Positions 1 to 64,000 of a stretch of 64,000 nucleotides of DNA are shown here, piece after piece (the stretch's first letter is position 1; each line of letters starts with the position of its first letter). Location of the stretch: NCBI GenBank assembly GCA_965198225.1, contig CBDAOY010000006.1, positions 832,001 through 896,000 on the forward strand. Reading direction: 5' to 3'. The position numbers and the translations under genes are program-made. The DNA comes from Terriglobia bacterium. Its GTDB lineage: Bacteria > Acidobacteriota > Terriglobia > 20CM-2-55-15. The notes beneath the pieces were generated by a model. The model was not told the DNA's origin. It searched no databases and saw only the letters and a list, made by a program, of their open reading frames with translations.

Positions 1-1
1 C

Positions 2-1022
2 GGCCGATATCGCATCTTCGGAGTCCAGCACGGTTGGGCCCGCAACGATGTCTACATCCAGGATCTCGAGGGCAGCGGCGAGATCCGTCCGGTTGTCGTC
101 GGCCTCCCCGCTCACTTCACCGTCCGCTTTCGGGAAGGACGCCTCTATGTGCGCACGGACATGGATGCGCCCATGTACCGGCTCATGGTCGCAGACCCGG
201 AGCGTCCGGAGCCGGAGCACTGGGAGGAACTCATCCCGGAGTCCGAAGATCTGTTTGAGACTTACAGCTTCATCGACGGCAGGATCTACGCCACGTACCT
301 CCACGACGTGAGTGATCGCATCCGTGTCTTCGCAGAGGACGGAACGCTGGTCGGTGAGGTGGAAATCCCCGATCACCTTTCCGCGACGATCCGGGGCGAC
401 GGTGATGGCAAGGCCTCCTTAACGTTGCGCGGTCACCTGCAGCCGAACACGACCTACGACCTCGACCTATCCAAGGGCGAGCGTCTGGTATCCGAGGAGT
501 CGGAAGTGCCCCGACTCGGGGTCACGGGTGCAAGCAATGGAGGATTGCTTGTGGCGAGCGCAATGACCCAACGCCCGGACCTCTTCCGCGCCGTTCTACG
601 CCCGGACCTCTTCCGCGCCGTTCTGCGCCTATCCCGATCTGGACATGGTGCGATTCAACACGTTCCGCAGCACGAACAACCTGCCCGCCCTCTTGGAGTA
701 CGGAGATGCCTCTATTCCCGAGCAGTTCGAAGCCATTCGGCAATACTCACCCTATCAAGCCGTGCGCGACGGTGTGGACTACCCGGCCGTGATGCTGACG
801 ACTGGAGACCTGGACACCCGAGTGCCGCCTCTTCAGGCCAGGCGGATGACCGCCCGGCTACAGGCCGCAACGTCGTCGGGCTTGCCCGTGATTCTGTATT
901 ACGACGAAAGGGGCGGCCACGCCGCCGGCCGCGGGCGACCCGTGAGCCTGCGAATCGAGGACTCGGCTCGAGAGATCACGTTCCTGGCCCAGCAACTGGG
1001 GTTGGGCGTGGAGCGTGAGTGA
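2..1022 (+). pseudogene. Prolyl oligopeptidase (S9A) family gene, 5'-truncated by the window, apparently internally deleted and frameshifted
   Basis: Frame open from base 2 with propeller-like sequence. It jumps from ...SEESEVP straight into RLGVTGASNGGLL (catalytic Ser motif). A 27-bp tandem duplication (571-597/598-624) follows. The C-terminus with DTRV (Asp) and GGH (His) lies in another frame (645-1022). Confidence 0.8.
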
Positions 1023-1279
1023 AGTTTCGGAACAAAAATACGCACGCTGGGAAGGCCGGCTCTCGACGATTTCAAATCAAGCAATTTCCAATGAAAAACC
1101 TGCAATGCGGATTACTCAATATCGCGATTTGCAATTGAACCCACTCAGTTTCCGAAGAGCTATTCTTCAGTAAGCGGTGGAACCCGAGGATCCCACTTCC
1201 CCGACCCGTTCTTGGGCACAGACTGGATTTGAATTACAATTCACGTCCCTACACCAAAACAAAGTGGAGGAGATCGGCG

Positions 1280-2317
1280 ATGACTATCTCGAACTTGAAT
1301 CGGAGAGACTTCCTCAGGATCTCGATTGCAACCGGCGCCGCCGCATCCGCGATGCTGGACCCAGGCCCCGCCGACGCCCAGACGTTTGCGAAGCCCGACT
1401 GGCGAATCATCGACATGCACACGCACCTGCTCCGGCAGGTGCGGCCTCCGTTGCCACGCACCCCAGTCCTGCGTGACAATCCGCTGACGAGTCATTACAC
1501 CTGGCACGAGCACAACGGGGACCTGCTGGTTGCCGAAATGAACGTGGCCGGCGTGACCCAGGCCCTGGTGAAGACCTACGAAGCCGAAGATCTGGCAATT
1601 GCGCTCAAACGCTTCGGAATAGATCCTGCTGAATTCCAGACCGGTGAAGAATACATGCTGCCCTGGATTCGCAAATATCCGGAGCGGTTCCTGTGGGCTG
1701 GTGTCTTCAACCCCACGAGGACCGACCGGATGGCCGAATGGAAGAGCCGCATCGAAGGCGAGGAGCTGAAAGCGGTGGTGTTCCGGCCTCCGTTCTTCCC
1801 GCGCAATCCGATCAACGACAGCACACACCGTGAAATTCTGGAGTGGTGTCGCGCCAACCAGAAACCGGTGATGATGACCTTCGAGGGCATCGTCCCTCCG
1901 GAGACGCCGAACCAGGCGGAGTACGTGGGCTGGTTCGCCGAGGTCGTCGACGCCTTCCCGGACGTGCGCTTCTGTCTCATGCACATGGGCTTCGACGAGC
2001 TGGCGCAGCTGGCGCGCGTACCGATGTTCCGTGTCGTCAACGAACTCAACGAGAGGCATGGCAACGTCTGGTTCGAAACCGCCATGCATGTCGATCATAC
2101 GTACCCGTACCTCGGCTATCTCGAGAAGCTCGAGATGCTGTACCAGGCCGTCGGGCGAGACAGGATCATGTGGAGTACCGATTGGCCCTGGACCGAAACC
2201 TGGAGCAAGTACTTCCAGCACGTCCAGGCGGTGCTCGAAAACGCCCATTTTCTGTCCCAGGACGAGAAGAGACTGTTTCTCGGCGAAAACGCCGTGACGT
2301 TCCTCGGAATCGACTGA
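1280..2317 (+). CDS. Tat-exported amidohydrolase family protein (Amidohydro_2-like)
   Basis: NRRDFL twin-arginine signal, IIDMHTH metal motif, HMG and WSTDWP motifs. GGAG lies upstream of ATG 1280. Confidence 0.85.
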   Translation: MTISNLNRRDFLRISIATGAAASAMLDPGPADAQTFAKPDWRIIDMHTHLLRQVRPPLPRTPVLRDNPLTSHYTWHEHNGDLLVAEMNVAGVTQALVKTYEAEDLAIALKRFGIDPAEFQTGEEYMLPWIRKYPERFLWAGVFNPTRTDRMAEWKSRIEGEELKAVVFRPPFFPRNPINDSTHREILEWCRANQKPVMMTFEGIVPPETPNQAEYVGWFAEVVDAFPDVRFCLMHMGFDELAQLARVPMFRVVNELNERHGNVWFETAMHVDHTYPYLGYLEKLEMLYQAVGRDRIMWSTDWPWTETWSKYFQHVQAVLENAHFLSQDEKRLFLGENAVTFLGID

Positions 2318-2338
2318 GGACGGGACCCTCGAGAGCGT

Positions 2339-2405
2339 GTAGGTGCGCTCTATGAGCGCACATGGTTGGGGCTCGAAGAATTGTGCGGTCATAGACCGCA
2401 CCTAG
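2339..2405. repeat. GTAG-family REP doublet (REPIN-like)
   Basis: GTAGGTGCGCTCTATGAGCGCAC followed by the inverted variant GTGCGGTCATAGACCGCACCTA. The same pair occurs at 35245 and 58115. Confidence 0.85.
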
Positions 2406-2493
2406 ACCTCTGTTTTGGAGAAGGAGGGTGTTTGAATGTTCCATGGGTTCGGTGTAGCGTGAGGCCGAAACCAAACGACAGGAGGCAACGTTT

Positions 2494-4755
2494 TTGATAT
2501 TCGCCTTGCCTTTGAAGCCGATTGTTCTGGCTCTGGCGCTCCTCGGCGCTCAGATGCCCCCGCCTCTCGGCGCGCCCGACGAAGCCCTCCTCGATGCCGC
2601 TCAACGCAACGACATGAACGACATGAACGACGTTCTGCGGGCCCTCCAGCAGGGAGCGGATGTCAATGCGCAGAAGTTTTACGGTGGCCGCGCCTTGCTG
2701 TTTGCGGCGACCAACGCGAACCTCGACATGGTGGAGCTGCTTGTCGAACGCGGGGCGGACCTCATGGTCGAGGTCACGCCATACCTCAGCGGAGTCGTCG
2801 GTGGGGTGATGCGCAGCGGGAATATGGGAATGACCCTGTATCTGCTGGAAAGGCTCGAGGAAGGATCGGCAGGAATCTCGGCCGTCGTCCTGTACGCCGT
2901 CGAACAGAAGAATCTCACGCTGCTCGAAGCGGCGTTCGCCCGAGCCGACATACCCGATACGGTGATCGCGGCCAGTCATGCGTTTGCCGTGAGGACCGAC
3001 AATGCCGAGATGGCAGCGGTGCTGGAGGCCGAGATGGGCCGACGTCCTGGCTCGGCAGATCTAGTCGTCACGCTGCCTCGGGCCGATCTGGACGCGTTCA
3101 CGGGCTCGTATCTGGACCTCAGCACCGGCCAGACTCAGAGGCTGACGTTCGATATCGCTCCCGACGACGTGAACCTCAGCGTGTCGATCACGGGCGCGAC
3201 GCGCGAGGTCTCACTGATGCTGGTCCCAACGTCGGATTCCACCTTCATCACCCCGCAGGTCGCCCACGCCAGTTTCCGATTCGATCGCCGGGATGGCGTC
3301 GTCGGGAGCGTGGTTTTCAGCAATCCGACCAACGGGAAGAATCCAACGCTCACCTACCTGCGCGCCGATGACGAGGCCGAGACGCTGGCGGCTGCTTCGC
3401 TGCCGAACGCGGGTCCGATCGACCTGTCCACGGTGCCGCGCGACACACCGCGACCGTGGCCGTCTTTCCGTGGGCCGAGCGCATCCGGCATCGCCGACGG
3501 GCAAGGCGCCGTCACGGAATGGGACGCCGGGACCGGCCGGAACATTCGCTGGAAGACGCCCATTCCCGGCATAGCGAACGCGAGCCCCATCATCTGGGGG
3601 AATCGCGTCTTCGTCGCCACCGCGGTCAGTAGCTCGGGCAACAGTTTTTTCCGGACCGGAGATTACAGCGGCGCATCGTCGGTCGACGATCTGTCCGAGC
3701 ATAGCTGGAGACTCTATGCGCTCGACGTCGAAAGCGGGCGCGTCGTCTGGGAGCGGGAAGTCCACCAGGGCGTGCCGCGCACGAAGCGTCACATGAAAGG
3801 TAGCCAGGCCAGCTCGACGCCGGCTACCGACGGACGCTACGTCGTCGTCATCTTCGGTACGGTCGGAATGTTTGCGACTTACGACATTGACGGCGAGCTG
3901 CTTTGGAAGAAGGACCTGGGGGTATTGGGCAACGGCTCCTATTACGATTCCAACGACCAGTGGGGCCACAGCAGTTCACCGATCATCTACGGGGACACGG
4001 TCATCCTTCAGATCGATCGCCAGAAAGATCCGTTTGTGGCGGCATATGATCTCGCAACGGGACGGGAGCTATGGCGGACGAGCCGGGAGGGTGAGATCTC
4101 CTCCTGGGGCACTCCGACGATCGTGACCGCAAGGTCGGGCGGAGATGAACTGATCACGAACGGCACCTCGATCAGGGGGTACGATCCAAAGACCGGCGAG
4201 CTGCGCTGGACGCTCGCACCGAATTCCGACGTCGCGATACCGACTCCGGTGGCCGGCCCCGACCTCGTTTACGTCGCTGCAGGGTATCCCCCGATCCGTC
4301 CGATCTACGCGATTCGACCGGGGTCCACCGGTAACATTTCTCTGGAAGACAGCGCCAGTTCCAACGAAGCCGTCGCCTGGAGCGCCCGGCGAGGCGGTCC
4401 CTACATCCCGACGCCGATCTTCTATCGAGGCGTGCTCTACGTCCTCAGAAACAACGGCGTCATCACGGGCTACGACGGCGGCACCGGTGAACGCGTCTAC
4501 CAGGCGCGGGTCGGCCGCGTTGGCGGCGCATTCACTGCCTCGCCCATCGCCGCCGACGGCCGCCTGTATCTCGTCAACGAAGACGGCGACGCGTATGTGC
4601 TCGAGGCAGGCCGGGAATACGTTTTGATATCGCGGAACGACATGAACGAAATCGTCATGACGACGCCCGCGATTTCAGACGGCCTGATTGTGATCCGCAC
4701 GTTCGGCCATGTTTACGGAATCGGAGATACGAGTGACAGGGGGCGTGAGAAGTAG
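2494..4755 (+). CDS. Secreted protein with N-terminal ankyrin-like repeats and C-terminal PQQ-like (BamB-type) beta-propeller
   Basis: Signal peptide, LQQGADVNA and LVERGAD ankyrin-like motifs, WPSFRGP..., SPII..., and repeated TGRELWR/TGELRWT Trp-docking motifs. AGGAGG lies before the TTG start. Confidence 0.8.
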   Translation: MIFALPLKPIVLALALLGAQMPPPLGAPDEALLDAAQRNDMNDMNDVLRALQQGADVNAQKFYGGRALLFAATNANLDMVELLVERGADLMVEVTPYLSGVVGGVMRSGNMGMTLYLLERLEEGSAGISAVVLYAVEQKNLTLLEAAFARADIPDTVIAASHAFAVRTDNAEMAAVLEAEMGRRPGSADLVVTLPRADLDAFTGSYLDLSTGQTQRLTFDIAPDDVNLSVSITGATREVSLMLVPTSDSTFITPQVAHASFRFDRRDGVVGSVVFSNPTNGKNPTLTYLRADDEAETLAAASLPNAGPIDLSTVPRDTPRPWPSFRGPSASGIADGQGAVTEWDAGTGRNIRWKTPIPGIANASPIIWGNRVFVATAVSSSGNSFFRTGDYSGASSVDDLSEHSWRLYALDVESGRVVWEREVHQGVPRTKRHMKGSQASSTPATDGRYVVVIFGTVGMFATYDIDGELLWKKDLGVLGNGSYYDSNDQWGHSSSPIIYGDTVILQIDRQKDPFVAAYDLATGRELWRTSREGEISSWGTPTIVTARSGGDELITNGTSIRGYDPKTGELRWTLAPNSDVAIPTPVAGPDLVYVAAGYPPIRPIYAIRPGSTGNISLEDSASSNEAVAWSARRGGPYIPTPIFYRGVLYVLRNNGVITGYDGGTGERVYQARVGRVGGAFTASPIAADGRLYLVNEDGDAYVLEAGREYVLISRNDMNEIVMTTPAISDGLIVIRTFGHVYGIGDTSDRGREK

Positions 4756-4770
4756 TCAGTAGTCGGTAGT

Positions 4771-6089
4771 CAGTAGTGTCCGACACGTTTCAGAATAGAT
4801 TCAATTGGTTAGCGTTAGAGTGTCGATTTGAGATGAGCCCGGATTCGGTAAGCAGCTGAAAAAGAGGCACATTCTCAAATGGTGTGACACTCAAGATCTG
4901 TAACATTGAGTGCAACGACAAAGGCAAATTCAGTTCTTTACGCACGATAGCCACCAGCACGTAAACGCTCACGGCGACCCAGACCTGAGTTTTGACGGCG
5001 TTCTCGGAAGTGCCGAAGAAACGCTTGATGCGCAGGTGCTGTTTGATCCATTTGAAGAACAGCTCCACCTGCCAGCGCAGGCGATACAACTCGCAGATGG
5101 TCCGGGCTGGGAGCGTCATGTGATTGGTCAAGAAAACCAGTCGCCGACCCTCGGGATCGCGATAACGAATGCGACGCAACCGTTCGGGGTAGCCGCGGCG
5201 GGAGCGAAATACGGTCAGTTCGATAGTCTGATCGCAGATGAGGCCCGTGTGTCGGTCGACGGGTTGGGAGTAGATGCGCTTGAACGCGAAGTCGGATCGA
5301 GCACGGGTGACGAAGAAGCTCCCGGCTTGATTGAAGGTGTAGAGGCGATCGAAGTCGAGATAGCCGCGGTCCATCACGTAGAAAGCACCGGCTTCGGCGA
5401 TGAGCAGGTCGAGAACGTTGACGTCGTGCAGCCTGCCTTCGGAGATGTGGATGAAGCTGGGGATACCGCCACGCAGGTCGAGCAGCGTATGAAGCTTCAC
5501 CGCGGCTTCGGTCTTTCGAAAGTGCGCCCAAGGGAACAGCGACAAGCACAGACTGATCATCGTGGAGTCGAGCGCGTAGACGGTTTCGTCCAGGTCGATC
5601 CCGAGCGGCTCGTGGGCATACAAGCGGCGTGCGATGCGGATCAGCGCCTGAGCGAACTCTCCGTAGATGCGCCAGTCGCGAGACTCGTTGGCATCGGCCA
5701 ATGCACTGCGGCTGACCTTCCCGTGCAACCCCAGGTGGTAGAGCTTGGCGGGTTGGGCTCGCAAGCAGGCTTGAATGTCGCGCAGGCTCTCCCGATAGGT
5801 CAGCTGAGCGAAGGCCATGCATAGGAACTGGTCCAGGCAACTGAATGTGCGGACGTTGAAATTGCCGCGGTACTTGGTCACCAGACGACGGAACGTATAC
5901 CACGGCGCGAACTCCATGACTTGTGCGAAGACCAGCTTGCCAGCGTGCATCGGTGCCTCCCAGAAACCTCTGGAAAGGCTGCCGCGAAGGCCGCACAGAA
6001 ATCAAATCGTTAACACCTTGACAAGCGCGCTACATCGCGTCAGTTCTAACTTTAGGACCGGGAGGTCCTAAATCTGTCGGACACTACTG
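4771..6089 (-). mobile_element. Complete IS4-family insertion sequence (1319 bp)
   Basis: Perfect 15-bp TIRs CAGTAGTGTCCGACA (4771-4785) and TGTCGGACACTACTG (6075-6089). 9-bp target duplication GTCGGTAGT at 4762-4770 and 6090-6098. Confidence 0.93.
4790..5950 (-). CDS. IS4-family DDE transposase (DUF4372-like N-terminus)
   Basis: ALDST, MDRGY and YRLRWQVELFFKWIKQ (IS4 YREK signature) motifs. The ORF lies within the TIRs. Confidence 0.93.
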   Translation of the reverse strand: MHAGKLVFAQVMEFAPWYTFRRLVTKYRGNFNVRTFSCLDQFLCMAFAQLTYRESLRDIQACLRAQPAKLYHLGLHGKVSRSALADANESRDWRIYGEFAQALIRIARRLYAHEPLGIDLDETVYALDSTMISLCLSLFPWAHFRKTEAAVKLHTLLDLRGGIPSFIHISEGRLHDVNVLDLLIAEAGAFYVMDRGYLDFDRLYTFNQAGSFFVTRARSDFAFKRIYSQPVDRHTGLICDQTIELTVFRSRRGYPERLRRIRYRDPEGRRLVFLTNHMTLPARTICELYRLRWQVELFFKWIKQHLRIKRFFGTSENAVKTQVWVAVSVYVLVAIVRKELNLPLSLHSMLQILSVTPFENVPLFQLLTESGLISNRHSNANQLNLF

Positions 6090-6135
6090 GTCGGTAGTCA
6101 GTAGTCAGTTGGCGGCTGCGCCGCGGCGCTCGAAG

Positions 6136-6376
6136 CTAGCTGGAGCTTTCACTTCCGGGCTTCCAGCCATTAGGTCACCCCAATAACTGCCGGATATAAC
6201 TACGGCGCCATACTGGAAATTGCGCCGGCGGGACTTGAACCCGCTAGCACAGCAGCTAGCCTCGCTGCGCCACTTCCTCGCTGTCTACGCTTCTCTCCCG
6301 CCGGTCACCCGGCGACAGGCAAGACTCGCTACCGGCCTGCCCTCTACGGCTTTAACCGGACTGGACTTTCACCGGT
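6136..6376 (-). mobile_element. Relics of two group II intron 5' (domain I) regions
   Basis: The minus strand reads ...GTGAAAGTCC...GAGTCTTGC...GAAGCGTAGACAG (motifs shared with the intron at 7762), then GCGCAGCGAGGCTAGC...GCGGGTTCAAGTCCCGC. No D5/D6 is seen. Confidence 0.6.
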
Positions 6377-7047
6377 TATTTCCCCTTGTCATCTGTAGCG
6401 CTGTCGAATAGTGTGAAACACGTCGATTCGTTGTCGAATGCAATTGTTTTCAAGCCTTTAAGCCTTGGGGAAACTCTCAAGTCGGCGGCGGCGATCGGTA
6501 TGGCGTCATGCCGCTGGGAAACAATCCAGAAAGCCTCCACGAGACCTCCGACTCTACCTTTGTGCCGAAATGGATCAGAGGGGCCTGCTGTCAGTGAAGA
6601 TCACTAAAACACCCATGAGTGAGCGCCATCCGAGAGGGACAGCGTACAGACGGACAAGAGGGCTCATTTCAACCGCGCAGACTGTTACAATCCGCTTCAC
6701 GCCTGAAGACACAGTGATTCCGTCGATCGAGATCCAGCGGGTACTTCCTGCAATGGGGTCGATTCGCGACACGGCGGCCTCTCTATTCGGCTTTACGGCT
6801 GATTTCAATGTGCGCCGTGAGAAGGCGCCAATCCTCAGCGGGTGCGAATCCCGCCCGGCAACTGTCGCTCCAGTCGGTAGCAATCGGAGCGGATGGTGGA
6901 GGTAACAACATCGTCTGAAGCACTCCGATGACAAAGGGCCGCCTCGGGCGGCTCAGCGACCACACAGGCCACAACGCGAGTAAACGCCGAGCAGGCCTCG
7001 AAACGCACAATGCGGAAGCCGACCCGCCGTTGAAACGGGGAAGGCGT

Positions 7048-7710
7048 CACGAGCGGAAGGGGACCCCGCAAGGGTCTCCGATCTCGCCGCTGTTCAGCAA
7101 CATCTACATGCGGCGCTTCATTCTGGGCTGGAAGGTGCTGGGCTACGCCCGGCACTTCAAGGCGGAAATCGTCAACTACGCGGATGACTTCGCGGTTCTC
7201 GGTCGCGCGCCGGCAGCGGTGATGCTAGCGGCGGTCGAAGCCCTGATAAAACGTCTGAAGTTGGCGATGAACGTTGAGAAGACCCGCTGCTGCCGGGTGC
7301 CGGAGGAATCGATGACGTTCCTCGGCTACCGGATCGGTTGCAACTACCGGCCGGGTACGGGTGCCGCCTACATAGGCACACATCCGAGCCGGGAAAGCGT
7401 CCAGAGCATCTGCCGTCGTGTGAGCGAGTTGACCGCGCCGCGCCACGTGCTCCTGCCGTCGGGAGTCGTAGTGGGACGCCTCAACCGGTTGCTGATCGGT
7501 TGGGCGAACTATTTCATCCTGGGACAGGTCCGCCCGGCCTACAAGGCGATTGATCAACACGCGACCCGGCGGCTGCGCCAGTGGCTCTGCCGTAAGCACA
7601 AGGTGCGGACCGGGAAACACGTGCGCTTCCCGTCCGAGCGGCTCTGGTCCGATTACGGGCTCACGCATCTTGCGCCGCGTACGGCGAGCTTTCCGTGGGC
7701 GAAGGCATGA
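7048..7710 (+). pseudogene. 3' fragment of group II intron reverse transcriptase/maturase
   Basis: GTPQGSPISPL, NYADDF, FLGY and GWANYF motifs. The N-terminal RT subdomains are missing, and domain I RNA is fused directly to the PQG region. Confidence 0.88.
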
Positions 7711-8162
7711 TCTCGTCCGAGAGCCGGATGCGGGAAATCCGCATGTCCGGTTCGATGAGCGTTGCGCCTTGCAAGCGCATGAGATCCAGTCGCCTGAGAT
7801 GGCGGCCGTGGCAGAGCCTAGCCGGCAGCCACGTACCGAGTCTTGCGTGGTGGTCGGTGACGGACACTGCGAAGCGTAGACAGGGAGGGAGTAGGCCGGA
7901 ACACCAGTGAACGGAAAGATAGCCCCGAAATCGAACGTGGTTGAAGTAGCCGACCCTGTCGCTCTAGGGGGAAGGCGGAATCGCAGGGCACGCAATGGCA
8001 AGTGCCCTGGGGTGCTTCCGGGGTTCGTACCGCCGGCATGCAACCAAGGATTTCATGGGAACAAGGGAGATCCGTCAGGTTCAAGCGGAGCTTGTAGGGT
8101 TGGACAAGCCAACAACGCGAGGAAGACCCGAAGGCCTGTCGGAAGTCAGACTGGCTGATAGT

Positions 8163-9975
8163 GCGTGCCTGGCAGCACGCGTTTCCGGCGGGTTAAAGTC
8201 CCGCTCGGCCCGAGGCCACGGGTCGATATCCAACAAGTGGGGGTAATGCCTCACTGGCCGAAGTGTAGACAGGTAGTGCAGATGCCTAAACGGGCACGAA
8301 GGCGAAAGCCGGATACGGCCAAGGCAAAGCTGGAGCCAGCTACGGAAACTTTGGAGGGCAGGGCGCCCACCGCGAGGTGGGGTCTGAAGGGCATGAGGAG
8401 AACCACCGGGTCGTAATCGACGGGAGCCATCCCGAGGATGAACCGGTCGGCCAAAGATGGGGAATGGTCGAGCCCGCACTATTGGGGCGAAGGCGCATTG
8501 GTTCCACCCCATCGCACCAAGGTGTGTGCGGGCGACACGGTGGAGAAGAGACGCGAGTGACCCAGGGAGGCCTGGTATCGTCCGAGCGGAAGGTAAGGTC
8601 GAGATGATGTGGCACCCGCAGACGAAAGGGCGGGCAACCGAGAAGACAAACATCGACCTAGAGCCCTGCGCGGTAGGTGCGGATATAAGCGAGAGCGAAA
8701 TTCCGGCCGACGCGGTGTCAGGAATCGGATCGGGGAATAGTGCGTGCCTGGCAGCACGCGTTTCCGGCGGGTTAAAGTCCCGCTCGGCCCGAGGCCACGG
8801 GTCGATATCCAACAAGTGGGGGTAATGCCTCACTGGCCGAAGTGTAGACAGGTAGTGCAGATGCCTAAACGGGCACGAAGGCGAAAGCCGGATACGGCCA
8901 AGGCAAAGCTGGAGCCAGCTACGGAAACTTTGGAGGGCAGGGCGCCCACCGCGAGGTGGGGTCTGAAGGGCATGAGGAGAACCACCGGGTCGTAATCGAC
9001 GGGAGCCATCCCGAGGATGAACCGGTCGGCCAAAGATGGGGAATGGTCGAGCCCGCACTATTGGGGCGAAGGCGCATTGGTTCCACCCCATCGCACCAAG
9101 GTGTGTGCGGGCGACACGGTGGAGAAGAGACGCGAGTGACCCAGGGAGGCCTGGTATCGTCCGAGCGGAAGGTAAGGTCGAGATGATGTGGCACCCGCAG
9201 ACGAAAGGGCGGGCAACCGAGAAGACAAACATCGACCTAGAGCCCTGCGCGGTAGGTGCGGATATAAGCGAGAGCGAAATTCCGGCCGACGCGGTGTCAG
9301 GAATCGGATCGGGGAATAGTACTCAGGAACGAGACGGCAAACATAAGGTCTCGGATCGTTGCTTCGAGCAGCGGCGCTGGCGGGTCCAAAAGGCCCGTTG
9401 GAGGGGGAAGTCCCCGTACTCAGTCGTGAATGTGCGAGCGATGGGAAACGCGGAGATATCGTGGAATTGGATAGTTCCCTTAGCGAAAGACCCAAACGCG
9501 GTACGAACGAAGCCGCCACCTGCCGCCACACAGCGAATTCCGAACGAGGAGCAACTGAGGAAAGCGGCTTGCGGGAAAACCGCACGAGCCGTTTGATTGA
9601 GCGGACGGTGGAGCGGACGGTGGGATCGGCCCGACCACTTTCGACTCTACACTCAGGAACGAGACGGCAAACATAAGGTCTCGGATCGTTGCTTCGAGCA
9701 GCGGCGCTGGCGGGTCCAAAAGGCCCGTTGGAGGGGGAAGTCCCCGTACTCAGTCGTGAATGTGCGAGCGATGGGAAACGCGGAGATATCGTGAACTTGG
9801 ATAGTTCCCTTAGCGAAAGACCCAAACGCGGTACGAACGAAGCCGCCACCTGCCGCCACACAGCGAATTCCGAACGAGGAGCAACTGAGGAAAGCGGCTT
9901 GCGGGAAAACCGCACGAGCCGTTTGATTGAGCGGACGGTGGAAGGGCCGATCGGCCCGACCACTTTCGACTCTAC
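8163..9975 (+). mobile_element. ORF-less group II intron 3, outer copy (8163-8741 plus 9651-9975, 904 nt)
   Basis: Starts GCGTG. EBS1 ACTATT at 8478-8483. D5 AAAGCGGCTTGCGGGAAAACCGCACGAGCCGTTT at about 9891-9924. Ends GACTCTAC. Domain IV is short with no RT ORF. Confidence 0.85.
8742..9650 (+). mobile_element. ORF-less group II intron 3, inner copy (909 nt), inserted into the outer copy
   Basis: Contiguous near-identical copy with an intact AATAGT-ACTC junction at 9315-9324, EBS1 at 9057-9062 and D5 at about 9561-9594. It produces the A-A-B-B repeat pattern (579 bp and about 325 bp). Confidence 0.82.
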
Positions 9976-10101
9976 ACTCCGAGGTCGGGAGAGCCGATCA
10001 CATGGGGAAGCGGCCAGCAGAAGTGGACTCGTTCTTGGGAAACATGAGCTCCATGCAACGGGAGGATACGGTCCTCTATGCAACGAGAGGAACAACCAGT
10101 C

Positions 10102-11424
10102 ATGGAAACGAAACTGGAACGAATAGCGGCGAAAGCTCGGAGTGAGCCAAAGCTCCGGTTCACGTCACTGGCGCATCATGTCACCCGAGAGCGTGTGTGG
10201 AAGAACCTGTGTCAAGTGCCCCGCAACACGGCTCCCGGATGTGATGGTCAGAGGGTACCGGAGGCGAAGGAGGAATTCGGAGTCTGGGTGGAGCCAATGC
10301 TCCAGTCTGTTCACCAGAAGGGATATCGCGCTCCGCCGATTCGGCGGGTGTATATCCCCAAGCCCGGCAAGCAGGAGAAACGTCCCCTGGGCGTGCCCTG
10401 TGTTCAAGATCGGGCCCTTCAGCGCAGCGTGGCCGAGGTATTGGTCGCCATCTACGAGCAGGACTTCTTGCCCTGTTCCTTTGGTGGCCGGCCTGGGCTG
10501 GGCGCCCACAATGCACTGGCAACCCTCCATGAGGTGATTTCCGGATGCAAGGTGAGTTGGGTGTTGGAGGCGGACTTGAAGAACTTTTTCGGGAGTTTAG
10601 ACCATGGATGGCTACTCCGCTTTGTGGAGCATCGAGTCGGAGATCCGCGGATCATCAGTCTGATACGACGATGGTTAAAGGCGGGCGTTTTCGAAGACGG
10701 GGAATTGCATTCGAACGAAGAGGGAACCCCGCAAGGTGGGTCGATCAGCGTTCTGCTGAGCAATCTGTACCTGCATTATGTGCTTGACCTGTGGTTTGAC
10801 CGGATGGTCCGGCCACGCCTGAAGGGTGAAGCGTATCTGGTGCGGTACATCGACGACTTTGTCGTGTGTTTCCAATATCGGGACGATGCGCTTCGTTTCC
10901 AGAACGTTCTGCGCAAGCGACTGGGAAAGTTTGGACTGGTTCCGGAGCCGACCAAGACGAAGCTCGTCGAATTCGGCCGCTATGCCCAGCGCGATGTCGT
11001 CCGGCGCGGGAGAAAACGTCCAGAGACGATCTATTTTCTGGGCATGACCCTGTACTGTACGCGTAATCGCAAAGGCAATTTTAGAGTGGGACTGCGAACA
11101 GAGAAGTCTCGACTTCGACGCAGTCTGGCTCATCTACGCGGCGTGATGAGGCGAATGCGTCACTTGCCGGTCCGGGAGCAAGTGCACAATCTGAACCGAG
11201 TCTTGCGCGGGCACTACGCCTACTATGGCATTGCCGGGAACCTCCGGGCTCTGCAGCACGTCGCTCGGGCCGTGGAACGTTACTGGCGCCAAATGCTCAG
11301 CAGTCGTAGTCGTGCAGGCTTCGTCCGGTGGGAAGTATTCAACCGGATTCAGCTGCACTTTCCGTTACAGCGTCCCAAGTTGGCTCTCCGCTATCGGGAG
11401 TTCCAGTCTCTCGCTGTGCTGTAA
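10102..11424 (+). CDS. ltrA: Group II intron reverse transcriptase/maturase, apparently without endonuclease domain
   Basis: IPKPGK..RPLG, SFGGRPG, EADLKNFF, GTPQGG and RYIDDF motifs plus the X-domain RGHYAYY. The stop lies just before D5. Confidence 0.95.
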   Translation: METKLERIAAKARSEPKLRFTSLAHHVTRERVWKNLCQVPRNTAPGCDGQRVPEAKEEFGVWVEPMLQSVHQKGYRAPPIRRVYIPKPGKQEKRPLGVPCVQDRALQRSVAEVLVAIYEQDFLPCSFGGRPGLGAHNALATLHEVISGCKVSWVLEADLKNFFGSLDHGWLLRFVEHRVGDPRIISLIRRWLKAGVFEDGELHSNEEGTPQGGSISVLLSNLYLHYVLDLWFDRMVRPRLKGEAYLVRYIDDFVVCFQYRDDALRFQNVLRKRLGKFGLVPEPTKTKLVEFGRYAQRDVVRRGRKRPETIYFLGMTLYCTRNRKGNFRVGLRTEKSRLRRSLAHLRGVMRRMRHLPVREQVHNLNRVLRGHYAYYGIAGNLRALQHVARAVERYWRQMLSSRSRAGFVRWEVFNRIQLHFPLQRPKLALRYREFQSLAVL

Positions 11425-11620
11425 ATCCAATTCTGAAGAGCGCAGTGCGGGAAATCCGCACGCTGCGTTCTGTGGGAGCCGGAGGCGGGCAACTGCCTCC
11501 GGCCACCCGGTGCGACTGGAAACGAAGCCACGGCGAGGAGTGAGGCACCGGAATCGGCGAAAGCCACCGGCAACAGCTACCCCCTTTGCCTACCGCCACC
11601 GCGCCAGTCGTCGACTCTAC

Positions 11621-11703
11621 ACGAAGTAACGAAGGCAACGAAGATCGGAAAAGATATTGCTATCTTCGTCTCGCTTCGTGCCCTTCGTTACTTCGTGTTA
11701 AAA
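11621..11703. repeat. Hairpin made of short ACGAAG-containing units
   Basis: ACGAAGTAACGAAGGCAACGAAG ... CTTCGTGCCCTTCGTTACTTCGTGTTAAAA inverted arms. Confidence 0.7.
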
Positions 11704-11742
11704 GAGAACGTTTGTCTTAGCGCAATGATCGGGTCAGGGCTT

Positions 11743-12795
11743 TCACTCGGGGCCCAGCAGCAGCTTTCGGTCGAGGTCGGCGACATTCCCGGCGCCCACT
11801 AGAAACATGGCGGTCCTCATTTCCCGGAACAACCGTTCGCCCGCCGCCACGACAGCGTCGGCCGATTCCCTGGCGGCGAGCAGAAACGGTCGGGCGACGG
11901 CCACGTAGTCAGCACCGAGCGCCAGCGCTTTGATGGCCTGGATCCCGTTCCGAATGCCTCCGCTGGCGACGATCCTTGCCGATCCTGTTCGGTCGGGATC
12001 GATCCTTTCCAGGATCCATCGCGTTGGCAGGCCGAAGTCGCTGAACATCTCACCGAAGGATGGATCCTGGCTCAGTCGGGCCTCGACCGCGGCCCAACTC
12101 GTTCCGTCGTTGCCTGAGACGTCGATGTAGCCGACACCAAGGCCGGCAATGGTTTCGACCAGTTCGGGGGCGATTCCACCGCCGCATTCCTTCACGTAGA
12201 CCGGTAGTGGACAGCGTTGGACAAAGTCGTCCAGGTGTGATGTGAGGTTTCTGAAGTCGGTGTCCCCACCCTCCTGGATCGATTCCTGAAGCGCGTTGAG
12301 GTGGAGTCCGAAAACATCCGGTCGGATGCGTTCGATGATCTGCGCGGCCTGGTCCCAGGCCAGACCGTAGTTGAAACTGACCAGTCCCAGGTTCGCAATC
12401 AAGGGGACCGACGGGGCAAGGTCGCGCACTTCGAAGCTGGGCACGGCCGCATCGTCCTTGACCATCACCTTCATCGATCCCAGGCCGAGAGGTACCTGTA
12501 GCCGTTCTGCCCCTGCGGCCAGGTTCGAGTTGAGCCGTTTGAACTCCTCTCCGACACCCCCGGTCATCGACGAGATGATCAACGGCGCCGCGATCGCTCG
12601 TCCGGCGAATCGGGTCTCTGTTGAAACTTCCGACAGAGCGAGTTCCGGCAGGGCGTTGTAGCGTAGCTTGAGGTCTGCAAAACTGTCGCGTCGCAGGTCC
12701 ACCGACGGGTCCAGACACACTTCGATGTGGCCCTGCTTACGTCTGTTCAGCGACTCGTTCAGGTCGGCGTTGGCCTCGCCCCCGGGGTCCGGCAT
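11743..12795 (-). CDS. fni: Type 2 isopentenyl-diphosphate delta-isomerase
   Basis: RKQGHI, SSMTGG, GLGS, HLNALQE, VKECGGG, GTSW and ASGGIRNG motifs of the FMN-dependent IDI-2 family. Confidence 0.92.
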   Translation of the reverse strand: MPDPGGEANADLNESLNRRKQGHIEVCLDPSVDLRRDSFADLKLRYNALPELALSEVSTETRFAGRAIAAPLIISSMTGGVGEEFKRLNSNLAAGAERLQVPLGLGSMKVMVKDDAAVPSFEVRDLAPSVPLIANLGLVSFNYGLAWDQAAQIIERIRPDVFGLHLNALQESIQEGGDTDFRNLTSHLDDFVQRCPLPVYVKECGGGIAPELVETIAGLGVGYIDVSGNDGTSWAAVEARLSQDPSFGEMFSDFGLPTRWILERIDPDRTGSARIVASGGIRNGIQAIKALALGADYVAVARPFLLAARESADAVVAAGERLFREMRTAMFLVGAGNVADLDRKLLLGPE

Positions 12796-12966
12796 GGGCG
12801 GTCATTCTAACACCCCATTCGAGAGACTTCCCCGGCCCCGCGTTCGGCGCCCTTGCGGTTCGGCCTCCGGCCTTTTTGGAGGCGAGGGGTCAGTTGTGGC
12901 GGATGCTGTGCTGCCTCTGCGGTAGAATTCAGGCTCCAGTCCGCCGGTAGAAGTCGAGGAGTCTTG

Positions 12967-13713
12967 ATGACTGAGAGTAACGACAGGGTATCGCCGGGTG
13001 GGGGTTCGAGCGGTATCCCTGATCGGAAACACTCCGAAGAAAAGGCCCCGTCGAGCTATCTGATCCAGGTTTCGCCACGCTTTCTCGTGACACTACTCGC
13101 GATCCTGGCGCTCACCCTCCTGCTCTGTCACGCCGCGTTGACGATTTACCACTACCAGGTCGATGAGTTGCCCTGGCTTCCCTGGCGCCAGCTCTTCGAC
13201 GTCGACGAAGAGAATAATCTGCCGACATGGTTTTCGGAGTTGCTGCTCCTTACCGCGACGGTGCTGCTGTGGTTATGCGCCGGTAAGAAGCGCCGTGATG
13301 AGGACCCGTCCTTCGGCTGGTACGTGCTGACCATCGGGTTTTTCCTGCTTGCGATCGACGAGGTCGCGGGAATCCACGAGACAATCAACAGCTTGATCGA
13401 TACGACCTGGGCGATCGGTGGCGGTTTGCTTGCTCTTGGAATTGGCCTGGGCTTCATACCGTTCCTGTGGCGGCTGCCCAGGCTAACGGCAATTCTGTTC
13501 GCCCTCGCCGGGGCAATCTATGTCGGCGGTGCGGTGGGTGTGGAGATCATCGGGGAACCACTCGACAGCGACTCGCTCCAGTACAACCTCTTAACCGTCC
13601 TGGAGGAGGGCATGGAGATGTTCGGTGTCATCTTCTTCATACACGTGCTGCTCGGCTACATGCGGGAACCTCGGGCGAACATCCTGCAGGGAGCTGTTGA
13701 GTTGACAGGGTAG
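12967..13713 (+). CDS. Multi-pass membrane protein of unknown function
   Basis: About 6 hydrophobic segments with acidic/His motifs EENNLPTWFS, DEVAGIHE and EEGMEM. Confidence 0.65.
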   Translation: MTESNDRVSPGGGSSGIPDRKHSEEKAPSSYLIQVSPRFLVTLLAILALTLLLCHAALTIYHYQVDELPWLPWRQLFDVDEENNLPTWFSELLLLTATVLLWLCAGKKRRDEDPSFGWYVLTIGFFLLAIDEVAGIHETINSLIDTTWAIGGGLLALGIGLGFIPFLWRLPRLTAILFALAGAIYVGGAVGVEIIGEPLDSDSLQYNLLTVLEEGMEMFGVIFFIHVLLGYMREPRANILQGAVELTG

Positions 13714-13770
13714 CGGATCCCGACGATCGCTTCGTTGACTTCCAGGCGTGCCCAAGCTAGCCTCTCGGTC

Positions 13771-15354
13771 ATGACACGACCATCCGCTTTGACCGCCGTT
13801 ATTCTGCTCTTGTCAGGGTGTAGCGGCCCTCCCCCGGATTCCGCCGCGATTCCTGACATCGACGGCGATGCGATCTCGGGCCACATCCAGGCCCTGGCGT
13901 CGGACGACATGGAAGGCCGCGCTCCCGGCAGCGCCGGGGAGGGGCTGGCGACCACGTACATCGCCGACTATTTTCGATCGATCGGCCTGGATACGTCTTT
14001 CCAGAACGTGCCCCTGGTCGGGACGACCGCAACGCCGACATCGCTGACCCTGCGCAAAGGCGGCGAAACCCGGACGCTCGCCTACCGCGATGAGTTTATG
14101 GCATGGACGACTCGGGAGGTTGAATCGATCGCCCTGGACCCGGCCGAGATGGTCTTCGTCGGTTACGGCACGGTTGCTCCGGAGTATGACTGGGACGACT
14201 ACGCGGGCGTCGATGTCGAAGGCAAGGTGCTCCTGATGCTGGTCGGAGATCCACCGCTCGAAGACGAAAGCATGTTTGGTGGACAGGCGATGACCTACTA
14301 CGGACGCTGGACCTACAAGTACGAGGAGGCCGCACGCCAGGGCGCCCGTGGTGCCTTCATCGTCCACGAGAACGCACCGGCCGGCTATCCCTGGGAGGTC
14401 GTCAGCGGATCCTGGTCGGGCGAACAGTTCGACATGGTCAAGGCCGACAGAGGGGCGTCCGAGACCGGAATCCAGGGCTGGATCACGCTGGAGATGGCCC
14501 TGCAGCTGGCCGAGTGGGCCGGGCATTCGTTCGATGAGCTGAAGCAGCAGGCGTTGAGTCCGGAGTTCAATCCGATACCGCTGGGCGTCGATGCGTCAGT
14601 CGAGATCGAAAACACGTTGAGGCATGTGGATTCGAAGAACGTCGTTGGCGTGCTCGCCGGCGAGACTGATGAGTACGTCGTCTTTTCCTCGCACTGGGAC
14701 CACATCGGAAGAGATGGCTCGATTGAGGGAGACCAGATCTACAACGGCGCCGTCGACAATGCATCCGGGATTGCCACGATGCTTGAAATCGCCCGTGCCT
14801 TCACCGCGCTGCCGGACAGGACGCGTCGGACATTGGTGTTCCTCGCCGTGACCGCCGAGGAGCAGGGTCTGCTGGGGTCGAAGTACTACGCCGAGAACCC
14901 GCTGTTCCCGCTGGAGCGGACCGTCGCCAACATCAATATTGATGGCGCGAACGTCTATGGCGCGACCGACAAGATCATCGTGATCGGCTACGGCTACACG
15001 TCGCTGGAGGACCACCTGAGGCGGATCGCGTCCGAGCAGGGGAGGGCGGTCGTTCCGGATCCGGAATCAGAAAAGGGTTTCTACTACCGTTCGGACCAGT
15101 TCAATTTCGCCAAGAAAGGCGTTCCCGCTCTCTATATTGACAGCACCAACCTTGAGGACAGCAACCGCTACACCGCCGAGCGTTATCACAAGCCCTCGGA
15201 TGAATTCGATCCCACCTGGAATTTCGACGGAGCCGTTGCGGACGCTGTGGCCCTGTTTAGTGTGGCCCTGGAGGTCGCCGATGCGGACGACTGGCCGGAA
15301 TGGATGCCGGGCACCGAATTCAAAGCGGTTCGAGACGAAATGCTCAACCGGTGA
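13771..15354 (+). CDS. M28 family metallopeptidase with PA domain, lipoprotein
   Basis: LLLSGC lipobox, SHWDH, NGAVDNASG, AEEQGLLGS, RSDQ and YHKPSD motifs. Confidence 0.9.
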   Translation: MTRPSALTAVILLLSGCSGPPPDSAAIPDIDGDAISGHIQALASDDMEGRAPGSAGEGLATTYIADYFRSIGLDTSFQNVPLVGTTATPTSLTLRKGGETRTLAYRDEFMAWTTREVESIALDPAEMVFVGYGTVAPEYDWDDYAGVDVEGKVLLMLVGDPPLEDESMFGGQAMTYYGRWTYKYEEAARQGARGAFIVHENAPAGYPWEVVSGSWSGEQFDMVKADRGASETGIQGWITLEMALQLAEWAGHSFDELKQQALSPEFNPIPLGVDASVEIENTLRHVDSKNVVGVLAGETDEYVVFSSHWDHIGRDGSIEGDQIYNGAVDNASGIATMLEIARAFTALPDRTRRTLVFLAVTAEEQGLLGSKYYAENPLFPLERTVANINIDGANVYGATDKIIVIGYGYTSLEDHLRRIASEQGRAVVPDPESEKGFYYRSDQFNFAKKGVPALYIDSTNLEDSNRYTAERYHKPSDEFDPTWNFDGAVADAVALFSVALEVADADDWPEWMPGTEFKAVRDEMLNR

Positions 15355-15368
15355 CACGTGAGGTAGGC

Positions 15369-16250
15369 ATGCCACACAGGCTCCTCCCGATAGTTCTTGC
15401 TCTGGTTCTCCCCACGTTTCTCTGCGCACAGGACGGGCCGAAGAAGATCTTCATTTCTGTCGACATGGAGGGCATCACCGGCGTCGTCAGTTCCCAGCAA
15501 AGCGGATCAAGCGGGCGCGACTACCCCACGTTCCGCCGGATCATGACTGAGGAGGTGAATGCCGCCATCGGAGCCGCGCTACGGATGGGAGCGGAAACGA
15601 TCCTTGTTTGCGACGCTCATGGCAACAAGCAGAACATCCTGCCGGAGTTGCTCCATCCCGCGGCCCGCCTCGTCCGGGGAGATCCCCGGCCCCTGGGCAT
15701 GATGCAGGGCCTGGATGAAACGTTCGATGCCGCGATGTTCATCGGGTACCACGCTTGGGCCGGAACGTCCGATGCCGTCCTCGATCACACGATGAACGGT
15801 CGAATCCACGATCTGAGGCTGGATGGCAACCAGATGTCGGAAGGCACGTTCAACGCAGCTCTCGCCGGGTCACTTGGAGTGCCCGTGATTTTCGTTTCCG
15901 GCGACCGTGCGGCGGTGGAACAGATTCGGGAGTTTGTCGGGGATGTCGAGTCGGCCATCGTCAAAGAGGGCGTCGAACAGGCGACGATTTCCGTGTCTCC
16001 CCGCAGAGCGCTCGAGATGATCGACGAGTCGGTCGAACGGGCCATGCGCCGCTATTCGGATTTCAGACCCTATTCTGCCAGCACTCCTCACAGCGTCGAA
16101 ATCGATTTCTCGACGGAAGCCCAGGCCGGGATGGCGTCATGGGTTCCGTCGGTAAGCCGCGTGAATCCGCGCTCGATCCGGTTCACCGCAGACGACATGC
16201 TGGATGCGATGAGGATGACACGGCTGCTGGCGATCTACGTGAGCCCCTGA
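15369..16250 (+). CDS. M55 family D-aminopeptidase (DppA-like) with signal peptide
   Basis: FISVDMEG, DAHG, IGYHA, DHT and SGD motifs. Confidence 0.9.
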   Translation: MPHRLLPIVLALVLPTFLCAQDGPKKIFISVDMEGITGVVSSQQSGSSGRDYPTFRRIMTEEVNAAIGAALRMGAETILVCDAHGNKQNILPELLHPAARLVRGDPRPLGMMQGLDETFDAAMFIGYHAWAGTSDAVLDHTMNGRIHDLRLDGNQMSEGTFNAALAGSLGVPVIFVSGDRAAVEQIREFVGDVESAIVKEGVEQATISVSPRRALEMIDESVERAMRRYSDFRPYSASTPHSVEIDFSTEAQAGMASWVPSVSRVNPRSIRFTADDMLDAMRMTRLLAIYVSP

Positions 16251-16285
16251 GCGCGGGGAGAGCGCGGTCATAGACGCACGATTGT

Positions 16286-18685
16286 CTATTCCCTCGGGTT
16301 GTGCGTGTACACCAACGACATGATCCGCCATTCTCCGTCCTTCTTCACCAGGTGGAAAGCATCGACGCCGTCGGCGACGTAGTCGCCGACCGTCACGGTG
16401 TAGCGGGTCCAGACCGCGGCGATGTTGTCGTCGATCTGGATCATCGGGTTCGACATCTCTTCGTTGATCCGGCCTTCGCCGTCGGCCAGGCCCTCGGCCC
16501 ACTCCTCGACCAGGATGAAGTCCTGGTTGCGGCCGTCGTCCCCCTCCCGGTCGGAAACCAGCATGGCGCCGGGCCAGAACAGGGTCTTCATGCCCTCGCC
16601 GTCACGTTCGGCCAGGTAATCGAAGACACCTTGGACGACGTCGAGTACCTGTTCGCGGTCGGTCCGGGTGTCGGCCACCTCGGTTCCCAGAACGTTCTCC
16701 GAGAAGAACGCATACTCCCTGCGCATTTTGTCGAGTTGATGCCGGGGCTCGCGGAGCCCGTGCGGTTCCCTGGGATACCAGACCATTTGTACCGGCACGT
16801 CGTTCTTTTTCAGCCCCATGTAGAGCTCCTGAGCCTGGCTCTTGGGCACGCGTTGGTCCTGCTCACCGTGCATGATCAGTGTCGGTGTCTTCGCCTGTTT
16901 GATGAAGGTCATTGCCGAGGCCTTTCGGTACTCCGCCTCATCATCGAACGGCGTGTCCCCAAAATAGCCTTCCAGTAACCGCTGCAGGTCGTTCGTCGAG
17001 TACATGCTGAACATGTTCGTCAGGCCGGCGCCGACCATCACGGCCTTGAATCGGTCGGTCTGCGTCAGCGTCCAGGCTGTCATGTAGCCACCGTAGCTCC
17101 ACCCGGTCTGGCCCATGCGGTCGGAATCGACGACACCTCGCCGGATCAGTTCATCCAGCCCGGACTGTACATCTTCGTAGTCCCCACCACCCCAGTCCTT
17201 GAGGTTTGACATCTGGAACTCTTCACCGTAGCTGGAACTGCCGCGTGGATTCGGCAGCAGCGTGACCCAGTCGTTGCCTGCCCACACATGAGCGTAGTTG
17301 CCCCAACGCCCTGGGAAGCTCTGGGTCCACACGCCGGACGGGCCGCCGTGAACGTTCATCAATACGGGGTATGTCTTTTCCGGATCGTAGTCGACGGGGT
17401 AGATGATTACCCCTTCGATCTCGCGCCCGTCTTTGCTCCTCCAGCGAATGACTTCGCTCTCACCCATGGCGATGTCCTCGAGCTGCGGGTTGTGGTCTGT
17501 CACCCTGGCCGGGTCGAAACTGGGTAGAGAAGCCACGAACACATCATTGGGGTGCTGCACGTCGGTTCGAGCGAAGGCGAACGTCTTGCCGTCAGCCGAC
17601 ACCGAATAGCCGGAGACGACCCCGGCATGGTCGGTGACCTGGGTGACATCGCCGCCGGATGCAGGCGCCCTGAAGATCTGGCGTGTCGTGCCCTGCCCGG
17701 CCTGGAAGTACATCGTGTCGCCGTCAGCCGAGAAACGGATATTGTTTACCGGTCTATCGAAGTCCGGTACCAGCGATCGGGGTTGGCCCCCCCCTTCGGG
17801 GATGGCATGGAGCCGCGAGAACCCCACCGGTCCTTGGCTCGCCGGGCGGGTGCTGAAGAGGATCGTCCCGCCGTCGGCGGACCATACCGGCCCGGTATCG
17901 GAACCTTCGTTCTCATACAGCTTTCGCGGCGTACCGGAGCCGTCTGCGCGCGCCACGTAGATGTCGCTGAGGCTGCTGTCGTCGGCCCTTGGCGTCGGAC
18001 GCCGGGAATACGCGATCTGCGTTCCGTCGGGCGACCATGCCGGTTGGCCCACGACGAAATCGCCCCGTACGATTTCTTCCGGGCGTCTCGACTCGATATC
18101 AATGACGTGGAGGCTCGAGTAACGAAAGTCTTCGTCGATGACCTTTGCGTCGTCGCGGTCCCTCCGCTTCTTTTCCTCTTCGTCGGTGAACGGAACCTGC
18201 GCTGTGTAAACGATCCGGGTCGAATCACCGGACCAGGCGAAGCCTCCGGCGCCGGACTTCGAGTCCGTCAGCTTCATCGCCTCTCCGCCATGAGGCGAGA
18301 TCAGGTAGATCTGCGGGCGGTTGCGGTCTTCGATGTCGCCGCCGGTCGGAGTCCCCCGATCCGTCTCCCGGTTCGAGATGAATGCGATCCACTTGCCGTC
18401 CGGGGACCATCGGGGCCTCCGGTCATTATCGCCGGAGGTAAACCGGCGCGCGTTGGTTCCGTCTGCGGAGACGAGCCAGATTTCCGAACGCGTCTCGTTG
18501 TCGTCCATGACCGCGTACGAAAGTGTGTAGACGATGCTCTTACCGTCTGGCGATATCTGCGGTGAGCCGACGTTCTTTGTCTCCATGACGTCTTCGAACG
18601 TCATCGGCCGTTTGTCCTGGGCCACACCGAACACGGTGGCCAGCAGAATCACTGAAGTTGCCAAAGCCGCAGTACGCCTTTTCAT
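16286..18685 (-). CDS. S9 family (acylaminoacyl/dipeptidyl) peptidase with C-terminal NTF2-like extension
   Basis: Signal peptide, WSPDG propeller repeats, VHGGP, GWSYGG, HGEQDQRV and EPHG motifs. About 125 extra residues end in GVDAFHLVKKDGEWRI. Confidence 0.9.
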   Translation of the reverse strand: MKRRTAALATSVILLATVFGVAQDKRPMTFEDVMETKNVGSPQISPDGKSIVYTLSYAVMDDNETRSEIWLVSADGTNARRFTSGDNDRRPRWSPDGKWIAFISNRETDRGTPTGGDIEDRNRPQIYLISPHGGEAMKLTDSKSGAGGFAWSGDSTRIVYTAQVPFTDEEEKKRRDRDDAKVIDEDFRYSSLHVIDIESRRPEEIVRGDFVVGQPAWSPDGTQIAYSRRPTPRADDSSLSDIYVARADGSGTPRKLYENEGSDTGPVWSADGGTILFSTRPASQGPVGFSRLHAIPEGGGQPRSLVPDFDRPVNNIRFSADGDTMYFQAGQGTTRQIFRAPASGGDVTQVTDHAGVVSGYSVSADGKTFAFARTDVQHPNDVFVASLPSFDPARVTDHNPQLEDIAMGESEVIRWRSKDGREIEGVIIYPVDYDPEKTYPVLMNVHGGPSGVWTQSFPGRWGNYAHVWAGNDWVTLLPNPRGSSSYGEEFQMSNLKDWGGGDYEDVQSGLDELIRRGVVDSDRMGQTGWSYGGYMTAWTLTQTDRFKAVMVGAGLTNMFSMYSTNDLQRLLEGYFGDTPFDDEAEYRKASAMTFIKQAKTPTLIMHGEQDQRVPKSQAQELYMGLKKNDVPVQMVWYPREPHGLREPRHQLDKMRREYAFFSENVLGTEVADTRTDREQVLDVVQGVFDYLAERDGEGMKTLFWPGAMLVSDREGDDGRNQDFILVEEWAEGLADGEGRINEEMSNPMIQIDDNIAAVWTRYTVTVGDYVADGVDAFHLVKKDGEWRIMSLVYTHNPRE

Positions 18686-18719
18686 GATTCCTGTCTCCTC
18701 TTTGTGGGTCCGATTTCAA

Positions 18720-19208
18720 TCAATCTTCGGACTCGGCTTCGGGGCCCACGAGTCGGGTCTGAACGTTGATCTCCGACTTCAAAGTCCTGTGAACCGGGCA
18801 CTTGTTGGCAATCTCCAACAGCCGGTCTCGTTGCTCGTCGCTAAGTGGCCCTCCGAGTTCGATCGCCCGTTCTATCCGGTCGACTTTCCCCTCTTTCGTC
18901 TCGCAATCGTCGCAGTCGCCCGCGTGTATCTTTCCATGCCGGAGCACGACCGTGATGCTCTCCAGGGGCCATTGCTTGCGCTTGGCGTACATCGTCAGGG
19001 TTATCGATGTGCACGCTCCGAGTGCTGACGCGAGGAGGTCATAGGGCGTGGGGCCGGAGTCGGTTCCTTCAGGCGCGGGTTCGTCGGCTGTCAGTCGGTG
19101 CGAACCCACGATAATCTGGTTCGCCAAGCCGGCGCCTTCGCGCCGCACCATCACGATTCCGGGGTCACTGGTGGTCACCTGTTGTCGGTTCTCGTCCACT
19201 TTGCTCAT
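18720..19208 (-). CDS. OsmC family protein
   Basis: [16 protein letters not shown] and KCPVHRTL Cys motifs. GGAGGAG RBS. Confidence 0.9.
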
Positions 19209-19441
19209 CGACACTCCTCCATTGAGGCACGAATTCTGGGGGCCTGGCGTTGGACGATCTTATACCAGATGGATCGACTCTAAACACAAGAAATCAGAGC
19301 GTCAGGGCTCTCCCGATGCACGCGCCAGATACCCATCGGGCGGGTGATATAATTGGCGCGTCGGCTCGCGGGAAACAGTTGGCCGATCGGTCCCCTTGAG
19401 GTGATCGGGAGCTGATGATCAGTCGTTCCGGAGGACACGCG

Positions 19442-20350
19442 ATGAGAAACCTTTCCTGGCTCGCCATCTTCTGCCTGGCCTTCGCCCTGCTGATGTTCGG
19501 AACCGGCACCGGACGAACGTTCGGCCAGTCGGAGGAGTCCTACCGATTGGTGGGTGAGTGGGCCGCGTTTCCGGAGGGCATCGAATTCGGTCCCGTAGCA
19601 TCGATCGCCCATGCGGCAGACGGCACCCTACACGTCCTCCGGCGTGGGGAGCCCGCTTTCTTCACGCTTGACCGGAGCGGAAAGTACCTCCGTGCTTGGG
19701 GCGAGCAGCTCTTCGAATGGTCTCACGGGCTTCGAGTCGACCGTAACGGCTTCATCTGGGCGACGGACGGCCGGGCGCACGAGGTGATGAAGTTCTCGCC
19801 AGCCGGCAAGCGGCTCATGACGCTTGGTAAGAGAGGCGTTGCGGGTGATGGCCCCGATACGTTCAACCGGCCGACCGATGTCGTCGTGGCGGAAAACGGC
19901 GACTTCTTCGTGACGGACGGCTACGGCAACTCGCGGGTGGTCAAGTTCGATCGGAACGGGAAGTACATCAAGACCTGGGGGACGAAGGGAACCGCCCCCG
20001 GACAGTTCAACCTGCCGCACACCCTCGTCATGGACTCGCGTGGGCGCCTGCTCGTCGGCGACCGCGAAAACCACCGGATCCAGGTTTTCGACCAGGACGG
20101 AAACTTTCTCGAACAATGGACCAGTCTGGGTGCCCCCTACGGGCTTTACATCACGCCGGACGACACGTTGTTCATGGTGGAAGGGGAGGTCGACGACCTT
20201 TTGATAGTCGACGGACTGACCGGCCGCCTGCGGGAGCGGATCGACGGTCTGGACAACTCTCACTGGGTGTCGGTGGACCCGGACGGCAACGTCTATGTCG
20301 CCGAAGTGCGCCCGGGCATGAGCATCAAGAAGTTCGTTCCGAATCGCTGA
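19442..20350 (+). CDS. Secreted NHL-repeat protein (peptidyl-alpha-hydroxyglycine alpha-amidating lyase-like)
   Basis: FNRPTDV, DGYGNSRV, GQFNLPH and DRENHRIQVF NHL repeats. Confidence 0.88.
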   Translation: MRNLSWLAIFCLAFALLMFGTGTGRTFGQSEESYRLVGEWAAFPEGIEFGPVASIAHAADGTLHVLRRGEPAFFTLDRSGKYLRAWGEQLFEWSHGLRVDRNGFIWATDGRAHEVMKFSPAGKRLMTLGKRGVAGDGPDTFNRPTDVVVAENGDFFVTDGYGNSRVVKFDRNGKYIKTWGTKGTAPGQFNLPHTLVMDSRGRLLVGDRENHRIQVFDQDGNFLEQWTSLGAPYGLYITPDDTLFMVEGEVDDLLIVDGLTGRLRERIDGLDNSHWVSVDPDGNVYVAEVRPGMSIKKFVPNR

Positions 20351-20411
20351 ATCGCGTCCCGCGAGCCCTGTCCTTACAGTTACCGCATCTCCGTTCGACT
20401 ACTGACTACTC

Positions 20412-20843
20412 TCACACATATCCCATCTTTTCCGTCAGAGGCATCTTGCTCCGGCTGAAGACACCAGAGCCGCGAGCGATTTCCTTGCCGGTGTCCGCCG
20501 TGACGATGGCGTCGGCGAAGAACACGGTCTTGGAAGCGTGGACGAGGGTCCCGACCGAGTGCAACTTGCCTTCGGAGACCGGGCGGATCAAGTGGACGTT
20601 GAACGATACGGTCAGGACGAAGACTTCGGGGACGACGGAACTCACGGCGAAGAAAGCGGCGTCGTCGAGCAGCTTGAAATAGTAAGCGCCGTGCACAGCG
20701 TTTGCAGAATGGAACAGGTGTTCCTGCACCGGCATTCGGATCTCCGCCGTGCCCTCTCCGATGACGATACTCGGCGAGAGGCTGCGGTTGCACGGGGCTT
20801 CGCCGTACATCCGTTCCAGCTTTCGAAAGTGCTCGTCCGCCAT
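20412..20843 (-). CDS. PaaI family hotdog-fold thioesterase
   Basis: AVHGAYYFKLLDDAAFFA motif; about 143 aa. Confidence 0.85.
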   Translation of the reverse strand: MADEHFRKLERMYGEAPCNRSLSPSIVIGEGTAEIRMPVQEHLFHSANAVHGAYYFKLLDDAAFFAVSSVVPEVFVLTVSFNVHLIRPVSEGKLHSVGTLVHASKTVFFADAIVTADTGKEIARGSGVFSRSKMPLTEKMGYV

Positions 20844-20907
20844 CGCGGCGGGAATGTTACCATAGCCGTCATCCTGGTTTCGGCTACCGAAAAGGGAGGG
20901 CAAGGTC

Positions 20908-22263
20908 GTGGCGGAGAGAGGTCACTGGGGATCGAAACTCGGGTTCGTCCTCGCGGCGGCAGGGTCCGCGATCGGACTCGGCAACATCTGGAAGTTTCCC
21001 TACATAACTGGAGAAAACGGAGGAGGCGCGTTCGTCCTCATCTACCTCGTCTGCATCGCGCTGGTGGGCCTGCCCGTGATGACCGCAGAGATTCTGCTGG
21101 GTCGGTCGACGCAGAGATCCCCGGTCGGCGCCTTCAGGAAACTCTCCGACGGCCGGGGCGGCTGGGTTGCTTTCGGATGGCTGGGAGTCGTCGCCGCATT
21201 TGTCATCCTTTCCTACTACAGCATCGTTGCCGGTTGGGCCCTGCATTACAGCTACCTTTCGATAACCGGGCAGATCGTTGGTTTGGGCCCTGAGGGAGTC
21301 GGGCCCGCTTTTGGCGCGCTTTTCGCCTCGAACGGGCTGAACCTGTTCTGGCACGCCATCTTCATGACCGTCACGATCGGAGTGGTGGTCGGCGGTGTCA
21401 GCAAAGGGTTGGAAAGGGCGGCTCGGATCCTGATGCCGGCCCTGTTCGTCCTGATGATCATCCTGCTGGTGAACTCCTTCACGCTCGACGGGTTTGGCCG
21501 TGCCCTGGATTTCGTCTTCGGTTTCCACACCGAGCAGTTGACCGCGGCGGGAGTCCTCGAAGCCCTCGGGCACGCGTTCTTCACGCTGAGCCTCGGGATG
21601 GGTGCGATGCTGACCTACGGGAGCTATCTCCATCGGGACGACGACATCATGTCGGCCTCGATCACGATCTCGGTACTCGACACGGTGATCGCCTTGACCG
21701 CATCGATGATTCTCTTCCCGATCATCTTTACGTTCGGCATGGAGCCGGGGCAAGGTCCCGGCCTCGTGTTTGTCAGCGTGCCGATCGCGTTGAGTCAGCT
21801 TCCCGCAGGCGGGTTCCTGTCTTTCGTCTTCTTCGCGTTGCTGGTCTTTGCCGCCCTTACAAGTTCGATCTCGATGCTCGAGGTGGTCACCTCCTACATG
21901 ATCGACGAAAAGGGTTGGCTGCGATCTCGTGCCACCCTCGTTTCGGGAGCGATCATCGCCGTAATTGGCATCCCCTCGGCCCTGAGCGGCGGAACGGCCC
22001 TGTTCGGGTCCAGTTTCGCGGATGTCTTCGGCCGAAACTGGTTCGATACGTTCGATTACCTGGTGTCGAACTGGATGCTGCCACTGGGTGGGCTCGGGAT
22101 CGCACTGTTCACCGCGTGGCGTGTCGACGACGCGATCCGGCACCGGGAATTCCTGAACGGCACGAAGCTAGCCTTCTTCTACCAGGCCTGGTTGTTGCTG
22201 CTGAAGTTCGTCGTTCCGTTCGCGATCGCGCTCGTGTTTCTGCGCGCGATAGGGGTGATTTAG
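20908..22263 (+). CDS. Sodium-dependent transporter, NSS/SNF family
   Basis: GSAIGLGNIWKFPY...NGGGAF signature, FFTLSLG, GPGLVF, multiple TM helices. Confidence 0.95.
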   Translation: MAERGHWGSKLGFVLAAAGSAIGLGNIWKFPYITGENGGGAFVLIYLVCIALVGLPVMTAEILLGRSTQRSPVGAFRKLSDGRGGWVAFGWLGVVAAFVILSYYSIVAGWALHYSYLSITGQIVGLGPEGVGPAFGALFASNGLNLFWHAIFMTVTIGVVVGGVSKGLERAARILMPALFVLMIILLVNSFTLDGFGRALDFVFGFHTEQLTAAGVLEALGHAFFTLSLGMGAMLTYGSYLHRDDDIMSASITISVLDTVIALTASMILFPIIFTFGMEPGQGPGLVFVSVPIALSQLPAGGFLSFVFFALLVFAALTSSISMLEVVTSYMIDEKGWLRSRATLVSGAIIAVIGIPSALSGGTALFGSSFADVFGRNWFDTFDYLVSNWMLPLGGLGIALFTAWRVDDAIRHREFLNGTKLAFFYQAWLLLLKFVVPFAIALVFLRAIGVI

Positions 22264-22270
22264 AAGCGCC

Positions 22271-22987
22271 ATGGATGAACAGGTCGCATTCGACATCGCC
22301 TGCGGCACGCGCATCCTTGCCTCCGAGGGTCTGTCGACGCTGGTCGCCGGACACCTGAGCGTCGATGTCGGCGGCGAAATGTACGTGAATCGTTTCGGGC
22401 CGTCGTTTGCGCAGGTTCGGCCCGAAGACATCATTCGCGTCGACTACGACGGGAACGTCGTCGAGGGAGAGGGATACACGAACGATACGATCCGACTCCA
22501 CGGCGTCCTGCACCGGATGGTTCCCGAAGCCCGGGCGCTGGTCCACACGCATCCGCCGTCTGTGGTGACTCTCAGCTCGTTCCGGCTCGTACCGGAGATT
22601 TATGACCAGGAGAGCTGTTTCCTGGCCGGTGACATCGCCATCTACGATGAAAACTACGAAGGTCTGGTGACGACTGAAGAACGTGTCAGCCCGATGGCGA
22701 GCGTACTCAGGAAGGCACGGAACCTCATCCTGCCGAACCACGGAGCGTTGACCTCCGGCGACAACATCCGCGTTGCGACCCTCCGCATGACCCTGTTGGA
22801 GCACCTCGCCAAGCGCTACCTGGCCGTACGGCAGACAGCGGCGACGCTGGACAGGAAACCTAAAGGAATCCCCGAGGAGGTGGCGATCGGGACCCGAAAG
22901 GAACTGGAGGGTCTGAAGGCCGAGGGACTGGTCTGGCAGGATTACATCAGCCGGCTTGGGTTGGCGAAACCCGGCGGTTTTGATTGA
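22271..22987 (+). CDS. Class II aldolase/adducin family protein
   Basis: GHLS, LH, VHTHP and LPNHG metal-binding motifs. Confidence 0.88.
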   Translation: MDEQVAFDIACGTRILASEGLSTLVAGHLSVDVGGEMYVNRFGPSFAQVRPEDIIRVDYDGNVVEGEGYTNDTIRLHGVLHRMVPEARALVHTHPPSVVTLSSFRLVPEIYDQESCFLAGDIAIYDENYEGLVTTEERVSPMASVLRKARNLILPNHGALTSGDNIRVATLRMTLLEHLAKRYLAVRQTAATLDRKPKGIPEEVAIGTRKELEGLKAEGLVWQDYISRLGLAKPGGFD

Positions 22988-23002
22988 GCGTCGCGCTCGA
23001 GT

Positions 23003-23399
23003 GTAGGTGCGCTCTATGAGCGGAACCATCTATTAGCGTCGGGCCCACCGTCCCCCTCACGACGAAAGACTGAACGTTCACGGACCGAATTGCAGTGCGA
23101 GGGTTCGCTGAGAAAGACAGTTGGTCCGGTCCCCCCACGCCATCCCTGACCAGAACAGTGTGTGTCATAGGCCGCACCTACACCTATCGCGAATTGCTAT
23201 ATTTGAAAGAATCCACATCGTAGGTTGCGGATTGCAGATTGTTTCATTTCAGATTTCCGACCAATAAGAAATCGAGCAATTTGCAATCTCCAAATCTCCA
23301 ATGCGGAATCGTCCAATGACCAATCTGCAATAGCTGTCGGACGAGGTCCCAGCCACCTCGCTCGATCGAGTACAATGTGCGGTCATAGACCGCACCTAC
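23003..23399. repeat. Cluster of GTAG-type REP copies (23003, about 23160 degenerate, 23377-23399)
   Basis: GTAGGTGCGCTCTATGAGCG and GTGCGGTCATAGACCGCACCTAC lie between convergent genes, with ATTGC/GCAAT short-period repeats between them. Confidence 0.75.
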
Positions 23400-23401
23400 A
23401 C

Positions 23402-24871
23402 CTACCCCTCTTTCGGCACCCAGCCGTAATAGTGGTTGTCGCGCATCAAGCCCCGATCGTTGTATGCGGCCTTGTAGCGTGACATGTAGTCGGTCGGGAT
23501 CGCGTTCCTTCGGGTGTCCACGTCGACTTTGAAAACCTTCGCGGCGTTGAGCCCGAAAATCTTCTCCTTGTCCTCGGCCGTGATTTCCGGGTATCCCCAT
23601 CGTTCCATCAACTGTTCGGGCATCCGGAACCGGTGCATGGCCTGGATGATCCACTGCGGTGAGCCCCACCAGAGACAGTCCGTACCCCAGATGATGTGGT
23701 CCGAACCGAACGACTTCATCAGGGAGCCGAGCATGTGGCCCATCATGATCGGGTCGCCGACGCACATTGCGAATACGCTTCCGATCTCGGGGTACACGTT
23801 GGTCATGCCGGGATTCGCGTCACGATCGGCACACAGGTCGCGCATCCATTCCAGTCCGCCGTGTTCTTCCGCGTCGGCCTTCACGTCGGTACCAGATGAA
23901 TTGAATCCGCGGTAGCCGTGGCGCATTCCCGAGTGATAGACGAGGAAGTTCATTCCCGGGAAGTCCAGGGCCGCCTGCTTGATGTCTCCGGGATGGGCAA
24001 ATGCTTCGTGCGGGCTGCTGTCGGAGAGCCCCTTGTGGACGCACGTGACGTCCATTCCGAGCTCCAGCGACTTCTCCCAGAACGGATAGGCCACGTCGGG
24101 ATCGTCGTAGCGCCAGGGATCGGTCGTCAGCGGGTTGTGCGTGTAGTGCTTCCAGCCGTCGATACGGAGTTCTCGCACTTCGCGCTCGATCTCCTCGGCA
24201 ACTTCGGCGAAGGTGGCGTGGTGGTTGGGCGCGATCTGCCCGTGGACCAGCACCCGCTGGGACCCGGCCATCTCGTTCACATGATCTCGTGCCTCGGCCG
24301 CCACGTCGACCGGTAGCAGATTCCGCCCGTGGGCTTGCCCCCAGTTGTTCCCGTCCTCCGGGGAGGGGATCCCGCTGATGAGCCCCATCGTCGTGTCGCT
24401 GTCGAAGAAGATTTCCCTGATAAAGGTTTCGAAATTGTAATCCTCGGCGGAGTTTCCGATGTCGGGCGCTCCGATGTCTTTCAGAAACTGAGCGTTGCGC
24501 AGGTTGGTCTTCATCCCGTCCTGGCAGAAGTGGTTCTGCGAGTCGATTATGAAAACGCCCTTCGGAAGCCTTTCGTCCGTCGCCGCCTGCTCGAAGACTT
24601 CGATCTCCGCCACGTCGTAGGCGGCAAAGCCGAGGTTCTTGTTCAGAGCCAGGAAGGCGCAGGCCAGGCCGCCGCTGGTTCTGAGAAACGTCCGACGATC
24701 CATCCCGAGTCGTCGAGAATACCTCTCCGCGTCTTCCAGGATGGTCTGTTCAACCTTCTTTTCGAATTCCGTCTGCGGGATCGGTGTAGTCTCTTCGTTC
24801 GAGATCATCTGGCAGGGAATCGGCAGCCTCCGATCCTGGTCCCGATCGCGCTTCAGCTTACGAGTCCACAT
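23402..24871 (-). CDS. Amidohydrolase family protein with internal twin-arginine-like motif
   Basis: DRRTFL, IIDSQNH, VHKG, YHSG, WGTDCLWWGSPQ and KIFGLNAA motifs. GGAGG RBS. Confidence 0.85.
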   Translation of the reverse strand: MWTRKLKRDRDQDRRLPIPCQMISNEETTPIPQTEFEKKVEQTILEDAERYSRRLGMDRRTFLRTSGGLACAFLALNKNLGFAAYDVAEIEVFEQAATDERLPKGVFIIDSQNHFCQDGMKTNLRNAQFLKDIGAPDIGNSAEDYNFETFIREIFFDSDTTMGLISGIPSPEDGNNWGQAHGRNLLPVDVAAEARDHVNEMAGSQRVLVHGQIAPNHHATFAEVAEEIEREVRELRIDGWKHYTHNPLTTDPWRYDDPDVAYPFWEKSLELGMDVTCVHKGLSDSSPHEAFAHPGDIKQAALDFPGMNFLVYHSGMRHGYRGFNSSGTDVKADAEEHGGLEWMRDLCADRDANPGMTNVYPEIGSVFAMCVGDPIMMGHMLGSLMKSFGSDHIIWGTDCLWWGSPQWIIQAMHRFRMPEQLMERWGYPEITAEDKEKIFGLNAAKVFKVDVDTRRNAIPTDYMSRYKAAYNDRGLMRDNHYYGWVPKEG

Positions 24872-24961
24872 GGCAACCTCCGGCACTGGATTGTAGTGGC
24901 GAGTTCGAGGACGATATCACGAATAGGGACGCTTCACACGCCGTCTATAATGGACAGACCT

Positions 24962-25864
24962 ATGAGTCGATCACCGGTGCCTTTCTCACTTGGCCTGGCT
25001 CTACTGTTGCTGTCGGCAACGGGCACACCCAATCCGACTCAGAACGATTTTCCGTCCAAATGGATCCACGGCAGTGACGATTGTGCGGAGAATCTCGATC
25101 CGCCGGTACAGGTTCACAGTTACACCGAAAGCACCTGGATCCTGCGTCAGAGCAAATGCATCCACTACGAGGCGCCGTTCGTCTATCTTCTCCTGGGCGA
25201 TGACCGGGCGTTGATGCAGGACACCGGCGCCGTTGCAGGGTCGGACGGTATCCGGAATGCCGTCGATCAGATCATCGGGAACTGGCAGGACGCACACGGC
25301 GGCGCTGTGATCGACCTCATCGTCAGCCACTCCCACGCGCACGGCGACCATGTTGCGGGCGATCCCTGGTTCGCCGACCGGGAGAACACGACGATCATCG
25401 GCGACGACGTCGCTGCGGTTCGCGCCGAGTTCGGGATTTCCGAGTGGCCCTCGGCGGGAGCGGAACTGGACCTGGGAGGCAGGATCCTGGACATCATCCC
25501 GATCCCCGGGCACCAGGAGAGTCACGTCGCGATCTACGATCGGGAGACGCGTGTCCTACTGACGGGGGACACGCTTTATCCGGGCCGGCTCTACGTTTGG
25601 GACTGGCCGGAATACCGGACCAGCATCGATAGGCTCGTCGAATTCACACGATCCAGGCCGGTCTCCTACGTCCTGGGAACCCATGTCGAGATGTCGGACC
25701 GGCCGGGTGTCGATTATCCTGTCGGAACGCGATACCAGCCCGACGAACATCCCTTGCAACTGCGACTGTCTCACCTGATCGAACTGCATCAAGCTTTGTT
25801 GGCGATCGGCGATGAACCCAAGGCCGACGTGCACGACAGCTTTATCATCGTCCCGAGGCAATAG
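24962..25864 (+). CDS. Secreted MBL-fold metallo-hydrolase
   Basis: DTG, SHSHAHGDH, PGH, TGD and GTH motifs plus a signal peptide. The start may be 24950. Confidence 0.88.
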   Translation: MSRSPVPFSLGLALLLLSATGTPNPTQNDFPSKWIHGSDDCAENLDPPVQVHSYTESTWILRQSKCIHYEAPFVYLLLGDDRALMQDTGAVAGSDGIRNAVDQIIGNWQDAHGGAVIDLIVSHSHAHGDHVAGDPWFADRENTTIIGDDVAAVRAEFGISEWPSAGAELDLGGRILDIIPIPGHQESHVAIYDRETRVLLTGDTLYPGRLYVWDWPEYRTSIDRLVEFTRSRPVSYVLGTHVEMSDRPGVDYPVGTRYQPDEHPLQLRLSHLIELHQALLAIGDEPKADVHDSFIIVPRQ

Positions 25865-25872
25865 ATGAAGAT

Positions 25873-25956
25873 TAACCACGGAGGCGCGGAGACACGGAGG
25901 CCGGAACGATTTTTTTGAAAACAAAGAAGCTCCGCGCCTCCGCGCCTCCGCGGTTA
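25873..25956. repeat. Hairpin of 9-mer units between convergent genes
   Basis: TAACCACGGAGGCGCGGAGACACGGAG and CTCCGCGCCTCCGCGCCTCCGCGGTTA form an imperfect inverted repeat. Confidence 0.75.
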
Positions 25957-25964
25957 TTCCTGAC

Positions 25965-28900
25965 TTACAGGTTCAGCAAATAGCCTTTGCATGGCAGGCC
26001 GGTGATTTGGGTCATCGCGTACGTGTACCAGCCGACCTGGAGTTGGTAGTGTTCGAGATTCGTTGTGATGTCTGCATCCGTCTTGAAGTCGACAACGTGC
26101 CAGGTCTCGTTGTCGAGGAACGCGAGGTCGATCACGCCTTCCAGGATTCGGGCGTTTTCCGCCGGCAGGGTTACGGGCAGCTCCCGGTGGACACGTTCGG
26201 CCTGATGGACCCGCCCCAGGAAGGGATGGTTCAGAGCGTTCGCGATTGCATCGACGGCCGCGTCGATTTCATCTTGCGGCGCATCGATGAGCCGTGCGTG
26301 CATCACTGCCAGTGATTTGATGTCCTTCCTCGAAGCTGTGAACGAGACGTCCCTCAAGAGCTGGTGGACGAGCGTGCCGAATCGCGGACCGGCCGGACGG
26401 TCTTTCACCCTGTCGAGTTCCAGGACCTGGATGTCGCCGGCCCCATCCGGCGCCAGAGTGGTGGTCTCGGTCGCGATGAAAACCTCGAATCGCGACCGGC
26501 TGCCGCTCTCGATGCGTGCTTTCCGACGAGCCCTCCAGGATCGGTAGGCTTCCCCCGAGTCGTCGCCGGATTTGCCCTGCGGGTTCTCCTTCAGCATCTC
26601 TTCCTGTCTTAGCCCGAAGTTTCCTTCAACGTCGAGGTCAAGCTGGGCCGGATCCCACCAGACGACGTCCAGTTCCCCGGCTCGCGGCCGGTGCAGGCCC
26701 GGTTGCACGGAGTACTCGTCGTGTGTCATCAGGTTGGCGGGCCGTTCCAGTACGGATCGATCGCCGAATTCCGGACAGCCGGCAGCGGTTCCGGCATGGC
26801 GACGGGACGCCTCTACCGGATACAGAGCTCTGTTGAGACATCCCACCCACCCTTCGATCGGCTCATCTCCCACAACGGGGACCACCAGCAGGTCGCGAGC
26901 CCGCGTGGCGGCCACGTACGCAATCCGCGTCCCCTCGGCTTCGTCCCGACGGTGTTCGGTTTCCGTATGATCCTGGAGTTCCCAGGGCGAGCAACCCAGT
27001 ATGCGCATCGCGCACAGCTCCCTGGCCGGGTCCACATGCTTGTCGGCCGATGCGGCCGCGAGGTTCGCGGTGATGTCGGCCAGGATCACAATCGGGAACT
27101 CCAGCCCTTTTGCGGCGTGGACCGTCATGATTCGTACCCCTTCGGCTCCTTCTTCGAGAACCGGCGCCTCGGCGGCGTCTTCGGTAACGGCCTCGGCTCT
27201 GAGCTGGTCGACGAAACCTCTGAACGAAGACCCACCGCGGGCTTCAAAGCTCCGCGCCAGATCCCCTACTCGGTAGACATTGGCGAGGATCTGATTGCCG
27301 GCAGGCCGTAGCGCGAAAGCCGCGTGGGCCCGGCTCGACTCCAGCAGTTCGTTGATCGTCTCGACGAACGGTTGCCAGTTCCTCCGGCGGTGCAAACCGG
27401 CCAGTATGCCCAGGACTTCGAAGATGGGTTCGAATTCTGGGTCAACCTCGTCGGGGTGTTTTCGAAAAGGGTGCAGCGAGCCGACGGAATGGCGGTACCG
27501 GAGCAGGAGCGGGTCGGGGATAGCGAACAGTGATCCCTTCAGTGTCGCGTACACGGAGAGTTCGTCATCCGGCCATTCGATCGCGGTCAGCGCGGCCCGG
27601 ATCGTCTCGACCTCCTCCCGCTGATGAAACGACTTGGCCCCCCAGAGCAGGTGGGGGATGTTGCGGGTCTCCAGGGCGTGGACGTACCCGCGGGTGATAT
27701 CTTCTCCCCACGACAGAAACCGGCGGAACAGGATGCAGACATGACGGGACGAAACCGGAATCTCTTCCCCGCGTTTGTCGGGATTCCGGACTCGCCATCC
27801 GCTTTCTTTGAGAAGCCATTGGATGAAGGCGCCTACCGTGTCGGGCAGGCTTGCTTCCACGGCCCTCTTGGTTACCCGATACCAGCCGTAGGGACGCCCG
27901 ACCGGAAGAGCGATGACCGACGGCTGGCCCCCGATGGGGGTCGCATGCTGGTCGAGCGGGACATAGGTGGGTTGTCCGGTCATCGGATCCCCGTCCATCA
28001 CCCTGGCGAACGCGGCATTGACGGCCTTCTGGATGTCGGGTACGGCCCGAAAACTCTTCGTCAGGTACACGAGTCCGACTCCTCGCGATGTCAGCGTCTC
28101 GCGGAGCAACTGATACAAAACGACGTCGGCGCGACGAAAACGATAGATCGACTGCTTGGGGTCTCCCACGAGGAATAGCTTGCCGGGGATTGGTGTGGTC
28201 TGCAGCCAGTCTGTGTACCCAGGGTCATCCGCGGCGAGCAGCAGCAGGATCTCCGCCTGCAGCGGATCCGTGTCCTGGAATTCATCGACGAAAATATGAG
28301 TGAACCGTCTCTGCAGGAAGCGACGCACATCTCCGTTATCCCGAATCAGGTTTCGGGTCGCCAGCAGGAGATCGACGAAATCGACCTTCCCCGCCCGTGT
28401 CTTCGCCTCGTCGTAGCGTTCAACCAGATCCCATAGCTCGTCGCGGAGCAGAGACGCCAGGTCGGCCTCCGAGCGGACCTGGAACCCGTTGAGCTCCGCA
28501 AGCAGCCGTTCCCTTCGATCCAACACCTGCTGGCGGGAATAGTCGTCGGAGAACTTGCCGCGACCCTTCTTCCTGTTCCACTTCAAATCCCGCCCCAGGC
28601 GGACGAGAACGGCTTCCAGGTCGTCATAGTCTCTCCGGCGAACTGCCTCGGCCCGGTCGACTCGGGTCCTGAAATCGATCGTTCCCCTCAGCGCCTGACG
28701 CAGTGGATCACGAAAGTTGCGGCTCGAAGAGACCATCGTCGAGAGTTCGACAACCTGATCGACGAGGGCGTCGATCTCTTCTTCCCGCGAGAATTCCTCC
28801 CGCCTCCATGACCGGGGAAAGTCGCGCCACTCGACGAGCCGCCACGCGGCATTCTCAATCTGCTCGAGCGGCGACCGGTTTGGGTCCCACGAGGCAGCCC

Positions 28901-29387
28901 GGCTCAGGGCCCGTCGCAGCCCCGGCGGGGGACTACTCAATCGTTCCTGTATCCACTTGCTGAAGACGCGGGCAAACAGGCGTGGCGCCTGCCTTTCGTC
29001 GAGTTCCTCGAAACCAGGCTGGATCGATGCCTCGACGGGCCTTTCGCGAAGGATATCGGCGCAGAAAGAGTGGATCGTGCCGATGTGGGCCTCTTCCAGA
29101 CGAACCAGTGCAAGTTCGAGCGAGCTCAAATCCACCGTTTCCCGCGAGTTGGTTCGGGCGTTGTCCAGTCCCTGTCTCAGGCGGAGTTTCAGTTCTCCAG
29201 CCGCTTTCCGAGTGAAAGTGACGGCGACGACTCGGTCTATGGTCGTCCGACCGCTCCCGAGCACCGCAACGATCCTGCGCACGAGTTCGGATGTTTTTCC
29301 GGTCCCGGCCGCAGCTTCGACGATCAGGCTCTCGTCCAGCGATTCCCGGATCCGCCGGCGGACCGGGGCGTCGTCGGTCCCAGTCAT
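25965..29387 (-). CDS. addA: UvrD-type helicase with C-terminal PD-(D/E)XK nuclease (AddA-like)
   Basis: AAAGTGKT, TFTRKAA, VDEFQD, GDPKQSIYRFR, TVHAAKGLEF, YVAATRA and GVID...DFKT motifs. ATGA overlap with the upstream gene. Confidence 0.88.
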   Translation of the reverse strand: MTGTDDAPVRRRIRESLDESLIVEAAAGTGKTSELVRRIVAVLGSGRTTIDRVVAVTFTRKAAGELKLRLRQGLDNARTNSRETVDLSSLELALVRLEEAHIGTIHSFCADILRERPVEASIQPGFEELDERQAPRLFARVFSKWIQERLSSPPPGLRRALSRAASWDPNRSPLEQIENAAWRLVEWRDFPRSWRREEFSREEEIDALVDQVVELSTMVSSSRNFRDPLRQALRGTIDFRTRVDRAEAVRRRDYDDLEAVLVRLGRDLKWNRKKGRGKFSDDYSRQQVLDRRERLLAELNGFQVRSEADLASLLRDELWDLVERYDEAKTRAGKVDFVDLLLATRNLIRDNGDVRRFLQRRFTHIFVDEFQDTDPLQAEILLLLAADDPGYTDWLQTTPIPGKLFLVGDPKQSIYRFRRADVVLYQLLRETLTSRGVGLVYLTKSFRAVPDIQKAVNAAFARVMDGDPMTGQPTYVPLDQHATPIGGQPSVIALPVGRPYGWYRVTKRAVEASLPDTVGAFIQWLLKESGWRVRNPDKRGEEIPVSSRHVCILFRRFLSWGEDITRGYVHALETRNIPHLLWGAKSFHQREEVETIRAALTAIEWPDDELSVYATLKGSLFAIPDPLLLRYRHSVGSLHPFRKHPDEVDPEFEPIFEVLGILAGLHRRRNWQPFVETINELLESSRAHAAFALRPAGNQILANVYRVGDLARSFEARGGSSFRGFVDQLRAEAVTEDAAEAPVLEEGAEGVRIMTVHAAKGLEFPIVILADITANLAAASADKHVDPARELCAMRILGCSPWELQDHTETEHRRDEAEGTRIAYVAATRARDLLVVPVVGDEPIEGWVGCLNRALYPVEASRRHAGTAAGCPEFGDRSVLERPANLMTHDEYSVQPGLHRPRAGELDVVWWDPAQLDLDVEGNFGLRQEEMLKENPQGKSGDDSGEAYRSWRARRKARIESGSRSRFEVFIATETTTLAPDGAGDIQVLELDRVKDRPAGPRFGTLVHQLLRDVSFTASRKDIKSLAVMHARLIDAPQDEIDAAVDAIANALNHPFLGRVHQAERVHRELPVTLPAENARILEGVIDLAFLDNETWHVVDFKTDADITTNLEHYQLQVGWYTYAMTQITGLPCKGYLLNL

Positions 29388-32300
29388 GGCATCCCCCGGA
29401 GCTGATCGATCGTATCCAGCGCCTTCTTGTCTTTCCGTCCGGTCCGTAATTCCTCGTAGGGACCACAGACAACACGGTAGTCGCAGTAGAGGCAAGCCCG
29501 TTCACGAGGCGCGGCCGGAAGAAAGCCTTTCTGCAGACTGCGGTCGATCAAGTCAATCGCCCGCTCGATGTTGAGCCGGGCTTCCTCGTTGATAGAGACC
29601 TCGAAGCGGCGATAGTCTCCGCGCTGCGTGCAGTAGGAAAGTTCCGACACCGCGACTACCTTCCCCAGGAGGTTTTCGGCCGCGAGGGCGTACAGCGTCG
29701 GCTGGAGCACCTCTCCCGCGCCGATCGTCACCGGTCCCTGGGCCGGCGCCCGTCCCGTCTTGTGGTCGATGACACGAAGCATGCCGTTACCCGGATGCTC
29801 CTCGACCAGGTCGATTGATCCCCGCAGCCGAATTCCGTCTAAGATCACCGCTTCCTCGTCGCGGCTTGCGGGATCCCTGCCCCTGGAACGATCGAGACCG
29901 AAAGAGAACTCGAACAGCGCCGGCAGCCACTGTTCTCCCTCCGCAGCAAGCTGGCTCCGCTGGCGCAACCATCCCCGGAGGTCGGTGCGCAGGTCCTCGA
30001 TTCCGCTTTCCCAAATCCGCACGATGGCCGGCGCGAGTTCGTCCCGGTACTCTTCGGCAACATCGTCCAACACCCGGTCGGCCCTCCGCGTGACGTCATC
30101 GAGGTTCACGGAGGTGATGGGGAGCAATTCCTCCGCGCGCAGCTGGGACAGGAGGCGGAACTGCACTTCATGAAACAGGCTCCCTCTCGTCAACGGATCG
30201 AGCCGTTCGATCCGGACGATCTCCTCCCGTGGTTGAAGCCTGTGGATGGAGTAGAGGAGGAAGCGGTACGGGCAGGCCGCGAACTTCTGGAGTGACGTCG
30301 GAGAGTAGCTCCGAAACTTCGGGCGGTGTGTCGCGAGAATTTCCAGAGCGGCCTCGTCGGGTTCGACGATACCGTCGGCCGAGGACCACCTGGGATCCCA
30401 GCGAAGCCACCGGGTTCGAAGAGACCGGGCCAGGTGCGGGTTGGCTCCGAGAAGGTACCGTCCGCGTCCGACACGCTCACCGGCTGGTCGTTGCAGCAGA
30501 TGTCCGATCGTCGCCAGGTCATACTCCGTATCGTCGATCGCTTCGGAGGCCTGGCGCGGTGACGGCCAGCCGAGCAGAGATCGCGACATTCCGGTAGCGC
30601 GCTGCTCGAGACTGCCGAGTTCCGGTATGTGCCCCTCGGCGGCACGAATGACGTCGAGGGCGTAGAAGGACGGAACGCGGGGGCGCCCCTGCATGATGTC
30701 CATGCGGGGATACGAGATGAAGAGCCGTCTTCTAGCCGCCCCGATTGCGATGTGGAGAAGCATGCGCTCGTCCATTACCCGGCTTTGCTGGAGCGCGAGT
30801 CCGGCCTCGAGTTTCTGGCAGTACTCGTCCAGAAGCAAAGGGTCCTCCAGTGCCTTACGCGGAAATGTCCCTTCGGAGACACCCGGCACGAAGACAAGCT
30901 CGAAGGACTGACCAGCCCCCTCCTGAATCGCTCCCACGAAGACTTTGCCGTAGCGGCGATCCGGAGGCTCGCTGCGCAGAAACGTCAGTCGATCCAGCAA
31001 AACCTCGCGAACTTCATCCAGCGTGACCGGTCCGACATCGAACATGGGGCGGAGTTCGGCCAGGACCGACAGCACGTGGGTGGGTTCTCGGAGGGTGAGT
31101 CGGGCGAGATCTTCGAGGAGACTCAGCCACCGGCCCCACGATGCGGAATCGGGAAAGTCGTCCAGAAACTCGATGACGGGCAGGGCAAAGCGCCGGAGGT
31201 GCCCCAGTCGATCGAGCTGCGTTTGGATGTATTCGCGTCGGTTTTCTTCTTCAGATCCCAACTCGGCGATCTGCTTGCGAAACTCGCTTCCGAGACCGGC
31301 GAGACGGGTCTTCCATCGGCTCCGGCCACCGATGACCGATGCATCGACCAGCAGCCGTTCCCACTGAAACGGGGCGCGCAGGCTTCCGGCGATCACCGGG
31401 CTGTCTTCCGGATCGACATCGACGTCGATGTCTCCGGGAGGCCCGGCCGCCGGCAACGGGGCGTCGGGGAAGAGTTCCCCCTGAGCGGGGACGAACGCGG
31501 GTTCTTCGGGGAGGGTTGGCTCGCCCTGGGCGTCGGGCTGGGGCGTCTGCCCCAGCGACAGGTATTCGGCAAAACGCGACGCCGACAAACCCTCCGAGCA
31601 GCATGAAAGCAGGGCCAGGAACGCCCGTCCCGACGGATTCGGTCGCACGCTGCCCCGCGTATAGTAGCCGGGAATGCCGCTCCGCCGGAGGGCGTCTTCG
31701 ATCAGAGGCTGGTAGGTTTCAGGGTTGCGGAGCAGAACGGCAACTTCGTCGAACCGGACCTGCTCATCCTGGCACGCAGCCATGATGTATCGGGCGATCT
31801 CGACACATTCCCGTCCCTCGTCGGTCGACGAGAAGAAGACCAGGCTGGCGTCGGAGCTTTGCGGGTTGGGTGTCTGCAGGGCGAACACCGAAGACCGAAG
31901 TCTGGCGAGCGTTGTCTTGACCTCGTCTCCATCCAGGTTCTCGGAGGCGGCGTCGAGGGCGGTTTCCAATCCCTGAAGACCTTCCGAGCTCTGTGGGAGG
32001 GTCACCGCACAGACGTGGGGTGATTTCGACGCCAGGGCTCGGAGCAGGGACACCTCCGCGGCCTTCCTCGGCAGAACATCCAGAAGGATGACGGGCAGCG
32101 TGCTCAACCGGTGCGGCGTCTCGAGGATCGCATCGGTGGCTGCGCCGAACACGGTGGCGGTGTCGGCCATCATTGCCTGCGTCAGCTCCTGCTCATAGAC
32201 TCTCAGCAGGTTCTGGAGGTCGGCCCCGGACGGCCCGATCTCTGCGAGAGTGTCTTCTTCAACGTAATTGAAGCGGAGTTCGGAAATGGTTCGAGCCAGA

Positions 32301-32656
32301 GCCCTGGCGAAGCCGACGGTATCAGCGACAGGCGCGAAGTATGAGAGGTCATTCGAGGACCGTGCTCGATGGATGGTCCGGGCGGCCAGAGCCTCAACCG
32401 CAAGCCCTCCCGCAGGCGACAGCGACCGGGCGGCGAGACTCTCGACCCCGGCCTCGAAGGCCAGCTGAGTGAGCGTCATCCGGTGAAGACCCATCCGGCC
32501 CCCATTCCGGAGGCAGTGGTCTCGGACGAAATCGTCCGCGGCCACCTTCGTCGAAGCCACGATCAGGACTTCCGGGTAATCGGCCCATCGCTCGAGTTGT
32601 CCCGAAGCGAAACGGATTCTTGTTTCGGCCGAGGTAGATGTCGCGAGGCGATGCAT
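29384..32656 (-). CDS. addB: AddB-like protein: inactive helicase fold plus Fe-S PD-(D/E)XK nuclease
   Basis: SPTSLQKFAACPYRF, GSID...DHKTG, QPTLY and CLYCDYRVVC motifs. Coupled to the addA-like gene. Confidence 0.82.
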   Translation of the reverse strand: MHRLATSTSAETRIRFASGQLERWADYPEVLIVASTKVAADDFVRDHCLRNGGRMGLHRMTLTQLAFEAGVESLAARSLSPAGGLAVEALAARTIHRARSSNDLSYFAPVADTVGFARALARTISELRFNYVEEDTLAEIGPSGADLQNLLRVYEQELTQAMMADTATVFGAATDAILETPHRLSTLPVILLDVLPRKAAEVSLLRALASKSPHVCAVTLPQSSEGLQGLETALDAASENLDGDEVKTTLARLRSSVFALQTPNPQSSDASLVFFSSTDEGRECVEIARYIMAACQDEQVRFDEVAVLLRNPETYQPLIEDALRRSGIPGYYTRGSVRPNPSGRAFLALLSCCSEGLSASRFAEYLSLGQTPQPDAQGEPTLPEEPAFVPAQGELFPDAPLPAAGPPGDIDVDVDPEDSPVIAGSLRAPFQWERLLVDASVIGGRSRWKTRLAGLGSEFRKQIAELGSEEENRREYIQTQLDRLGHLRRFALPVIEFLDDFPDSASWGRWLSLLEDLARLTLREPTHVLSVLAELRPMFDVGPVTLDEVREVLLDRLTFLRSEPPDRRYGKVFVGAIQEGAGQSFELVFVPGVSEGTFPRKALEDPLLLDEYCQKLEAGLALQQSRVMDERMLLHIAIGAARRRLFISYPRMDIMQGRPRVPSFYALDVIRAAEGHIPELGSLEQRATGMSRSLLGWPSPRQASEAIDDTEYDLATIGHLLQRPAGERVGRGRYLLGANPHLARSLRTRWLRWDPRWSSADGIVEPDEAALEILATHRPKFRSYSPTSLQKFAACPYRFLLYSIHRLQPREEIVRIERLDPLTRGSLFHEVQFRLLSQLRAEELLPITSVNLDDVTRRADRVLDDVAEEYRDELAPAIVRIWESGIEDLRTDLRGWLRQRSQLAAEGEQWLPALFEFSFGLDRSRGRDPASRDEEAVILDGIRLRGSIDLVEEHPGNGMLRVIDHKTGRAPAQGPVTIGAGEVLQPTLYALAAENLLGKVVAVSELSYCTQRGDYRRFEVSINEEARLNIERAIDLIDRSLQKGFLPAAPRERACLYCDYRVVCGPYEELRTGRKDKKALDTIDQLRGMP

Positions 32657-33816
32657 CAGTTTCGCTGGCGCATGAAGTCACCGAAACGGTCCAGGGCGGC
32701 CTCCAGTGTCTCGCCGGTGGATGCGAAGCAGAGGCGCAGGTATCCTTCGCCGCCCGGGCCGAAAGCCGATCCCGGGGCCAGGGCAACACCGGTCCGGCGC
32801 ACCAGCTCTTCGGCGAAGGTCGCCGAATCCGTCAGCTCGTCGATCTGGAGGAATGCGTAGAATCCGCCCTCCGGCGGCGGCAAGGACACGCCCGGAAGCT
32901 CGGCGATGCGATCCATGACCAGTCTCCTTCGCCCAGAGTACAGCTCGCGAAGCTCGGCGACGTAGGAATCCCCCTGCTCCAGCGCGACCACACCCGCCTC
33001 CTGGACCATCGCCGGAGCAGATGACGTCATGAATTCCGCTGCCGTTGTCATCAGCCCGACCAGGCGCTCGCTGCCCAATCCGTACCCGAGGCGCCATCCC
33101 GTCATGTTGTAGGACTTCGAAAAGCTGTTCACGACAAGGAGGTGTTCCCGATCGGTTGCGACCGCGGCGAAGGAAGGGGCAATGGGCGGGCCGAAGACCA
33201 GACGATCGTAGACTTCGTCGCTCAGGACAACGAAGTCGTTCCGGAGTGCGAGCTCCCAAAGCGCCTCCTGCTCCTCACGGGTGATGACCCACCCCGTCGG
33301 GTTGGACGGGCTGTTGATGGCCAACAGACTTGTGTGATCGTCGACGGCTTTGCGGATACGGTCCAGGTCGATGCGGAAAGCGTCGCCGTCGCGAGCGAGA
33401 GGCACCAGACGCGTCTCACCGCCGGCCATCGTGACCCCGGAAGAAAATATCGAGTAGGCGGGGCAGATGACGACGGCATTATCGCCAGGGCCGACGAGGG
33501 CCCGGATTGCGAGAAAGATCGCCATCCCCGCGCCTACCGTGGCGATGATTTCCGACGGCACGTATCGGACTCCGTGAAGTTGCTGGAACTTCACAGCCAC
33601 AGCTTCCCGCAGACGGTCCGATCCGCCTGGGTTTGTATAGAAGGTGTGTCCGGACAGGGAAGCCTCGTAGGCGGCTCGACAGATGAAATCCGGTGTCGGC
33701 ATATCGGACTCGCCGTAGCAGAGCTTGAGGGAACCGGGTACCTGTTCGGCTGCCGTGGCGATACGAACCAGCGGTGATTCCCTGACTTTGAGGACTTCAG
33801 GTCTGAATTGCATCAT
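32656..33816 (-). CDS. PLP-dependent aminotransferase class I/II
   Basis: NSPSNPTG, SDEVY, SFSKSYNMTGWRLG and GYLRLCFA motifs. Confidence 0.93.
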   Translation of the reverse strand: MMQFRPEVLKVRESPLVRIATAAEQVPGSLKLCYGESDMPTPDFICRAAYEASLSGHTFYTNPGGSDRLREAVAVKFQQLHGVRYVPSEIIATVGAGMAIFLAIRALVGPGDNAVVICPAYSIFSSGVTMAGGETRLVPLARDGDAFRIDLDRIRKAVDDHTSLLAINSPSNPTGWVITREEQEALWELALRNDFVVLSDEVYDRLVFGPPIAPSFAAVATDREHLLVVNSFSKSYNMTGWRLGYGLGSERLVGLMTTAAEFMTSSAPAMVQEAGVVALEQGDSYVAELRELYSGRRRLVMDRIAELPGVSLPPPEGGFYAFLQIDELTDSATFAEELVRRTGVALAPGSAFGPGGEGYLRLCFASTGETLEAALDRFGDFMRQRN

Positions 33817-33875
33817 GGAAACGCGCGCGGCTAACGTCAGCATAGTATAATCCCTGATTTCCAGCCGAGGTCCGG

Positions 33876-35078
33876 ATGCCGGTTCCAACTGCATTTCACG
33901 AAAGAACCTTTGCGTTGTGCGAGAGCCTGAACTACCGGGAATGGTCGGGTTACTACGCTGTGAGCGCTTACGAGGCGCACCACGAGCATGAGTACAACGC
34001 CATCCGCAACGCCGCTGCACTGATCGACGTTTCACCTCTGTTCAAGTACAAGGTCACAGGACCGGACGCCACCAGACTGGTGGACCGGGTCGTTACTCGG
34101 GACATGGGCAAGGTCAAAGTGGGCCGCGTGATCTACACGCCCTGGTGCGACGAGAGCGGCAAGGTCATCGATGACGGGACAGTCTCTCGTCTGGAGGAGA
34201 ACACTTACCGGTGGACTGCCGCGGACCCGAGCCTGAGGTGGTTTCACCAGAACGCGCTGGGACTGGATGTTCGAATCGAAGACGCTTCAGAGAGCCTCGC
34301 GGCATTGGCCCTCCAAGGTCCGACCTCCGGGCGGCTGCTCGCCGGTCTCGCGGATGATGCCGATGTCGCGAATCTGAAGTATTTCAGCGTGCTCAGCAGC
34401 CGAATCGCCGGAGTGCCCGTCGACATCTCGCGGACCGGATACACGGGCGATCTCGGATACGAGCTCTGGATTCCAAGGGAGCACTCGCTTCGCGTCTGGG
34501 ATGCATTGATGGAGCGTGGTCGGGATTTCGACATCCATGCAGCCGGCATGCTGGCCTTGGATGTGGCGCGCATAGAAGCGGGCCTTCTGCTCATAGAAGT
34601 GAACTTCAACAGCAGCAAGAGATCCCTCATCGAGTCCCAGAAGTATTCGCCTTTTGAGATGGGTCTGGACCGGCTGGTCCATCTGGACAAGGGACGGTTT
34701 GTGGGCCAGTCGGCGCTCATCGAGGAAAAGAAGCGTGGCCATCCACGCCAGATCGTCGGTCTCGAGATCGGCTGGGAGGGAGTGGAACGGACATTTGAAG
34801 ATACGGGGCTGCCGCCGACGATGTCATCGACCGCATCCCGCGCTCCGGTGCCCGTCTACCGGGACGGGCGACAGGTGGGGAAGGCGACGTCCACGAGTTG
34901 GTCTCCCATTTTGAAGAAGCTCATCGCGCTGGCGACCATCAGCCGCGCGCACACCGGGGTAGCCACTGAGCTGGAGGTCGAGCTCACGGTCGAGGCGGTT
35001 CGCCACCGCGTTCCCGCCACGGTTGTCCAGACCCCATTTTATAATCCGAAGAGAAAGAAGAAGACGCCGATCGAGTAG
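33876..35078 (+). CDS. Aminomethyltransferase (GcvT) family protein
   Basis: DVSPL, IDDG, LALQGP, SRTGYTGDLGYE and RIEAG motifs. No gcvH or gcvP nearby. Confidence 0.9.
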   Translation: MPVPTAFHERTFALCESLNYREWSGYYAVSAYEAHHEHEYNAIRNAAALIDVSPLFKYKVTGPDATRLVDRVVTRDMGKVKVGRVIYTPWCDESGKVIDDGTVSRLEENTYRWTAADPSLRWFHQNALGLDVRIEDASESLAALALQGPTSGRLLAGLADDADVANLKYFSVLSSRIAGVPVDISRTGYTGDLGYELWIPREHSLRVWDALMERGRDFDIHAAGMLALDVARIEAGLLLIEVNFNSSKRSLIESQKYSPFEMGLDRLVHLDKGRFVGQSALIEEKKRGHPRQIVGLEIGWEGVERTFEDTGLPPTMSSTASRAPVPVYRDGRQVGKATSTSWSPILKKLIALATISRAHTGVATELEVELTVEAVRHRVPATVVQTPFYNPKRKKKTPIE

Positions 35079-35244
35079 GGAATATGAAATCTCGAATCTG
35101 CAACCTCGAATCTTCCTTGCGGACCCTCGAATAGTCAATCTGCGATGGAAGACGATGTGGGGCTGCTCGTTCGCCGACTCTTCTGCTTAGCGAAAACCCG
35201 CTGCCTAGCGAAAACCCCGAAAATGACCTTTCCTACAGGCGGGT

Positions 35245-35310
35245 GTAGGTGCGCTCTATGAGCGCACATCGTTTTGGCTCGAAGAATGTGCGGTCATAGA
35301 CCGCACCTAC
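35245..35310. repeat. GTAG-family REP doublet
   Basis: GTAGGTGCGCTCTATGAGCGCAC (35245-35267) and GTGCGGTCATAGACCGCACCTAC (35288-35310). The second overlaps the cupin stop codon. Confidence 0.88.
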
Positions 35311-35636
35311 AGTTCGCCGCCTTTCGGGCCGTAGAAAATCGCCCAGGCGACGAAATCGTCCGTGAACTCTTCGAAACGATGTTCGGCTCCGGCGGATACG
35401 AACAGCACATCCCCCTGGGCAAACTCCTGCCGTTCATCCTCGACCGACAACGTGCCGCTGCCGCGGACGACGACATAGACTTCGTCCTGTTCGTGCGGTT
35501 GCTGGAGGTCTCCGTCGCGAGGGGCGTACAGCAGGACCCGCAGGCTCCCGTTTTCGAACCCGTCCGCCACAAACTGTTCGCGGTTTCCGAGGGTGGCGAT
35601 CATGTCTTCGAGGCGAGCGGCCAGAAGCTTCGTCAT
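35307..35636 (-). CDS. Cupin domain protein
   Basis: QQPHEQDEVYVV.RGSG and GAEHRF motifs. ATGA overlap with the upstream oxidoreductase. Confidence 0.85.
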   Translation of the reverse strand: MTKLLAARLEDMIATLGNREQFVADGFENGSLRVLLYAPRDGDLQQPHEQDEVYVVVRGSGTLSVEDERQEFAQGDVLFVSAGAEHRFEEFTDDFVAWAIFYGPKGGEL

Positions 35637-37222
35637 ATCGTTCCGTTCCTCAGATCCGCCAGGATCTCTCGACTCGCGTTCAAGCCCGGCGCTCCTGTAA
35701 TGCCTCCGCCGGGATGAGTTCCCGCTCCGCACAGGTACAGACCTTCGATCGGCGTCCGGTATCTGGACCAGCCGAGGAGCGGTCTGAAAGCGAACGCCTG
35801 ATCCAGTGATGGTTCGCCGTGGCCGACGTGGCCACCGCTGAGCCCGAAGGTTTGCTCGAGGTCCACCGGCGTAAGGATCTGACGTTCGACGATCAGTGCG
35901 CCGAGGCTCGGTGCGTAGGCCGATAGGGTGTCGACCACGGCGTCCCCCAGCTCTTCGCGGCGAGATGGCCAGTCGGCGCCTTTGAGCTCGTACGGAGCGT
36001 ATTGCATGTAGATCGACATTACATGGGCACCCTCTGGCGCGAGCGTCGGGTCGGCCAGCGACGGAATCACGACATCCAGGTATGGTCTTGGCGAAAAGTC
36101 ACCATATTTGGCCGCGTCGAACGCATGTTCGAGATAATCGGTGTCCGGACCGATGTGGATCCGTCCCGAAAGACTCGCCTCTTCGGTGACCCCGAAATCC
36201 GGCAGACCCGAAAGCGCGAGGTTGACCTTTGCAGCGGACCCCCGGCAGCGATAGTTCCCGATCTTCATCAGGAAGTTCGGATCCAGATCGACGGGGTCCA
36301 CCAACTGTAGGAAGGTATTCCTAGGATCGGCGTTCGAGACGACCATCCGGGCGGCGATCTCCTCCCCGGAAACCAGCCGCACTCCCTTGACCCTGTTGCC
36401 TGCGATCAGCACACGCTCGACCGGCGCCGCCGCTCGGATTTCCGCTCCCGCGGCTCGGGCAGCCGAGGCCAGAGCCTCGGAGAGCGCGCCCATCCCGCCC
36501 CTGACAAACACGGCGTCGGCGAATGCGGAGCCGTCCAGGGCAGCCTGCATCAGAACATTCAGGCTTGTCCCGGCCGAGCGGGGCCCCGCGAAGGTGCCCC
36601 GGATGCCGCGCGCCTCGATGATCCCCCGTAGCATCTCGGTCTCGAACCATTCCCCAGCCAGGTCTGCGACCGCCATTGGGCCCCAACGCAGCAGACGGAA
36701 AGCATTCTTTTTGTCCAACCCGCGGAAACGGAAGCCGAGCCGGCCGAAGTCCCAGAAGTCTCCTACCGTGGGATTGTCGATGTCCGGGGGCGTCATCGAC
36801 AGTAGGGGCGCCATTACGCGGCCGATATTGGAGAAGCTCTCTAGGAACTCTGGGTATTTTTCCGCGTCTCGTGCCGAAAACCGTCCGATGTCGTCGGCGG
36901 TGCGCCGGGCGTCTGTATAGACGTGGAGAGCGTCTCCGTCCAGGCGGGGCGCGAACAGGCGAACCTCGGGCGTGAGGAACGTCAACCCGTGTCCGGCGAG
37001 ACCAAGGTCATCGACGAGCCCCGGCAGCAGGGGACCTGCCGAGTGGGCGAGAGTGGGACAGCGGAATCCGGGGTGCAGCTCTTCGGTGACAGCGCCGCCT
37101 CCCACGATTTCGCGACGTTCGAGGACCAATGGAGCAAAGCCGGCCTTAGCCAGGTACGCGGCGGCGACCAGTCCGTTGTGTCCGGCGCCGATGACGACTG
37201 CCGCCCCGCCGCTCCCGGCCAC
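35633..37222 (-). CDS. FAD-dependent oxidoreductase, phytoene dehydrogenase-like (COG1233)
   Basis: IGAGHNGLVAA, GGMGA and LYLCGAGTHPGGG motifs. The GTG start overlaps the upstream TAG. Confidence 0.88.
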   Translation of the reverse strand: MAGSGGAAVVIGAGHNGLVAAAYLAKAGFAPLVLERREIVGGGAVTEELHPGFRCPTLAHSAGPLLPGLVDDLGLAGHGLTFLTPEVRLFAPRLDGDALHVYTDARRTADDIGRFSARDAEKYPEFLESFSNIGRVMAPLLSMTPPDIDNPTVGDFWDFGRLGFRFRGLDKKNAFRLLRWGPMAVADLAGEWFETEMLRGIIEARGIRGTFAGPRSAGTSLNVLMQAALDGSAFADAVFVRGGMGALSEALASAARAAGAEIRAAAPVERVLIAGNRVKGVRLVSGEEIAARMVVSNADPRNTFLQLVDPVDLDPNFLMKIGNYRCRGSAAKVNLALSGLPDFGVTEEASLSGRIHIGPDTDYLEHAFDAAKYGDFSPRPYLDVVIPSLADPTLAPEGAHVMSIYMQYAPYELKGADWPSRREELGDAVVDTLSAYAPSLGALIVERQILTPVDLEQTFGLSGGHVGHGEPSLDQAFAFRPLLGWSRYRTPIEGLYLCGAGTHPGGGITGAPGLNASREILADLRNGTI

Positions 37223-38814
37223 TACGCCTTGCCTCGCCTGGAATCGCTCAGGATCTTCCTCGCCGAGTTGAGCCCTGGTGCGCCCATGATCCCGCCCCCA
37301 GGGTGTGCAGCCGAGCCACACATGTAGAGGCCGCGGATCGGCGTCCGATAGTGTGCCCAGCGTGGCGCGGGCCGGAGGAAAAACAGCTGCTCCATCGTGA
37401 GCTCACCCTGGAATATATTTCCTTCCGACAGGCCGAAGGTCCGTTCCAGGTCGAGTGGCGTGAGGACCTGTCTGTGGAGAATCAGGTCGCGGATGTTCGG
37501 AGCGTGCTCAGCGAGCGTGTCGATGACGGTGTCCCCGAAATCTTCCCGCAGGTCGTCCCAGTTTCCATCCTTCAAGTGGTACGGGGCGTACTGAACGAAA
37601 CAGGACATGACGTGTTTCCCCGGCGGAGCCATCGACGGGTCCGTGAGGGTGGGGATCACGGCGTCGATGTAGGGTCGGCGTGAGAAACAGCCGTACTTGG
37701 CTTCGTCGTAGGCTCGTTCCATGTAGTCGATGCTCGGCGAGATCGAAATCGCTCCGCGCAGATGAGGTCCGCCACCGGGCAGCGCCTTGAAATCGGGTAC
37801 TCCATCGAGCGCCAGGTTGACCTTGCCTGAGGATCCGCGGAACTTGTAGCGCTGGATGTCTTCGACAAAGTCGTCTGGCAGCAACTCGGAGCCAATCATC
37901 TTCATGAAGGTCAATCGAGGATCGACGCTGGAGGACACGACTCGGGCGCCGATTTCCTCCCCGTTCTCGAGCACGACACCAATAGCCCTTCCGTTCTTGA
38001 CGCCGATTCGCTCGATCGGCGCTTCGGTGCGTATCTCGGCGCCAGCTTCACGAGCGGCGTCGGCGATGGCGTTGGAGATGGCGCCGGTCCCGCCCCGCGC
38101 GAAGCCCCACGCACGGAACGCACCGTCGATCTCTCCCATGTAGTGATGCAGGAGCACATAGGCGGTGCCCGGCGAGCGGACGCCGAGAAATGTGCCGATG
38201 ACGCCCGAAGCCGACATGGTGGCCTTGAGAACATCAGTCTCGAACCACCCGTCCAGAAAGTCGACCGCGCTCATCGTCATCAACTGGACCTGGTTGTACT
38301 TGCTTTCAGCGGGAAGCTGTTGAAATCGGCGGCCGAGGAAGAGCAGGTCCTTCAGACCCTGGAAGTCGAGCGCGGTCGGGTCCGGCGGCGTCATACCGAG
38401 GATGGGCTTGACGAACCGACCCATCTCGACCATCGCCTTGCCGTATTCCTCGTAGGCCTCGGCGTCCAGCCTCGAATGTCGCGCGATCTCCAGACGGGTC
38501 TTCGCGTGATCGTCGACGCGCCAGAGGTAGTCCCCGTCGAGCATCGGCGTAAAGGTGCCGTCCAGCGGGAGGATCTCCAGGCCGTGACGCGGGAGGTCGA
38601 GGTCCCGGATGATCTCGGGACGAAGCAGGGATACGACGTAGGACGCGACAGAGAACTTGAAGCCGGGGAAAACTTCCTCCGTCACGGCCGCACCGCCCAG
38701 GACGTGACGGCGTTCCAGCACGAGAACCCGCTTGCCCGCGCGCGCCAGGTATGCGGCGTTGACAAGACCGTTGTGGCCGCCCCCGATGACGATGACGTCG
38801 TACTGTGCCGACAT
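37222..38814 (-). CDS. FAD-dependent oxidoreductase, phytoene dehydrogenase-like (COG1233), second paralog
   Basis: IGGGHNGLVNA, GGTGA and LYMCGSAAHPGGG motifs. Confidence 0.9.
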   Translation of the reverse strand: MSAQYDVIVIGGGHNGLVNAAYLARAGKRVLVLERRHVLGGAAVTEEVFPGFKFSVASYVVSLLRPEIIRDLDLPRHGLEILPLDGTFTPMLDGDYLWRVDDHAKTRLEIARHSRLDAEAYEEYGKAMVEMGRFVKPILGMTPPDPTALDFQGLKDLLFLGRRFQQLPAESKYNQVQLMTMSAVDFLDGWFETDVLKATMSASGVIGTFLGVRSPGTAYVLLHHYMGEIDGAFRAWGFARGGTGAISNAIADAAREAGAEIRTEAPIERIGVKNGRAIGVVLENGEEIGARVVSSSVDPRLTFMKMIGSELLPDDFVEDIQRYKFRGSSGKVNLALDGVPDFKALPGGGPHLRGAISISPSIDYMERAYDEAKYGCFSRRPYIDAVIPTLTDPSMAPPGKHVMSCFVQYAPYHLKDGNWDDLREDFGDTVIDTLAEHAPNIRDLILHRQVLTPLDLERTFGLSEGNIFQGELTMEQLFFLRPAPRWAHYRTPIRGLYMCGSAAHPGGGIMGAPGLNSARKILSDSRRGKA

Positions 38815-39054
38815 TAGGCAGAGCCCCCCTCGTTCATGCGGCCTGCCATCATACCGAAAATTCAGGACGAAATTCAGGGACGGGGAGCGATTTTGGTAGT
38901 GTTCAAGTTTTCAAACTTGAGCACTACCAGCGATCTCCTTGCACTGAGGGGAGTGGTTTACCGATGGGGGATGTGCTCGTTGTCGCTGGATGTCTGCGAC
39001 AACCATGAGACGGGGTGGGGAAACAGAGGAGGCAACCGACAACGGCCTACGCCT

Positions 39055-40678
39055 TCACGACGCAGGCTGCTGTATGAACGGCTCTCCCGGCTTGCCCCAC
39101 AGCCAACCCTGACCGAACTCGACACCGTAGTCTCGGAGCAGGGCCAGGTCGTCCCGGGATTCGATTCCTTCGGCGATGATCTCGGCGCCGAGCGTCCTGG
39201 AGACTTCCACGAGGCGGCTCAACAGGCGTCCCTTGTGGGGATCCCTTGAGGCGCCGTCGACGTAACTCCGGTCGATCTTCACAACATCGGGCTCCAGCAT
39301 GATCAAGGTTTCCAGGCAACTGCGTCCGAACCCGACGTCGTCGATCGAGACTTCGATACCGTTCTCCTTGAAGGCGGCCACGTGCTCACGCAGGCACGCC
39401 GGGTCTCCGATAAACTGCTGCTCGCTGATCTCGATACAGAAGGTGACGCCCTCTTCCGTCACGGCCAGCAGATCCATCAGGCGCTCGCTGGGAGTGCCCA
39501 GGATCGTCGAAGGGAAGAGGTTCAGGTGAAATTTGCCTCTCGGGCGGAGGCGCTTGCTGACATCCACGCAGGCCTTCAGGCAGGAAAGGTCGACCGTGGT
39601 CAGCATGTTCGCCTCCAGAGCGATGCGGAAGAAGTCCACCGGCATTTCCAGGGAGCAGCCTTCGGGACCCCGGCTGAGCAGTTCGTAGCCCACTACTTCT
39701 TCCTTCTGGAGTTCGAGAATCGGCTGGGGAACAGCTCGGAACCGACCGCCGTTGACGGCACTGGTCAGGTCCACGAGATGCGGAACTTTGATGTTGTTCG
39801 TGGCCGATTTCTTCGAGGTCACGGCCTCCGACTCGCAGCGAAGCGCGCTGTGGGCTCGTTCGAGGACTTCCCCAATCGAGCAGGTTTCCCGCTCCACCGG
39901 GACTACAGCCACGCCCATGTCGACGCTTAAGGGTTGTGGCGACAGCGCGAGCGGAGAGCTGCCGACCACGTACCGGAGTTTTTCGCCTACCTGCGTTCCC
40001 TCCGCCATGCGGGTGTCGGGCAGGAGGACGAGGAAGCGGTCCTGGTCGATCCGGGCGACATGGTCCGATGGTCGAAGCACCGAGCGAACACGCTCGGCGA
40101 TCGCTTTCAACAATACGTCGACCGTACCCTGTCCGAGGTTGTCGTTGATTTTACGCAGGTCGTCGCAGGTCAACAGAGTCGCGACGAGGTGCGAACCCGA
40201 ACGCTTCTCTCTCGACAGCTCGTTAAAGAGCGCTTTCTCGATTCCCCTGAGATTCAACGTTTCGGTCTGGGGATCGACCGTCGAGAGGCGCTGAAGTTCC
40301 TGGTTAGCCTCCTCGAGCGCCTTGCTCAGGCTCTTCCGCCTCCGCCTGCACTCTCTCGGTGACGTCTCGAAGCGAAGCGACAAAGGCCGGTTGGCCGTTC
40401 CAACCCGACCTGGCCACCCGGACGTCGACATGGTGCGGGCCGATATCCAACTCGGACCGATCGCGCTCCAGCACCGGGTAGCCGAAAATCGTCCCTTCGA
40501 GCTCTTCAACCGGTGTGTGGAATAGTGATGCAGCCGCCAGATTGGCGAACAGGATTCGGCCGGAGCCATCGACCACGACGACGCCGTCCGGAGTGGCTTC
40601 GATCAGTGCGCGAAACTGCGAGCCGTAGAACTCTTGCTGATCCATCCTTGGTTCTGGACTAAAGTTTTGATCCATCAT
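39055..40678 (-). pseudogene. PAS-GGDEF(degenerate)-EAL signalling protein with a frameshift near 40330
   Basis: The PAS domain (40304-40678 frame, ending RDVTER) continues in another frame with DPQTETLN, degenerate DQDRF, then ELL, DDVGFG, KIDRS, AEGIE and QG. Confidence 0.8.
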
Positions 40679-41012
40679 TGGTTTCCCGTCCTGAATGCAT
40701 CCTTCTCATCTGTTTTTATCGGCGAATTGGCCCGGAGTCTGTAGTGCGTGGGTGTGGAGGTCCACGAAACGCTTGTGATGCACTGTAGGCGATTTTTTTA
40801 CAGCGAGTTAGCAGTCCGGGGGCGTGGCGGGGCAGCTGGTGTGGATCACACCCTTGAGCCGCGGCAGTGGGGGTAGATGCTTGAGCGATCAACTGATTCT
40901 TCGTCGAGCAGATCTCAGAAGCGGCCGGACCCGACTTCGGCTATCAGAACGAACTCGGGGCGGAACAGAATCGTTCCGCGCTGGAGGCGATCGATGCTTG
41001 CGTAGGAGGGTC

Positions 41013-41289
41013 CTAGTGACCTGTAACGGAGAGATCGGCACCATCGCCGATGGGTCTTGCCAGTCGAGGTCGAGGAGAGAGGAGGAATTGATGCGGTTTC
41101 ATCATGACGACAAACGACAAAGAGATCGACCCCAACCCCCATCGGCCGGGAGGGTTGCGGCGGAACGGTCGGGTCTTCGTTGCCGCGACCATTTATTGTA
41201 AGACCCGCTTGTCACGGGTCGTCGGTTCCTAGAATCCGGTGCCGTTCCACCGCAACGCTGGTACCGATATCTCCGTTACAGGCCACTAG
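41013..41289 (+). mobile_element. CTAG-bounded structured MITE-like element, copy 1 (277 bp)
   Basis: About 31-bp imperfect TIR CTAGTGACCTGTAACGGAGAGATCGGCACCA / TGGTACCGATATCTCCGTTACAGGCCACTAG, with two internal hairpin arms. Homologous to 44611 and 44988. Confidence 0.78.
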
Positions 41290-41311
41290 TCCGGATTATT
41301 TCCCTGGCAGG

Positions 41312-42151
41312 TCAACGGACGACCAGAACCGGCCGATCCAGCTCCAACAGAACCTCTTTGAAACCTCTCTCGAAAACATCTACCGTCGGGAGGATGAGGA
41401 TACCGGCATCTTCGACGAGGACCAGGTGTTCGAGCAGGGCGGCATCTCTCCTTGGGATGATGTTGAACCGAATCGGGGGCAGCGCGCCCAGTTCGTCCAA
41501 GTCCCGCTCTGCCTCCTCGCGGATTCGGCCTGCGTCCTCAGCCGAAGCGGGCACGAGAACGACGAGAGGGGTTCTCTCATCCCCGGCCAGTTGCACGGCG
41601 ATCGCAATGCCGGTCCGAGCGCAGGAGCTTCCATCGTAGACGACGAGCACCGCCTGGCCGGCCCTCAGTCCCTGGCGGAGCAGGAGGACAGGAGCGGCTG
41701 TCTTCGACAGGATCATTTCCGTCGTCGTTCCAATCTTGCGGCCCACGACAGACGACCAGCCACAATGACCGAGGCTGATCAGGTCGGCTTCCGCCGCCGC
41801 CGCGAGCACTTCCCGGGCGACGCCCCCCCGCGCAACTTTGAAGCTCCAATGCAGATGAGCCATGCCCGCAATGTGTTCCATCGCCCGTCGCGCCCTGACG
41901 GCCTGAGCCTTCAACTGCTGCTCCATGTCCCCGCGTTCGACGGGCCGCACCTCGCCCGAAAACGATCCGACCATCCGAGTGATCGGCAGCTCGGCTCCAC
42001 GGAGCAGGTCCTCGTCCTCCACGTACAGGCCGAGCAGCTCCGCTTCCAGGTATGCCGCCAGCCGCGCTGCGGCCTCCAGTGCCGCAAAGCTGTTCGGAGA
42101 TGCGTCCAGCGCGACGAGGATCCGTCGGATTGGGGTCGGCTTCGTGGTCAT
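41312..42151 (-). CDS. Tandem universal stress protein
   Basis: RILVALDAS, VLVVYDGS and PVLVV motifs. ATGA overlap with the Lon-like gene. Confidence 0.85.
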   Translation of the reverse strand: MTTKPTPIRRILVALDASPNSFAALEAAARLAAYLEAELLGLYVEDEDLLRGAELPITRMVGSFSGEVRPVERGDMEQQLKAQAVRARRAMEHIAGMAHLHWSFKVARGGVAREVLAAAAEADLISLGHCGWSSVVGRKIGTTTEMILSKTAAPVLLLRQGLRAGQAVLVVYDGSSCARTGIAIAVQLAGDERTPLVVLVPASAEDAGRIREEAERDLDELGALPPIRFNIIPRRDAALLEHLVLVEDAGILILPTVDVFERGFKEVLLELDRPVLVVR

Positions 42152-44592
42152 TGGGGTTCTTCTGCCTCTCCGGCGTCTTGCCCTTTGTCCGCGGATTCGA
42201 CGGACCTGGCGAAGGCCGCCTGCTTGCGTGCCATCTCCGTCAGGCGTTGCTGGACCCGGCCGTTGATGCTCTCGCGAGGATAGTCTCCAGATGCATCGCG
42301 CTCCCCTGCATCGATCCCCGTCAAGAGTTCGATTCCCTGATCGATGGTCTCGACCGGGTAGATGTGGAACTGACCATTTCGGACCGCCTCGACGACGTCT
42401 TCCCTCAGCATCAGATGGCGGACGTTGGACGCCGGTATGAGGACGCCCTGCTCCCCGGTCAATCCGCGAGCGTTGCACAGGTCGAAGAAACCCTCGATCT
42501 TGTAGTTTGCTCCGCCGATTGCCTGGACCTCTCCATGCTGGTTGACCGAGCCGGTGACGGCCAGCGACTGCTTGAGCCCGGCGCCGGATATGGCCGACAG
42601 CAGGGCGTAGAGTTCCGTCGACGACGCGCTATCCCCGTCTACTCCGCTGTAGGACTGCTCGAAAACCAGACTGGCCGACAGCGAGAGCGGATGGTTCGCG
42701 GCATAGCGGGCGCCCAGGAAACTGGTCAAGATCAGCACGCCTTTCGAGTGAATGGGACCGCTCAGCTCCACCTCCCGTTCGACGTTGACGACCTCGCCTT
42801 TGCCGAGCCGTGTACGAGCGGTAATCCGGCTGGGACGCCCGAAGGTGAAGTTTCCGAGTTGCAATACAGCCAGCCCGTTCACGGTCCCGACTTTGGAACC
42901 TTCCGTATCGATATAGATGGTGTTTCGCAGCACCTCGTCCTGCATCTGCTCACGCACACGATCGACGCGGTGAGTCTGTGCGTCTATCGCCTTGCCGACA
43001 TCGACGGCGCTGACCGTGGTGTTTCCGGATACACCGGCCCAGTAATCGGCCTCGCGGAGAAGGTCGGCCAGTCCGGCGATTCGGCCGCTGAGTTTCTCCG
43101 AATCACCCACGATGCGGGCGCTTTGTTCGATGATGCGCGCGACCGCGCTACGGTCGAAGGCTTTGAGTTCTTCTTTACGGGCGAGCGCCCCGATCAGCCG
43201 GGCGTAAATCTGTTGCGTGTCGTCATTTCTTTCGAACCGGTCGTCGAAGTCGGCCGCGACTTTGAACAGTTGTCCGAAGTCGGGATCATGCTGGCACAGG
43301 AGGTAGTAGAGCATCCGATCACCAAGGAGGACGACCTTGACGTCGAGCGGTACCGGTTCGGGCTCGAGCGAAATCGTGCTGACCATGCTCAGCGCCTGGC
43401 CGAGAGACTCGATCTTGATCTGCCCCGCCTGCAGGACCCGCTTCAGGGCTTCCCATGCGTAGGGCTGCATCAGGACACGCCGGACGTCGAGTACGAGGTA
43501 TCCTCCGTTGGCGCGGTGGAGTGCGCCCGGTCTGATCAGGTTGAAATCGGTGACGAGCGTTCCCATCTGGGATATGTGTTCCATCCGGCCGATGAGGTTT
43601 TCGTACCCCGGATGATCTTCGTAGATTACCGGCGCGCCCTGCCCTCGGGTGTGGTCGACAAGGACGTTGACCCGGTACCGCCGCGCCAGTGGAGATGCCT
43701 CCTGCGGGCGCCCCCCCGGTGGTGGGGCCTGGGGTTCCTGGGCCTGTATGAACTCTTTTGCGTACTGGATGAGGTCCTTGTGAACGGCTTCGAGGTAGTG
43801 AACGAGGGCAGGGAACTCCGCGTACTTATCGCGTAGCTCGTCGAGCAGGTGGCCGAGAGCGAAATCCGTGATGTCACGGTTCAGTTCTCGAACCTTGCCC
43901 CGCACCTCCCGTTCCCACTTGGGAAGACGTCGCAATATCCGCTGGAGTTCCTGTTGCAGTTCCTCGATGTCCGCTTCCAGGCGTTTCTGTTCTTCTTCAG
44001 GGAGCTGCTCGAAGGATTCATGGGTGATGACTTCGCCGTCCTTGACGGGCGCGAACACCATGCCGACCGGCGTTTGCAGCATCGTGAACCCCTTTGCCTT
44101 TGCCTTGTCCTGAAGTTCTTCGAGACGCTTTTCGTGGCGCTCCTTGAAGTCCTGCTGCAGGGAGTGGAGGCGCGCCTGGTATTCCTCGCTTTCGAAAGCC
44201 GCCGGAAGTGCGGTGCCGATCTCCTCGACCAGGTCATCCATGTCCTGCTTCAGTTTCATGGCCGTGCCGGCCGGCAGTTGGAGGAGTGTCGGCCGGTTGG
44301 GCTCCTCGAAGTTGTTGACGTAGCAAATGTCGGGGGGTATGGGTTTCCTGGCGGCTTCCTGATTCAAGAAGTGCTCGACGATGAACTGTTTACCCGTGCC
44401 GGCCGGGCCCAGAGCGAAGAGGTTGTAGCCTTCGTGGGTCATACCGACGGCAAACTGGACCGACTCGACCGCACGCGACTGTCCTACGATATCAATGCCG
44501 TCGTCGAGGTCCGCCGTCGTTTCGAAGTCCAAGAGTGCCGGGTCACATCGCGTGTAAAGCGCGTCCAGGTCGAGTTCTTTGGGAACACCCAT
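42148..44592 (-). CDS. Lon-like ATP-dependent protease (LonC/LonB type, S16)
   Basis: GPAGTGK, coiled-coil insert, PGALHRANGGYL, and the VDGDSAS (Ser) plus GGANYKIEG (Lys) dyad. Confidence 0.92.
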   Translation of the reverse strand: MGVPKELDLDALYTRCDPALLDFETTADLDDGIDIVGQSRAVESVQFAVGMTHEGYNLFALGPAGTGKQFIVEHFLNQEAARKPIPPDICYVNNFEEPNRPTLLQLPAGTAMKLKQDMDDLVEEIGTALPAAFESEEYQARLHSLQQDFKERHEKRLEELQDKAKAKGFTMLQTPVGMVFAPVKDGEVITHESFEQLPEEEQKRLEADIEELQQELQRILRRLPKWEREVRGKVRELNRDITDFALGHLLDELRDKYAEFPALVHYLEAVHKDLIQYAKEFIQAQEPQAPPPGGRPQEASPLARRYRVNVLVDHTRGQGAPVIYEDHPGYENLIGRMEHISQMGTLVTDFNLIRPGALHRANGGYLVLDVRRVLMQPYAWEALKRVLQAGQIKIESLGQALSMVSTISLEPEPVPLDVKVVLLGDRMLYYLLCQHDPDFGQLFKVAADFDDRFERNDDTQQIYARLIGALARKEELKAFDRSAVARIIEQSARIVGDSEKLSGRIAGLADLLREADYWAGVSGNTTVSAVDVGKAIDAQTHRVDRVREQMQDEVLRNTIYIDTEGSKVGTVNGLAVLQLGNFTFGRPSRITARTRLGKGEVVNVEREVELSGPIHSKGVLILTSFLGARYAANHPLSLSASLVFEQSYSGVDGDSASSTELYALLSAISGAGLKQSLAVTGSVNQHGEVQAIGGANYKIEGFFDLCNARGLTGEQGVLIPASNVRHLMLREDVVEAVRNGQFHIYPVETIDQGIELLTGIDAGERDASGDYPRESINGRVQQRLTEMARKQAAFARSVESADKGQDAGEAEEPQ

Positions 44593-44610
44593 CAGTAGTC
44601 TCCTTTGACA

Positions 44611-44885
44611 CTAGTGGCCTGTAACAATGCTATCGGTACCATCGCCGATGGGTCTTGCGGGCGAGGTCGAGGAGGGAGACGGAAAGCGATGCTCATTCAT
44701 CGGTGACGGCTTCCGACAAAGAGATCGCCCGCAACCCCCATCGGCCCGAAGGGTTCGGCGGAACGGCGCCGTCTTCGGTGTCGTAACTCCCTCGCAATGA
44801 AACAGCATTGGCTCGGGCGTCACTCCTAGAATCCGACGCCGTTCCGCCGAACGCTGGTACCGATAGCATTGTTACAGGTCACTAG
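44611..44885 (+). mobile_element. CTAG-bounded structured MITE-like element, copy 2 (275 bp)
   Basis: TIR CTAGTGGCCTGTAACAATGCTATCGGTACCA / TGGTACCGATAGCATTGTTACAGGTCACTAG. Same orientation as copy 1. Confidence 0.8.
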
Positions 44886-44901
44886 TCTACAGCAGCCATA
44901 C

Positions 44902-44970
44902 CTATCAGCTATCAGCTGTCAGCCGATCCACGAAAACATTTGGACGCGCGTAGATTGAGCTGATAGCTGG
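44902..44970. repeat. Heptamer (CTATCAG-type) inverted repeat
   Basis: CTATCAGCTATCAGCTGTCAGC ... GAGCTGATAGCTGG. Confidence 0.55.
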
Positions 44971-44987
44971 TCGCCGAAAGCTTAAAG

Positions 44988-45264
44988 CTAGCAGCCCGTG
45001 GCAGAACTCTGCAGGGCCGCGTTACGGCCAAACGGGGCCGGATTCTAGGAGGCGAGGACGAAACAATGCTCTTTCATTGGGAGGAGTCGGCGACAAGGAA
45101 GGCGGCCCCGTTTCGCCGTAACCCGAAGGGCGCAGAGGGGTTCGGGCCGCAGGCTTTGTCGTTCGTCGGCCCCGATGAATGATCATCGCTCCGCTCCTCT
45201 CTTCGCGCCTGCAACCCGAAGACCCCTGCGCGCGACCCTGCAGAGTTCTGCCACGGGCTGCTAG
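44988..45264 (-). mobile_element. CTAG-bounded structured MITE-like element, copy 3 (277 bp, inverted, different TIR)
   Basis: Perfect TIR CTAGCAGCCCGTGGCAGAACTCTGCAGGG. The reverse complement shares GGGTCTT, CATTCATCG, CGACAAAG, AACCCC, CAATGAAA.AGCATTG and CTCCTAGAATCCG with copy 2. Confidence 0.78.
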
Positions 45265-47732
45265 GGTGTTCCGGCGGTGCGGGCGTTTTGTACGGATACC
45301 TGGGAGTCCAGAAAACTGCGGATTCTACTCAGCAGAGCCGCTTCAGTGAAAGGCTTCTGGATCAGGTGTACGTCGGCTGGGAGGATTCCGGCCTTTCCGA
45401 TTGCCGTGTCAGTGTAGCCGGACATGTAGACGACTCCGATTGGCCGGGTCTTTGCGATCTCTCCGGCGAGTTCCCTGCCGTTCATCTCAGGCATCACGAC
45501 ATCGCTCAAAACCATGTCGATCTGCCCTTCGTACCGTTCGACGATGTACAACGCCTCGGAGGGAAGGCCCGCTTCGAGAATCCGATAGCCGGATCTTCGG
45601 AGCATGTCGCACGTCAGCCTGCGGACCATCTCCTCGTCCTCGACAACCAGAATTGTCTCGCTTCCCCGTCGGGAGTCGGATGCCTCGGTCCTGGCCTTTC
45701 GTGCCACAGATTCGTCCAGCATCGGCAGGTAGATCCGGAACGTCGTTCCGGTACCCGGCTGGCTGTCGACCTGAACCGTTCCGCCATTCTGCTCGACCAT
45801 CGCATACACGGTGGCCAATCCGAGCCCGGTCCCTTTGCCGGGGTCCTTGGTGGTGAAGAACGGTTCAAAGATGCGTGGCTGAACCGCCTCGTCGATACCA
45901 CATCCCGTATCGCTGACCCTCAGCACGATGAACGGCCCGGGGCCCAGTCCGACGGGAAACGGAAGCGCCGGGTCGTCTTTCGTTGCGTTGGCCGTTTCGA
46001 TCAATAGCTTGCCGCCGCTCGGCATCGCATCTCGGGCGTTCACGATGAGGTTCATGATGCCCTGTTCGATCTGACCCGGATCGGCCTTGATCAGGCCCAG
46101 CTCGGGGTGGGTTCGTGTTGAAAGAACGACGTCGGAGCCGATCAACCGCCGGACCATTCCATCCATGTTCGAGATCACTTCATTCAGATTCAGCACTCTC
46201 GGTTGTCGGACCTGCTTCCGGCTGAACGCTAGCAGTTGTTGGGTCAGGGCTGCGGCCCTCTCGGTGGCTTTGCGCGTCTGCTCCAGGTTGTCACGAACGT
46301 CGCCCGGCGGTTCCAGATGATCGAGGGAGAGCTTGGTGTAGCCGAGGATAACCGTCAACAGATTGTTGAAGTCGTGAGCGATCCGGCCGGCGAGCCTCCC
46401 GACCGCCTCCATCTTCTGGGAGTGACGCAGCTGTTCTTCGAGTTCACGCTGCTGGGTGACATCCTGGCCGATGCCGATGGAGGTTCCGTCAGAAAGACGG
46501 ACGTTGGCCCAATTCGTTTCGAGCGTACGTCCATCCTTGACCCGGGTCTTGAAAGAACGCCATCCGGAATGTGACGAAGACATGTGGGAGATTGCCTCCT
46601 TGCGTTCTGTCGGATCCGGATAGCACTCGGCCATCAGGTCGATGCCGCTCAGTTCATCCCGTGACCAGCCCATGATCTGCTCGAATTCCTGGTTGACGAC
46701 ATCGATCGCCCCTTTGCCGTCATGCAGCGCGACCATGACCGGGATGTGGTCGAAGATCTTCTGGAACCGTTCGGTCTGGCCGCGCAGGGCAGACTCGGTA
46801 CGCCTCCGCTGTTCGGTAACGACTGCCAGGATCAGAGAAGAGAGAATCGCCACAGCGAGGTAGGTCTGGAGGAAAACGACCTGCTCGCCGACATCGCGAG
46901 CGATGAACGTCATCGGTCCGAGACCGTGTGCCGTGTTCCAGACTGCGACGACCGAAAACAGGAACAAGGCCGTGGAAACGCCGACTGGGCCGAGGCGCAG
47001 CGCCGCCCAGATCAGAAAAGGGAACGTGACGTAGAGCAGCGACAACAGCAGCCCGGAACCGGCGTTGTCCGAACCGAATATGATCGCGGTGCTGACGCCA
47101 AGGCCGAGAAAGAGGGCGCAGGCTTCCGCGACCCGTTGCCACCGAAGATCGGGGGAACTCATGGTCGCTAGCGACAGGACGAGCGGAGTGCCGAGCAGGA
47201 CGCCCAGGGTATCGGAAACCCACCAGAGACGCACTTCCCGCCACAAATTGGCGTCGAAACTGACACTGATGATGGCCGCAGCCGGAATCGCCATGACCGC
47301 AATGGTTGCTGCCGCGAGCAGGACAGCCGACGCAAGCCGATGTACGCTGTCCAACCGAATTTGCGACCCGCACACCCGAGTGATGAGCAACGCCGCGAGT
47401 CCGACTTGGACACAGTTCAACAGGGCCAGCACAGTGGCAGGCAGCATCGGGTATCCCGCAGTCAGGCTTGCGGCGACTTCTCCGACGAGTACGGCCGCCA
47501 GAATCGGGAACCATAACTGTCGTTCGCTGACGAGTAGGATCGCAAGTACTATGCCGGCGGCCGGCCAGATCGTGCCGTTGCCCTCAGGTGGGATGATCAG
47601 GGCTAACCCGAGTTGGACGCTTATGAACTGAATCAGCGCGACCATTCCGAGCGTCGATGCAAATCGGGTGCCTGGACTCAGGCCGTCGAGGAACCCGAAT
47701 CGCCCCTGAACCCCGTCCGACGAGGGAAACAT
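45261..47732 (-). CDS. Hybrid sensor histidine kinase (MASE1-PAS-HisKA-HATPase-REC)
   Basis: IWPAAG and PFLIWAALR (MASE1), [25 protein letters not shown] and VEDE...SDVVMP motifs. The start is uncertain. Confidence 0.92.
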
Positions 47733-47788
47733 GCCCCAATTATGTTGATTAAGAGGCGGGCTGTCGAGGCGGAAGTAGTTGTCGGTAT

Positions 47789-47960
47789 GCCGTTGTCCGT
47801 AGGCCGTTGCCCGTCAGCCCGACAGCGAGGTGACCCTCGGACACTGAAGCGGCCACAATGGACGAACCAATTCCGCAACCTCCGTCCTGCGATGACGTTG
47901 GCTTCCCGAGACCAGCCGCTAGGGTTCGCCGTGCCCGCCTAACGGCCTACGGACAACGGC
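47789..47960. repeat. 20-bp perfect inverted repeat of heptamer-derived units
   Basis: GCCGTTGTCCGTAGGCCGTT (47789-47808) and AACGGCCTACGGACAACGGC (47941-47960). The same arm recurs at 52139-52163. Confidence 0.75.
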
Positions 47961-47970
47961 CTACGGTCTC

Positions 47971-50769
47971 CTAGAACAATGGTTCCGCGTGGTAAATGAC
48001 GTTGCGGTCGAAGATGTCGATGCCGATGAAGTACAGGCTCCCGTCATCACGGAGGTCGATATCAAAGCTTTGCCAGGGCCAGAAGTAATCACCCTCCGAG
48101 GTAGCCTCCCCGGTTCGATATACCGTGCGGAGCGATCCATCGGATGCGCGGAGCGTGACCTCGGTTCCGCCGTTCGTGTTCAGGACGAATGCGATGTCGC
48201 CGCGACTGTTTGCGTCGAAATTCCGATCGACCCAGAATATCTCCGCGCCGTTCGGCATGGCATCGCCGGTCCGGATGATGGTCTGCCACTGCTGGCTGAC
48301 GTACTCGGCCAGGACTGCTCCTCCCGTCTCCATTCCTAACAGCGCGAAGAACCGGCCCCCGACGGCGCGGACACCGTCGACCCAGCCTACGGTCCCCCCG
48401 CCGACCTGAGTTTCGCCAAACAAGGCGGCCGTTTGCCACTGACCGTTCTCATGTACGAAGACTCCGTCGGAACCGTCTCGCACGCTGGCGACGACCATGA
48501 CGCGGCCGTTCTCATCAAGAGCGATCGCGCTGGCGCGTCCTCCCCCCGATATCAGGTAGTCGAACACACCGCCGGACGGGGCCTCGGTTTGGTCCTCTCC
48601 TCCGAAGCTGGCGAGCATCGAGAGCTTCCCGTTCTGGATGGAGACCAGCCGGCTCTGCTCATCCGACCACGCGCGCCAGACCAAAGTACCCGCGTCGTTG
48701 GCGGCCAGGTAGTTGGAACCGTCGAACCAGCTCTCGGTCCAATAGAGGTTGAAAGTCCTGAACAGGTCTAGGGTGAATTCGGACGGATACTGGACGACTG
48801 TTTCCATCGAGGGCTGGTTGCGGAACACACCGGATCCCGCGGCCAGATAAAGGTCGCCTCGCGGGCTGCGGACCGCGCTGTTCAGGTTTCCGCCGACCGT
48901 CGCATCCCCGGTCTTCCACACGGGAATCAGATCCGACGACGACACTTCGAAGATACTCGTCGGATCTCCACCGGCATACACGTAGGGTGAGCCCGACAGA
49001 GCTCCGGGAACGAATCCCAGAAAGTTCAGGTTGGCCCGCAGATTGAACCGGTCACCGCCTTTGAACAGGACGCGGTTCGATCCCGTCTCGACGACGATGA
49101 AGCCGTTCAACGTCGTGCTGACGGCGGCGTAGACCGTGCCGCTGGCGGTGACGATCGCATCACGGAAATCGCGGACCCTCCCCCCTTCGACTCCGTCGTC
49201 CCACACGATGAGGGAGCTGGTCGAATCGCCGCTCCAAAGTATGAAACCCCAGCCAGCGCCCACGCTACCGTTGAAAACGACCTGGCCACGGTCGTTGACC
49301 GAGGTGACGCGATCGAAACCTTCGGTCGGGAGCATCGTCAGGTTCCCCGTCGTGTCGTAGCGGGCCGGCCCGCTCACTCCGTTGTCCAGATCCACCCTGA
49401 AGGCCAGAGTGCCGTTCGGTGCGATCGCAAGATCGCTGATCCGCCCGACTGTTGACCCGGCGAGGGAATCTCCCGACATCAATACCTTCCGGGGCGCAGA
49501 CAATCCATCGGCTCGATAGATGGCCCGCGTCGAATCCCTCCGGACCATGAAATAGGCGACCCCGTTGGCGTCGACGCCCAGGTCGTAGTCGATATCGTAG
49601 CCGTCGGGAAATTCGGGCAGTGGGAGAGTGACTCCCCATACGACGCGCAGCTCTCCGTTGGCAAGCTTGAAGATCCCGTCACGATCCCACGGTCCTCCCG
49701 GCTGGTCGTAGGTGCCTCGAAAAACGATGTCCCCCCGATCGTTGAGCGAGTGCCGCGTGATGGTGAAGTTGCGTATCGCCTGGAAAGTGCCCTGCGTCTG
49801 ACCCTCTGCAAGGACGACGGAGCTGCCCGTAGAAGAGGCCAGGATCAGGCTCGAGTAGTTACCGCGCGTGTTAGCCTTCGACAAAACCCGGCCGCTGCTG
49901 TCGATCGCCGCTCCCTCAAACCCCCAGACGATGCTCTTGGTGAAGACTCCCGGAGTGCCGGCCGAGGCGAGCAGGTCCATCCTTCCGTTGTCGTAGAGCA
50001 TCAGGCCGCTCGACACACCGTCGAGAGGCGCGATGACCACCAACTGTCCGGCATCGTTCGCAGCCAGGTTTGGATAATCGTTGGGAAGGAACTCGAAAGC
50101 CCGGTCGACGGGATCGGTCGCCAACAGTCGAGTCAGTCGGAATTCCTGACGGCGTCGAACCTGCACTTCGCGCGAGGTGACCAGACGCTCGACCTGCCCC
50201 CCTCTCGACCCCCAGAAATTCAGCGTCGCCCTAACCGTAACGCGACCGGCGGCCTCGGTGTAAAGGAGTCCGTTGTCGCTGATGTAGGCCGTGTTCGTGT
50301 AGAAGCCGTTCGGGCCGGCCACGTCCCATTCAAAGTCGGTACCCGGAATCTCGGAGCCGTCGATGTCGATCGCCGCCGCTGTGAACTGGAGGTTGTCGCC
50401 GGCGAACGCCTCCGCCGAACCTCCCCGGATCTCGACACGCGCCGGCAGAACCTGAACGGTCATCGAAGTCCATGCTCCGTCCATCGTGGCCCATATATCA
50501 GCCGTGCCGATACCTCTTGCCGTCACTACGCCCGATCGATCGACGGTCGCGATGCCCTCGTCGGAAGAGCCCCACTCGAATCCTTCGGAGCGGGTCGCCC
50601 CGTTCTCATCGCGGGCTACTGCAACCAGTGGCATCTGCTGTCCCGAAATCATCGATGACCGGGCGGCGCTGACCACGATGCGGCGCGCAGAAAACTGGGC
50701 ATGGCCGGCGACCGCCATTGCCAGGACCAGGGTCACAGCGATTCCGAAGTGTGAGGGGCCAGGTCTCAA
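47971..50769 (-). CDS. Large secreted protein with Ig-like (Big_2-type) domains and NxxGxxxF-type beta repeats
   Basis: Signal peptide, WGSSDEGIATVDRSGVVTA, and repeated NDAGQ/NDRGD/NDRGQ/NSRGD motifs. The TTG start overlaps the DUF1501 stop. Confidence 0.7.
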   Translation of the reverse strand: MRPGPSHFGIAVTLVLAMAVAGHAQFSARRIVVSAARSSMISGQQMPLVAVARDENGATRSEGFEWGSSDEGIATVDRSGVVTARGIGTADIWATMDGAWTSMTVQVLPARVEIRGGSAEAFAGDNLQFTAAAIDIDGSEIPGTDFEWDVAGPNGFYTNTAYISDNGLLYTEAAGRVTVRATLNFWGSRGGQVERLVTSREVQVRRRQEFRLTRLLATDPVDRAFEFLPNDYPNLAANDAGQLVVIAPLDGVSSGLMLYDNGRMDLLASAGTPGVFTKSIVWGFEGAAIDSSGRVLSKANTRGNYSSLILASSTGSSVVLAEGQTQGTFQAIRNFTITRHSLNDRGDIVFRGTYDQPGGPWDRDGIFKLANGELRVVWGVTLPLPEFPDGYDIDYDLGVDANGVAYFMVRRDSTRAIYRADGLSAPRKVLMSGDSLAGSTVGRISDLAIAPNGTLAFRVDLDNGVSGPARYDTTGNLTMLPTEGFDRVTSVNDRGQVVFNGSVGAGWGFILWSGDSTSSLIVWDDGVEGGRVRDFRDAIVTASGTVYAAVSTTLNGFIVVETGSNRVLFKGGDRFNLRANLNFLGFVPGALSGSPYVYAGGDPTSIFEVSSSDLIPVWKTGDATVGGNLNSAVRSPRGDLYLAAGSGVFRNQPSMETVVQYPSEFTLDLFRTFNLYWTESWFDGSNYLAANDAGTLVWRAWSDEQSRLVSIQNGKLSMLASFGGEDQTEAPSGGVFDYLISGGGRASAIALDENGRVMVVASVRDGSDGVFVHENGQWQTAALFGETQVGGGTVGWVDGVRAVGGRFFALLGMETGGAVLAEYVSQQWQTIIRTGDAMPNGAEIFWVDRNFDANSRGDIAFVLNTNGGTEVTLRASDGSLRTVYRTGEATSEGDYFWPWQSFDIDLRDDGSLYFIGIDIFDRNVIYHAEPLF

Positions 50770-52106
50770 CGAAACACCTCGTCGATGGTCGTGTAAAGCC
50801 CGGACAGCCCGCCGGGAACATACTCGAACTTGCGTCCGGACGGCGTATCCAGGATGCTCTTCGTCCAGTCGATTCCCAGGACCGAGTAAATCGTTGCGGC
50901 GATGTCTTCCATCACGATCGGCCGCGCACCAGCCCATCCCGGGTCGACCACGAAAGCGCCGTTGGGATCGGTCGCCCCGATGACTCGGTTGCCCGCGACA
51001 CCGCCACCCATCAGAGCGACACTCATGGCGTCCTTGTGATGGTCCCTTCCTCCCTGCAGGTTCAACCCACCGGGAGTTCGTCCAAACTCGCCCATCATGA
51101 CGATCAGCGTCTGGTCGAAGTCACCGGACAACTTGAGATCCTCGACCAGCGAACCGATGGCGCTGTCCAGTTCGTTGGAGAGCGAGTACATGTTGGGGTT
51201 GTTGTTGCGGTTGAACATTTGCTGATGGGTGTCCCAGCCCGAGTGGGTCAGCCCGATGAACACGCTGCCGTTGCCGGCCCGAACGGCGTTGCGCGCGACG
51301 CGAGCTGCTCGTCCCAGAGATGTGTCCCCGTAACGGGTAGTCTCGTCGTCGGACAGACGGAACACGGATGCAATCGACTCGTTGAACATCATTTGTTTGG
51401 CGGAAGCGTAGTGGGCGGCGTGGGCGGCCATCCCTTGATCCAGCGGCGCCGTCCGCAGCCTGTCGTCGAGACGCTCGAGCAGGCTGTAACGCTCGTCGAA
51501 TCGTTGCTCGCTGTCTGTGCCGAAGTAGTCGTGTTGGATCACCGACAACCCGCTGCCCTCGGTCGGAGCGGCCAGTGGGGCGACCGATCCGCCAAGGAAC
51601 GTCGAGCCCTGAATCGTTCCGCCCTGATTCAGGGACAGGAATGGAGGCATCGGTCCGCTGCCCGCAAGCTCGGTCGCGACGACCGCGCCGACGTGTGGCG
51701 TCTCTGCCTGAAATGCCGGATTGGACGGGTGAGCCGTCTGCATGTAGAAGACCCCGCGGTCGTGGATGGCCTCCCAGCTTCTGACCGAACGAAGGATGCA
51801 CAGGTCGTCTGTGAGCGTGGAAAGCTTCGGGAACAGCGTATTGGAGAGCGCAATGTTGCCGTGTTGCTGGATGTCGGCGTCTGCAGGGTTCCAGGCCGCG
51901 TCTTTGACGTCGAACGTGTCGAGCTGTGATGGCGCCCCGTTCAAGTAAACGAAGATGCACGAGCGGGCCGTGCCGCGCACCTGAGGGCTCCCGCTGATCA
52001 CCTGGGCGTTGCCGCTGCGCGTAATCGCCATATAGGCCGCCGCCGTGGCCGCCTGCTTCAGCCACTCCCGTCGCGAAGTCTTCTTACAGCTAGGACAATT
52101 CTTCAT
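50766..52106 (-). CDS. DUF1501 family protein (Tat signal)
   Basis: SRREWL, GAPSQLDTFD, GWDTH, GEFGRTP and GRDH motifs. Confidence 0.9.
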   Translation of the reverse strand: MKNCPSCKKTSRREWLKQAATAAAYMAITRSGNAQVISGSPQVRGTARSCIFVYLNGAPSQLDTFDVKDAAWNPADADIQQHGNIALSNTLFPKLSTLTDDLCILRSVRSWEAIHDRGVFYMQTAHPSNPAFQAETPHVGAVVATELAGSGPMPPFLSLNQGGTIQGSTFLGGSVAPLAAPTEGSGLSVIQHDYFGTDSEQRFDERYSLLERLDDRLRTAPLDQGMAAHAAHYASAKQMMFNESIASVFRLSDDETTRYGDTSLGRAARVARNAVRAGNGSVFIGLTHSGWDTHQQMFNRNNNPNMYSLSNELDSAIGSLVEDLKLSGDFDQTLIVMMGEFGRTPGGLNLQGGRDHHKDAMSVALMGGGVAGNRVIGATDPNGAFVVDPGWAGARPIVMEDIAATIYSVLGIDWTKSILDTPSGRKFEYVPGGLSGLYTTIDEVFR

Positions 52107-52181
52107 CTTCTTCGATCAGCGTCGGCCCACGCACTAACAACGGCCTACGGACAACGGCCTACGTCAACTACTGATCGAAGA

Positions 52182-54067
52182 TCAGTAGTTGAATATAAAG
52201 TCCAGCTTGTTCAGCAGCGCCCACTGGCAGTCGGCCAGCCACAGTTCGTAGTCCGTCCCCTTCGTGCTGAGCAGGACCTCGAATTCTTCATCCGTTGCCC
52301 ATCGCCCGAGAGTCGCGAGGAACAACCGGTCGATTGCTTCGCGATCACCGAGGCCCGCTTGAGCGACCCGCGTCACATGCGTCAGCACTCCGCGGTCTCC
52401 AAATGCACGCGAGTTGATCATGTCGTCGTTCATCATCAACAAGGTCTGCAGGACATTCGAATCGAGTGTCGGCGGCGTCTGCCACCAATCTCCCCGGCCG
52501 AGCTTGTTCAGGAAATCCATGACTCTGTAGTTGCTCCGAGGTTCGGTCGGGTCCGGCAACTGCATCGCGTAGTAAAGCGGCTGGTCGAAGCCGTTTACGT
52601 ACATCGGGGCGACGGTCATCGTGGCGGTGGTCAAGGCGTCGTAGATCTCCTCCGGTTTCAGCCGGCGCGGCGTGTGCTTGGCGAAGTAGAGCTGGTATTC
52701 CGCTTGCCAGTTGCCCGGATAGCTTCCAGAGAGCTGGTAGGCCCGCGATTGCGCGATCAGGCGGATGACGCTCCGGATGCTGTAGTCGCTCCGGATGAAC
52801 TCGTCGGCGAGCGCTTCGATCAGTTCCGGGTGAGTCGGTTGCAGCGTCCAGGGTGCAGGTGGTGGATTGTCGGGATCGATTCGCGCCAGATCCCAGCCAT
52901 CGACCGGGTCGACGATTCCACTCCGGAAGAAATGTGCCCAGATGTAGTTGACGGTCGCCCGTGCAAACTGTCGATCCGATGTGACGATCCGACCCAGGGC
53001 CCATCGCCAGTTTTCCGACTGCGGCTCTTCACCGGTGAACATGTATTCCGGCGTGTGTGCGGCACCGGTGCGAAACGGTCGCGGCCCCGGATTCCCCGGA
53101 TCGACCACGCCCGTGTAGGCGCCGGTCGAACGATTGTTGACAATGAAGTGGGATTGCTCCTCGAAGGCATCGGCCGGTAACTGGATCAGGTTCGTCCGTG
53201 CCAGGAAGGCCGACAACCCCCAGAACTCTTCCCTCCGTCGTTCCGACAGGTAAAGGTTGATCTCTTCCAGGTGGTTCGCGCCGTCGTGACAAGAAACGCA
53301 TTCGGTGCGGACGCCGAGAAACTTCGAGGTGATCCGATCAGCCAGGACATCCCAGGTGTCCTGGACGGGATCGCCTTCCTGGACCGCGCGGACAAGGAAA
53401 TTGAGCGATGCCTGCTCATGGGAATCTCCGTTCGACGCGATCATTTCCATCACCAGGTCGGCATAGGAGCGATCCCGGGATACGAAATCCCGCAGGTAGT
53501 GGTGGAAGAGATTCCTTCCTGGGATTCCGATGAAGTAGTAGTAATTGCTGGTGACCTCAAAATGGTTCGCGAAGAAGGCGGTCCAGTAATCGACGAACGC
53601 CTCGGAAGCGTGAGCGGACGGTGGAAGGCCGATCGGCCCGACCACTTTCGACTCTACAATTGCTGGTGACCTAATTCGTCGATCAGCTTGTTTCGTTTCG
53701 CCGGGTCGGGGTCGGCGACGAAACTCTGAATTCGTTCGATCGACGGAATCCGCCCCGCCAGGTCCAGCGACAGCCGCCGCAGGATTTCCACGTCCGTTGC
53801 GGCTGGTGCCGGCTCGATGCCGTCATCCGCCATCTTGCTGAAGATGTGAGTGTCGATCACGTTGCCCGACGCGGTATCGACGTTCCTGGGCGCCGACCAG
53901 GTGACCCGCGGCTGTACCAGCTTCATCGACATCGCCTGTGTGGATTGCTCCAGCTGGAGACGGGCTTCGAGGACGCGGCGCTGTGGTTTCGGATAGGCCG
54001 GACAATAGGGGTCGTCGCCGCCCGCAAGGGTGGTCAGAAGCGCAACGATGATGGGTAAGCGCAACAT
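52182..54067 (-). pseudogene. DUF1549/DUF1553 protein split at about 53610-53672 by a group II intron D6 fragment
   Basis: The N-part has RRLSLDLAGRIP...RNKLIDEL and the C-part has ASEAFVDYW, FLGVRTECVSCHD, VNYIWAHFFRSGIV and WALLN. The two are in different frames with a stop inside the insert. Confidence 0.85.
53611..53657 (+). repeat. 47-nt copy of the 3' end (D6) of ORF-less intron 3
   Basis: TGAGCGGACGGTGGAAGGCCGATCGGCCCGACCACTTTCGACTCTAC matches 9928-9975 except for one G. Confidence 0.9.
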
Positions 54068-54333
54068 TATAAGTTGTCTATCTGGTTCGGCTTACGGGCT
54101 GTCTCTTGCCGTTCCACGGCACCAGGGAGTCGCCTCCTACGACTAAAAGGGCGGATACAGTGTCCCCATTGTCACACGGGGCCATTAATTGTCTATTCGG
54201 TAATTCGAGAGAGGCGCCTTAGGGTATTCTCGGATTTTTCTTGTGCGCTCAGCAGTTTACACGACGACTAGGCACACGAGGAGAGTCGGAGCGCCGCCCT
54301 GCTGCCGCGCCGCTGAACGTCACGGAGGAAGCG

Positions 54334-54759
54334 TTAGGGAACTCGTGTGGCTGTGAATTCGGCGGGCGCTCGCAAGCCACGCCCACGACCGCGGCCACCA
54401 CCGCCGCCTCGGCCTCCGCCACGACCGCGACCGCCCTGGAACGTGCGAGTCATTTTGAGCTCATCGCCTTCGAGCAAGCCAGTGAACGTAAAGGTCCGCG
54501 TTCCACCTCTCGCCTCGAAAGACTGTTTGAATTCAATCCTGTTTCCGTCGACCTTTCCATCGATGATCTCAGACTTTCCCGTGAATTCACTCTCGACCGT
54601 GCCGCTCAGGTTCTCACTGTCGAGGGCGAATTCAAACGCTATCATCATCTCGCCGCCGGGGCCGGGAGCCGTTCCTTCCCACTTGCCTGACACATCCTGG
54701 GCCGCTGCGGGCAGAGCGATCAAAACGACCACCGCCAGAGCCATTAGCCTGATTCTCAT
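54334..54759 (-). CDS. Small secreted beta-rich protein with Gly/Arg-rich insert
   Basis: Signal peptide, DVSGKW, GKVDGNRIEF and GGRGRGGGRGG. Confidence 0.75.
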   Translation of the reverse strand: MRIRLMALAVVVLIALPAAAQDVSGKWEGTAPGPGGEMMIAFEFALDSENLSGTVESEFTGKSEIIDGKVDGNRIEFKQSFEARGGTRTFTFTGLLEGDELKMTRTFQGGRGRGGGRGGGGGRGRGRGLRAPAEFTATRVP

Positions 54760-54911
54760 TGATATGTCCCCTTTTATGTTTGTCGCGACCTACTCGCGTC
54801 GCCGTTCAGAAACCGCCGAAGCGGGCTTCATTTCTTGACTACGTCTCGAGGACACTCAAAGTTACGGACTCCTCCCCTTCACTATCGAAAAAGATGCTGA
54901 TTTAACAAGAG

Positions 54912-55511
54912 TTAACCTGGGCCTTCCGAAGGCGTTCCGGCATTCTCGGTAAGCGTTTCCAATTCCTCTCCCGACGGTGTCACGACAATGAGCCTGATGG
55001 ACCCGGCATCGTCCTCCTCAAGCCTTCGAAACCGCACCAGTTGGTAGCCCTTGCCGGTCGGCTCGACGGTGACCGTGTAGACGTTGGATTCGCGGACCAC
55101 CGTCAGGACCTCGTGGTTGAACACCCAGAGTTCGAGAAACAGGTCATCCTCGATCTGCCGTCGCCAGTCCGCGTCGTTGCAGTGGCGGGTCTCGTCCGGC
55201 GCTGCCCAGGCGCCGGACAGATCATAGACTTCGAGTTCGCCATCCGAACCGTGTCCCTGGTAGAAGATGAAGTCGCGCACCCACCAAATACTCTCCAGGA
55301 TCGCCTGGTCGCGGTATCGGCGGTTTCTGGCGAATCGCCTCTCCTGCCGCTCTCCCGACGGTCTTTCCCAGAGTTTGGATTCCTCGCATACGAAGACCTC
55401 GAGCTTTTCTCCGTCCTGCGCCTGGGAGAACTTCGCGGCGACGTGGACTATCAGGAAGGCGGACAGTGCGACCACCGCAGCCGCCGACACGAGTCGTCGA
55501 TTTACTTTCAT
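54912..55511 (-). CDS. Hypothetical exported protein
   Basis: Hydrophobic N-terminus after MKVNRR; no recognisable motif. Confidence 0.5.
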   Translation of the reverse strand: MKVNRRLVSAAAVVALSAFLIVHVAAKFSQAQDGEKLEVFVCEESKLWERPSGERQERRFARNRRYRDQAILESIWWVRDFIFYQGHGSDGELEVYDLSGAWAAPDETRHCNDADWRRQIEDDLFLELWVFNHEVLTVVRESNVYTVTVEPTGKGYQLVRFRRLEEDDAGSIRLIVVTPSGEELETLTENAGTPSEGPG

Positions 55512-55937
55512 CGTCGAGCCCCTCTTCAGGATGCTACGGGCTGTTATTATCCACACTGCCACTTTTGTATATTGATAGACATCAGTCGGCACAATGAGGT
55601 TCGAACGAGGAGCAGATTTCGATGAAATTCCAGACCACCGTCCGGACCCAAGACCTGAGCCGCGTCCTGGATTGCGGAGGGGCACGGATCGTTGTCGACG
55701 CTGGCGAAGATGCCCTGGAACAGGATACGTGACGAGAGCCCCGCAGCGCCGGGAATCCGCGCCCGAGGAGACTGACTTCGCTGGCGGGGAAAAAGCAGCT
55801 CAAAGAGAATCGAAGGTCCGGGATCGACCCCGGCTTTTTGACTTCGGGAGTCATCTCAAAAACTCAGCCATCGCCCTGTGAGCCCGCTGGCGTGACGCAT
55901 ACAGGTCGAGGTGGTGCCATCAGGAGACCGCTGGACC

Positions 55938-57401
55938 ATGGACTTCACACTCACTTCTCATCGAACTCGGCCTCGGTCGAAGAACCTGACCCCAGCGCGA
56001 GGATTCCACCAGCACACTGCATGTGCTCTCGTGCTGTTGCTTCTGGTTCCTACCGTGTCGATGGGCCAGGCGGGCGATCCCGAGATCCAGTCCCTCCGGG
56101 AGGAGGTCCGGCAACTGCGTGCCGAGCTGGCAGCGCTACGGGCGGAGGTGCGATCAGCCGGCGTTTCCGAGCCATCCGGCCTGGGGGCTTCTCGAGGGCA
56201 GGCCTACCCCACCGCAGCTATCGCGGACGCGGCCCCTGTCGGGCAGGCCGGTTTTGCGGCGGACGAGTTGCTGCCGCTGCTGCAGGCGCAGGTCGATGAG
56301 CACGCCCAGACCAAGGTCGAGTCCAACTCCCGGATGCCGGTTCGGCTTTTCGGGACGATCCTGTCCAATACCTTCTTTAATTCCGGGGAAGCAAACTGGC
56401 TGGACGTGCCGAATGTGGTGCCCTCGAACGAGGGCCTGGCGTCCACGGGGTCTTTCAGTTCCACTTTGAGGCAGAGCCGCCTCGGGGCCATCATCGACGG
56501 TCCCGACGTTGGTGGTTTCAGCACGGGTGGCTTCTTTGCCATGGATTTCTTCGGCGGTGTTCCCAGCTTCAAGACCGGTCAGACCATGGGGGTGCCTCGG
56601 CTGCTGTACGGGTTCATGCGTTTGGAGAACGAGAATACTGCCATCCAGATCGGGCAGGATCTGATGATCCTTGCTCCCCAGAACCCGACGTCGCTGGCTG
56701 CCTTTTCGTTCCCGAACCTGTTCTATTCGGGAAACCTGTATCTGCGGGCTCCTCAGGCGCGCGTGGAACGAACTTTTCAGTCGGGACGCGACGATCAACT
56801 TCAATTGCAGCTCGGGATCATAGCCCCGATCAGCGGAGACCTCCCGACCGATTCCTTCACCTTCGTCCCACCGAACCTCCCCGGAGAGCGGTCCCGGCGA
56901 CCGGGGGTTCAGGGGCGCCTGGCCTGGAGGCGGGAAGGGCTGATTCCTGGTGAGCCGGTGCTGGAGATCGCCGCCTCCGGGCACTACGGGACCGAACGAA
57001 GAGACAACGGAGATCTTTCGAGTTGGGTCGGAGCGGTCGATTTCATGGCGATGGGCGAGCTGTTCGGAGCTAAGGGAGAAGTCTGGGTCGGCCAGAACAT
57101 CGACGCGTTCGGGGCATCCGTGGGGCAGCTTGCCAAATCGCGGGGCGGCTTCTTCGAAGGAAAGTTCAGACCGAACGAGCAACTGGAGTTCAACGGCGGG
57201 TTTGGAATCGACAGCCTCTTCGATCGGGTCGCCTTCCCGGCAGCGTTGGAGGACAACCGGACGTTCTTTGCGAATACGATCTACCAGTTCACGCCGGAGT
57301 TCGCCACCTCGCTGGAGTGGCGTCGCCTGTTGACGACCCCGACGGCGCGAAAAAGCCGGACGAACCATCATTTGAACCTCGTCTTCGCTTATAGTTTTTG
57401 A
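55938..57401 (+). CDS. Outer-membrane beta-barrel (DcaP-like porin) with N-terminal coiled coil
   Basis: LREEVRQLRAELAAL coil, RQSRLG, IGQD, amphipathic strands and C-terminal YSF. Confidence 0.7.
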   Translation: MDFTLTSHRTRPRSKNLTPARGFHQHTACALVLLLLVPTVSMGQAGDPEIQSLREEVRQLRAELAALRAEVRSAGVSEPSGLGASRGQAYPTAAIADAAPVGQAGFAADELLPLLQAQVDEHAQTKVESNSRMPVRLFGTILSNTFFNSGEANWLDVPNVVPSNEGLASTGSFSSTLRQSRLGAIIDGPDVGGFSTGGFFAMDFFGGVPSFKTGQTMGVPRLLYGFMRLENENTAIQIGQDLMILAPQNPTSLAAFSFPNLFYSGNLYLRAPQARVERTFQSGRDDQLQLQLGIIAPISGDLPTDSFTFVPPNLPGERSRRPGVQGRLAWRREGLIPGEPVLEIAASGHYGTERRDNGDLSSWVGAVDFMAMGELFGAKGEVWVGQNIDAFGASVGQLAKSRGGFFEGKFRPNEQLEFNGGFGIDSLFDRVAFPAALEDNRTFFANTIYQFTPEFATSLEWRRLLTTPTARKSRTNHHLNLVFAYSF

Positions 57402-57403
57402 AG

Positions 57404-58072
57404 ATGTCCAGCATACGAAACCTTGTGCTGTTGGTTTGCCTGGCTGGTTCGCCGGCCTGGGCGCAGACGATCTCGGGCCGCGTTTCTATCGAGGGGGCGT
57501 CCGGGGGGGCCGCGTCGGGCGTGATTGTCTATGCCGAGCGCTTGGATGGAGACTTGCCGATCGAAACATCGAGCTTTGCGCTGACACAGCGCAAGAAGCT
57601 CTTCAGTCCGCGCATTCTGGCGATCCCGGCCGGGTCTCGAGTGGATTTTCCCAACGAGGATCTCATCTTCCACAACGTGTTCTCCCTGACGCGGCCCGAG
57701 GCGTTCGACCTCGGTCTGTATCGGGCGGGGGCTTCGAAGTCGCACGTCTTCCGCCAGCCGGGCTTCTACCGGGTTTTCTGCAACATTCACCCTCACATGA
57801 CAGCCGTCGTCCTGGTCCTGCCGACGTCGTTGATCGTCGAAGCGGACCCGTCCGGCAACTTCCGAATGGACCTACCCGCGGGCCGGTACCGCGTCACGGC
57901 ATGGTCGGAACGGTCCGAACCATCCACCGTCGAGATCCAGGTTTCCTCCGGTTCCGCTTCCCTCAACGGGTTGTCTCTGGACGAGTCCGGCTTCGTCGCG
58001 ACACCCCACACAAACAAGCACGGCCGGAAATACCGCCGCCGAGCGTACTCCCCGACACGGGGACCGTTGTAG
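57404..58072 (+). CDS. Secreted cupredoxin-like protein with carboxypeptidase-regulatory-like folds
   Basis: FPNEDLIFHNVFS and FCNIHPHM provide a His/Cys/His/Met type-1 copper-like ligand set. Confidence 0.8.
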   Translation: MSSIRNLVLLVCLAGSPAWAQTISGRVSIEGASGGAASGVIVYAERLDGDLPIETSSFALTQRKKLFSPRILAIPAGSRVDFPNEDLIFHNVFSLTRPEAFDLGLYRAGASKSHVFRQPGFYRVFCNIHPHMTAVVLVLPTSLIVEADPSGNFRMDLPAGRYRVTAWSERSEPSTVEIQVSSGSASLNGLSLDESGFVATPHTNKHGRKYRRRAYSPTRGPL

Positions 58073-58114
58073 TTCGGAGCCACTTCAGTGAGGAGCAACC
58101 TCCCTCGCTGCGGT

Positions 58115-58287
58115 GTAGGTGCGGTCTATGACCGCACATTCTTCGAACCGAAACACTGTGCGCTCATAGAGCGCACCTACACCCGATCCTAGAGTTACGC
58201 TTTTCTCCGGAACCGAGACCTCTTGTGGGGACTCGATGCTGCACATTCTTCGACCCGACACATCGTGCGGTCATAGACCGCACCTAC
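58115..58287. repeat. GTAG-family REP doublet plus a third copy
   Basis: 58115-58137 GTAGGTGCGGTCTATGACCGCAC, 58158-58180 inverted GTGCGCTCATAGAGCGCACCTAC, and 58265-58287. Confidence 0.88.
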
Positions 58288-58311
58288 ACTCGCTGTCCCT
58301 GAATTGGTCGC

Positions 58312-59955
58312 CTAGCCGATGAGCATGCGGTAGACGGGGACGGGCTGGCTGAAGCCTTTGACGGTGATGGGATCCACCCTCTCTGCCTTGACGAGATCCT
58401 GGACACATGTGTAGGTCGATTCGGAAATGAGAATCTCGTGAGGGGCGGCCGAGCCGCATAGCCGGGAGCACAGGTTCACGTTCGACCCGATTGCCGTGTA
58501 GTCGAGCCGATCTCGGCTGCCGATGCTGCCCATGATCACCTCCCCGGTCACTATCCCGATGCCGATGCTCAGGCGAGGCAGGTCGGGATGAGCCTCGTTG
58601 TCTTCTTCCAGCGCACGCTGGATCTCGACGGCCGAGCGAATGGCGTTGAGTGCCATGTCGTCGCCATCGAACACCGCGACGACGCAGTCGCCGACGAATT
58701 TGTCGACGTCGCCGTCGAACTTCTTTACGAGGGAGGCCTGGAGACTCAGGCACCGGTTCAGGGATTGAACGGTTTCTTCAGGCGGCTGCCGTTCCGACAT
58801 CTCGGTAAAGCCCCGTATGTCTGAAAAGAAGATCGTCCTCGAGACGCGTTCGCCGGCCGAACCGCTCTCATCGTCGGTTCGGGTCTGGATCATCTCGACC
58901 GTCGATTGCGAGACGAACTTCTGCATATCCTCGCGTTCCCTGAGGCCTCCGACCATGCTGTTGAAGGACGCTGCCAGATCGCCGATCTCGTCTTTGCTGC
59001 GAACGTCGAGGCGGTAGTCGAAGTTGCCGTCCATGACCTGTCGGGTTCCCTCGGCCAGGGTTGCGAGCGGTGCGGTGACACCGCCGGCCAGGACGATGCT
59101 TCCGATGATTCCGGCCACCGCGGTCAGGAGACCCAAGGTGAGGAGGCCCGTCTGGATCCGCTGGTACGGCGCCATCGCCCGGTCGAGAGATCGCAGCATC
59201 ACTGCCAGGGGACGGGGTCCGTCCGCGTCGCCAAGCTCGAAACTCCGGGTGCCGTAGCGCTCGCCGTCGATCTCGACCTCATCGGACATCATCGCCTGTT
59301 CCCAGTCGGCCCTGCCACTGAACGGAAGGACGGCGTCTGATAGCGTCGTGCCGATAACGTCTTGATCCAGGATCAGGATGTCGCTCCCACCATTGCCTCT
59401 CAGGTCGGCGGCGAAAGTGTCATCGATCCGCGACGCAGCGATGACGAACCCGAACACCAGCCCGCCGGCCGTCGACGGCATCGAGGCAGCGTGGTAGATT
59501 CCGCTGGCGGTGCGCAGCACGCCGGCGGCGGGTTGTCCAGACAGCGCCGGTTCCACCCAGCGGGCCGCCACGTCCTGAAGCGGCTCAAGTGTCAGTCCGT
59601 CGGTTCGCGCCAGGACTTCACCGAAAGGATCCAGGACGATCAAAAGGTCGGAAGACTGGTTCTCCTGCTGGTAGAAGGCGAGAAAGTCCCGGATCGTCGC
59701 GACGTCCGTGGTGTCCAGCAGCGCTTTGAGATCCGGAAACGACGCGACGACCCCGGCGGTCAGCCGCAGCCCGACCAGGCGCTGGTCTTCCGCTCCGGCG
59801 ATCCAGCGTTGGCTTTGATCGAATTCCTCCACCAGCTGCTGAGTGACGTACGCCCCGCCCTGGGCATTGACGAAGATCAGGGTTGCGGCTATCAGGGCGA
59901 TGAGCAGGACACTGACCGACATCGCAATCTTCCAGCGCAGGGAGAGGTTGGGCAT
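58312..59955 (-). CDS. Membrane class III adenylate/guanylate cyclase with extracytoplasmic sensor and HAMP
   Basis: Two TM helices, DEIGDLAASFNSM (HAMP), FSDIRGFT, DKFVGDC, YTAIGSNVNLCSRL and VKG motifs. Confidence 0.93.
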   Translation of the reverse strand: MPNLSLRWKIAMSVSVLLIALIAATLIFVNAQGGAYVTQQLVEEFDQSQRWIAGAEDQRLVGLRLTAGVVASFPDLKALLDTTDVATIRDFLAFYQQENQSSDLLIVLDPFGEVLARTDGLTLEPLQDVAARWVEPALSGQPAAGVLRTASGIYHAASMPSTAGGLVFGFVIAASRIDDTFAADLRGNGGSDILILDQDVIGTTLSDAVLPFSGRADWEQAMMSDEVEIDGERYGTRSFELGDADGPRPLAVMLRSLDRAMAPYQRIQTGLLTLGLLTAVAGIIGSIVLAGGVTAPLATLAEGTRQVMDGNFDYRLDVRSKDEIGDLAASFNSMVGGLREREDMQKFVSQSTVEMIQTRTDDESGSAGERVSRTIFFSDIRGFTEMSERQPPEETVQSLNRCLSLQASLVKKFDGDVDKFVGDCVVAVFDGDDMALNAIRSAVEIQRALEEDNEAHPDLPRLSIGIGIVTGEVIMGSIGSRDRLDYTAIGSNVNLCSRLCGSAAPHEILISESTYTCVQDLVKAERVDPITVKGFSQPVPVYRMLIG

Positions 59956-60078
59956 CGGTTCTTATATTAGACGAACCTAAAGGGGAGGGACTACCGGTGC
60001 ATTGATTTCAGCACGGGTGGTCCGTGCGCCAAATCTCAAATCTCGAATGAGACTTCAGATTTCTTTGAGGCTCCCTCC

Positions 60079-60864
60079 TCAAGAAAGGAGCATGCTCCCC
60101 AGGCTGACGACACCTGCGAGGATCATCACGATCCCCGCGACGCGTCCGCCCTGGTGTCCGAGCGGCAGGACCTTTTCGAGCAGTACAAAGAGGGTGATTG
60201 CCGCGATCCACAGGATGTTCATCACACCGCCGAGAAAGAGAAGCCCCATCAGGACCCAGCAGCAGCCCAGGCAGAAGGCACCGTGTTCCAGTCCCATGCG
60301 GAATGCCCCGCCGACGCCGGCCCGCCAGTGCCGTGCGAAGAAATGTGCCGGCGCACGACAATGGTCGAGACAGGCGTTCTTGAGCGGTGTCAGCTGGTAG
60401 AACCCCGCCCCGATCAGGAGACCGGCACCCAGGGCGGGACTCGTGGTCACCATCATCGGAGAAAGGAGAGCCGCTCGATCCAGAAGGCATTGAGCCGCCG
60501 TCGCGCCCAGGCTAAACAGGACCCACATCACGACGTAACCGGTCACGAAGACACCCGCAGCGGGGATCGGGGTGTTCTGGCTCGCCGCCTTCCGGGACAC
60601 CGCGGCGTAGATGAGCGTCATCGGTACTGCGGTCGGGACCATCATCCCAACCATCATCACCGACCACATCAGGAACATCAGGAGAAAGTCGATGCCGGTC
60701 CACGGTCGAATCTCGATGATGTCCATGGTCCCCGACATCGGCATCTCGTCCATTCGCGCGGCGAGTACGATGAGGTAGGTCCATGCCAGGAGAGTCACGC
60801 CACCAAGGGAGCCGAGGATTACGATTCGGTCGCGTCGTGGCAACGCGCGTGTCGTAGAAGTCAC
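60079..60864 (-). CDS. DUF2182 family putative metal-binding membrane protein
   Basis: MWSVMMVGMMVP, YQLTPLKNACLDHCR and CLGCCWVLM motifs. Confidence 0.9.
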   Translation of the reverse strand: MTSTTRALPRRDRIVILGSLGGVTLLAWTYLIVLAARMDEMPMSGTMDIIEIRPWTGIDFLLMFLMWSVMMVGMMVPTAVPMTLIYAAVSRKAASQNTPIPAAGVFVTGYVVMWVLFSLGATAAQCLLDRAALLSPMMVTTSPALGAGLLIGAGFYQLTPLKNACLDHCRAPAHFFARHWRAGVGGAFRMGLEHGAFCLGCCWVLMGLLFLGGVMNILWIAAITLFVLLEKVLPLGHQGGRVAGIVMILAGVVSLGSMLLS

Positions 60865-60873
60865 CCGGAGAGG

Positions 60874-61509
60874 CTAGCGAATCACGCCGTCCTGGTCCAT
60901 GTGCAGCTCGTTGAACTGACCGTAGGAGTCGGACATATCCAGAGCGATGCTGCCGTGGGTCTTCGAACTCGCGGTTCCCATCTCTGCGTAGGTGTACTCG
61001 AATCCCTCCGGGAGATGTATCCGCGATCGCGACACCCCGCCGGTGAACGGGTTTGGAATCGGCGTTCCACTGGACTCCACCAGGTCCGGAACCTTGATGT
61101 GTCCCTTTCGTTCCCCGACGTCGATCGAGATGTCGATCGGTTTGTAAAGGGTTTCCAGAGTTTCCGACATCGTGCTGTTGTAGACGAAGAAGTGGGTCGC
61201 GAGCGGTGCGGTGGACTCGCCGTGGAGGATCTTGCGCAACGCCTCGCGCTGGTCGACGTTGGCCCTTTCGTCGATGATCACTTGCTCCCTGCCGTTTCCG
61301 TCGGCGATCTCGCCAGGCCACGCCAGGAGCATGACCCAGGTCAGGCCGTCCAGGCGGGTTTCGTTGAAGTATCCCTCGTCGATCATGCCTCCCCCCACGG
61401 CTTCGCACTTGCCGTTGGTCGAGGGTACACCGAACTGGCAGGGGCATCCCCAGTCGCAGTTGCAGTTGACGAATTCTCTGCCGCGCAGCATCCACTTGTC
61501 TGACATCAT
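60874..61509 (-). CDS. DUF1326 family protein
   Basis: NCNCDWGCPC...C Cys cluster and IDERA...QREAL. Adjacent to DUF2182. Confidence 0.88.
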   Translation of the reverse strand: MMSDKWMLRGREFVNCNCDWGCPCQFGVPSTNGKCEAVGGGMIDEGYFNETRLDGLTWVMLLAWPGEIADGNGREQVIIDERANVDQREALRKILHGESTAPLATHFFVYNSTMSETLETLYKPIDISIDVGERKGHIKVPDLVESSGTPIPNPFTGGVSRSRIHLPEGFEYTYAEMGTASSKTHGSIALDMSDSYGQFNELHMDQDGVIR

Positions 61510-61537
61510 CGCTCCTTTATGAAACCGCCGCTGTCCT

Positions 61538-62938
61538 TCAAGGTAATATGAGTTTGCCCGCGATCACGAAAACCGGAACCAGAATCACCGTTCTCTGGAG
61601 AAAGATCAGAACCAGGTCGGTGAACTTGAGCGGGAGGATCGAGCGCAGCAGCAGAACGCCGACCTCGGACATGTAGATCAGCTGAGCGACCGACAACCCC
61701 GCGAGCACGAAGCGAGTCAATTCCGCATCGAGGTCCGTCGCCATGACCGCGGGCAGGAACTGGTCGAGGAAACCCACGAGGACTCCCGGGGCGGCCACGT
61801 CCGCGTCGCCCATTCCCATCAGCTCCAGTACAGGCACGAGCGGCAGGGTGAGCCAACCGAACACTGGCGTGTGCCTGCCCAGGATCATCACGAGAACCAC
61901 CAATCCCATGCTCGCTCCGATGACGCCGAAGACGGCTTCGGCCATCGAGCGCAGGGAGCTGCTCACATAGCCTTTGAATCCAGGAGCCCGTTCCGCTCGC
62001 TTGACTGCTTTCTCGAGAGACAGTCGCGCCAGCGAGGTCTCAGCCGCGCGATCTTCCTCGGGCGCCGCCTGAGCTTCGTGGAAGTAGGTATCGGGTTTTC
62101 GCGACAGAGGGGGAATACGTGGCGTGACGGTCGCGACGATAATACAGGCCACCGCAACCGTGATGTACCACGGGAAGAAAACGTGGTCGATGTTGGCGAC
62201 CGAAGCAATCAGCACTGCGAAGGGAACCGAGACGACCGAGAAGTTCGTCGCGACGGCGGCCGCCTCCCGCGCGCTGTAGGATCCGTTACGATACTGTTCG
62301 ATCGTGATCAGCAGGCCGACGCTGGCAGCGGCGACGAAGGAGGCTGTGGCATCGATGGCCGCTCGTCCCGGTAGTCGGAACAGCCGAACGAACAGCGGCC
62401 GCACCAGCGTGCCGACGAACTCCATCGCGCCGTAGTGGGTCAGCAGCGGAAGAAACAGACACGAGGTCACGAAGATCAGCAGCATCTGCTCGCCGATGTC
62501 GACGTAGGCCGCACGTCCGGTGGTTTCGCCGATGATCAGTGGATGACCGGCCTGGAGGTAGAACATCACACCGAACACCGCCCCCAAAATACGCAGGACA
62601 GTCCAGAACGGGGTCGTGTCGAAGATCTGCGTAGCGACTCTGTTCTTCGGCAACCAGGCGAACTTCAACCAGCTGTAAGCAATGCTGGCGAGCGCGGTGA
62701 AGATGCAGATGGTGACCAGGCTCAGCAGGACATAGCTGCCCAGTGCCGTGTGAAGCCGGGACACCATGACGGCAATCGGGATCGTGAAGTTTTCCCCGAC
62801 CTGCACCGGTGCCAGGAACAGGAAAAGCCCCAGGGTCGAGGGTATCGCGAAGCGCGCGATCCTTGCCCCGCTGAGTTGATACTGCGTCGACGTAGACGGT
62901 GGCGCCGCGTTCTCGTCTAGCTCGCTCAAATGGGTCAC
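61538..62938 (-). CDS. YjiH family (Gate domain) membrane transporter
   Basis: YGAMEFVG..RPLF.LPGRAAIDA, YSAREAA..ATNFS, DQFLP and IYMSEVG motifs. Confidence 0.88.
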   Translation of the reverse strand: MTHLSELDENAAPPSTSTQYQLSGARIARFAIPSTLGLFLFLAPVQVGENFTIPIAVMVSRLHTALGSYVLLSLVTICIFTALASIAYSWLKFAWLPKNRVATQIFDTTPFWTVLRILGAVFGVMFYLQAGHPLIIGETTGRAAYVDIGEQMLLIFVTSCLFLPLLTHYGAMEFVGTLVRPLFVRLFRLPGRAAIDATASFVAAASVGLLITIEQYRNGSYSAREAAAVATNFSVVSVPFAVLIASVANIDHVFFPWYITVAVACIIVATVTPRIPPLSRKPDTYFHEAQAAPEEDRAAETSLARLSLEKAVKRAERAPGFKGYVSSSLRSMAEAVFGVIGASMGLVVLVMILGRHTPVFGWLTLPLVPVLELMGMGDADVAAPGVLVGFLDQFLPAVMATDLDAELTRFVLAGLSVAQLIYMSEVGVLLLRSILPLKFTDLVLIFLQRTVILVPVFVIAGKLILP

Positions 62939-63153
62939 CTCAGGGAGAGATAGGTCATCGCCTGCCTGTTTTCAATGACTTAGCCGTCGCCGGTTCCGGC
63001 GGTACAGCGTAGTATTTCCCGTACTTTAGGTCAAGGGTGTGTCTCGGGGGGTAGTTCGGGCGGCTGGCGCGGTTTGTTCGGGAACGTCGGGGACTTTGGC
63101 GCAGGCAAGAACTCAAACACGCCCGAAAGGCAAACCGCAGCAGCGTAGAACGT

Positions 63154-63585
63154 TTATCCGCCGATGCCGTCGGCGCAGGACTCAGCCACGATGGAATCAA
63201 GTTTCTGCGTTAGATCCAGTGTCTGTTCCCGGAGCATATGCCGGAGTGACACCATTCCCTTCACCGAGCCTTGACTCACAATTGGCAAGTGGCGGACTCG
63301 ATGGGTAACCATCATTCCAATCGCCTCGCCGACCGTAGCATCTGTGGGCAGTGTCCATGCCGGGGAGGTCATCACCTCGCTGATACGGGTAGTCGCGGGA
63401 TCGCGCCGGGGAAGAGCAACTCGGACCATGACATCGCGTTCGGTAAGGACGCCCCGCAGTTGAGTGTTTTCAGCGACGAAGAGAGCTCCAATTTTCTCTT
63501 CCTGCATCAACAAGATCCCCTGGGTAACCGAGGCAGACGGCTCGATCGTCACCGCGGGAACCAGAGCCAGCCTGAGAATACTCAC
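63154..63585 (-). CDS. CBS-pair protein
   Basis: GVLTERD, EVMT and RHLPIV...GMVSLR motifs. The GTG start at 63585 follows a GGAGAGGAGG RBS. Confidence 0.85.
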   Translation of the reverse strand: MSILRLALVPAVTIEPSASVTQGILLMQEEKIGALFVAENTQLRGVLTERDVMVRVALPRRDPATTRISEVMTSPAWTLPTDATVGEAIGMMVTHRVRHLPIVSQGSVKGMVSLRHMLREQTLDLTQKLDSIVAESCADGIGG

Positions 63586-64000
63586 GCTATCCTCCTCTCC
63601 TGCGCCATTCGATGCGACATCGAAAACAGGAAAATCGTTTGCCCAACCTACCACCAAAGTTGATGCCAGGTCCACCGCAAGCCGAGTTGGCGGCGGAGGG
63701 AACGGCGCAGTCTCTGTATCCGTCCAATGCTGGCGCAGAATATTTTCTTCAACCAAGAACCCGCCTCTGTCTCATCTCTCGCCGTTCTGGTCACTTAGAG
63801 AGTGCGCAAATCTTTCGCGTTGACGGGGCCCTGAGCACGGCGGATTCTCTACAGTGCGTTGGGATCGTTTGGTTCGCGACCAGGCCGATCATTGTGCACG
63901 GTGCCCGAACGAATTGTGGGTTGCCCCCGCAGTCCGTTCAGACATTGAACAAAGACTCATCGATCGAGAGTCCCTGCCCAATTGACCGACCTGGCGCATG

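Follow-up and report, generated by a model that had tools for sequence, protein, structure and literature searches.

The stretch from 6810 to 11620 of our window, 64,000 nt of a contig from a Terriglobia bacterium, looks like several group II introns inserted into one another, which raises the question of whether such a nest is real and, if so, how it was built and what it does. We found three kinds of group II intron, called here I1, I2 and I3, nested four deep on the + strand of non-coding DNA. They most probably form a genuine Russian-doll array of three mobile group II introns, built by site-specific retrohoming into introns and later damaged and reshuffled. This conclusion builds on boundaries, target sites, pairing covariation and an I3 parentage that were observed directly, in a source genome (G000) available as a 9-contig MAG-like assembly.

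The outermost intron, I1, is split into segments of 952 nt (6810-7761) and 109 nt (11512-11620). The 5' segment starts with GUGCG and contains the beginning of D1, EBS1 (7029-7035), a deletion joint at ~7044/7045, an RT remnant reaching 7710, D5 (7721-7753) and the first 8 nt of D6 (7754-7761); the 3' segment holds the rest of this long D6, with a candidate branch A at 11614, and the CUAC end. I2 occupies 401 nt (7762-8162) and 1536 nt (9976-11511). Its first part runs from UUGCG through D1, with EBS1 CGCTC at 7960-7964, D2 and J2/3 to the 5' strand of D3 as far as the internal loop, as placed by RF02005 and a 55-member consensus fold; its second part comprises the rest of D3, D4 with an RT/maturase ORF (10078-11424), D5 (11438-11470) and D6 with a bulged A (11505), and terminates in GGU. 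The outer I3 consists of 579 nt (I3 positions 1-579, at 8163-8741), with a GCGUG start and EBS1 ACTATT at 8478-8483, and 325 nt (positions 580-904, at 9651-9975), with the rest of D3, a short D4, D5 (9892-9924) and D6 with a bulged A (9969). Between them lies the inner I3 (8742-9650), a whole ORF-less intron of 909 nt with EBS1 at 9057-9062, D5 at 9562-9594 and a bulged A in D6 at 9644. Relative to the GUGYG consensus, the 5' end of I1 conforms and those of I2 and I3 depart, which weighs against the array reading; a review describes departures from standard termini for some group II introns (PMC4424553).

The three joints interrupted by these insertions each exist in contiguous form elsewhere. 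The I1 joint, 7761/11512, is uninterrupted in two other I1 copies of the source genome (C6:5959-6784 and C5:743295-744121; 827-nt alignments), and the I3 joint, 8741/9651, in the inner I3 itself and many further I3 copies. The I2 joint, 8162/9976, is contiguous in 73 of 80 I2-family loci of other genomes, at 79-91.6% identity, and nowhere in the source genome, where all six copies of the I2 5' part run straight into I3. A closed genome of the same genus (G056) carries the empty I1 site, ending at position 6809 with nothing lost or gained, so the I1 termini are exact. Every junction of the array is an exact intron terminus with a matching IBS1, and the junctions recur within the source genome: I1/I2 (5') at four loci, I2/I3 at six of the six I2 5' parts, I3/I2 at seven, I2/I1 (3') at seven and the 5' junction of I3 in I3 at four. 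The I2-I3-I3 nest is also present on a 16.6-kb MAG contig of another assembly (L001 and L082, taken as one record because they share the same layout), which may not be independent. The nesting order and all eight boundaries given in the earlier note are thus upheld throughout, and its further structural claims hold as well: that EBS1 and IBS1 pair at each level (as covariation shows for I2 and I3, and targets of shared sequence for I1), that the insertions hit ribozyme domains (D6 of I1 by its fold; D3 by a consensus fold for I2 and by motif homology for the I3 host) and that one intact RT is available locally.

EBS1 of I1, GTTGAAA, faces TTTCAAT in the 5' exon (6803-6809) with one G-U pair; CGCTC of I2 faces GAGCG (7757-7761) in the 5' strand of the I1 D6 helix; and the two ACTATT loops of I3 face, respectively, GATAGT (8157-8162), within the D3 internal loop of I2, and AATAGT (8736-8741), which is the outer I3's own D3 target. 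In an unbiased mutual-information scan of 20 exon by 300 intron positions in 50 I2-family members, the top two pairs were exon -4/intron 202 and exon -2/intron 200, that is, the proposed register between IBS1 and the D1 loop, and at least five contiguous EBS1/IBS1 pairs can be formed in 44 of 53 members. I3-like introns of other genomes display compensatory changes between EBS1 and target (ACUAUG:CAUAGU, AGUAUG:CAUACU and CCAAAG:CUUUGG). The I2 and I3 pairings exceed chance. That of I1 is weaker, being without covariation, and is seen as the same pairing sequence at independent sites: four other close I1 copies read ATTTCAAC directly followed by GTGCG, in unrelated flanks, and an I1 site on C8 that is unoccupied carries TTTCAAC where it is expected. 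The insertions would have proceeded by reverse splicing and reverse transcription, with I1, an RT-encoding intron with an RF02003-type D1, presumably entering after TTTCAA(C/T) via EBS1 GUUGAAA, I2 entering I1 at the start of D6 via CGCUC:GAGCG, a first I3 entering D3 of I2, and a second I3 copy later entering the equivalent motif of the first.

The D1 of I1 matches RF02003 (6836-6979, 82.8 bits; Rfam) and its D5 is covered by an RF00029 (D5/D6) match above the cut-off (7719-7780, 40.3 bits). Uninterrupted I1 sequence folds into D5 and D6 with an A bulged at the position equivalent to 11614 (minimum free energy), RF00029 on an uninterrupted copy stops exactly at the I1 3' terminus, and the 3' segment is 100% identical to eight other I1 3' ends. 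When compared to the 1994-nt copy at C6:5959-7952, I1 in the window is without one 933-nt block, which begins immediately past EBS1, reaches into the RT and holds the rest of D1, D2, D3, D4a and RT motifs 0-3; its ORF (6928-7710) retains the second half of RVT_1 only (positions 111-205) plus GIIM (Pfam). Judging from this deletion, I1 in the window is a dead relic that would be unable to splice. In the one I1 copy seen that is both uninterrupted and full-length, the RT is frameshifted, and a non-exhaustive search identified no intact I1-type RT.

I2 matches RF02005 (7797-8031, 137.2 bits; Rfam) and, over D5/D6, RF00029 (11436-11511, 47.1 bits, above the cut-off), with A 11505 unpaired in the minimum-free-energy fold of D6. 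Its ORF encodes an intact RT/maturase of 448 aa with RVT_1 (5e-29) and GIIM (Pfam) and no endonuclease domain, the only intact RT in the array region, and its 3' segment is 100% identical at five other loci of the source genome. I2 appears to be an RT-encoding, endonuclease-less intron with unusual ends (5'-UUGCG...GU-3'); in its family, all of the 71 5' ends listed read TTGCG or TTGTG. In the array, I2 cuts the basal helix of I1's D6 in its 5' strand, 8 nt past D5. The family occurs in Acidobacteriota, Alpha-, Beta- and Gammaproteobacteria and MAGs of sulfate reducers, and its position in other phyla is almost always 8 nt past D5 of another group II intron, in a sample of 80 loci. Of the family junctions, 66 had 46 nt or more of upstream sequence; in a segment that ends 6 nt before the I2 5' end, 43 of these showed a hairpin of D5 architecture, compared with 3 of 660 40-mers drawn at random from those loci; a laxer test gave 59 of 66 versus 110 of 330 controls, and at 10 of the 16 loci scanned a D1 of the host intron was also found upstream on the same strand. 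The I2 lineage would normally have as its DNA target the point where D6 of another group II intron begins, 8 nt beyond D5.

The site of I3 in I2 is the 5' strand of the D3 internal loop, in a covariation-supported consensus fold of 55 sequences; this loop is near-invariant, with A399, U401, A402, C403 and U404 in 55 of 55 family members. The site of I3 in I3 is placed in the D3 internal loop by motif homology only. The source genome's 20 I3 5' junctions represent 10 distinct contexts; all begin with GCGTGCC and 18 are preceded by TAGT. The base following the 3' end is A in 21 of 21. I3 relatives in other genomes begin with GUGUG and are also located in D3 of a host intron, ~140 nt downstream of the host D1 match in L090 and L092. 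I3 would target the conserved D3 internal loop (..AUAGU/ACUC) via EBS1 ACUAUU. Its covariance-model matches are weak, which also weighs against the array reading: RF02001 at 8366-8473 and 8945-9052 scores 24.5 bits, under the cut-off of 32, and RF00029 on D5/D6 of other copies 33.4 and 37 bits, under the cut-off of 40. Both D5 copies fold with a 2-nt bulge, and both D6 copies leave an A unpaired in minimum-free-energy folds, at 9969 and at 9644, the latter 7 nt from the inner I3 end. Aligned over 909 columns, the inner and rebuilt outer I3 differ in 10, made up of 5 substitutions and one indel of 5 nt, and the distal D6 of the inner copy has a 12-nt duplication and a less stable fold (-38.7 versus -46.4 kcal/mol).

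The source genome also holds a 2153-nt intron, I3-FL, at C5:501714-503866 and C6:343788-345941, whose ORF encodes an intact 475-aa RT (RVT_1, 2.8e-33; GIIM, 1.5e-19). I3 corresponds to I3-FL without one block of 1249 nt at position 795, with 35 mismatches over 904 nt (about 96% identical); for the outer I3 5' segment, identity to I3-FL positions 1-579 is 96.9%. On this alignment, I3 is a non-autonomous 904-nt deletion derivative of I3-FL. The RTs of I2 and I3-FL each match solved group II RTs and are 31% identical to one another. At that distance the local I2 RT seems an unlikely helper for I3, which may instead be served in trans by the I3-FL protein from elsewhere in the genome. In another genome (G128), a 99% identical I3 occupies the same D3 site in an I2 relative that is just 82-90% identical, which argues for independent homing and not copying of the composite.

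If splicing occurs, the inner I3 would leave before the outer I3, and the outer I3 before I2. The earlier note held that splicing must go inside-out; removing I2 does restore D6 of I1, but not a working intron, as 933 nt of the I1 core are deleted and therefore the cascade cannot run to its end. It also predicted three RNA junctions, of which 8741/9651 and 7761/11512 are seen in run contigs and both also exist as genomic DNA, while the sole diagnostic form, the spliced I2 joint 8162/9976, absent as DNA in the source genome, was not seen in the short contigs of four runs. This bears on the possibility that the nest functions by serial splicing, or else as a "zombie" twintron whose I2 splices with I3 retained. 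The I2 ORF and ribozyme are intact and 100% identical at several loci, all with I3, so that I2 may have spread while carrying I3; contigs from RNA libraries cover I2 and I3; and in plant mitochondria outer splicing without inner splicing is documented (PMC7049729). On the other hand, DNA may be present in the RNA libraries, the lack of D1(3')-D4a in I1 makes the outer step impossible, and the plant inserts lie in the dispensable D4, whereas here a near-invariant D3 loop is split. We consider either form of this reading quite unlikely.

The array could also owe its form to the assembly, if the assembler had threaded together near-identical repeats of introns that belong to separate loci or strains and the real locus were simpler, for example with a single I3 or other flanks. 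The assembly of 9 contigs with dozens of near-identical intron copies invites this, as do the flanks. The left flank matches a site (A) that has its true right flank at C4:153881, and the right flank is a duplicate: 11616-17410 is 99.86% identical to C8:586361-592156, a 5.8-kb stretch opened by a long hairpin in the I1 3' exon (11621-11698; -47 kcal/mol, z -5.3). The I1 site at C8 is unoccupied, reading TTTTTCAAC directly followed by ACGCAG, with TTTCAAC at the expected place. As its left and right flanks trace back to separate ancestral sites, the nest either recombined or was mis-joined in assembly. This discordance and the I3-FL parentage are additions beyond the earlier note. Word depth is ~100 to 20000 in intron parts versus 4-8 in the unique flank, so that many copies or strains are present, and junction support is limited to k-mer-sized contigs: among the short-read contigs none spans the whole array, and among those listed none bridges the I3-in-I3 junctions 8741/8742 and 9650/9651. 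Against a chimera, DNA contigs cross both outer junctions, that at 6809/6810 with 30 nt (X1 and X2) and that at 11620/11621 with 25 nt (X1). The four inter-intron junctions I1/I2, I2/I3, I3/I2 and I2/I1 have contig coverage as well, and every junction is precisely at an intron terminus with its matching IBS1. I3 in I3 lies exactly at 579/580 at the four loci of the source genome, in different contexts, and also in G122; one of these loci has a diverged inner copy (82.7%, C8:159308), and the 10 differences between inner and outer I3 argue against a collapsed repeat. An assembly chimera is therefore unlikely. A partial tandem duplication or unequal recombination of one I3, in place of homing, is very improbable. 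Recombinant I3 forms do exist ([1-904][580-904] at C5:812868-814096, [1-579][1-904] at C4:150750-152235 and [1-871][711-904] at C4:97368-98438), but these are the expected remnants of a single crossover within a true nest; the insert spans I3 from nucleotide 1 to the last, between AATAGT and ACTC, the usual I3 motif, and a duplication would have no reason to stop at intron termini. Together with deleted I2/I3 hybrids, also present in the source genome, and the discordant flanks, for which assembly error is the alternative, these I3 dimers indicate turnover of the genuine nest by homologous recombination.

Four-deep nesting is not unprecedented: according to a review, as many as five group II introns are nested in Methanosarcina acetivorans (PMC4424553). 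As described there, that archaeon shares with our array the multiple nesting, the lack of coding flanking exons, some altered termini, recurrent site-specific homing into introns countered by deletions via homologous recombination, and ORF-less and RT-encoding forms side by side. Going by the title of a 2003 study by Dai & Zimmerly, the Methanosarcina homing sites reportedly lie in intron RT ORFs. Here, in contrast, the sites are in catalytic RNA domains (the D6 5' strand and the D3 internal loop), the host is a bacterium, and the three intron families are unrelated, with RTs ~31% identical. Thus the nesting itself is known from an archaeon, and the D3 and D6 landing sites appear to be new; our search found no description of intron lineages targeting D6 or D3, and left out the older Dai & Zimmerly 2002/2003, Simon et al. 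2008 and Toro et al. 2002. In Thermosynechococcus elongatus, which has twintrons, the ORF-less TeI3 arose from an RT-encoding relative by ORF deletion and is mobilised in trans (PMC2882425). As there, an ORF-less intron here has a closely related RT-encoding counterpart in the same genome, and introns have evolved to enter other mobile introns at a conserved site; the cyanobacterial introns enter DIV, between ATG 1 and ATG 2 of the ORF, at one level and with mobility demonstrated by experiment (PMC2882425), whereas our case involves D3 and D6 at four levels and is known from sequence only.

The twintrons of Euglena chloroplasts and Trichodesmium lie in expressed genes with splicing shown (PMC4424553; PMC4649490). 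As in our array, the inner intron breaks the outer ribozyme and sequential inside-out splicing is required; unlike them, the array is intergenic, its outermost intron is dead and it is known from DNA. The inner intron of Euglena psbF sits in domain V. The lycophyte mitochondrial cox1i1149g2 is a self-invading "zombie" twintron and likewise an intron within a copy of itself (PMC7049729); its site is the dispensable D4 and its inner copy is degenerate and unspliced, whereas here the site is a conserved D3 loop, a regular target, and the inner I3 retains D5, D6 and the branch A. Finally, UHB.I2, from a soda-lake metagenome, is reported to have ends of 5'-UUGCG..GU-3', an RT without endonuclease domain and a position directly after a stem-loop, which its authors take for an integron attC site, with the RT in class CL1 (PMC7923331). 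Kinship of the I2 family with UHB.I2, likened by description, is only a lead.

We read the array as selfish DNA, offering perpetual landing sites and a substrate for recombination, and not as a gene-expression device, because I1 is dead, the setting is non-coding and the outer flanks come from different ancestral sites. Nested group II introns illustrate how selfish retroelements survive in compact genomes by landing in each other and not in genes; among the archaeal arrays only the deepest goes further down than this bacterial one, which has catalytic RNA motifs as its targets in place of protein-coding intron parts, and the intron-on-intron habit is lineage-wide and crosses phyla, and is not a local accident. 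Annotators should note that pipelines which leave out nested intron copies or are unable to detect them (PMC4028801, PMC8919778) will miss families of the I2 and I3 type.

More tentatively, and with somewhat less than an even chance of being right, we propose that the I2 family and the I3 lineage are widespread hyperparasites of group II introns, one specialized on the D5/D6 junction and the other on the D3 internal loop by J2/3. If the habit holds, it would offer a simple system for intron-on-intron parasitism, with two retargeting rules (EBS1 against D6 or D3) and natural cases in which an insert in D3 or D6 silences a ribozyme. If the proposal is true, the use of the most conserved catalytic motifs as targets would make a landing site available wherever a genome contains introns, and the host ribozyme would be disabled until the parasite splices out, so that the mobility of an intron would depend on its parasite. 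This would act as a natural brake on intron load and open a route to ever deeper nests.

Three kinds of group II ribozyme were found with Rfam on the plus strand of the window. The outermost intron, I1 (6810-7761 and 11512-11620), carries an RF02003 ribozyme at 6836-6979 (82.8 bits) and the intron nested in it, I2 (7762-8162 and 9976-11511), an RF02005 ribozyme at 7797-8031 (137.2 bits), and D5/D6 is matched twice by RF00029, at 7719-7780 and at 11436-11511. The RF02001 matches are weak (24.5 bits against a cut-off of 32) and lie at 8366-8473 in the outer I3 (8163-8741 and 9651-9975) and at 8945-9052 in the inner I3 (8742-9650), all likewise on the plus strand. When cut at the boundaries of the earlier note, I1, I2, outer I3 and inner I3 measure 1061, 1937, 904 and 909 nt, respectively, and the two I3 copies differ in 10 aligned columns. 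Pfam agrees with the view that one intact reverse transcriptase (RT) is available locally: 10078-11424 encodes an intact RT/maturase of 448 aa with RVT_1 and GIIM domains, and in the partial RT ORF at 6928-7710 the first half of RVT_1 is missing, the second half and GIIM being retained.

The earlier note held that excision of each insert restores the host domain, and this was borne out at each level. The array lies on contig C6 of the source genome, in which two other I1 copies are uninterrupted at the joint 7761/11512; the joined sequence, taken from an uninterrupted copy, folds as D5 followed by a long D6, whose basal helix is 13 bp with an A bulged 7 nt from the end. The I2 site falls 5 nt into the 5' strand of this helix, 8 nt past D5, and the Rfam D5/D6 model stops exactly at the I1 terminus. 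An uninterrupted I2 is absent from the source genome, I3 directly following the I2 5' part in 6/6 copies; among 80 sampled I2-family loci from other genomes, out of roughly 500, found with the I2 RT as query, the I2 joint 401/402 is contiguous in 73, at 79-91.6% identity. The I3 joint 579/580 is contiguous in the inner copy and in many others. The termini of I1 are fixed by an empty site in a closed genome of the same genus (G056), where the left flank of the array (82% identity) runs into the sequence found 3' of another I1 copy at C4:153881 of the source genome (85%), with zero nucleotides gained or lost.

Reads were available from four public runs, all as short contigs. These cover the I1/I2, I2/I3, I3/I2 and I2/I1 junctions and both outer ones, and leave uncovered the I3-in-I3 junctions and the linkage of the whole; in three runs 8792-9159 is uncovered, the repeats being assigned to the first copy. 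The joined form 8741/9651 is present in both RNA runs (X13 and X14) and 7761/11512 in X13. Note that neither is evidence of splicing, because both also exist as DNA in the source genome. In the DNA runs X1 and X2, loose ends at 11512 have this same I1 D6 sequence. The diagnostic joint is 8162/9976, which is absent as DNA from the source genome; it was seen in 0/4 runs, in contigs that drop rare forms. A 30-mer across the I3-in-I3 junction had no exact match in the metagenome collection searched; neither had the I3 5' end, I3 being absent there. About two thirds of the sampled words are present in runs labelled as sponge metagenomes or metatranscriptomes, and among named records Terriglobia MAGs are the closest.

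To place I3 in its host, 55 distinct 5' regions of the I2 family were folded to a consensus, in which D2 (I2 positions 306-386) is followed by J2/3 (AGA) and by D3 (390-443). The D3 stem covaries, the pair 393:440 being GC in 27 sequences, AU in 17, CG in 6 and GU in 5 (n = 55), and the I3 site, 401/402, lies in the internal loop of D3, on its 5' strand, within a nearly invariant motif (AUAGU/A, n = 55). Since I3 carries this same D3-loop motif at its positions 574-583, the second I3 would be inserted in D3 of the first, as judged by motif homology only. The earlier proposal that the insertions hit D3 or D6 thus stands for the D6 of I1, by its fold, and for the D3 of I2, by its covarying fold; for I3 within I3 the evidence is motif homology.

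The proposed EBS1/IBS1 register of I2 was recovered by an unbiased scan, whose top mutual-information pairs join exon positions -4 and -2 to intron positions 202 and 200, respectively; pairing of at least 5 nt at one common loop is found in 44/53 I2-family members. For EBS2, no convincing covariation was detected between exon positions -6 to -20 and the 5' 300 nt of I2. In the source genome, I3 starts with GCGTGCC at 20/20 5' junctions, in 10 contexts, and is preceded by TAGT at 18 of them; the exceptions, GATGGC and CGTAAT, make the GT before I3 exon sequence. An A follows at 21/21 3' junctions. I3-like introns of other genomes start with GUGUG, and their EBS1 and target change together. I1 copies at four other sites are preceded by ATTTCAAC.

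I3 corresponds to a 2153-nt intron, I3-FL, present in two copies in the source genome, minus a single 1249-nt D4 block. I3-FL encodes an intact RT/maturase of 475 aa. As the identity of this protein to those of I2 and I1 is only 31%, I3 is most likely served by a protein from another locus of the genome and not by the local RT. I1 and I2 were rejected as parents of I3, nucleotide similarity being limited to the last ~20 nt of D6 (with I1) and I3-FL having been found; matches to solved RTs assign no named class to I2 or I3-FL. I3 is absent from G056 (best matches ~42 nt, E 3.4e-5) and is nearly identical in two other genera of the same family (G122 and G128), which suggests a recent horizontal spread. 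A weak match of 81 nt in the unpublished genome G075 supports no claim made here. Elsewhere in the window, at 53606-53657 (plus strand), just the terminal ~50 nt of I3 (D6 with the 3' end) recur as an orphan copy that is followed by unrelated sequence and looks like a 5'-truncated insertion.

Relative to a 1994-nt copy (C6:5959-7952), I1 in the window is without one 933-nt block that starts 9 nt past EBS1 and ends in RT motif 4, so that the remainder of D1, D2, D3, D4a and half of the RT are gone; it is a relic. The 1994-nt copy is the only full-length uninterrupted one, and a 1-nt deletion frameshifts its maturase domain. Other I1 copies (C4:145572-153880 and C5:743295-748253) carry further inserts, a ~1.5-kb insert at I1 position ~190 and a ~1.46-kb insert within the block deleted from the window I1; the C4 locus also holds a D5 of another intron (150206-150281, 59 bits). 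No intact I1-type RT was seen in a non-exhaustive search. Deeper or different nests probably exist in this genome.

The right flank, 11616-17410 (5.8 kb), is 99.86% identical to C8:586361-592156; the left edge of this duplicate is the I1 3' end, and in the C8 copy the I1 target is unoccupied (TTTTTCAAC followed by ACGCAG). The left flank belongs to another site, the right half of which lies on C4. The two flanks being of different origin, either the array underwent recombination among intron copies or the assembler crossed from one copy to another.

None of four ORFs around 5817-6934, in the flanking "exons", has a Pfam match. Exactly at the I1 3' splice site, beyond the end of an FMN-dependent dehydrogenase gene (11743-12795, minus strand), lies a long hairpin (11620-11698, -47 kcal/mol), which may be a dispersed palindromic repeat, as similar ~80-nt sequences recur in G080 and G048 of the same genus (73-90% identity). 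To the left, on the minus strand, an insertion sequence (4758-6110; DDE_Tnp_1 and DUF4372 transposase, ORF 4790-5950) recurs at least 9 times more on six contigs (99-100% identity), and an RF02005-type D1 fragment of another intron (6230-6369, 59.3 bits) is well aligned only at the first ~105 model positions; 6143-6377 recurs at C9:983327-983561 (96.6% identity). Two adjoining short dispersed repeats at ~22997-23408 (~185 and ~250 nt) are each found many times over on several contigs (83-96% identity).

Beyond this array, 71 junctions of the I2 family are listed from the 80 sampled loci, and in every one the intron starts with TTGCG or TTGTG; the family adjoins a D5 hairpin of another intron. 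A lax hairpin test, passed by 59/66 junction windows and 110/330 random ones and uninformative alone, was for that reason replaced by a D5-architecture test, passed by 43/66 junction windows versus 3/660 random ones. A host D1 of RF02005 or RF02003 type lies upstream of the I2 relative at 10/16 loci scanned, in Methylobacter, Mesorhizobium and Acidobacteriota records, and some members sit inside D6 of their own kind (L046, L051). In other families of the class, I3-like introns are found ~140 nt past a D1 match of the host (L090, L092) or upstream of its D5 (L089). In G128, the D3 site of an I2 relative with only 82-90% identity holds an I3 that is 99% identical, which fits independent homing.

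Nests of up to five introns are described in Methanosarcina acetivorans, through repeated homing into other introns with balancing deletions and in the absence of coding exons (PMC4424553); in T. elongatus, ORF-less derivatives are served in trans and twintrons form in DIV (PMC2882425); self-invasion in D4 is known for a lycophyte mitochondrial intron (PMC7049729), and an intron with UUGCG..GU ends has been reported beside a stem-loop (PMC7923331). The present array works like these. No prior description of a lineage-wide D6- or D3-targeting habit was found in the literature searched, which left several key papers beyond reach. Compared with those systems, the targets here are D6 and D3, three unrelated families are combined, and the habit is lineage-wide and crosses phyla.

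Follow-up and report, generated by a model that had tools for sequence, protein, structure and literature searches.

An ORF-less group II intron nested in a copy of itself, and its relatives in domain III of other group II introns

The DNA analysed here, a stretch of 64,000 nt referred to as the window, contains at positions 8163-9975 an ORF-less group II intron, named X, that is interrupted by a second copy of itself and is housed in another intron. We consider it very likely that X is a non-autonomous member of a IIC-like lineage homing into domain III of group II introns, that it also inserts into its own copies, that it depends on a reverse transcriptase (RT) acting in trans, that its nests are spliced from the inside out, and that these nests have been reworked by recombination.

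The nest in the window has four levels: intron 2 lies directly after domain V of intron 1, X lies within intron 2, and X lies within X. The features of the nest, together with one isolated fragment of X, are as follows.

7719-7761, forward strand: intron 1 (outermost), domain V and 8 further nt, with intron 2 inserted right behind
7762-8162, forward strand: intron 2, 5' part, beginning TTGCG, with RF02005 at 7797-8031 (137 bits); ends taken from empty intron-1 sites
8151-8157, forward strand: intron 2, 5' strand of the domain III base helix, followed by the loop ATAGT at 8158-8162
8163-8741, forward strand: outer X, 5' part (unit positions 1-579), which comprises domains I-II along with the 5' side of domain III, beginning GCGTG and 100% identical to 8742-9320
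8478-8483, forward strand: EBS1 ACTATT of outer X, located in a small hairpin loop (GCCC...GGGC)
8742-9650, forward strand: inner X, complete, 909 nt, with RF00029 at 9560-9650 and a weak RF02001 match at 8945-9052
9057-9062, forward strand: EBS1 ACTATT of inner X
9315-9321, forward strand: vacant target AATAGT|A in domain III of inner X; the next copy would enter between 9320 and 9321
9358-9555, forward strand: ORF-less domain IV of inner X, with closing helix 9358-9365 / 9548-9555 (complementarity read from the letters)
9562-9650, forward strand: domain V (9562-9594) and domain VI of inner X
9651-9975, forward strand: outer X, 3' part, the remainder of domain III, ORF-less domain IV, and domains V and VI, terminating CTCTAC
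9892-9924, forward strand: domain V of outer X
9976-11511, forward strand: intron 2, 3' part, the remainder of domain III, domain IV, and domains V/VI
10011-10017: intron 2, 3' strand of the domain III base helix, with the domain IV helix at 10018-10027 / 11426-11435
10102-11424, forward strand: RT ORF of intron 2, enclosed by the domain IV helix, with domains V/VI of intron 2 at 11436-11511
11512-11620, forward strand: intron 1, domain VI and 3' end (...GACTCTAC), contiguous with 7761 in two uninterrupted copies elsewhere
53611-53657, forward strand: isolated 47-nt piece of the X 3' end

For intron 2, ends at GAGCG and 11620 were considered and rejected, as the two uninterrupted intron-1 copies give 7762 (TTGCG) to 11511. 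Within the X region, the sequence and a repeat finder revealed an A-A-B-B layout, with A blocks at 8163-8741 and 8742-9320 (579 nt each, 100% identical) and B blocks at 9321-9650 and 9651-9975. The outer X thus amounts to 904 nt (8163-8741 plus 9651-9975) and is interrupted at AATAGT|A by the 909-nt inner copy (8742-9650); once joined, it is 100% identical to a copy elsewhere in the genome (G000:C5:812868-813771). The preliminary description had reported that the two copies differ near 9464/9794 and in domain VI, and both differences were found (G/A at 9464/9794; 9613-9623 versus 9943-9948 in domain VI), with an additional one at 9466/9796 (A/C). Domain VI of the inner copy contains a short tandem duplication absent from the outer copy, and is 5 nt longer.

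The same description had classified X as an ORF-less group II intron, which agrees with the present results. No RT ORF was found within the X unit, where the only open frames run from stop to stop over at most 196 codons in DNA of 60% GC. For domains V and VI, the whole of the RF00029 model aligned to 9560-9650; its 37.9 bits (E 2.3e-5) fall slightly short of the gathering cut-off of 40. By inspection of the letters, domain V has AGC at its base, and an A is placed 7 nt from the 3' end. Domain I of X scored 24.5 bits with RF02001, below the threshold of 32, and a 77%-identical relative (L003) scored 32.4 bits.

The outer junctions of X read GATAGT|GCGTG...CTAC|ACTCCG and the inner ones AATAGT|GCGTG...CTAC|ACTCAG, in agreement with the insertion sites ATAGT|ACTC proposed earlier (GATAGT|ACTCCG in intron 2 and AATAGT|ACTCAG in X itself). 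The inner X retains the uninterrupted site GGGGAATAGT|ACTCAGG at 9311-9320|9321. The ends are established as GCGTG...CTAC by occupied and vacant sites at other places in the genome. One independent host family has seven empty sites, GGTCATAGT|AGCCCGG, and one filled with exactly GCGTG...CTAC between identical flanks, which corroborated the GCGTG 5' end given in the preliminary description. In a second family, the three empty copies read CATACT|A and the sole filled copy CATAGT|A, as pairing requires. A start at the upstream GT (GTGCG) was excluded at the DNA level, because the empty sites ...CATAGT|AGCC... and AATAGT|ACTC... fit only GCGTG...CTAC. The 5' end therefore departs from the group II consensus GUGYG by a C at position 2, and the 3' AC conforms to AY; amongst 76 matches to metagenome relatives, the 5' end was GTGTG in 66, GTGCG in 5 and GCGTG in 5. 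As is characteristic of group II introns, X inserts precisely, leaves the target unduplicated and uses a site to which its EBS1 is complementary.

About 20 copies of X are present in the genome, in at least eight different host-intron types, and the ORF-less copies are 97-100% identical. When all copies were tabulated with their flanks, TAGT preceded 18 of the 20 unit 5' ends and A followed all 21 unit 3' ends. Immediately 5' of domain IV stands a hairpin that represents domain III, and its conserved internal loop, CAUAGU|A / GAAG, holds the insertion site. RF01998 aligned to an uninterrupted host (L011:501-582, 41.6 bits) with the site in the CAUAGU|A loop opposite GAAG, in the last hairpin of the model, and in intron 2 the site hairpin has a base helix (8151-8157 / 10011-10017) that lies immediately next to the domain IV helix around the RT ORF. 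Both observations uphold the earlier assignment of the target to domain III of group II introns, X itself included. In other hosts the sequence of the base helix varies and its pairing is kept. X thus possesses a conserved homing site inside other group II introns, which is located in domain III, on the 5' side of the domain IV helix, rather than in domain IV or the host RT ORF. By Rfam domain I models, the hosts in this genome represent at least three ribozyme types (RF02005, RF02001 and RF01999), and those at all loci examined at least four.

Occupancy was confined to this context: ATAGT|A was filled at 15 and empty at 21 sites in domain III, and none of the other ~448 ATAGTA sites in the genome was filled (Fisher p 5e-19). 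Copies at sites unrelated to domain III had been named beforehand as evidence against the proposed target. Most copies do lie in domain III, and 2 of the 10 distinct 5' flanks in this genome lack an intron signal, namely C5:3834 (GATGGC|) and C8:158737, where the Rfam models give none in the flanks; two Terriglobia loci of relatives likewise showed no host-intron signal. Six base pairs plus one are insufficient by themselves to account for the restriction to domain III. No IBS2 was found directly upstream of IBS1, positions -7 to -12 not being conserved between targets. A candidate EBS2-like pairing of X positions 220-226 (GTCTGAA; GTCCGAA in relatives) with the host J2/3 motif was rejected for lack of covariation, since a hand tally placed the relatives with C at ~12 G-type and ~8 A-type hosts and those with U at 6 and 8, respectively.

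EBS1 occupies unit positions 316-321. The sequence ACTATT is exactly complementary to the AATAGT of X itself, as had been pointed out before, and to GATAGT with one G-U pair. Position -6 was A or G in 12 of 14 copies carrying ACTATT, and C in 4 of 5 carrying ACTATG (CATAGT sites); the joint variation of EBS1 and IBS1 gave p 0.017 over copies and 0.08 over distinct sites. One metagenome relative has EBS1 ACTATC at GATAGT. In all three assessable self-insertions the inner copy carries ACTATT, and the genome contains 14 empty and 4 filled self-sites, which fits the preliminary proposal that every insertion supplies a fresh target. Recognition would thus involve 5-6 bp of EBS1-IBS1 pairing (ACUAUG being the EBS1 of the lineage) and an A at +1, and in other group II introns the lineage would home to an internal loop that is conserved in their domain III, C(A/G)UAGU|A. 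Because EBS1 ACUAUU pairs perfectly with its own AAUAGU|A, X would enter its own copies as well as host introns and so build nested arrays.

Relatives of X occur in metagenome-assembled genomes of several phyla, where 10 of 11 readable 5' junctions end in TAGT| and group II domain I models match upstream at 6 of the loci. In a metagenome scan that used the intron's 5' end as its pattern, 47 of 67 distinct flanks ended in TAGT (background 4/4000), 50 of 67 contained a J2/3-like motif (background 183/4000), and a host domain I model was found upstream at 9 of the 20 loci scanned. The view of X as a parasite of introns therefore held with respect to its target, domain III, but not as a peculiarity of X, the habit being shared by the ORF-containing lineage as a whole. 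X stands out by the loss of its ORF combined with the EBS1 variant ACTATT, a perfect match to its own AATAGT. The lineage is widespread and apparently undescribed: no domain III-homing lineage was found in the open-access literature searched, and domain III is not mentioned in PMC4748821.

Elsewhere in the genome, X has two parents of full length (2154 and 2153 nt), with ribozymes 96-97% identical to X. Each carries in domain IV an intact ORF of 475 codons with RVT_1 (E 2.8e-33) and GIIM (E 1.5e-19) domains, which corresponds exactly to the stretch that X lacks; no endonuclease or further domain was detected in the parent RT by Pfam. What X has lost begins ~2 nt ahead of the TTG at 799 and extends as far as the stop codon, and in the inner X the ORF is missing near 9536-9539. 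X would accordingly represent the ribozyme of a 2154-nt IIC-like intron after near-exact, start-to-stop removal of its RT/maturase ORF. The best solved relatives of the parent RT were 7uim_D (222.7 bits), which we take to be the RT of a IIC intron, and the GsI-IIC RT 6ar1_A (217.2 bits), followed by the weaker 6me0_C (155.7 bits) and LtrA (136.7 bits). The parent thus encodes a class C-type RT without an endonuclease domain. The class C habit, insertion behind a terminator or another hairpin together with an IBS1 of 3-4 nt, was not observed for X, whose targets are domain III loops with 5-6 bp of pairing and no upstream terminator. By way of contrast, a true terminator-targeting intron is present in the same genome.

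Since each inner intron breaks domain III of the intron surrounding it, splicing would have to run inside out, and the four-level nest would be removed in order from the innermost to the outermost intron. In an RNA library from a metatranscriptome (run X15), one 159-nt contig at a depth of 11.7 joins host flanks exactly at the ends of X. Its joint (L037, 349|1254) skips 904 nt with no positional ambiguity, the short side being just 30 nt, and all six genome sites of this type are filled. No joint across X was found in the second RNA run of the same study (X16) or in the deep runs X1 and X3, whose type is unrecorded; this negative result does not by itself show that the joint is lacking. The contig could also have come from a strain with an empty site or from DNA carried into the library.

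Several other explanations of these observations were weighed. Repeats of 579 and 325 nt are difficult to assemble, and the nest might be an assembly artefact or a plain tandem duplication without nested insertion. We give this next to no credence, as the junctions coincide exactly with intron ends and an EBS1-complementary site, inner and outer X differ in sequence, self-junctions occur at six loci of the genome, and the same nest is present in a second assembly (G020) with 99.5% identity over 3403 nt; the preliminary reading of a real insertion event was borne out on these grounds. Alternatively, X may now be a fossil whose copy number and nests arose through movement of carrier host introns, duplication and recombination rather than current homing. 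Six copies of X reside in the intron 2 type with identical flanks, and for that reason may have been carried along by the host rather than homing one by one. In one host family seven perfect CATAGT|A sites stand vacant, so X may be weakly active or no longer active. Truncation or internal duplication is seen in several copies, and frequent recombination is shown by chimeric flanks and by forms of the A-A-B or A-B-B kind. Against a fossil, the at least eight different host flanks need separate insertions, the ORF-less copies are nearly identical, the EBS1 variants match their sites, the two parent ORFs are intact, and X ends in other public runs are joined to flanks that are not among the junctions of this genome (loose ends). 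This explanation is consequently improbable. In the preferred reading, in which X is mobile and self-inserting, homologous recombination among its many copies would reshuffle and trim the nests.

The source of the helper was considered in the same manner. An ORF-less intron mobilised in trans would be expected to share its genome with a near relative that contains an ORF, and with two cognate intact copies available the parents are a likelier RT source than the neighbouring RT at 10102-11424, which the preliminary description had named as a possible one. The latter is intact (RVT_1 and GIIM) and would be made from the same transcript as X, six copies of X lie in its intron type, and the G020 assembly contains X and the intron 2 host with no parent ORF found; in addition, some intron RTs of Thermosynechococcus act on several ORF-less relatives, according to PMC2882425. 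However, the intron 2 ribozyme is of the RF02005 type and X weakly resembles RF02001, the parent RT shares only ~32% identity with loci of the intron 2 kind (tblastn), X retains the parental domain IV as far as the beginning of the ORF (96-97% identity), and X also resides in hosts without any RT, which makes the host RT a doubtful helper. We infer that X moves by retrohoming with an RT/maturase supplied in trans, most probably from the two intact full-length copies. It is also conceivable that X enters any NATAGT|A and that only insertions in dispensable introns persist, the restriction to domain III then being due to selection. The evident pairing is just 6+1 nt, a few copies lie at sites without an intron signal, and an EBS2 partner was not found; even so, we regard selection as unlikely, given that the ~448 unoccupied sites include intergenic ones, that the habit recurs in many organisms (50 of the 67 metagenome flanks), and that IIC introns are described as reading DNA hairpins besides short pairings (PMC12584367).

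Both intron-in-intron homing and ORF-less introns that borrow an RT are already known. According to PMC2882425 (Mohr, Ghanem and Lambowitz 2010), Thermosynechococcus elongatus harbors ORF-less and ORF-containing relatives (TeI3/TeI4) in one genome, with RTs of the relatives mobilising and splicing the ORF-less forms in trans, and one family homes to a conserved site in introns, giving twintrons that include one in an ORF-less relative. The X lineage resembles this system in its ORF-less derivatives beside ORF-containing relatives, in intron-in-intron homing and in a divergence of specificity driven by EBS. The T. elongatus target, by the same text, is in domain IV between two start codons of the host RT ORF, so that only close relatives serve as hosts, whereas that of X is a domain III loop. 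The T. elongatus introns, as presented there, are closely related and share a single ancestor; the target loop of X is common to unrelated intron classes and to X itself.

Homing into related intron ORFs is reportedly the subject of work by Dai and Zimmerly in 2003 on Methanosarcina acetivorans; judged by its title alone, the target there would be intron ORFs, in contrast to domain III for X. A review (PMC4424553) describes up to five introns nested in M. acetivorans via repeated site-specific homing into group II introns, deletion of copies by recombination, and the coexistence of ORF-less and ORF-containing forms, all of which are paralleled in X. The Trichodesmium twintron, in which sequential splicing in vivo was reported (Pfreundt and Hess 2015, PMC4649490), is likewise a bacterial intron within an intron, but it concerns one locus and two unrelated ORF-containing introns, with the inner one in domain I, whereas X belongs to a family with a fixed intron target. 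Group IIC introns, including the attC-specific lineage (PMC12584367, PMC3001079), are also specialists for structured targets with an RT lacking an endonuclease domain, and domain I of X weakly resembles the same Rfam model as the terminator-targeting intron of this genome. Unlike IIC introns, X is not found behind terminator hairpins, its EBS1 pairs 5-6 nt, and its target structure is a ribozyme domain with the distal hairpin 3' of the site.

Hosts in the cases known so far are limited to close relatives, because it is their domain IV or RT gene that is targeted; here a conserved element of the catalytic RNA is the target. On balance, we lean towards the view that a IIC-related lineage in several phyla is a hyperparasite of group II introns via C(A/G)UAGU|A, a loop of domain III that is nearly universal, and that an ORF-less offshoot, with a single base of EBS1 changed, became a parasite of itself that forms self-nesting arrays. 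If this is true, the lineage can jump between unrelated intron classes, because what it targets is a motif of the ribozyme rather than a gene, and the host ribozyme is disabled until the guest splices out of the domain III loop. Some automatic pipelines for intron detection leave nested introns out (PMC4028801, PMC8919778), and these would have missed such a lineage.

A target in a ribozyme loop would give the lineage a broad host range, at the price that every insertion turns off the host ribozyme pending splicing of the guest, and a self-targeting form would become possible through one base change. Introns could in this way accumulate in dispensable DNA and leave genes untouched, which bears on intron proliferation. 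Additionally, the nest described here may serve as natural test material for IIC-like target recognition, for a C at intron position 2, and for the ordered splicing of a four-level nest.

The region at 8163-9975 has an A-A-B-B pattern, in the sequence and by repeat finder alike, in which one AB unit has been put into a second AB at the A/B border. Every coordinate that the preliminary description had given for this region was borne out. The unit is an ORF-less group II intron, called X here, and its arrangement with the two introns around it is as follows.

Features of the intron nest in the window
7719-7761, intron 1 (the outermost intron), before intron 2
7762-11511, intron 2 (the host of X), 5' end TTGCG, inserted 8 nt beyond domain V in intron 1
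8163-8741 and 8742-9320, A repeat, 579 nt, 100% identity between the two
9321-9650 and 9651-9975, B repeat, 330 or 325 nt
8163-8741 with 9651-9975, outer X unit, 904 nt
8742-9650, inner X unit, 909 nt
9315-9320, with the insertion point before 9321, uninterrupted target site within the inner unit
8478-8483 (outer) and 9057-9062 (inner), hairpin loop with EBS1 ACTATT, unit positions 316-321
11512-11620, intron 1 domain VI and 3' end

Both units start with GCGTGCC and end with GACTCTAC; the outer is flanked by GATAGT and ACTCCG, the inner by AATAGT and ACTCAG. Positions 9464/9794 and 9466/9796 and domain VI distinguish the two. The same nest of intron 2, X and X (window 7748-11150) was found in a different assembly, G020 (contig C24, loci L002 and L020), at 99.5% identity over 3403 nt, and junctions of X into X occur at six loci of the window's own genome, G000. 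These observations rule out an assembly artefact and support the earlier proposal that the nesting is a real event. G020 is recorded as a different genus within the same family, and a search of its assembly found no ORF-containing parent of X, which suggests either a recent transfer or a problem of taxonomy or assembly.

A blastn search of G000 (6.4 Mb, 9 contigs) identified 20 5' ends and 21 3' ends of X. Tabulating the flanks, a check proposed in the preliminary description, showed TAGT before 18 of the 20 5' ends (TAAT and TGGC before the other two) and A after all 21 3' ends, with 11 distinct 25-nt 5' flanks representing 10 site types. One host intron family has seven empty copies reading GGTCATAGT/AGCCCGG (the slash marks the insertion point) and one copy with X between exactly those flanks; a second has three empty copies, CATACT/ACTCGG, and a single filled copy with CATAGT; and X's own target site was found unoccupied 14 times and occupied four times. 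From this comparison, insertion causes no target duplication and no alternative register fits, so that a 5' end at the upstream GT is ruled out: X at the DNA level is GCGTG...CTAC, the target includes the GT lying two bases before it, and the non-canonical 5' end proposed earlier is confirmed. As positions 1-5 align with GTGTG of relatives, the oddity comes down to one U-to-C change, at position 2. An isolated 47-nt piece of the X 3' end, followed by AATTGC, lies at 53611-53657.

The position of the target within the host ribozyme was examined in an uninterrupted host and in intron 2. In the uninterrupted host locus L011, Rfam model RF01998 aligns over 501-582, and the X site, between 556 and 557, falls in the conserved loop CAUAGU/A opposite GAAG in the last hairpin of the model. 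With the insert removed, the flanks in intron 2 fold into a 7-bp base helix (8151-8157 with 10011-10017) around the loop AUAGUA and AAG; a helix of 10018-10027 with 11426-11435 starts right after it and encloses the RT ORF, and domain V follows at 11436. Standing directly before domain IV, this hairpin is by definition domain III. Its base helix differs in sequence among other hosts with pairing kept (CCGCUC with GGGCGG, GGUC with GACC, CUGCCUC with GGGGCAG, CCGGC with GCCGG). The same loop occurs in domain III of the crystallised IIC intron. X's own AAUAGUA lies between a J2/3-like GGAAUCGGAUC and a domain IV helix (9358-9365 with 9548-9555), in a local fold unlike that in hosts.

Hosts in G000 were of RF02005 type (including intron 2), RF02001 type (including one classic terminator-targeting intron) and RF01999 type by Rfam domain I models, and several are themselves ORF-less, with domain V 200-360 nt after the X site. 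The earlier claim that X targets domain III of group II introns, itself included, holds at most site types, and at two of the ten in G000 no intron signal was detected. These two are the X arrays at G000:C8:158737-160383 and G000:C5:3834-4942, with flanks AGCAGTAGT/AGGCGAG and GCTGATGGC/; the flank of the latter has an uninterrupted counterpart at C8:20138, and these arrays may be ectopic insertions or rearrangements. One chimeric flank has its 5' side from one host and its 3' side from intron 2, that host's true 3' flank being present in G020; together with A-A-B and A-B-B forms, this indicates frequent recombination between X copies, as a review states for Methanosarcina nests (PMC4424553). 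A 92%-identical relative of intron 2, L036 (G000:C5:817039-818878), lacks the part matching window 7980-9975, with the right end of the gap exactly at the X 3' end, and looks as if X had been lost together with host domains II-III. G000 is unusually intron-rich, with 32 group II domain V/VI model matches (24 above cut-off) of several ribozyme types, many of the introns being ORF-less or nested.

Two uninterrupted copies of intron 1 (G000:C6:5941-6130 and C5:743281-743470) read ...GATGAGCG/GCGACTGG, an empty site that sets the limits of intron 2, with its insertion point between domains V and VI of intron 1. The nest runs, from outside inwards, intron 1, intron 2, X, X. Intron 2 also occurs at two further loci behind other sequences ending GAGCG, and domain V may serve it as the upstream hairpin. 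Intron 1 is damaged in the window (6802-7710), where its RT ORF, immediately preceded by an RF02003 domain I match (6836-6979), is open for just 263 codons; in other copies the RT match spans 1392 nt. The strand opposite to that of intron 1 (minus) has a partial match to RF02005 at 6230-6369. Just upstream of the nest, a repeat of ~1350 nt (4758-6107; ~9 near-identical copies in the genome) probably represents an insertion sequence. Immediately past the intron 1 3' end, 11621-11700 holds a long inverted repeat (ACGAAGTAACGAAGG...CCTTCGTTACTTCGT).

The EBS1 of X was confirmed, as had been described, to be the exact complement of its own AATAGT. Two variants exist in G000: ACTATT copies occupy X's own site (AATAGT), that of intron 2 (GATAGT) and a few others, and ACTATG is found in both ORF-containing parents and in the three ORF-less copies at CATAGT sites. 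The expected pairing at position -6 is present in 12 of 14 ACTATT copies and 4 of 5 ACTATG copies (Fisher p 0.017 over copies, 0.08 over distinct sites), covariation that is suggestive, not decisive. A G020 copy with ACTATG at CGTAGT and a metagenome relative with ACTATC at GATAGT fit the pairing rule, and nesting of X into X was encountered solely with the ACTATT variant. There are 469 empty ATAGT/A sites in G000, 21 of them in domain III contexts. The 15 ATAGT sites that are filled all fall in such contexts, and none of the ~448 outside them is filled. EBS1-IBS1 pairing alone is too short to account for this distribution, and the extra specificity could come either from hairpin recognition, as in IIC introns, or from selection. 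A candidate second pairing between X and host showed no covariation.

Three X-related copies are longer by ~1250 nt, lying between unit positions 795 and 798, and two of the three are intact parents (G000:C6:343788-345941, 2154 nt; G000:C5:501714-503866, 2153 nt), each with a 475-codon ORF comprising RVT_1 and GIIM and no further domain. The gap in X opens ~2 bases ahead of the probable TTG start (799) and closes at the stop codon, which makes X a clean ORF deletion with domain IV kept up to the ORF. The solved structures nearest to the parent RT are IIC-type RTs. These parents are the likeliest source of RT/maturase for X; the RT at 10102-11424, proposed earlier as a possible helper, adjoins X but lies in an intron of a different ribozyme type, and is a less likely though possible source.

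The stretch is present in twenty public runs from nine studies, and a joint across X was sought at the single-copy locus L037 in two RNA runs and two deep runs of unrecorded type. In RNA run X15, one 159-nt contig (depth 11.7) joins L037 positions 349 and 1254, skipping exactly the 904 nt of X without positional ambiguity; the joint was absent in the other RNA run, X16, and in the deep runs X1 and X3. Since all six L037-type sites in G000 are filled, this single metatranscriptome contig, with a short side of 30 nt, is compatible with a ligated-exon product; a strain lacking X at this site is another possible source.

MAGs labelled Terriglobia, Desulfobacterales, NC10, Alphaproteobacteria, Nitrospinota and others contain relatives of the parent RT, at 50-94% identity. 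TAGT precedes the intron at 10 of the 11 readable 5' junctions of these relatives (TAGG at the other), a J2/3-like motif lies 12-13 nt upstream in most of these 11 loci, host domain I models of four Rfam types lie upstream in six, and EBS1 ACTATG is conserved. A metagenome scan with the intron's own first 40 nt alone, keeping matches with at least 30 nt upstream, gave 76 matches with 67 distinct flanks; 47 of the 67 end in TAGT against 4 of 4000 background positions, and the J2/3-like motif is present in 50, against 183 of 4000. Upstream sequence of 600 nt or more was available at 38 loci; among the first 20 of these, 9 are preceded by a host domain I model. Judged from these junctions and flanks, domain III homing is the habit of a widespread ORF-containing lineage. 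AATAGTA in the intron's own domain III is confined to a subclade of G000, the Terriglobia MAG and the Desulfobacterales relatives; other relatives have CGAGGTA or CGCGGTA.

The closest known systems include specialised IIC lineages, M. acetivorans nests, as described in the review (PMC4424553), and the ORF-less introns of T. elongatus, for which domain IV of related introns is the homing site and mobilisation occurs in trans (PMC2882425). Two intron pipelines state that nested introns are dropped (PMC4028801, PMC8919778). No earlier description of a domain III-homing lineage was found in the open-access literature. What is new is the target, a conserved domain III ribozyme loop common to unrelated intron classes, together with the breadth of the lineage homing to it and its self-targeting ORF-less offshoot.

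Follow-up and report, generated by a model that had tools for sequence, protein, structure and literature searches.

We asked what the three repeats of 275-277 bp are that lie between called ORFs in the window (the whole 64,000-nt stretch of DNA analysed), and why they share a fold although their ends differ. The preliminary description of this DNA had reported three CTAG-bounded copies, and these were present at exactly the positions it gave. In the subfamily scheme set out below, copy 1 (41013..41289, + strand, 277 bp) belongs to subfamily B and has IS630a-type ends, CTAGTGRCCTGTAAC. Copy 2 (44611..44885, + strand, 275 bp) belongs to subfamily A and also has IS630a-type ends, and copy 3 (44988..45264, - strand, 277 bp), in the opposite orientation, belongs to subfamily C and has ends CTAGCAGCCCGTGGCAGAAC. 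A 100% self match placed copy 1 at G000:C6:873013-873289 of the genome. All three have CTAG at both ends and a terminal inverted repeat of 34-35 nt that is 88-97% complementary, and the terminal stem with two arms that had been claimed was seen in the fold of each.

In copy 1, fold and inverted repeat delimit the left half of the terminal stem (41013..41042, +), whose outer ~15 nt are the IS630a terminus when compared with the IS, and which pairs with the right half (41260..41289, +), ending in CTAG at 41286-41289. Arm 1 (41046..41146, +), defined by the fold and by helix 2 pair counts, is a hairpin with basal stem CCGATGGG / CCCATCGG; arm 2 (41151..41258, +), defined by helix 7 pair counts, is a hairpin that carries the conserved motifs GTCTTCG..TGTCG and TCCTAGAATCCG and has a diverged apex. 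The corresponding parts of copy 2 (+) are a stem of 44611-44640 with 44856-44885, arm 1 at 44644-44745 and arm 2 at 44750-44855. Alignment confirmed that GGGTCTT, CGACAAAG, AACCCC, TTCATC and TCCTAGAATCCG are common to all three copies. The co-varying stem words quoted earlier were also present, except that one pair in copy 3 contains a G.T wobble and is not perfect. Folded as RNA, copy 1 reached -128.6 kcal/mol on the + strand (z -5.9) and -144.3 kcal/mol on the - strand (z -9.6); copy 2, folded as ssDNA with DNA parameters, reached -94.8 kcal/mol (z -12.7), and 0 of 200 shuffles folded as well as the real copies.

All three copies lie close to genes. Copy 1 sits 22 nt downstream of the stop of a Usp-family ORF (41312..42151, -), and copy 2 ends 18 nt upstream of the ATG (44592) of a LonC-like ORF (42148..44592, -). 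As had been pointed out, the right-hand CTAG of copy 3 (45261-45264) includes the TAG stop of ORF 45261..47732(-), which encodes an 823-aa MASE1-PAS-histidine kinase-receiver protein. The spacer from the kinase stop to the LonC-like start is wholly filled by copies 2 and 3.

Iterated nhmmer searches of the 6.4-Mb genome returned 167 non-overlapping loci, 112 full-length and 55 partial. The full-length copies fall into six multi-copy subfamilies (37, 18, 16, 15, 11 and 6 copies) and nine singletons, with mean distances inside subfamilies of 0.028-0.093; the largest, subfamily A, accounts for 37 of the 112. A long high-GC3 ORF spans only one full-length copy. Relatives of the family occurred in 17 of the 39 related genomes searched, and matches in a pattern scan came from Acidobacteriota MAGs only. 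The family thus has the properties of a MITE: a non-coding length of 275-277 bp (below about 500 bp), terminal inverted repeats, many dispersed copies in young subfamilies, ends shared with insertion sequences (ISs) and presence/absence polymorphism.

A look-up for transposases with matching ends, proposed in the preliminary description, identified two kinds of partner in the same genome. IS630a (L001 201-1330) is 1130 bp long, has CTAG at both ends and occurs three times with identical sequence; against NF033545 (cut-off 100) its 349-aa transposase reaches 257 bits, with DDE_3 at 1.6e-25 and HTH domains. Subfamilies A, B and E share the ends of IS630a at 15-17 of 15-17 nt, and A agrees with them at 22-23 of 26 nt. 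Copies 1 and 2 are therefore classed as IS630-family derivatives, having an IS630-type DDE partner of ~1.1 kb with matching CTAG ends. The same assignment was rejected for copy 3, whose ends match instead the terminus of a 1492-bp IS5/IS1182-like element (L004 201-1692) with a DUF772 + DDE_Tnp_1 transposase. The best NCBIfam scores of this transposase, 147 bits for IS1182 (cut-off 270) and 88 bits for IS5 (cut-off 140), are both below cut-off. The right end of the element matches subfamilies C and D at 18/19 and 20/21 nt, the left end at 13/14 and 18/22, and CTAGCAG(T/C)CCGTGG ends bound all eight further IS5/IS1182-like copies examined in three other genomes. IS630b (G000:C5:518263-519459) has an end, CTAGTCTCCTGTCCCA, that agrees with lineages 13 and 15 at 14/15 nt, and an IS630 relative in genome G012 begins with GTAGTGGTCCCCGTC, as do lineage 2 and locus L033.

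It had been proposed that terminal sequence drifts in this family under a kept fold, with a match to IS ends named as the finding that would speak against this. Such matches were found, so this part of the proposal fails: copy 3 has a different terminal inverted repeat because the outer 15-26 nt of the subfamilies match the ends of different resident ISs. BLAST of eight consensus sequences (A-F, 13 and 15) against the three ISs gave terminal matches only and none in the IS interiors. In two genomes with C-type copies (G002 and G012), this query detected no IS5-like transposase at E<=1e-20, and among five relatives no close IS630a was found above 42% identity. On this result, some subfamilies may have been orphaned or be cross-mobilised.

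Inside the ends lies a core of ~210 nt. Its two hairpin arms are related, lie in inverted orientation and meet at a small conserved junction, CCC-nnn-GGGTT; with the ends paired, the element folds as a Y or a four-way structure on either strand. Ends, arm 1 and arm 2 re-assort between subfamilies. Arm 1 of subfamily D, which has IS5-like ends, is 78% identical to that of B, which has IS630a ends, whereas arm 1 of subfamily E, also with IS630a ends, is only 41-45% identical to those of A and B. Lineage 5 has the same ends as C and an arm 1 that is 91% identical, whereas the arm 2 sequences of the two share only 52% identity.

Covariation of the stems, claimed from three copies, held in a far larger alignment (A2; 57 copies from 12 genomes). 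Under the Y-fold, 84.5% of cells were paired, compared with 33-40% for slid controls, and 76 of 101 pairs had changed on both sides; helix 1 was paired in 91.7% over the 57 copies. The covariation score was 0.383 against 0.060-0.087 for slid and 0.144 for shuffled controls (0/500 reached the observed value), although the shuffle control overstates significance because members of one subfamily are closely related. The fairer controls are the slid and lineage-level ones. Our own count over the 112 full-length copies gave 87.6% canonical pairs versus 32-41% with slid partners. For the 15 lineage consensus sequences, 82.5% were paired versus 34-41% slid, with two-sided changes in 65 of 100 pairs versus 23-29. 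A single long hairpin was not supported as the fold, as its interior helices were only 61-64% paired and their changes mostly one-sided.

The search for empty sites gave evidence of mobility. Orthologous sites occupied in only one of two sister genomes were found for L037/G002, L038/G003 and L148/L155, the last comprising two independent insertions 50 bp apart, one per end type. This amounts to four presence/absence events between sister genomes G002 and G003; four further orthologous loci were filled in both genomes and one had no flank match. One of the four empty sites was clean (CTAT once versus CTAG...CTCG when filled), and at the other three the joint contained additional or altered letters. 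For copy 1, the look-up yielded no more than a weak contig joint (40994>41303), obtained in two runs. Of the 112 full-length copies, 84 had an intact CTAG on the left and 77 on the right; 58 had it at both ends (49/82 with IS630-type and 9/30 with IS5-like-type ends), leaving 54 with at least one end no longer CTAG. Neighbouring elements have one CTAG in common. A TA and a CTAG duplication are indistinguishable here because both look alike at a CTAG target.

Taken together, these results make it probable that all three repeats belong to a family of non-autonomous DNA transposons (MITEs) of Acidobacteriota, with IS-matched ends around a folding core. This is abundant selfish DNA, familiar in kind but unusually modular in build, and not a demonstrated RNA gene; the structured mobile element suggested earlier is thus supported. 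Each copy has two layers, an outer pair of ends of ~15-26 nt with the same or almost the same sequence as the terminus of an IS that encodes a transposase, and an inner core that matches none of the IS interiors compared. Subfamilies A, B and E, including copies 1 and 2, would be moved in trans by cut-and-paste by an IS630-family transposase, and C and D, including copy 3, by an IS5/IS1182-like one. Insertion would target CTAG and rebuild it on both sides, so that a TAG stop codon would outlive the insertion. New subfamilies may arise when a core gains the ends of another IS through recombination or nested insertion at a common CTAG. The fold would be retained because propagating (master) copies, rather than the host, need it, since the consensus of a subfamily folds nearly perfectly, whereas the stems and loops of inserted copies decay at about the same rate.

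The alternative that fares best, although we consider it unlikely, keeps the MITE and takes its fold to be functionless, with the paired changes a by-product of palindrome copying by intrastrand template switching or hairpin-templated repair; foldback formation would in addition mirror one IS end to both sides. The MITE ends are indeed complementary over ~33 nt, when the two IS630a ends agree over only 15 nt, and both ends of C and D fit the right end of the IS5-like element better than its left. Arm 1 and the reverse complement of arm 2 are similar, and in helices 1 and 2 one-sided wobble intermediates are rare compared with two-sided changes. There are also seven perfect 25-bp end-to-end mini-palindromes, which have the look of hairpin-deletion products with a 2-nt microhomology at the joint. 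Blind copying, however, would tend to erase internal loops and bulges, and these are kept in place across lineages. Moreover, stem asymmetries are fixed in the subfamily consensus sequences, with 37 copies of subfamily A sharing a G.T at position 7 and two inner-stem mismatches, so homogenisation is incomplete.

We regard as improbable a host-level RNA role, in which a Y-structure in untranslated regions stabilises, terminates or processes neighbouring messages, or yields a small RNA, and the stems are kept for that reason. Copies do adjoin messages: 44 of 112 end on the TAG stop of a long ORF, so many must be co-transcribed, and copies 2 and 3 occupy the whole of their spacer. Their orientation is nevertheless unbiased with respect to the upstream gene whose stop they occupy (18 same, 29 opposite). 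Wobble-type mismatches are alike on both strands, whether private (76 on + versus 102 on -, p 0.06) or lineage-fixed (73 versus 54). A strand-specific functional RNA would be expected to show one-strand G.U tolerance and an orientation tied to transcription, and neither was seen; these two tests bear on such an RNA and not on an orientation-independent RNA effect. Both strands fold far beyond shuffles, and landing in either orientation could select for two-strand folding, which would also erase G.U strand asymmetry. Private substitutions amounted to 617/20368 (3.0%) in paired and 290/7568 (3.8%) in unpaired columns, so that stem-breaking changes accrue almost at loop pace in inserted copies. 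The slightly slower change in paired columns leaves room for weak constraint on these copies. The sequence of arm 2 is conserved in paired columns (majority frequency 0.78) and also in unpaired ones (0.76). Apical insertions of 25-36 nt are tolerated in L032, L067 and L078. As to known RNAs and signals, Rfam 15 gave no covariance-model match at E<=1 on either strand of 40000-46500, and neither U-tract terminators nor promoters exceeded shuffle expectation in 40900-45400. The ncRNA reading offered in the preliminary description was unsupported by every test run (G.U asymmetry, gene orientation, replication, paired versus unpaired substitution). Given this lack of strand, orientation and replication bias and the near-neutral decay, the fold seems to belong to the propagating element and not to a host RNA.

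Movement as single-stranded DNA by an HUH/Y1 enzyme (IS200/IS605-, REP/RAYT- or IS91-like) or by integron attC-like recombination, with the likeness to IS ends incidental, would account for the very stable, co-varying ssDNA fold, but is hardly credible. The elements are symmetric and bounded by palindromic CTAG, and at least four independent pairings match their ends over 15-26 nt with the termini of DDE-type ISs. Their two orientations are equally common (60 + versus 52 -) and unlinked to the sign of GC skew (36/24 versus 29/23, Fisher p 0.70), whereas lagging-strand-dependent ssDNA transposons do show such a bias.

As a MITE, the family can be set beside known systems; no description of it was found in the literature searched. 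Correia/CREE elements of Neisseria are single foldbacks of about 100-160 bp with one end type and have documented roles as promoters, terminators and RNase III targets. By description only, the present family resembles them as a high-copy, strongly folding MITE with a TA-type target, often co-transcribed and without a transposase, but differs in phylum and sequence. BOX elements of pneumococci and BIMEs of enterobacteria combine separable modules in varied ways and fold stably, with RAYT as the mobilising enzyme for REP/BIME and an unknown one for BOX. The present element is likewise modular, mosaic and stably folding; unlike theirs, its modules have IS-matched inverted ends and CTAG on either side. 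Among bacterial MITEs derived from the IS630 family is RUP of Streptococcus pneumoniae. Another of this derivation, 'MITEEc1_IS630', is named in PMC11602168. The family shares with IS630-derived MITEs a small, non-coding, multi-copy and mostly intergenic nature, terminal inverted repeats that are the ends of resident IS630-family elements, and TA-containing CTAG-type insertion sites. In contrast to most of these, it is longer (about 275 bp). Its interior, unlike theirs, is no IS deletion remnant and is also enclosed by ends from other IS630 relatives and from an IS5/IS1182-like element, and its stems co-vary across subfamilies and genera. In the literature searched, no Stowaway report described a conserved, co-varying multi-arm core shared by end classes of two transposase superfamilies. 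Stowaway-type MITEs, which are eukaryotic where the present element is bacterial, are mobilised by Tc1/mariner transposases (PMC4561436). The likeness extends to the IS630 transposase superfamily, the TA target, an autonomous element that shares the ends only, and the cross-mobilisation of unrelated interiors.

The three CTAG-bounded repeats claimed for the window were found at 41013-41289 (copy 1, plus strand, 277 bp), 44611-44885 (copy 2, plus strand, 275 bp) and 44988-45264 (copy 3, minus strand, 277 bp), and the motifs and co-varying words of the preliminary description were recovered in all three. Copies 1, 2 and 3 belong to subfamilies B, A (the largest) and C, respectively. Their terminal inverted repeats are 34-35 nt each and 88-97% complementary, and every fold comprises a terminal stem plus two long arms. 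Folded as RNA, copy 1 reached -128.6 kcal/mol on the plus strand (z -5.9) and -144.3 kcal/mol on the minus strand (z -9.6); copy 2 folded with DNA parameters gave -94.8 kcal/mol (z -12.7). The neighbouring genes all lie on the minus strand, along which the order is kinase, copy 3, a 101-nt unique spacer, copy 2, a LonC-like protease, a Usp-family protein, copy 1 and a PAS-GGDEF-EAL protein. As had been noted from the sequence, the TAG stop of the MASE1-PAS-histidine kinase-receiver ORF falls inside the right CTAG of copy 3. Between this stop and the LonC-like start codon (44593-45260) there is nothing but copy 3, copy 2 and, separating them, the 101 nt of unique sequence, which has an inverted repeat of its own. 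Copy 2 stops 18 nt short of the LonC-like ATG, so transcription of the protease gene must run through the elements or start inside them. A scan of 40900-45400 for consensus promoters and terminators gave one promoter-like and three terminator-like sites, not above shuffles, with only one of the latter inside a copy.

The extent of the family was determined by two rounds of nhmmer on the source genome (G000; 6.4 Mb, ~60% G+C, 9 contigs), where the window lies at C6:832001-896000. The 317 hits were reduced to 167 loci once overlaps were removed, many loci having matched on both strands because the element is nearly palindromic. These comprise 112 full-length and 55 partial loci, and no core-only copy without ends was found among the 55. 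The full-length copies fall into six subfamilies (A-F) of 37, 18, 16, 15, 11 and 6 members plus 9 singletons, with mean distances of 0.028-0.093 inside subfamilies, and alone make up ~0.5% of the genome (112 × ~276 bp in 6.4 Mb). With the reads of three DNA runs, contigs ended at every copy. Arm 1 is similar to arm 2 read in reverse complement, which makes the core an old inverted duplication.

Of 39 other genomes searched by BLAST with copy 2, 17 contained the family: 16 of 23 from the same taxonomic family, one of two from one other family, and none of 14 from nine further families of the class. An exact core pattern matched at least 41 loci over one genome per prokaryote species, and the record titles among the matches listed (Terriglobia bacterium, Candidatus Versatilivorator, Acidobacteria bacterium, Acidobacteriota bacterium) were all Acidobacteriota MAGs. 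The same pattern had no match in viral contigs, nor did distant BLAST with copy 2 in a plasmid collection. Apparent "arm-2-only" or "33-243" BLAST matches in relatives came from entire elements whose ends were different or whose arm 1 had diverged, except in two genomes, G019 and G004, which contain true one-arm forms of ~175 bp with their own ends. At these loci (L023-L026), arm 2 alone stands between further inverted ends, CTAGTGTAGTGTCCAGGAATTAGC in G019 and different in G004; the three one-arm copies examined in G019 were sequence-identical.

To measure co-variation of the stems, every copy was scored for the pairs of the minimum-energy fold of the subfamily A consensus; in the control, each 3' partner was slid 1-3 columns away. 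Over the 112 copies, 87.6% of cells formed canonical pairs, compared with 32-41% when slid. Lineage consensus sequences were used to lessen pseudo-replication; over 15 of them the values were 82.5% and 34-41%, and both sides had changed in 65 of 100 pairs, against 23-29 when slid. In an alignment of 57 copies from 12 genomes, comprising at most three per lineage from the 112 own copies together with relatives' copies, 84.5% of cells were paired and 76 of 101 pairs had changed on both sides, above the slid controls, which upheld the claimed covariation. The covariation score was 0.383, compared with 0.144 for shuffled alignments (0 of 500 reached the observed value) and 0.060-0.087 for slid ones; since the copies are kin, the shuffle figures overstate significance, and the slid and lineage-level controls bear the argument. 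In this alignment, both sides had changed in 26 of 30 pairs of the terminal stem (91.7% of cells paired), in 15 of 21 at the base of arm 1 (89.7%) and in 15 of 23 at the base of arm 2 (85.9%), and the apical parts of the arms were weaker (55-88%). A single long hairpin pairing arm 1 with arm 2 was rejected, as its interior helices were only 61-64% paired, with mostly one-sided changes.

We sought the terminal 15-mers outside the MITE family, and this route led to transposases with matching ends, a proposed check that was borne out in the source genome by three insertion sequences. IS630a (1130 bp, L001 201-1330) is bounded by CTAG on both sides and is present as three identical copies. It encodes a protein of 349 aa (218-1267, minus strand) with DDE_3 and HTH domains, to which the NCBIfam IS630 model gives 257 bits (cut-off 100). 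Over their outermost 15-17 nt, the IS630a termini equal the ends of subfamilies A, B and E, and A agrees with them at 22-23 of 26 nt. IS630b (G000:C5:518263-519459), whose protein is 43.5% identical to that of IS630a, ends in CTAGTCTCCTGTCCCA, which the ends of lineages 13 and 15 resemble. The IS5/IS1182-like element (1492 bp, L004 201-1692) encodes a 493-aa DUF772 and DDE_Tnp_1 protein (211-1692), whose best NCBIfam matches, IS1182 and IS5, are both under their cut-offs. The end of the element, CTAGCAGTCCGTGGCAGAAGT, shares 18 of 19 nt with subfamily C and 20 of 21 nt with subfamily D. With its transposase as query, matches were obtained in the related genomes G020, G015 and G003; all eight copies examined from these had the same CTAG-bounded ends, and the variant in G003 and G015 has 21 nt identical to the subfamily D end. 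An IS630 relative in G012 has a start resembling that of lineage 2. At eight IS630-relative loci, an exact-word search for inverted ends gave nothing, and at three of the eight the ends were read by eye from CTAG positions.

Judging by these terminal matches, the MITE ends are borrowed IS ends. The "largely different" terminal repeat of copy 3 is indeed different, but not through drift, as its terminus belongs to a different transposon. The proposal of an element without a counterpart among IS ends gave way to the matches with IS630a and the IS5/IS1182-like element. Derivation of the core from an IS interior was ruled out, as the termini alone match: no similarity past them was found between the MITE consensus sequences and the IS interiors.

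Comparison of consensus sequences segment by segment showed that identities disagree, so that ends, arm 1 and arm 2 have separate histories. Subfamily D, with IS5-like ends, is 78% identical in arm 1 to subfamily B, with IS630a ends; subfamily E, with the same ends as A and B, is only 41-45% identical to them in arm 1; and lineage 13, with IS630b ends, is 83-84% identical to A and B in this arm. Lineage 5 resembles C in its ends (87%), inner stem (94%) and arm 1 (91%) but is only 52% identical in arm 2; in that arm, C shares 80-82% identity with lineages 6 and 7, both with IS630a-type ends. In lineage 6 (G000:C5:649880-650150), the left end is F-like and the right end A-like. The partner insertion sequences all have the same CTAG-type target and elements often abut on one common CTAG, which offers an obvious route; we infer that modules were exchanged via this site. 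A fragment of a second IS5/IS1182-like element (G000:C5:519456-519790; 57.5% protein identity over 73 aa) adjoins IS630b on one common CTAG.

IS630 elements duplicate TA within CTAG. Among the 112 copies, 84 retain CTAG on the left and 77 on the right, and both ends read CTAG in 58. At a CTAG target, 2-bp (TA) and 4-bp duplications look alike. At many element ends in the source genome, single transitions have turned CTAG into CCAG, CTGG or CAAG. In 44 of 112 copies, at least one end coincides with a long ORF's TAG stop. CTAG is strongly depleted in the genome, with 3394 sites versus 22925 expected by base composition.

Presence and absence were compared at nine loci between the sister genomes G002 and G003. 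Four loci were filled in both and one had no flank match; four presence/absence events were found at three loci. One orthologous locus (L148:870-1275 in G003; L155, G002:C1:2022990-2023420, in G002) holds two independent events 50 bp apart, an IS630-type copy in G003 only and an IS5-like-type copy in G002 only; neither joint is a clean duplication, one having GGCTGT..AA added and the second containing TTATG as filler. The anticipated empty sites thus exist in four instances, but only one is clean, and it is a single CTAT rather than CTAG (CTAG...CTCG when filled); the remaining three joints have extra or different letters. For copies 1-3, empty sites were sought in three same-genus genomes, whose flanks were too diverged: G001 alone matched, at 73%, the match ending 96 nt short of the end of the fetched locus. 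Reads of runs X3 and X5 contained a joint, 40994>41303, from a strain ~90% similar, which may represent the unoccupied site of copy 1; the joint does not give the intervening sequence. Another joint, 41291>44987, was set aside because one side had only 24 letters.

A conserved fold could act in RNA, in single-stranded DNA or in neither. An RNA effect operating in either orientation may exist. The subfamily consensus folds reach -128.6 to -187.4 kcal/mol on the plus strand. The reading as a non-coding RNA gene found no evidence: an Rfam scan of 40000-46500 gave no match at E<=1, and there was no strand or orientation bias. Private wobble-type mismatches numbered 76 with G.T on the plus strand and 102 with G.T on the minus strand (p 0.06), and lineage-fixed ones 73 and 54 on the two strands. 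In copies at stop codons, the plus strand of the model was sense to the gene 18 times and antisense 29 times; the ORFs flanking copies were convergent in 32 cases, tandem in 58 and divergent in 22. Within subfamilies, private substitutions were found at 3.0% of the positions in pairs and at 3.8% of the unpaired ones. The strand, orientation and substitution counts argue against a strand-specific RNA gene. On our reading, the fold belongs to the propagating source copies, and inserted copies afterwards decay almost neutrally. The sole RNA-labelled run, X16 (share 0.05), gave a few short family-like contigs, 89% of them continuing into unlike sequence, and these have no bearing on transcription at the loci of copies 1-3. 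A lagging-strand single-stranded DNA transposon was rejected, as there was neither strand bias (60 plus and 52 minus among full-length copies) nor association with local GC skew (36/24 vs 29/23, p 0.70). Of the element first proposed, the mobile, structured and co-varying character stands; the drifting ends do not, and no evidence supports the RNA gene.

In kind, the family is a MITE with IS-matched ends. Like IS630-related bacterial MITEs, it has ends that match IS termini; unlike them, its interior is not IS debris but a two-arm structure that is conserved and co-varies, the same interior occurs between the ends of at least four insertion sequences, which represent two DDE superfamilies, and its modules recombine. 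Full-text literature searches returned no description of the family, and it was absent from the search-term matches in a MITE census (PMC11602168), whose supplementary sequence files may list members.

A further reading, which we regard as speculative and rather unlikely, is that the two-arm core is a hitch-hiking module, a transposon parasite that swaps IS end-pairs, with arms and junction kept for a cis-acting fold. The core would move from one end-pair to another among at least four insertion sequences of two DDE transposase superfamilies, all targeting CTAG. Once folded, it might, for example, present the transposase or a host architectural protein with a four-way junction and in this way raise the mobilisation or retention of whichever ends surround it. 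If this modular reading were true, MITE interiors would not always be inert remains of a parent IS, and structured cargo would be conserved across genera while ends pass between transposases. The family is a natural test of what, besides terminal repeats, makes a short element mobilisable. Short-read assemblies are broken at every copy; given this, the many stop-codon positions and the ~0.5% share of the genome, annotating the family will keep Acidobacteriota genomes free of repeated "novel ncRNA" mis-calls.

Seven perfect 25-bp palindromes, CTAGTGRCCTGTWACAGGYCACTAG, were also observed in the source genome (L001:1327-1351, which is G000:C9:948649; C4:330357; C5:367654; C6:1044469; C7:501890; C8:771745; C9:1014131), each consisting of the outermost IS630a-type ends joined head to head, and degenerate versions were about as many. 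These palindromes may be what hairpin deletion left of full copies, joined at a 2-nt microhomology, or else minimal mobile units. Genomes G020 and G015 have the IS5/IS1182-like transposase at 98-99% protein identity; G020 also carries copies of subfamily A that are 97-98% identical in DNA, and G015 carries A-like copies that are 84-86% identical. Genomes of the window's genus have only 86% or nothing. These loci (L122, L123, L125, L128; L006, L007) are on small contigs of two genera other than that of the window, and the pattern points to recent horizontal spread or mis-binned contigs. G003 (6.2 Mb) had 115 IS630-family and 24 IS5/IS1182-like transposase matches; its sister G002 had 3 and 0, yet carries at least 40 C-type MITE copies.
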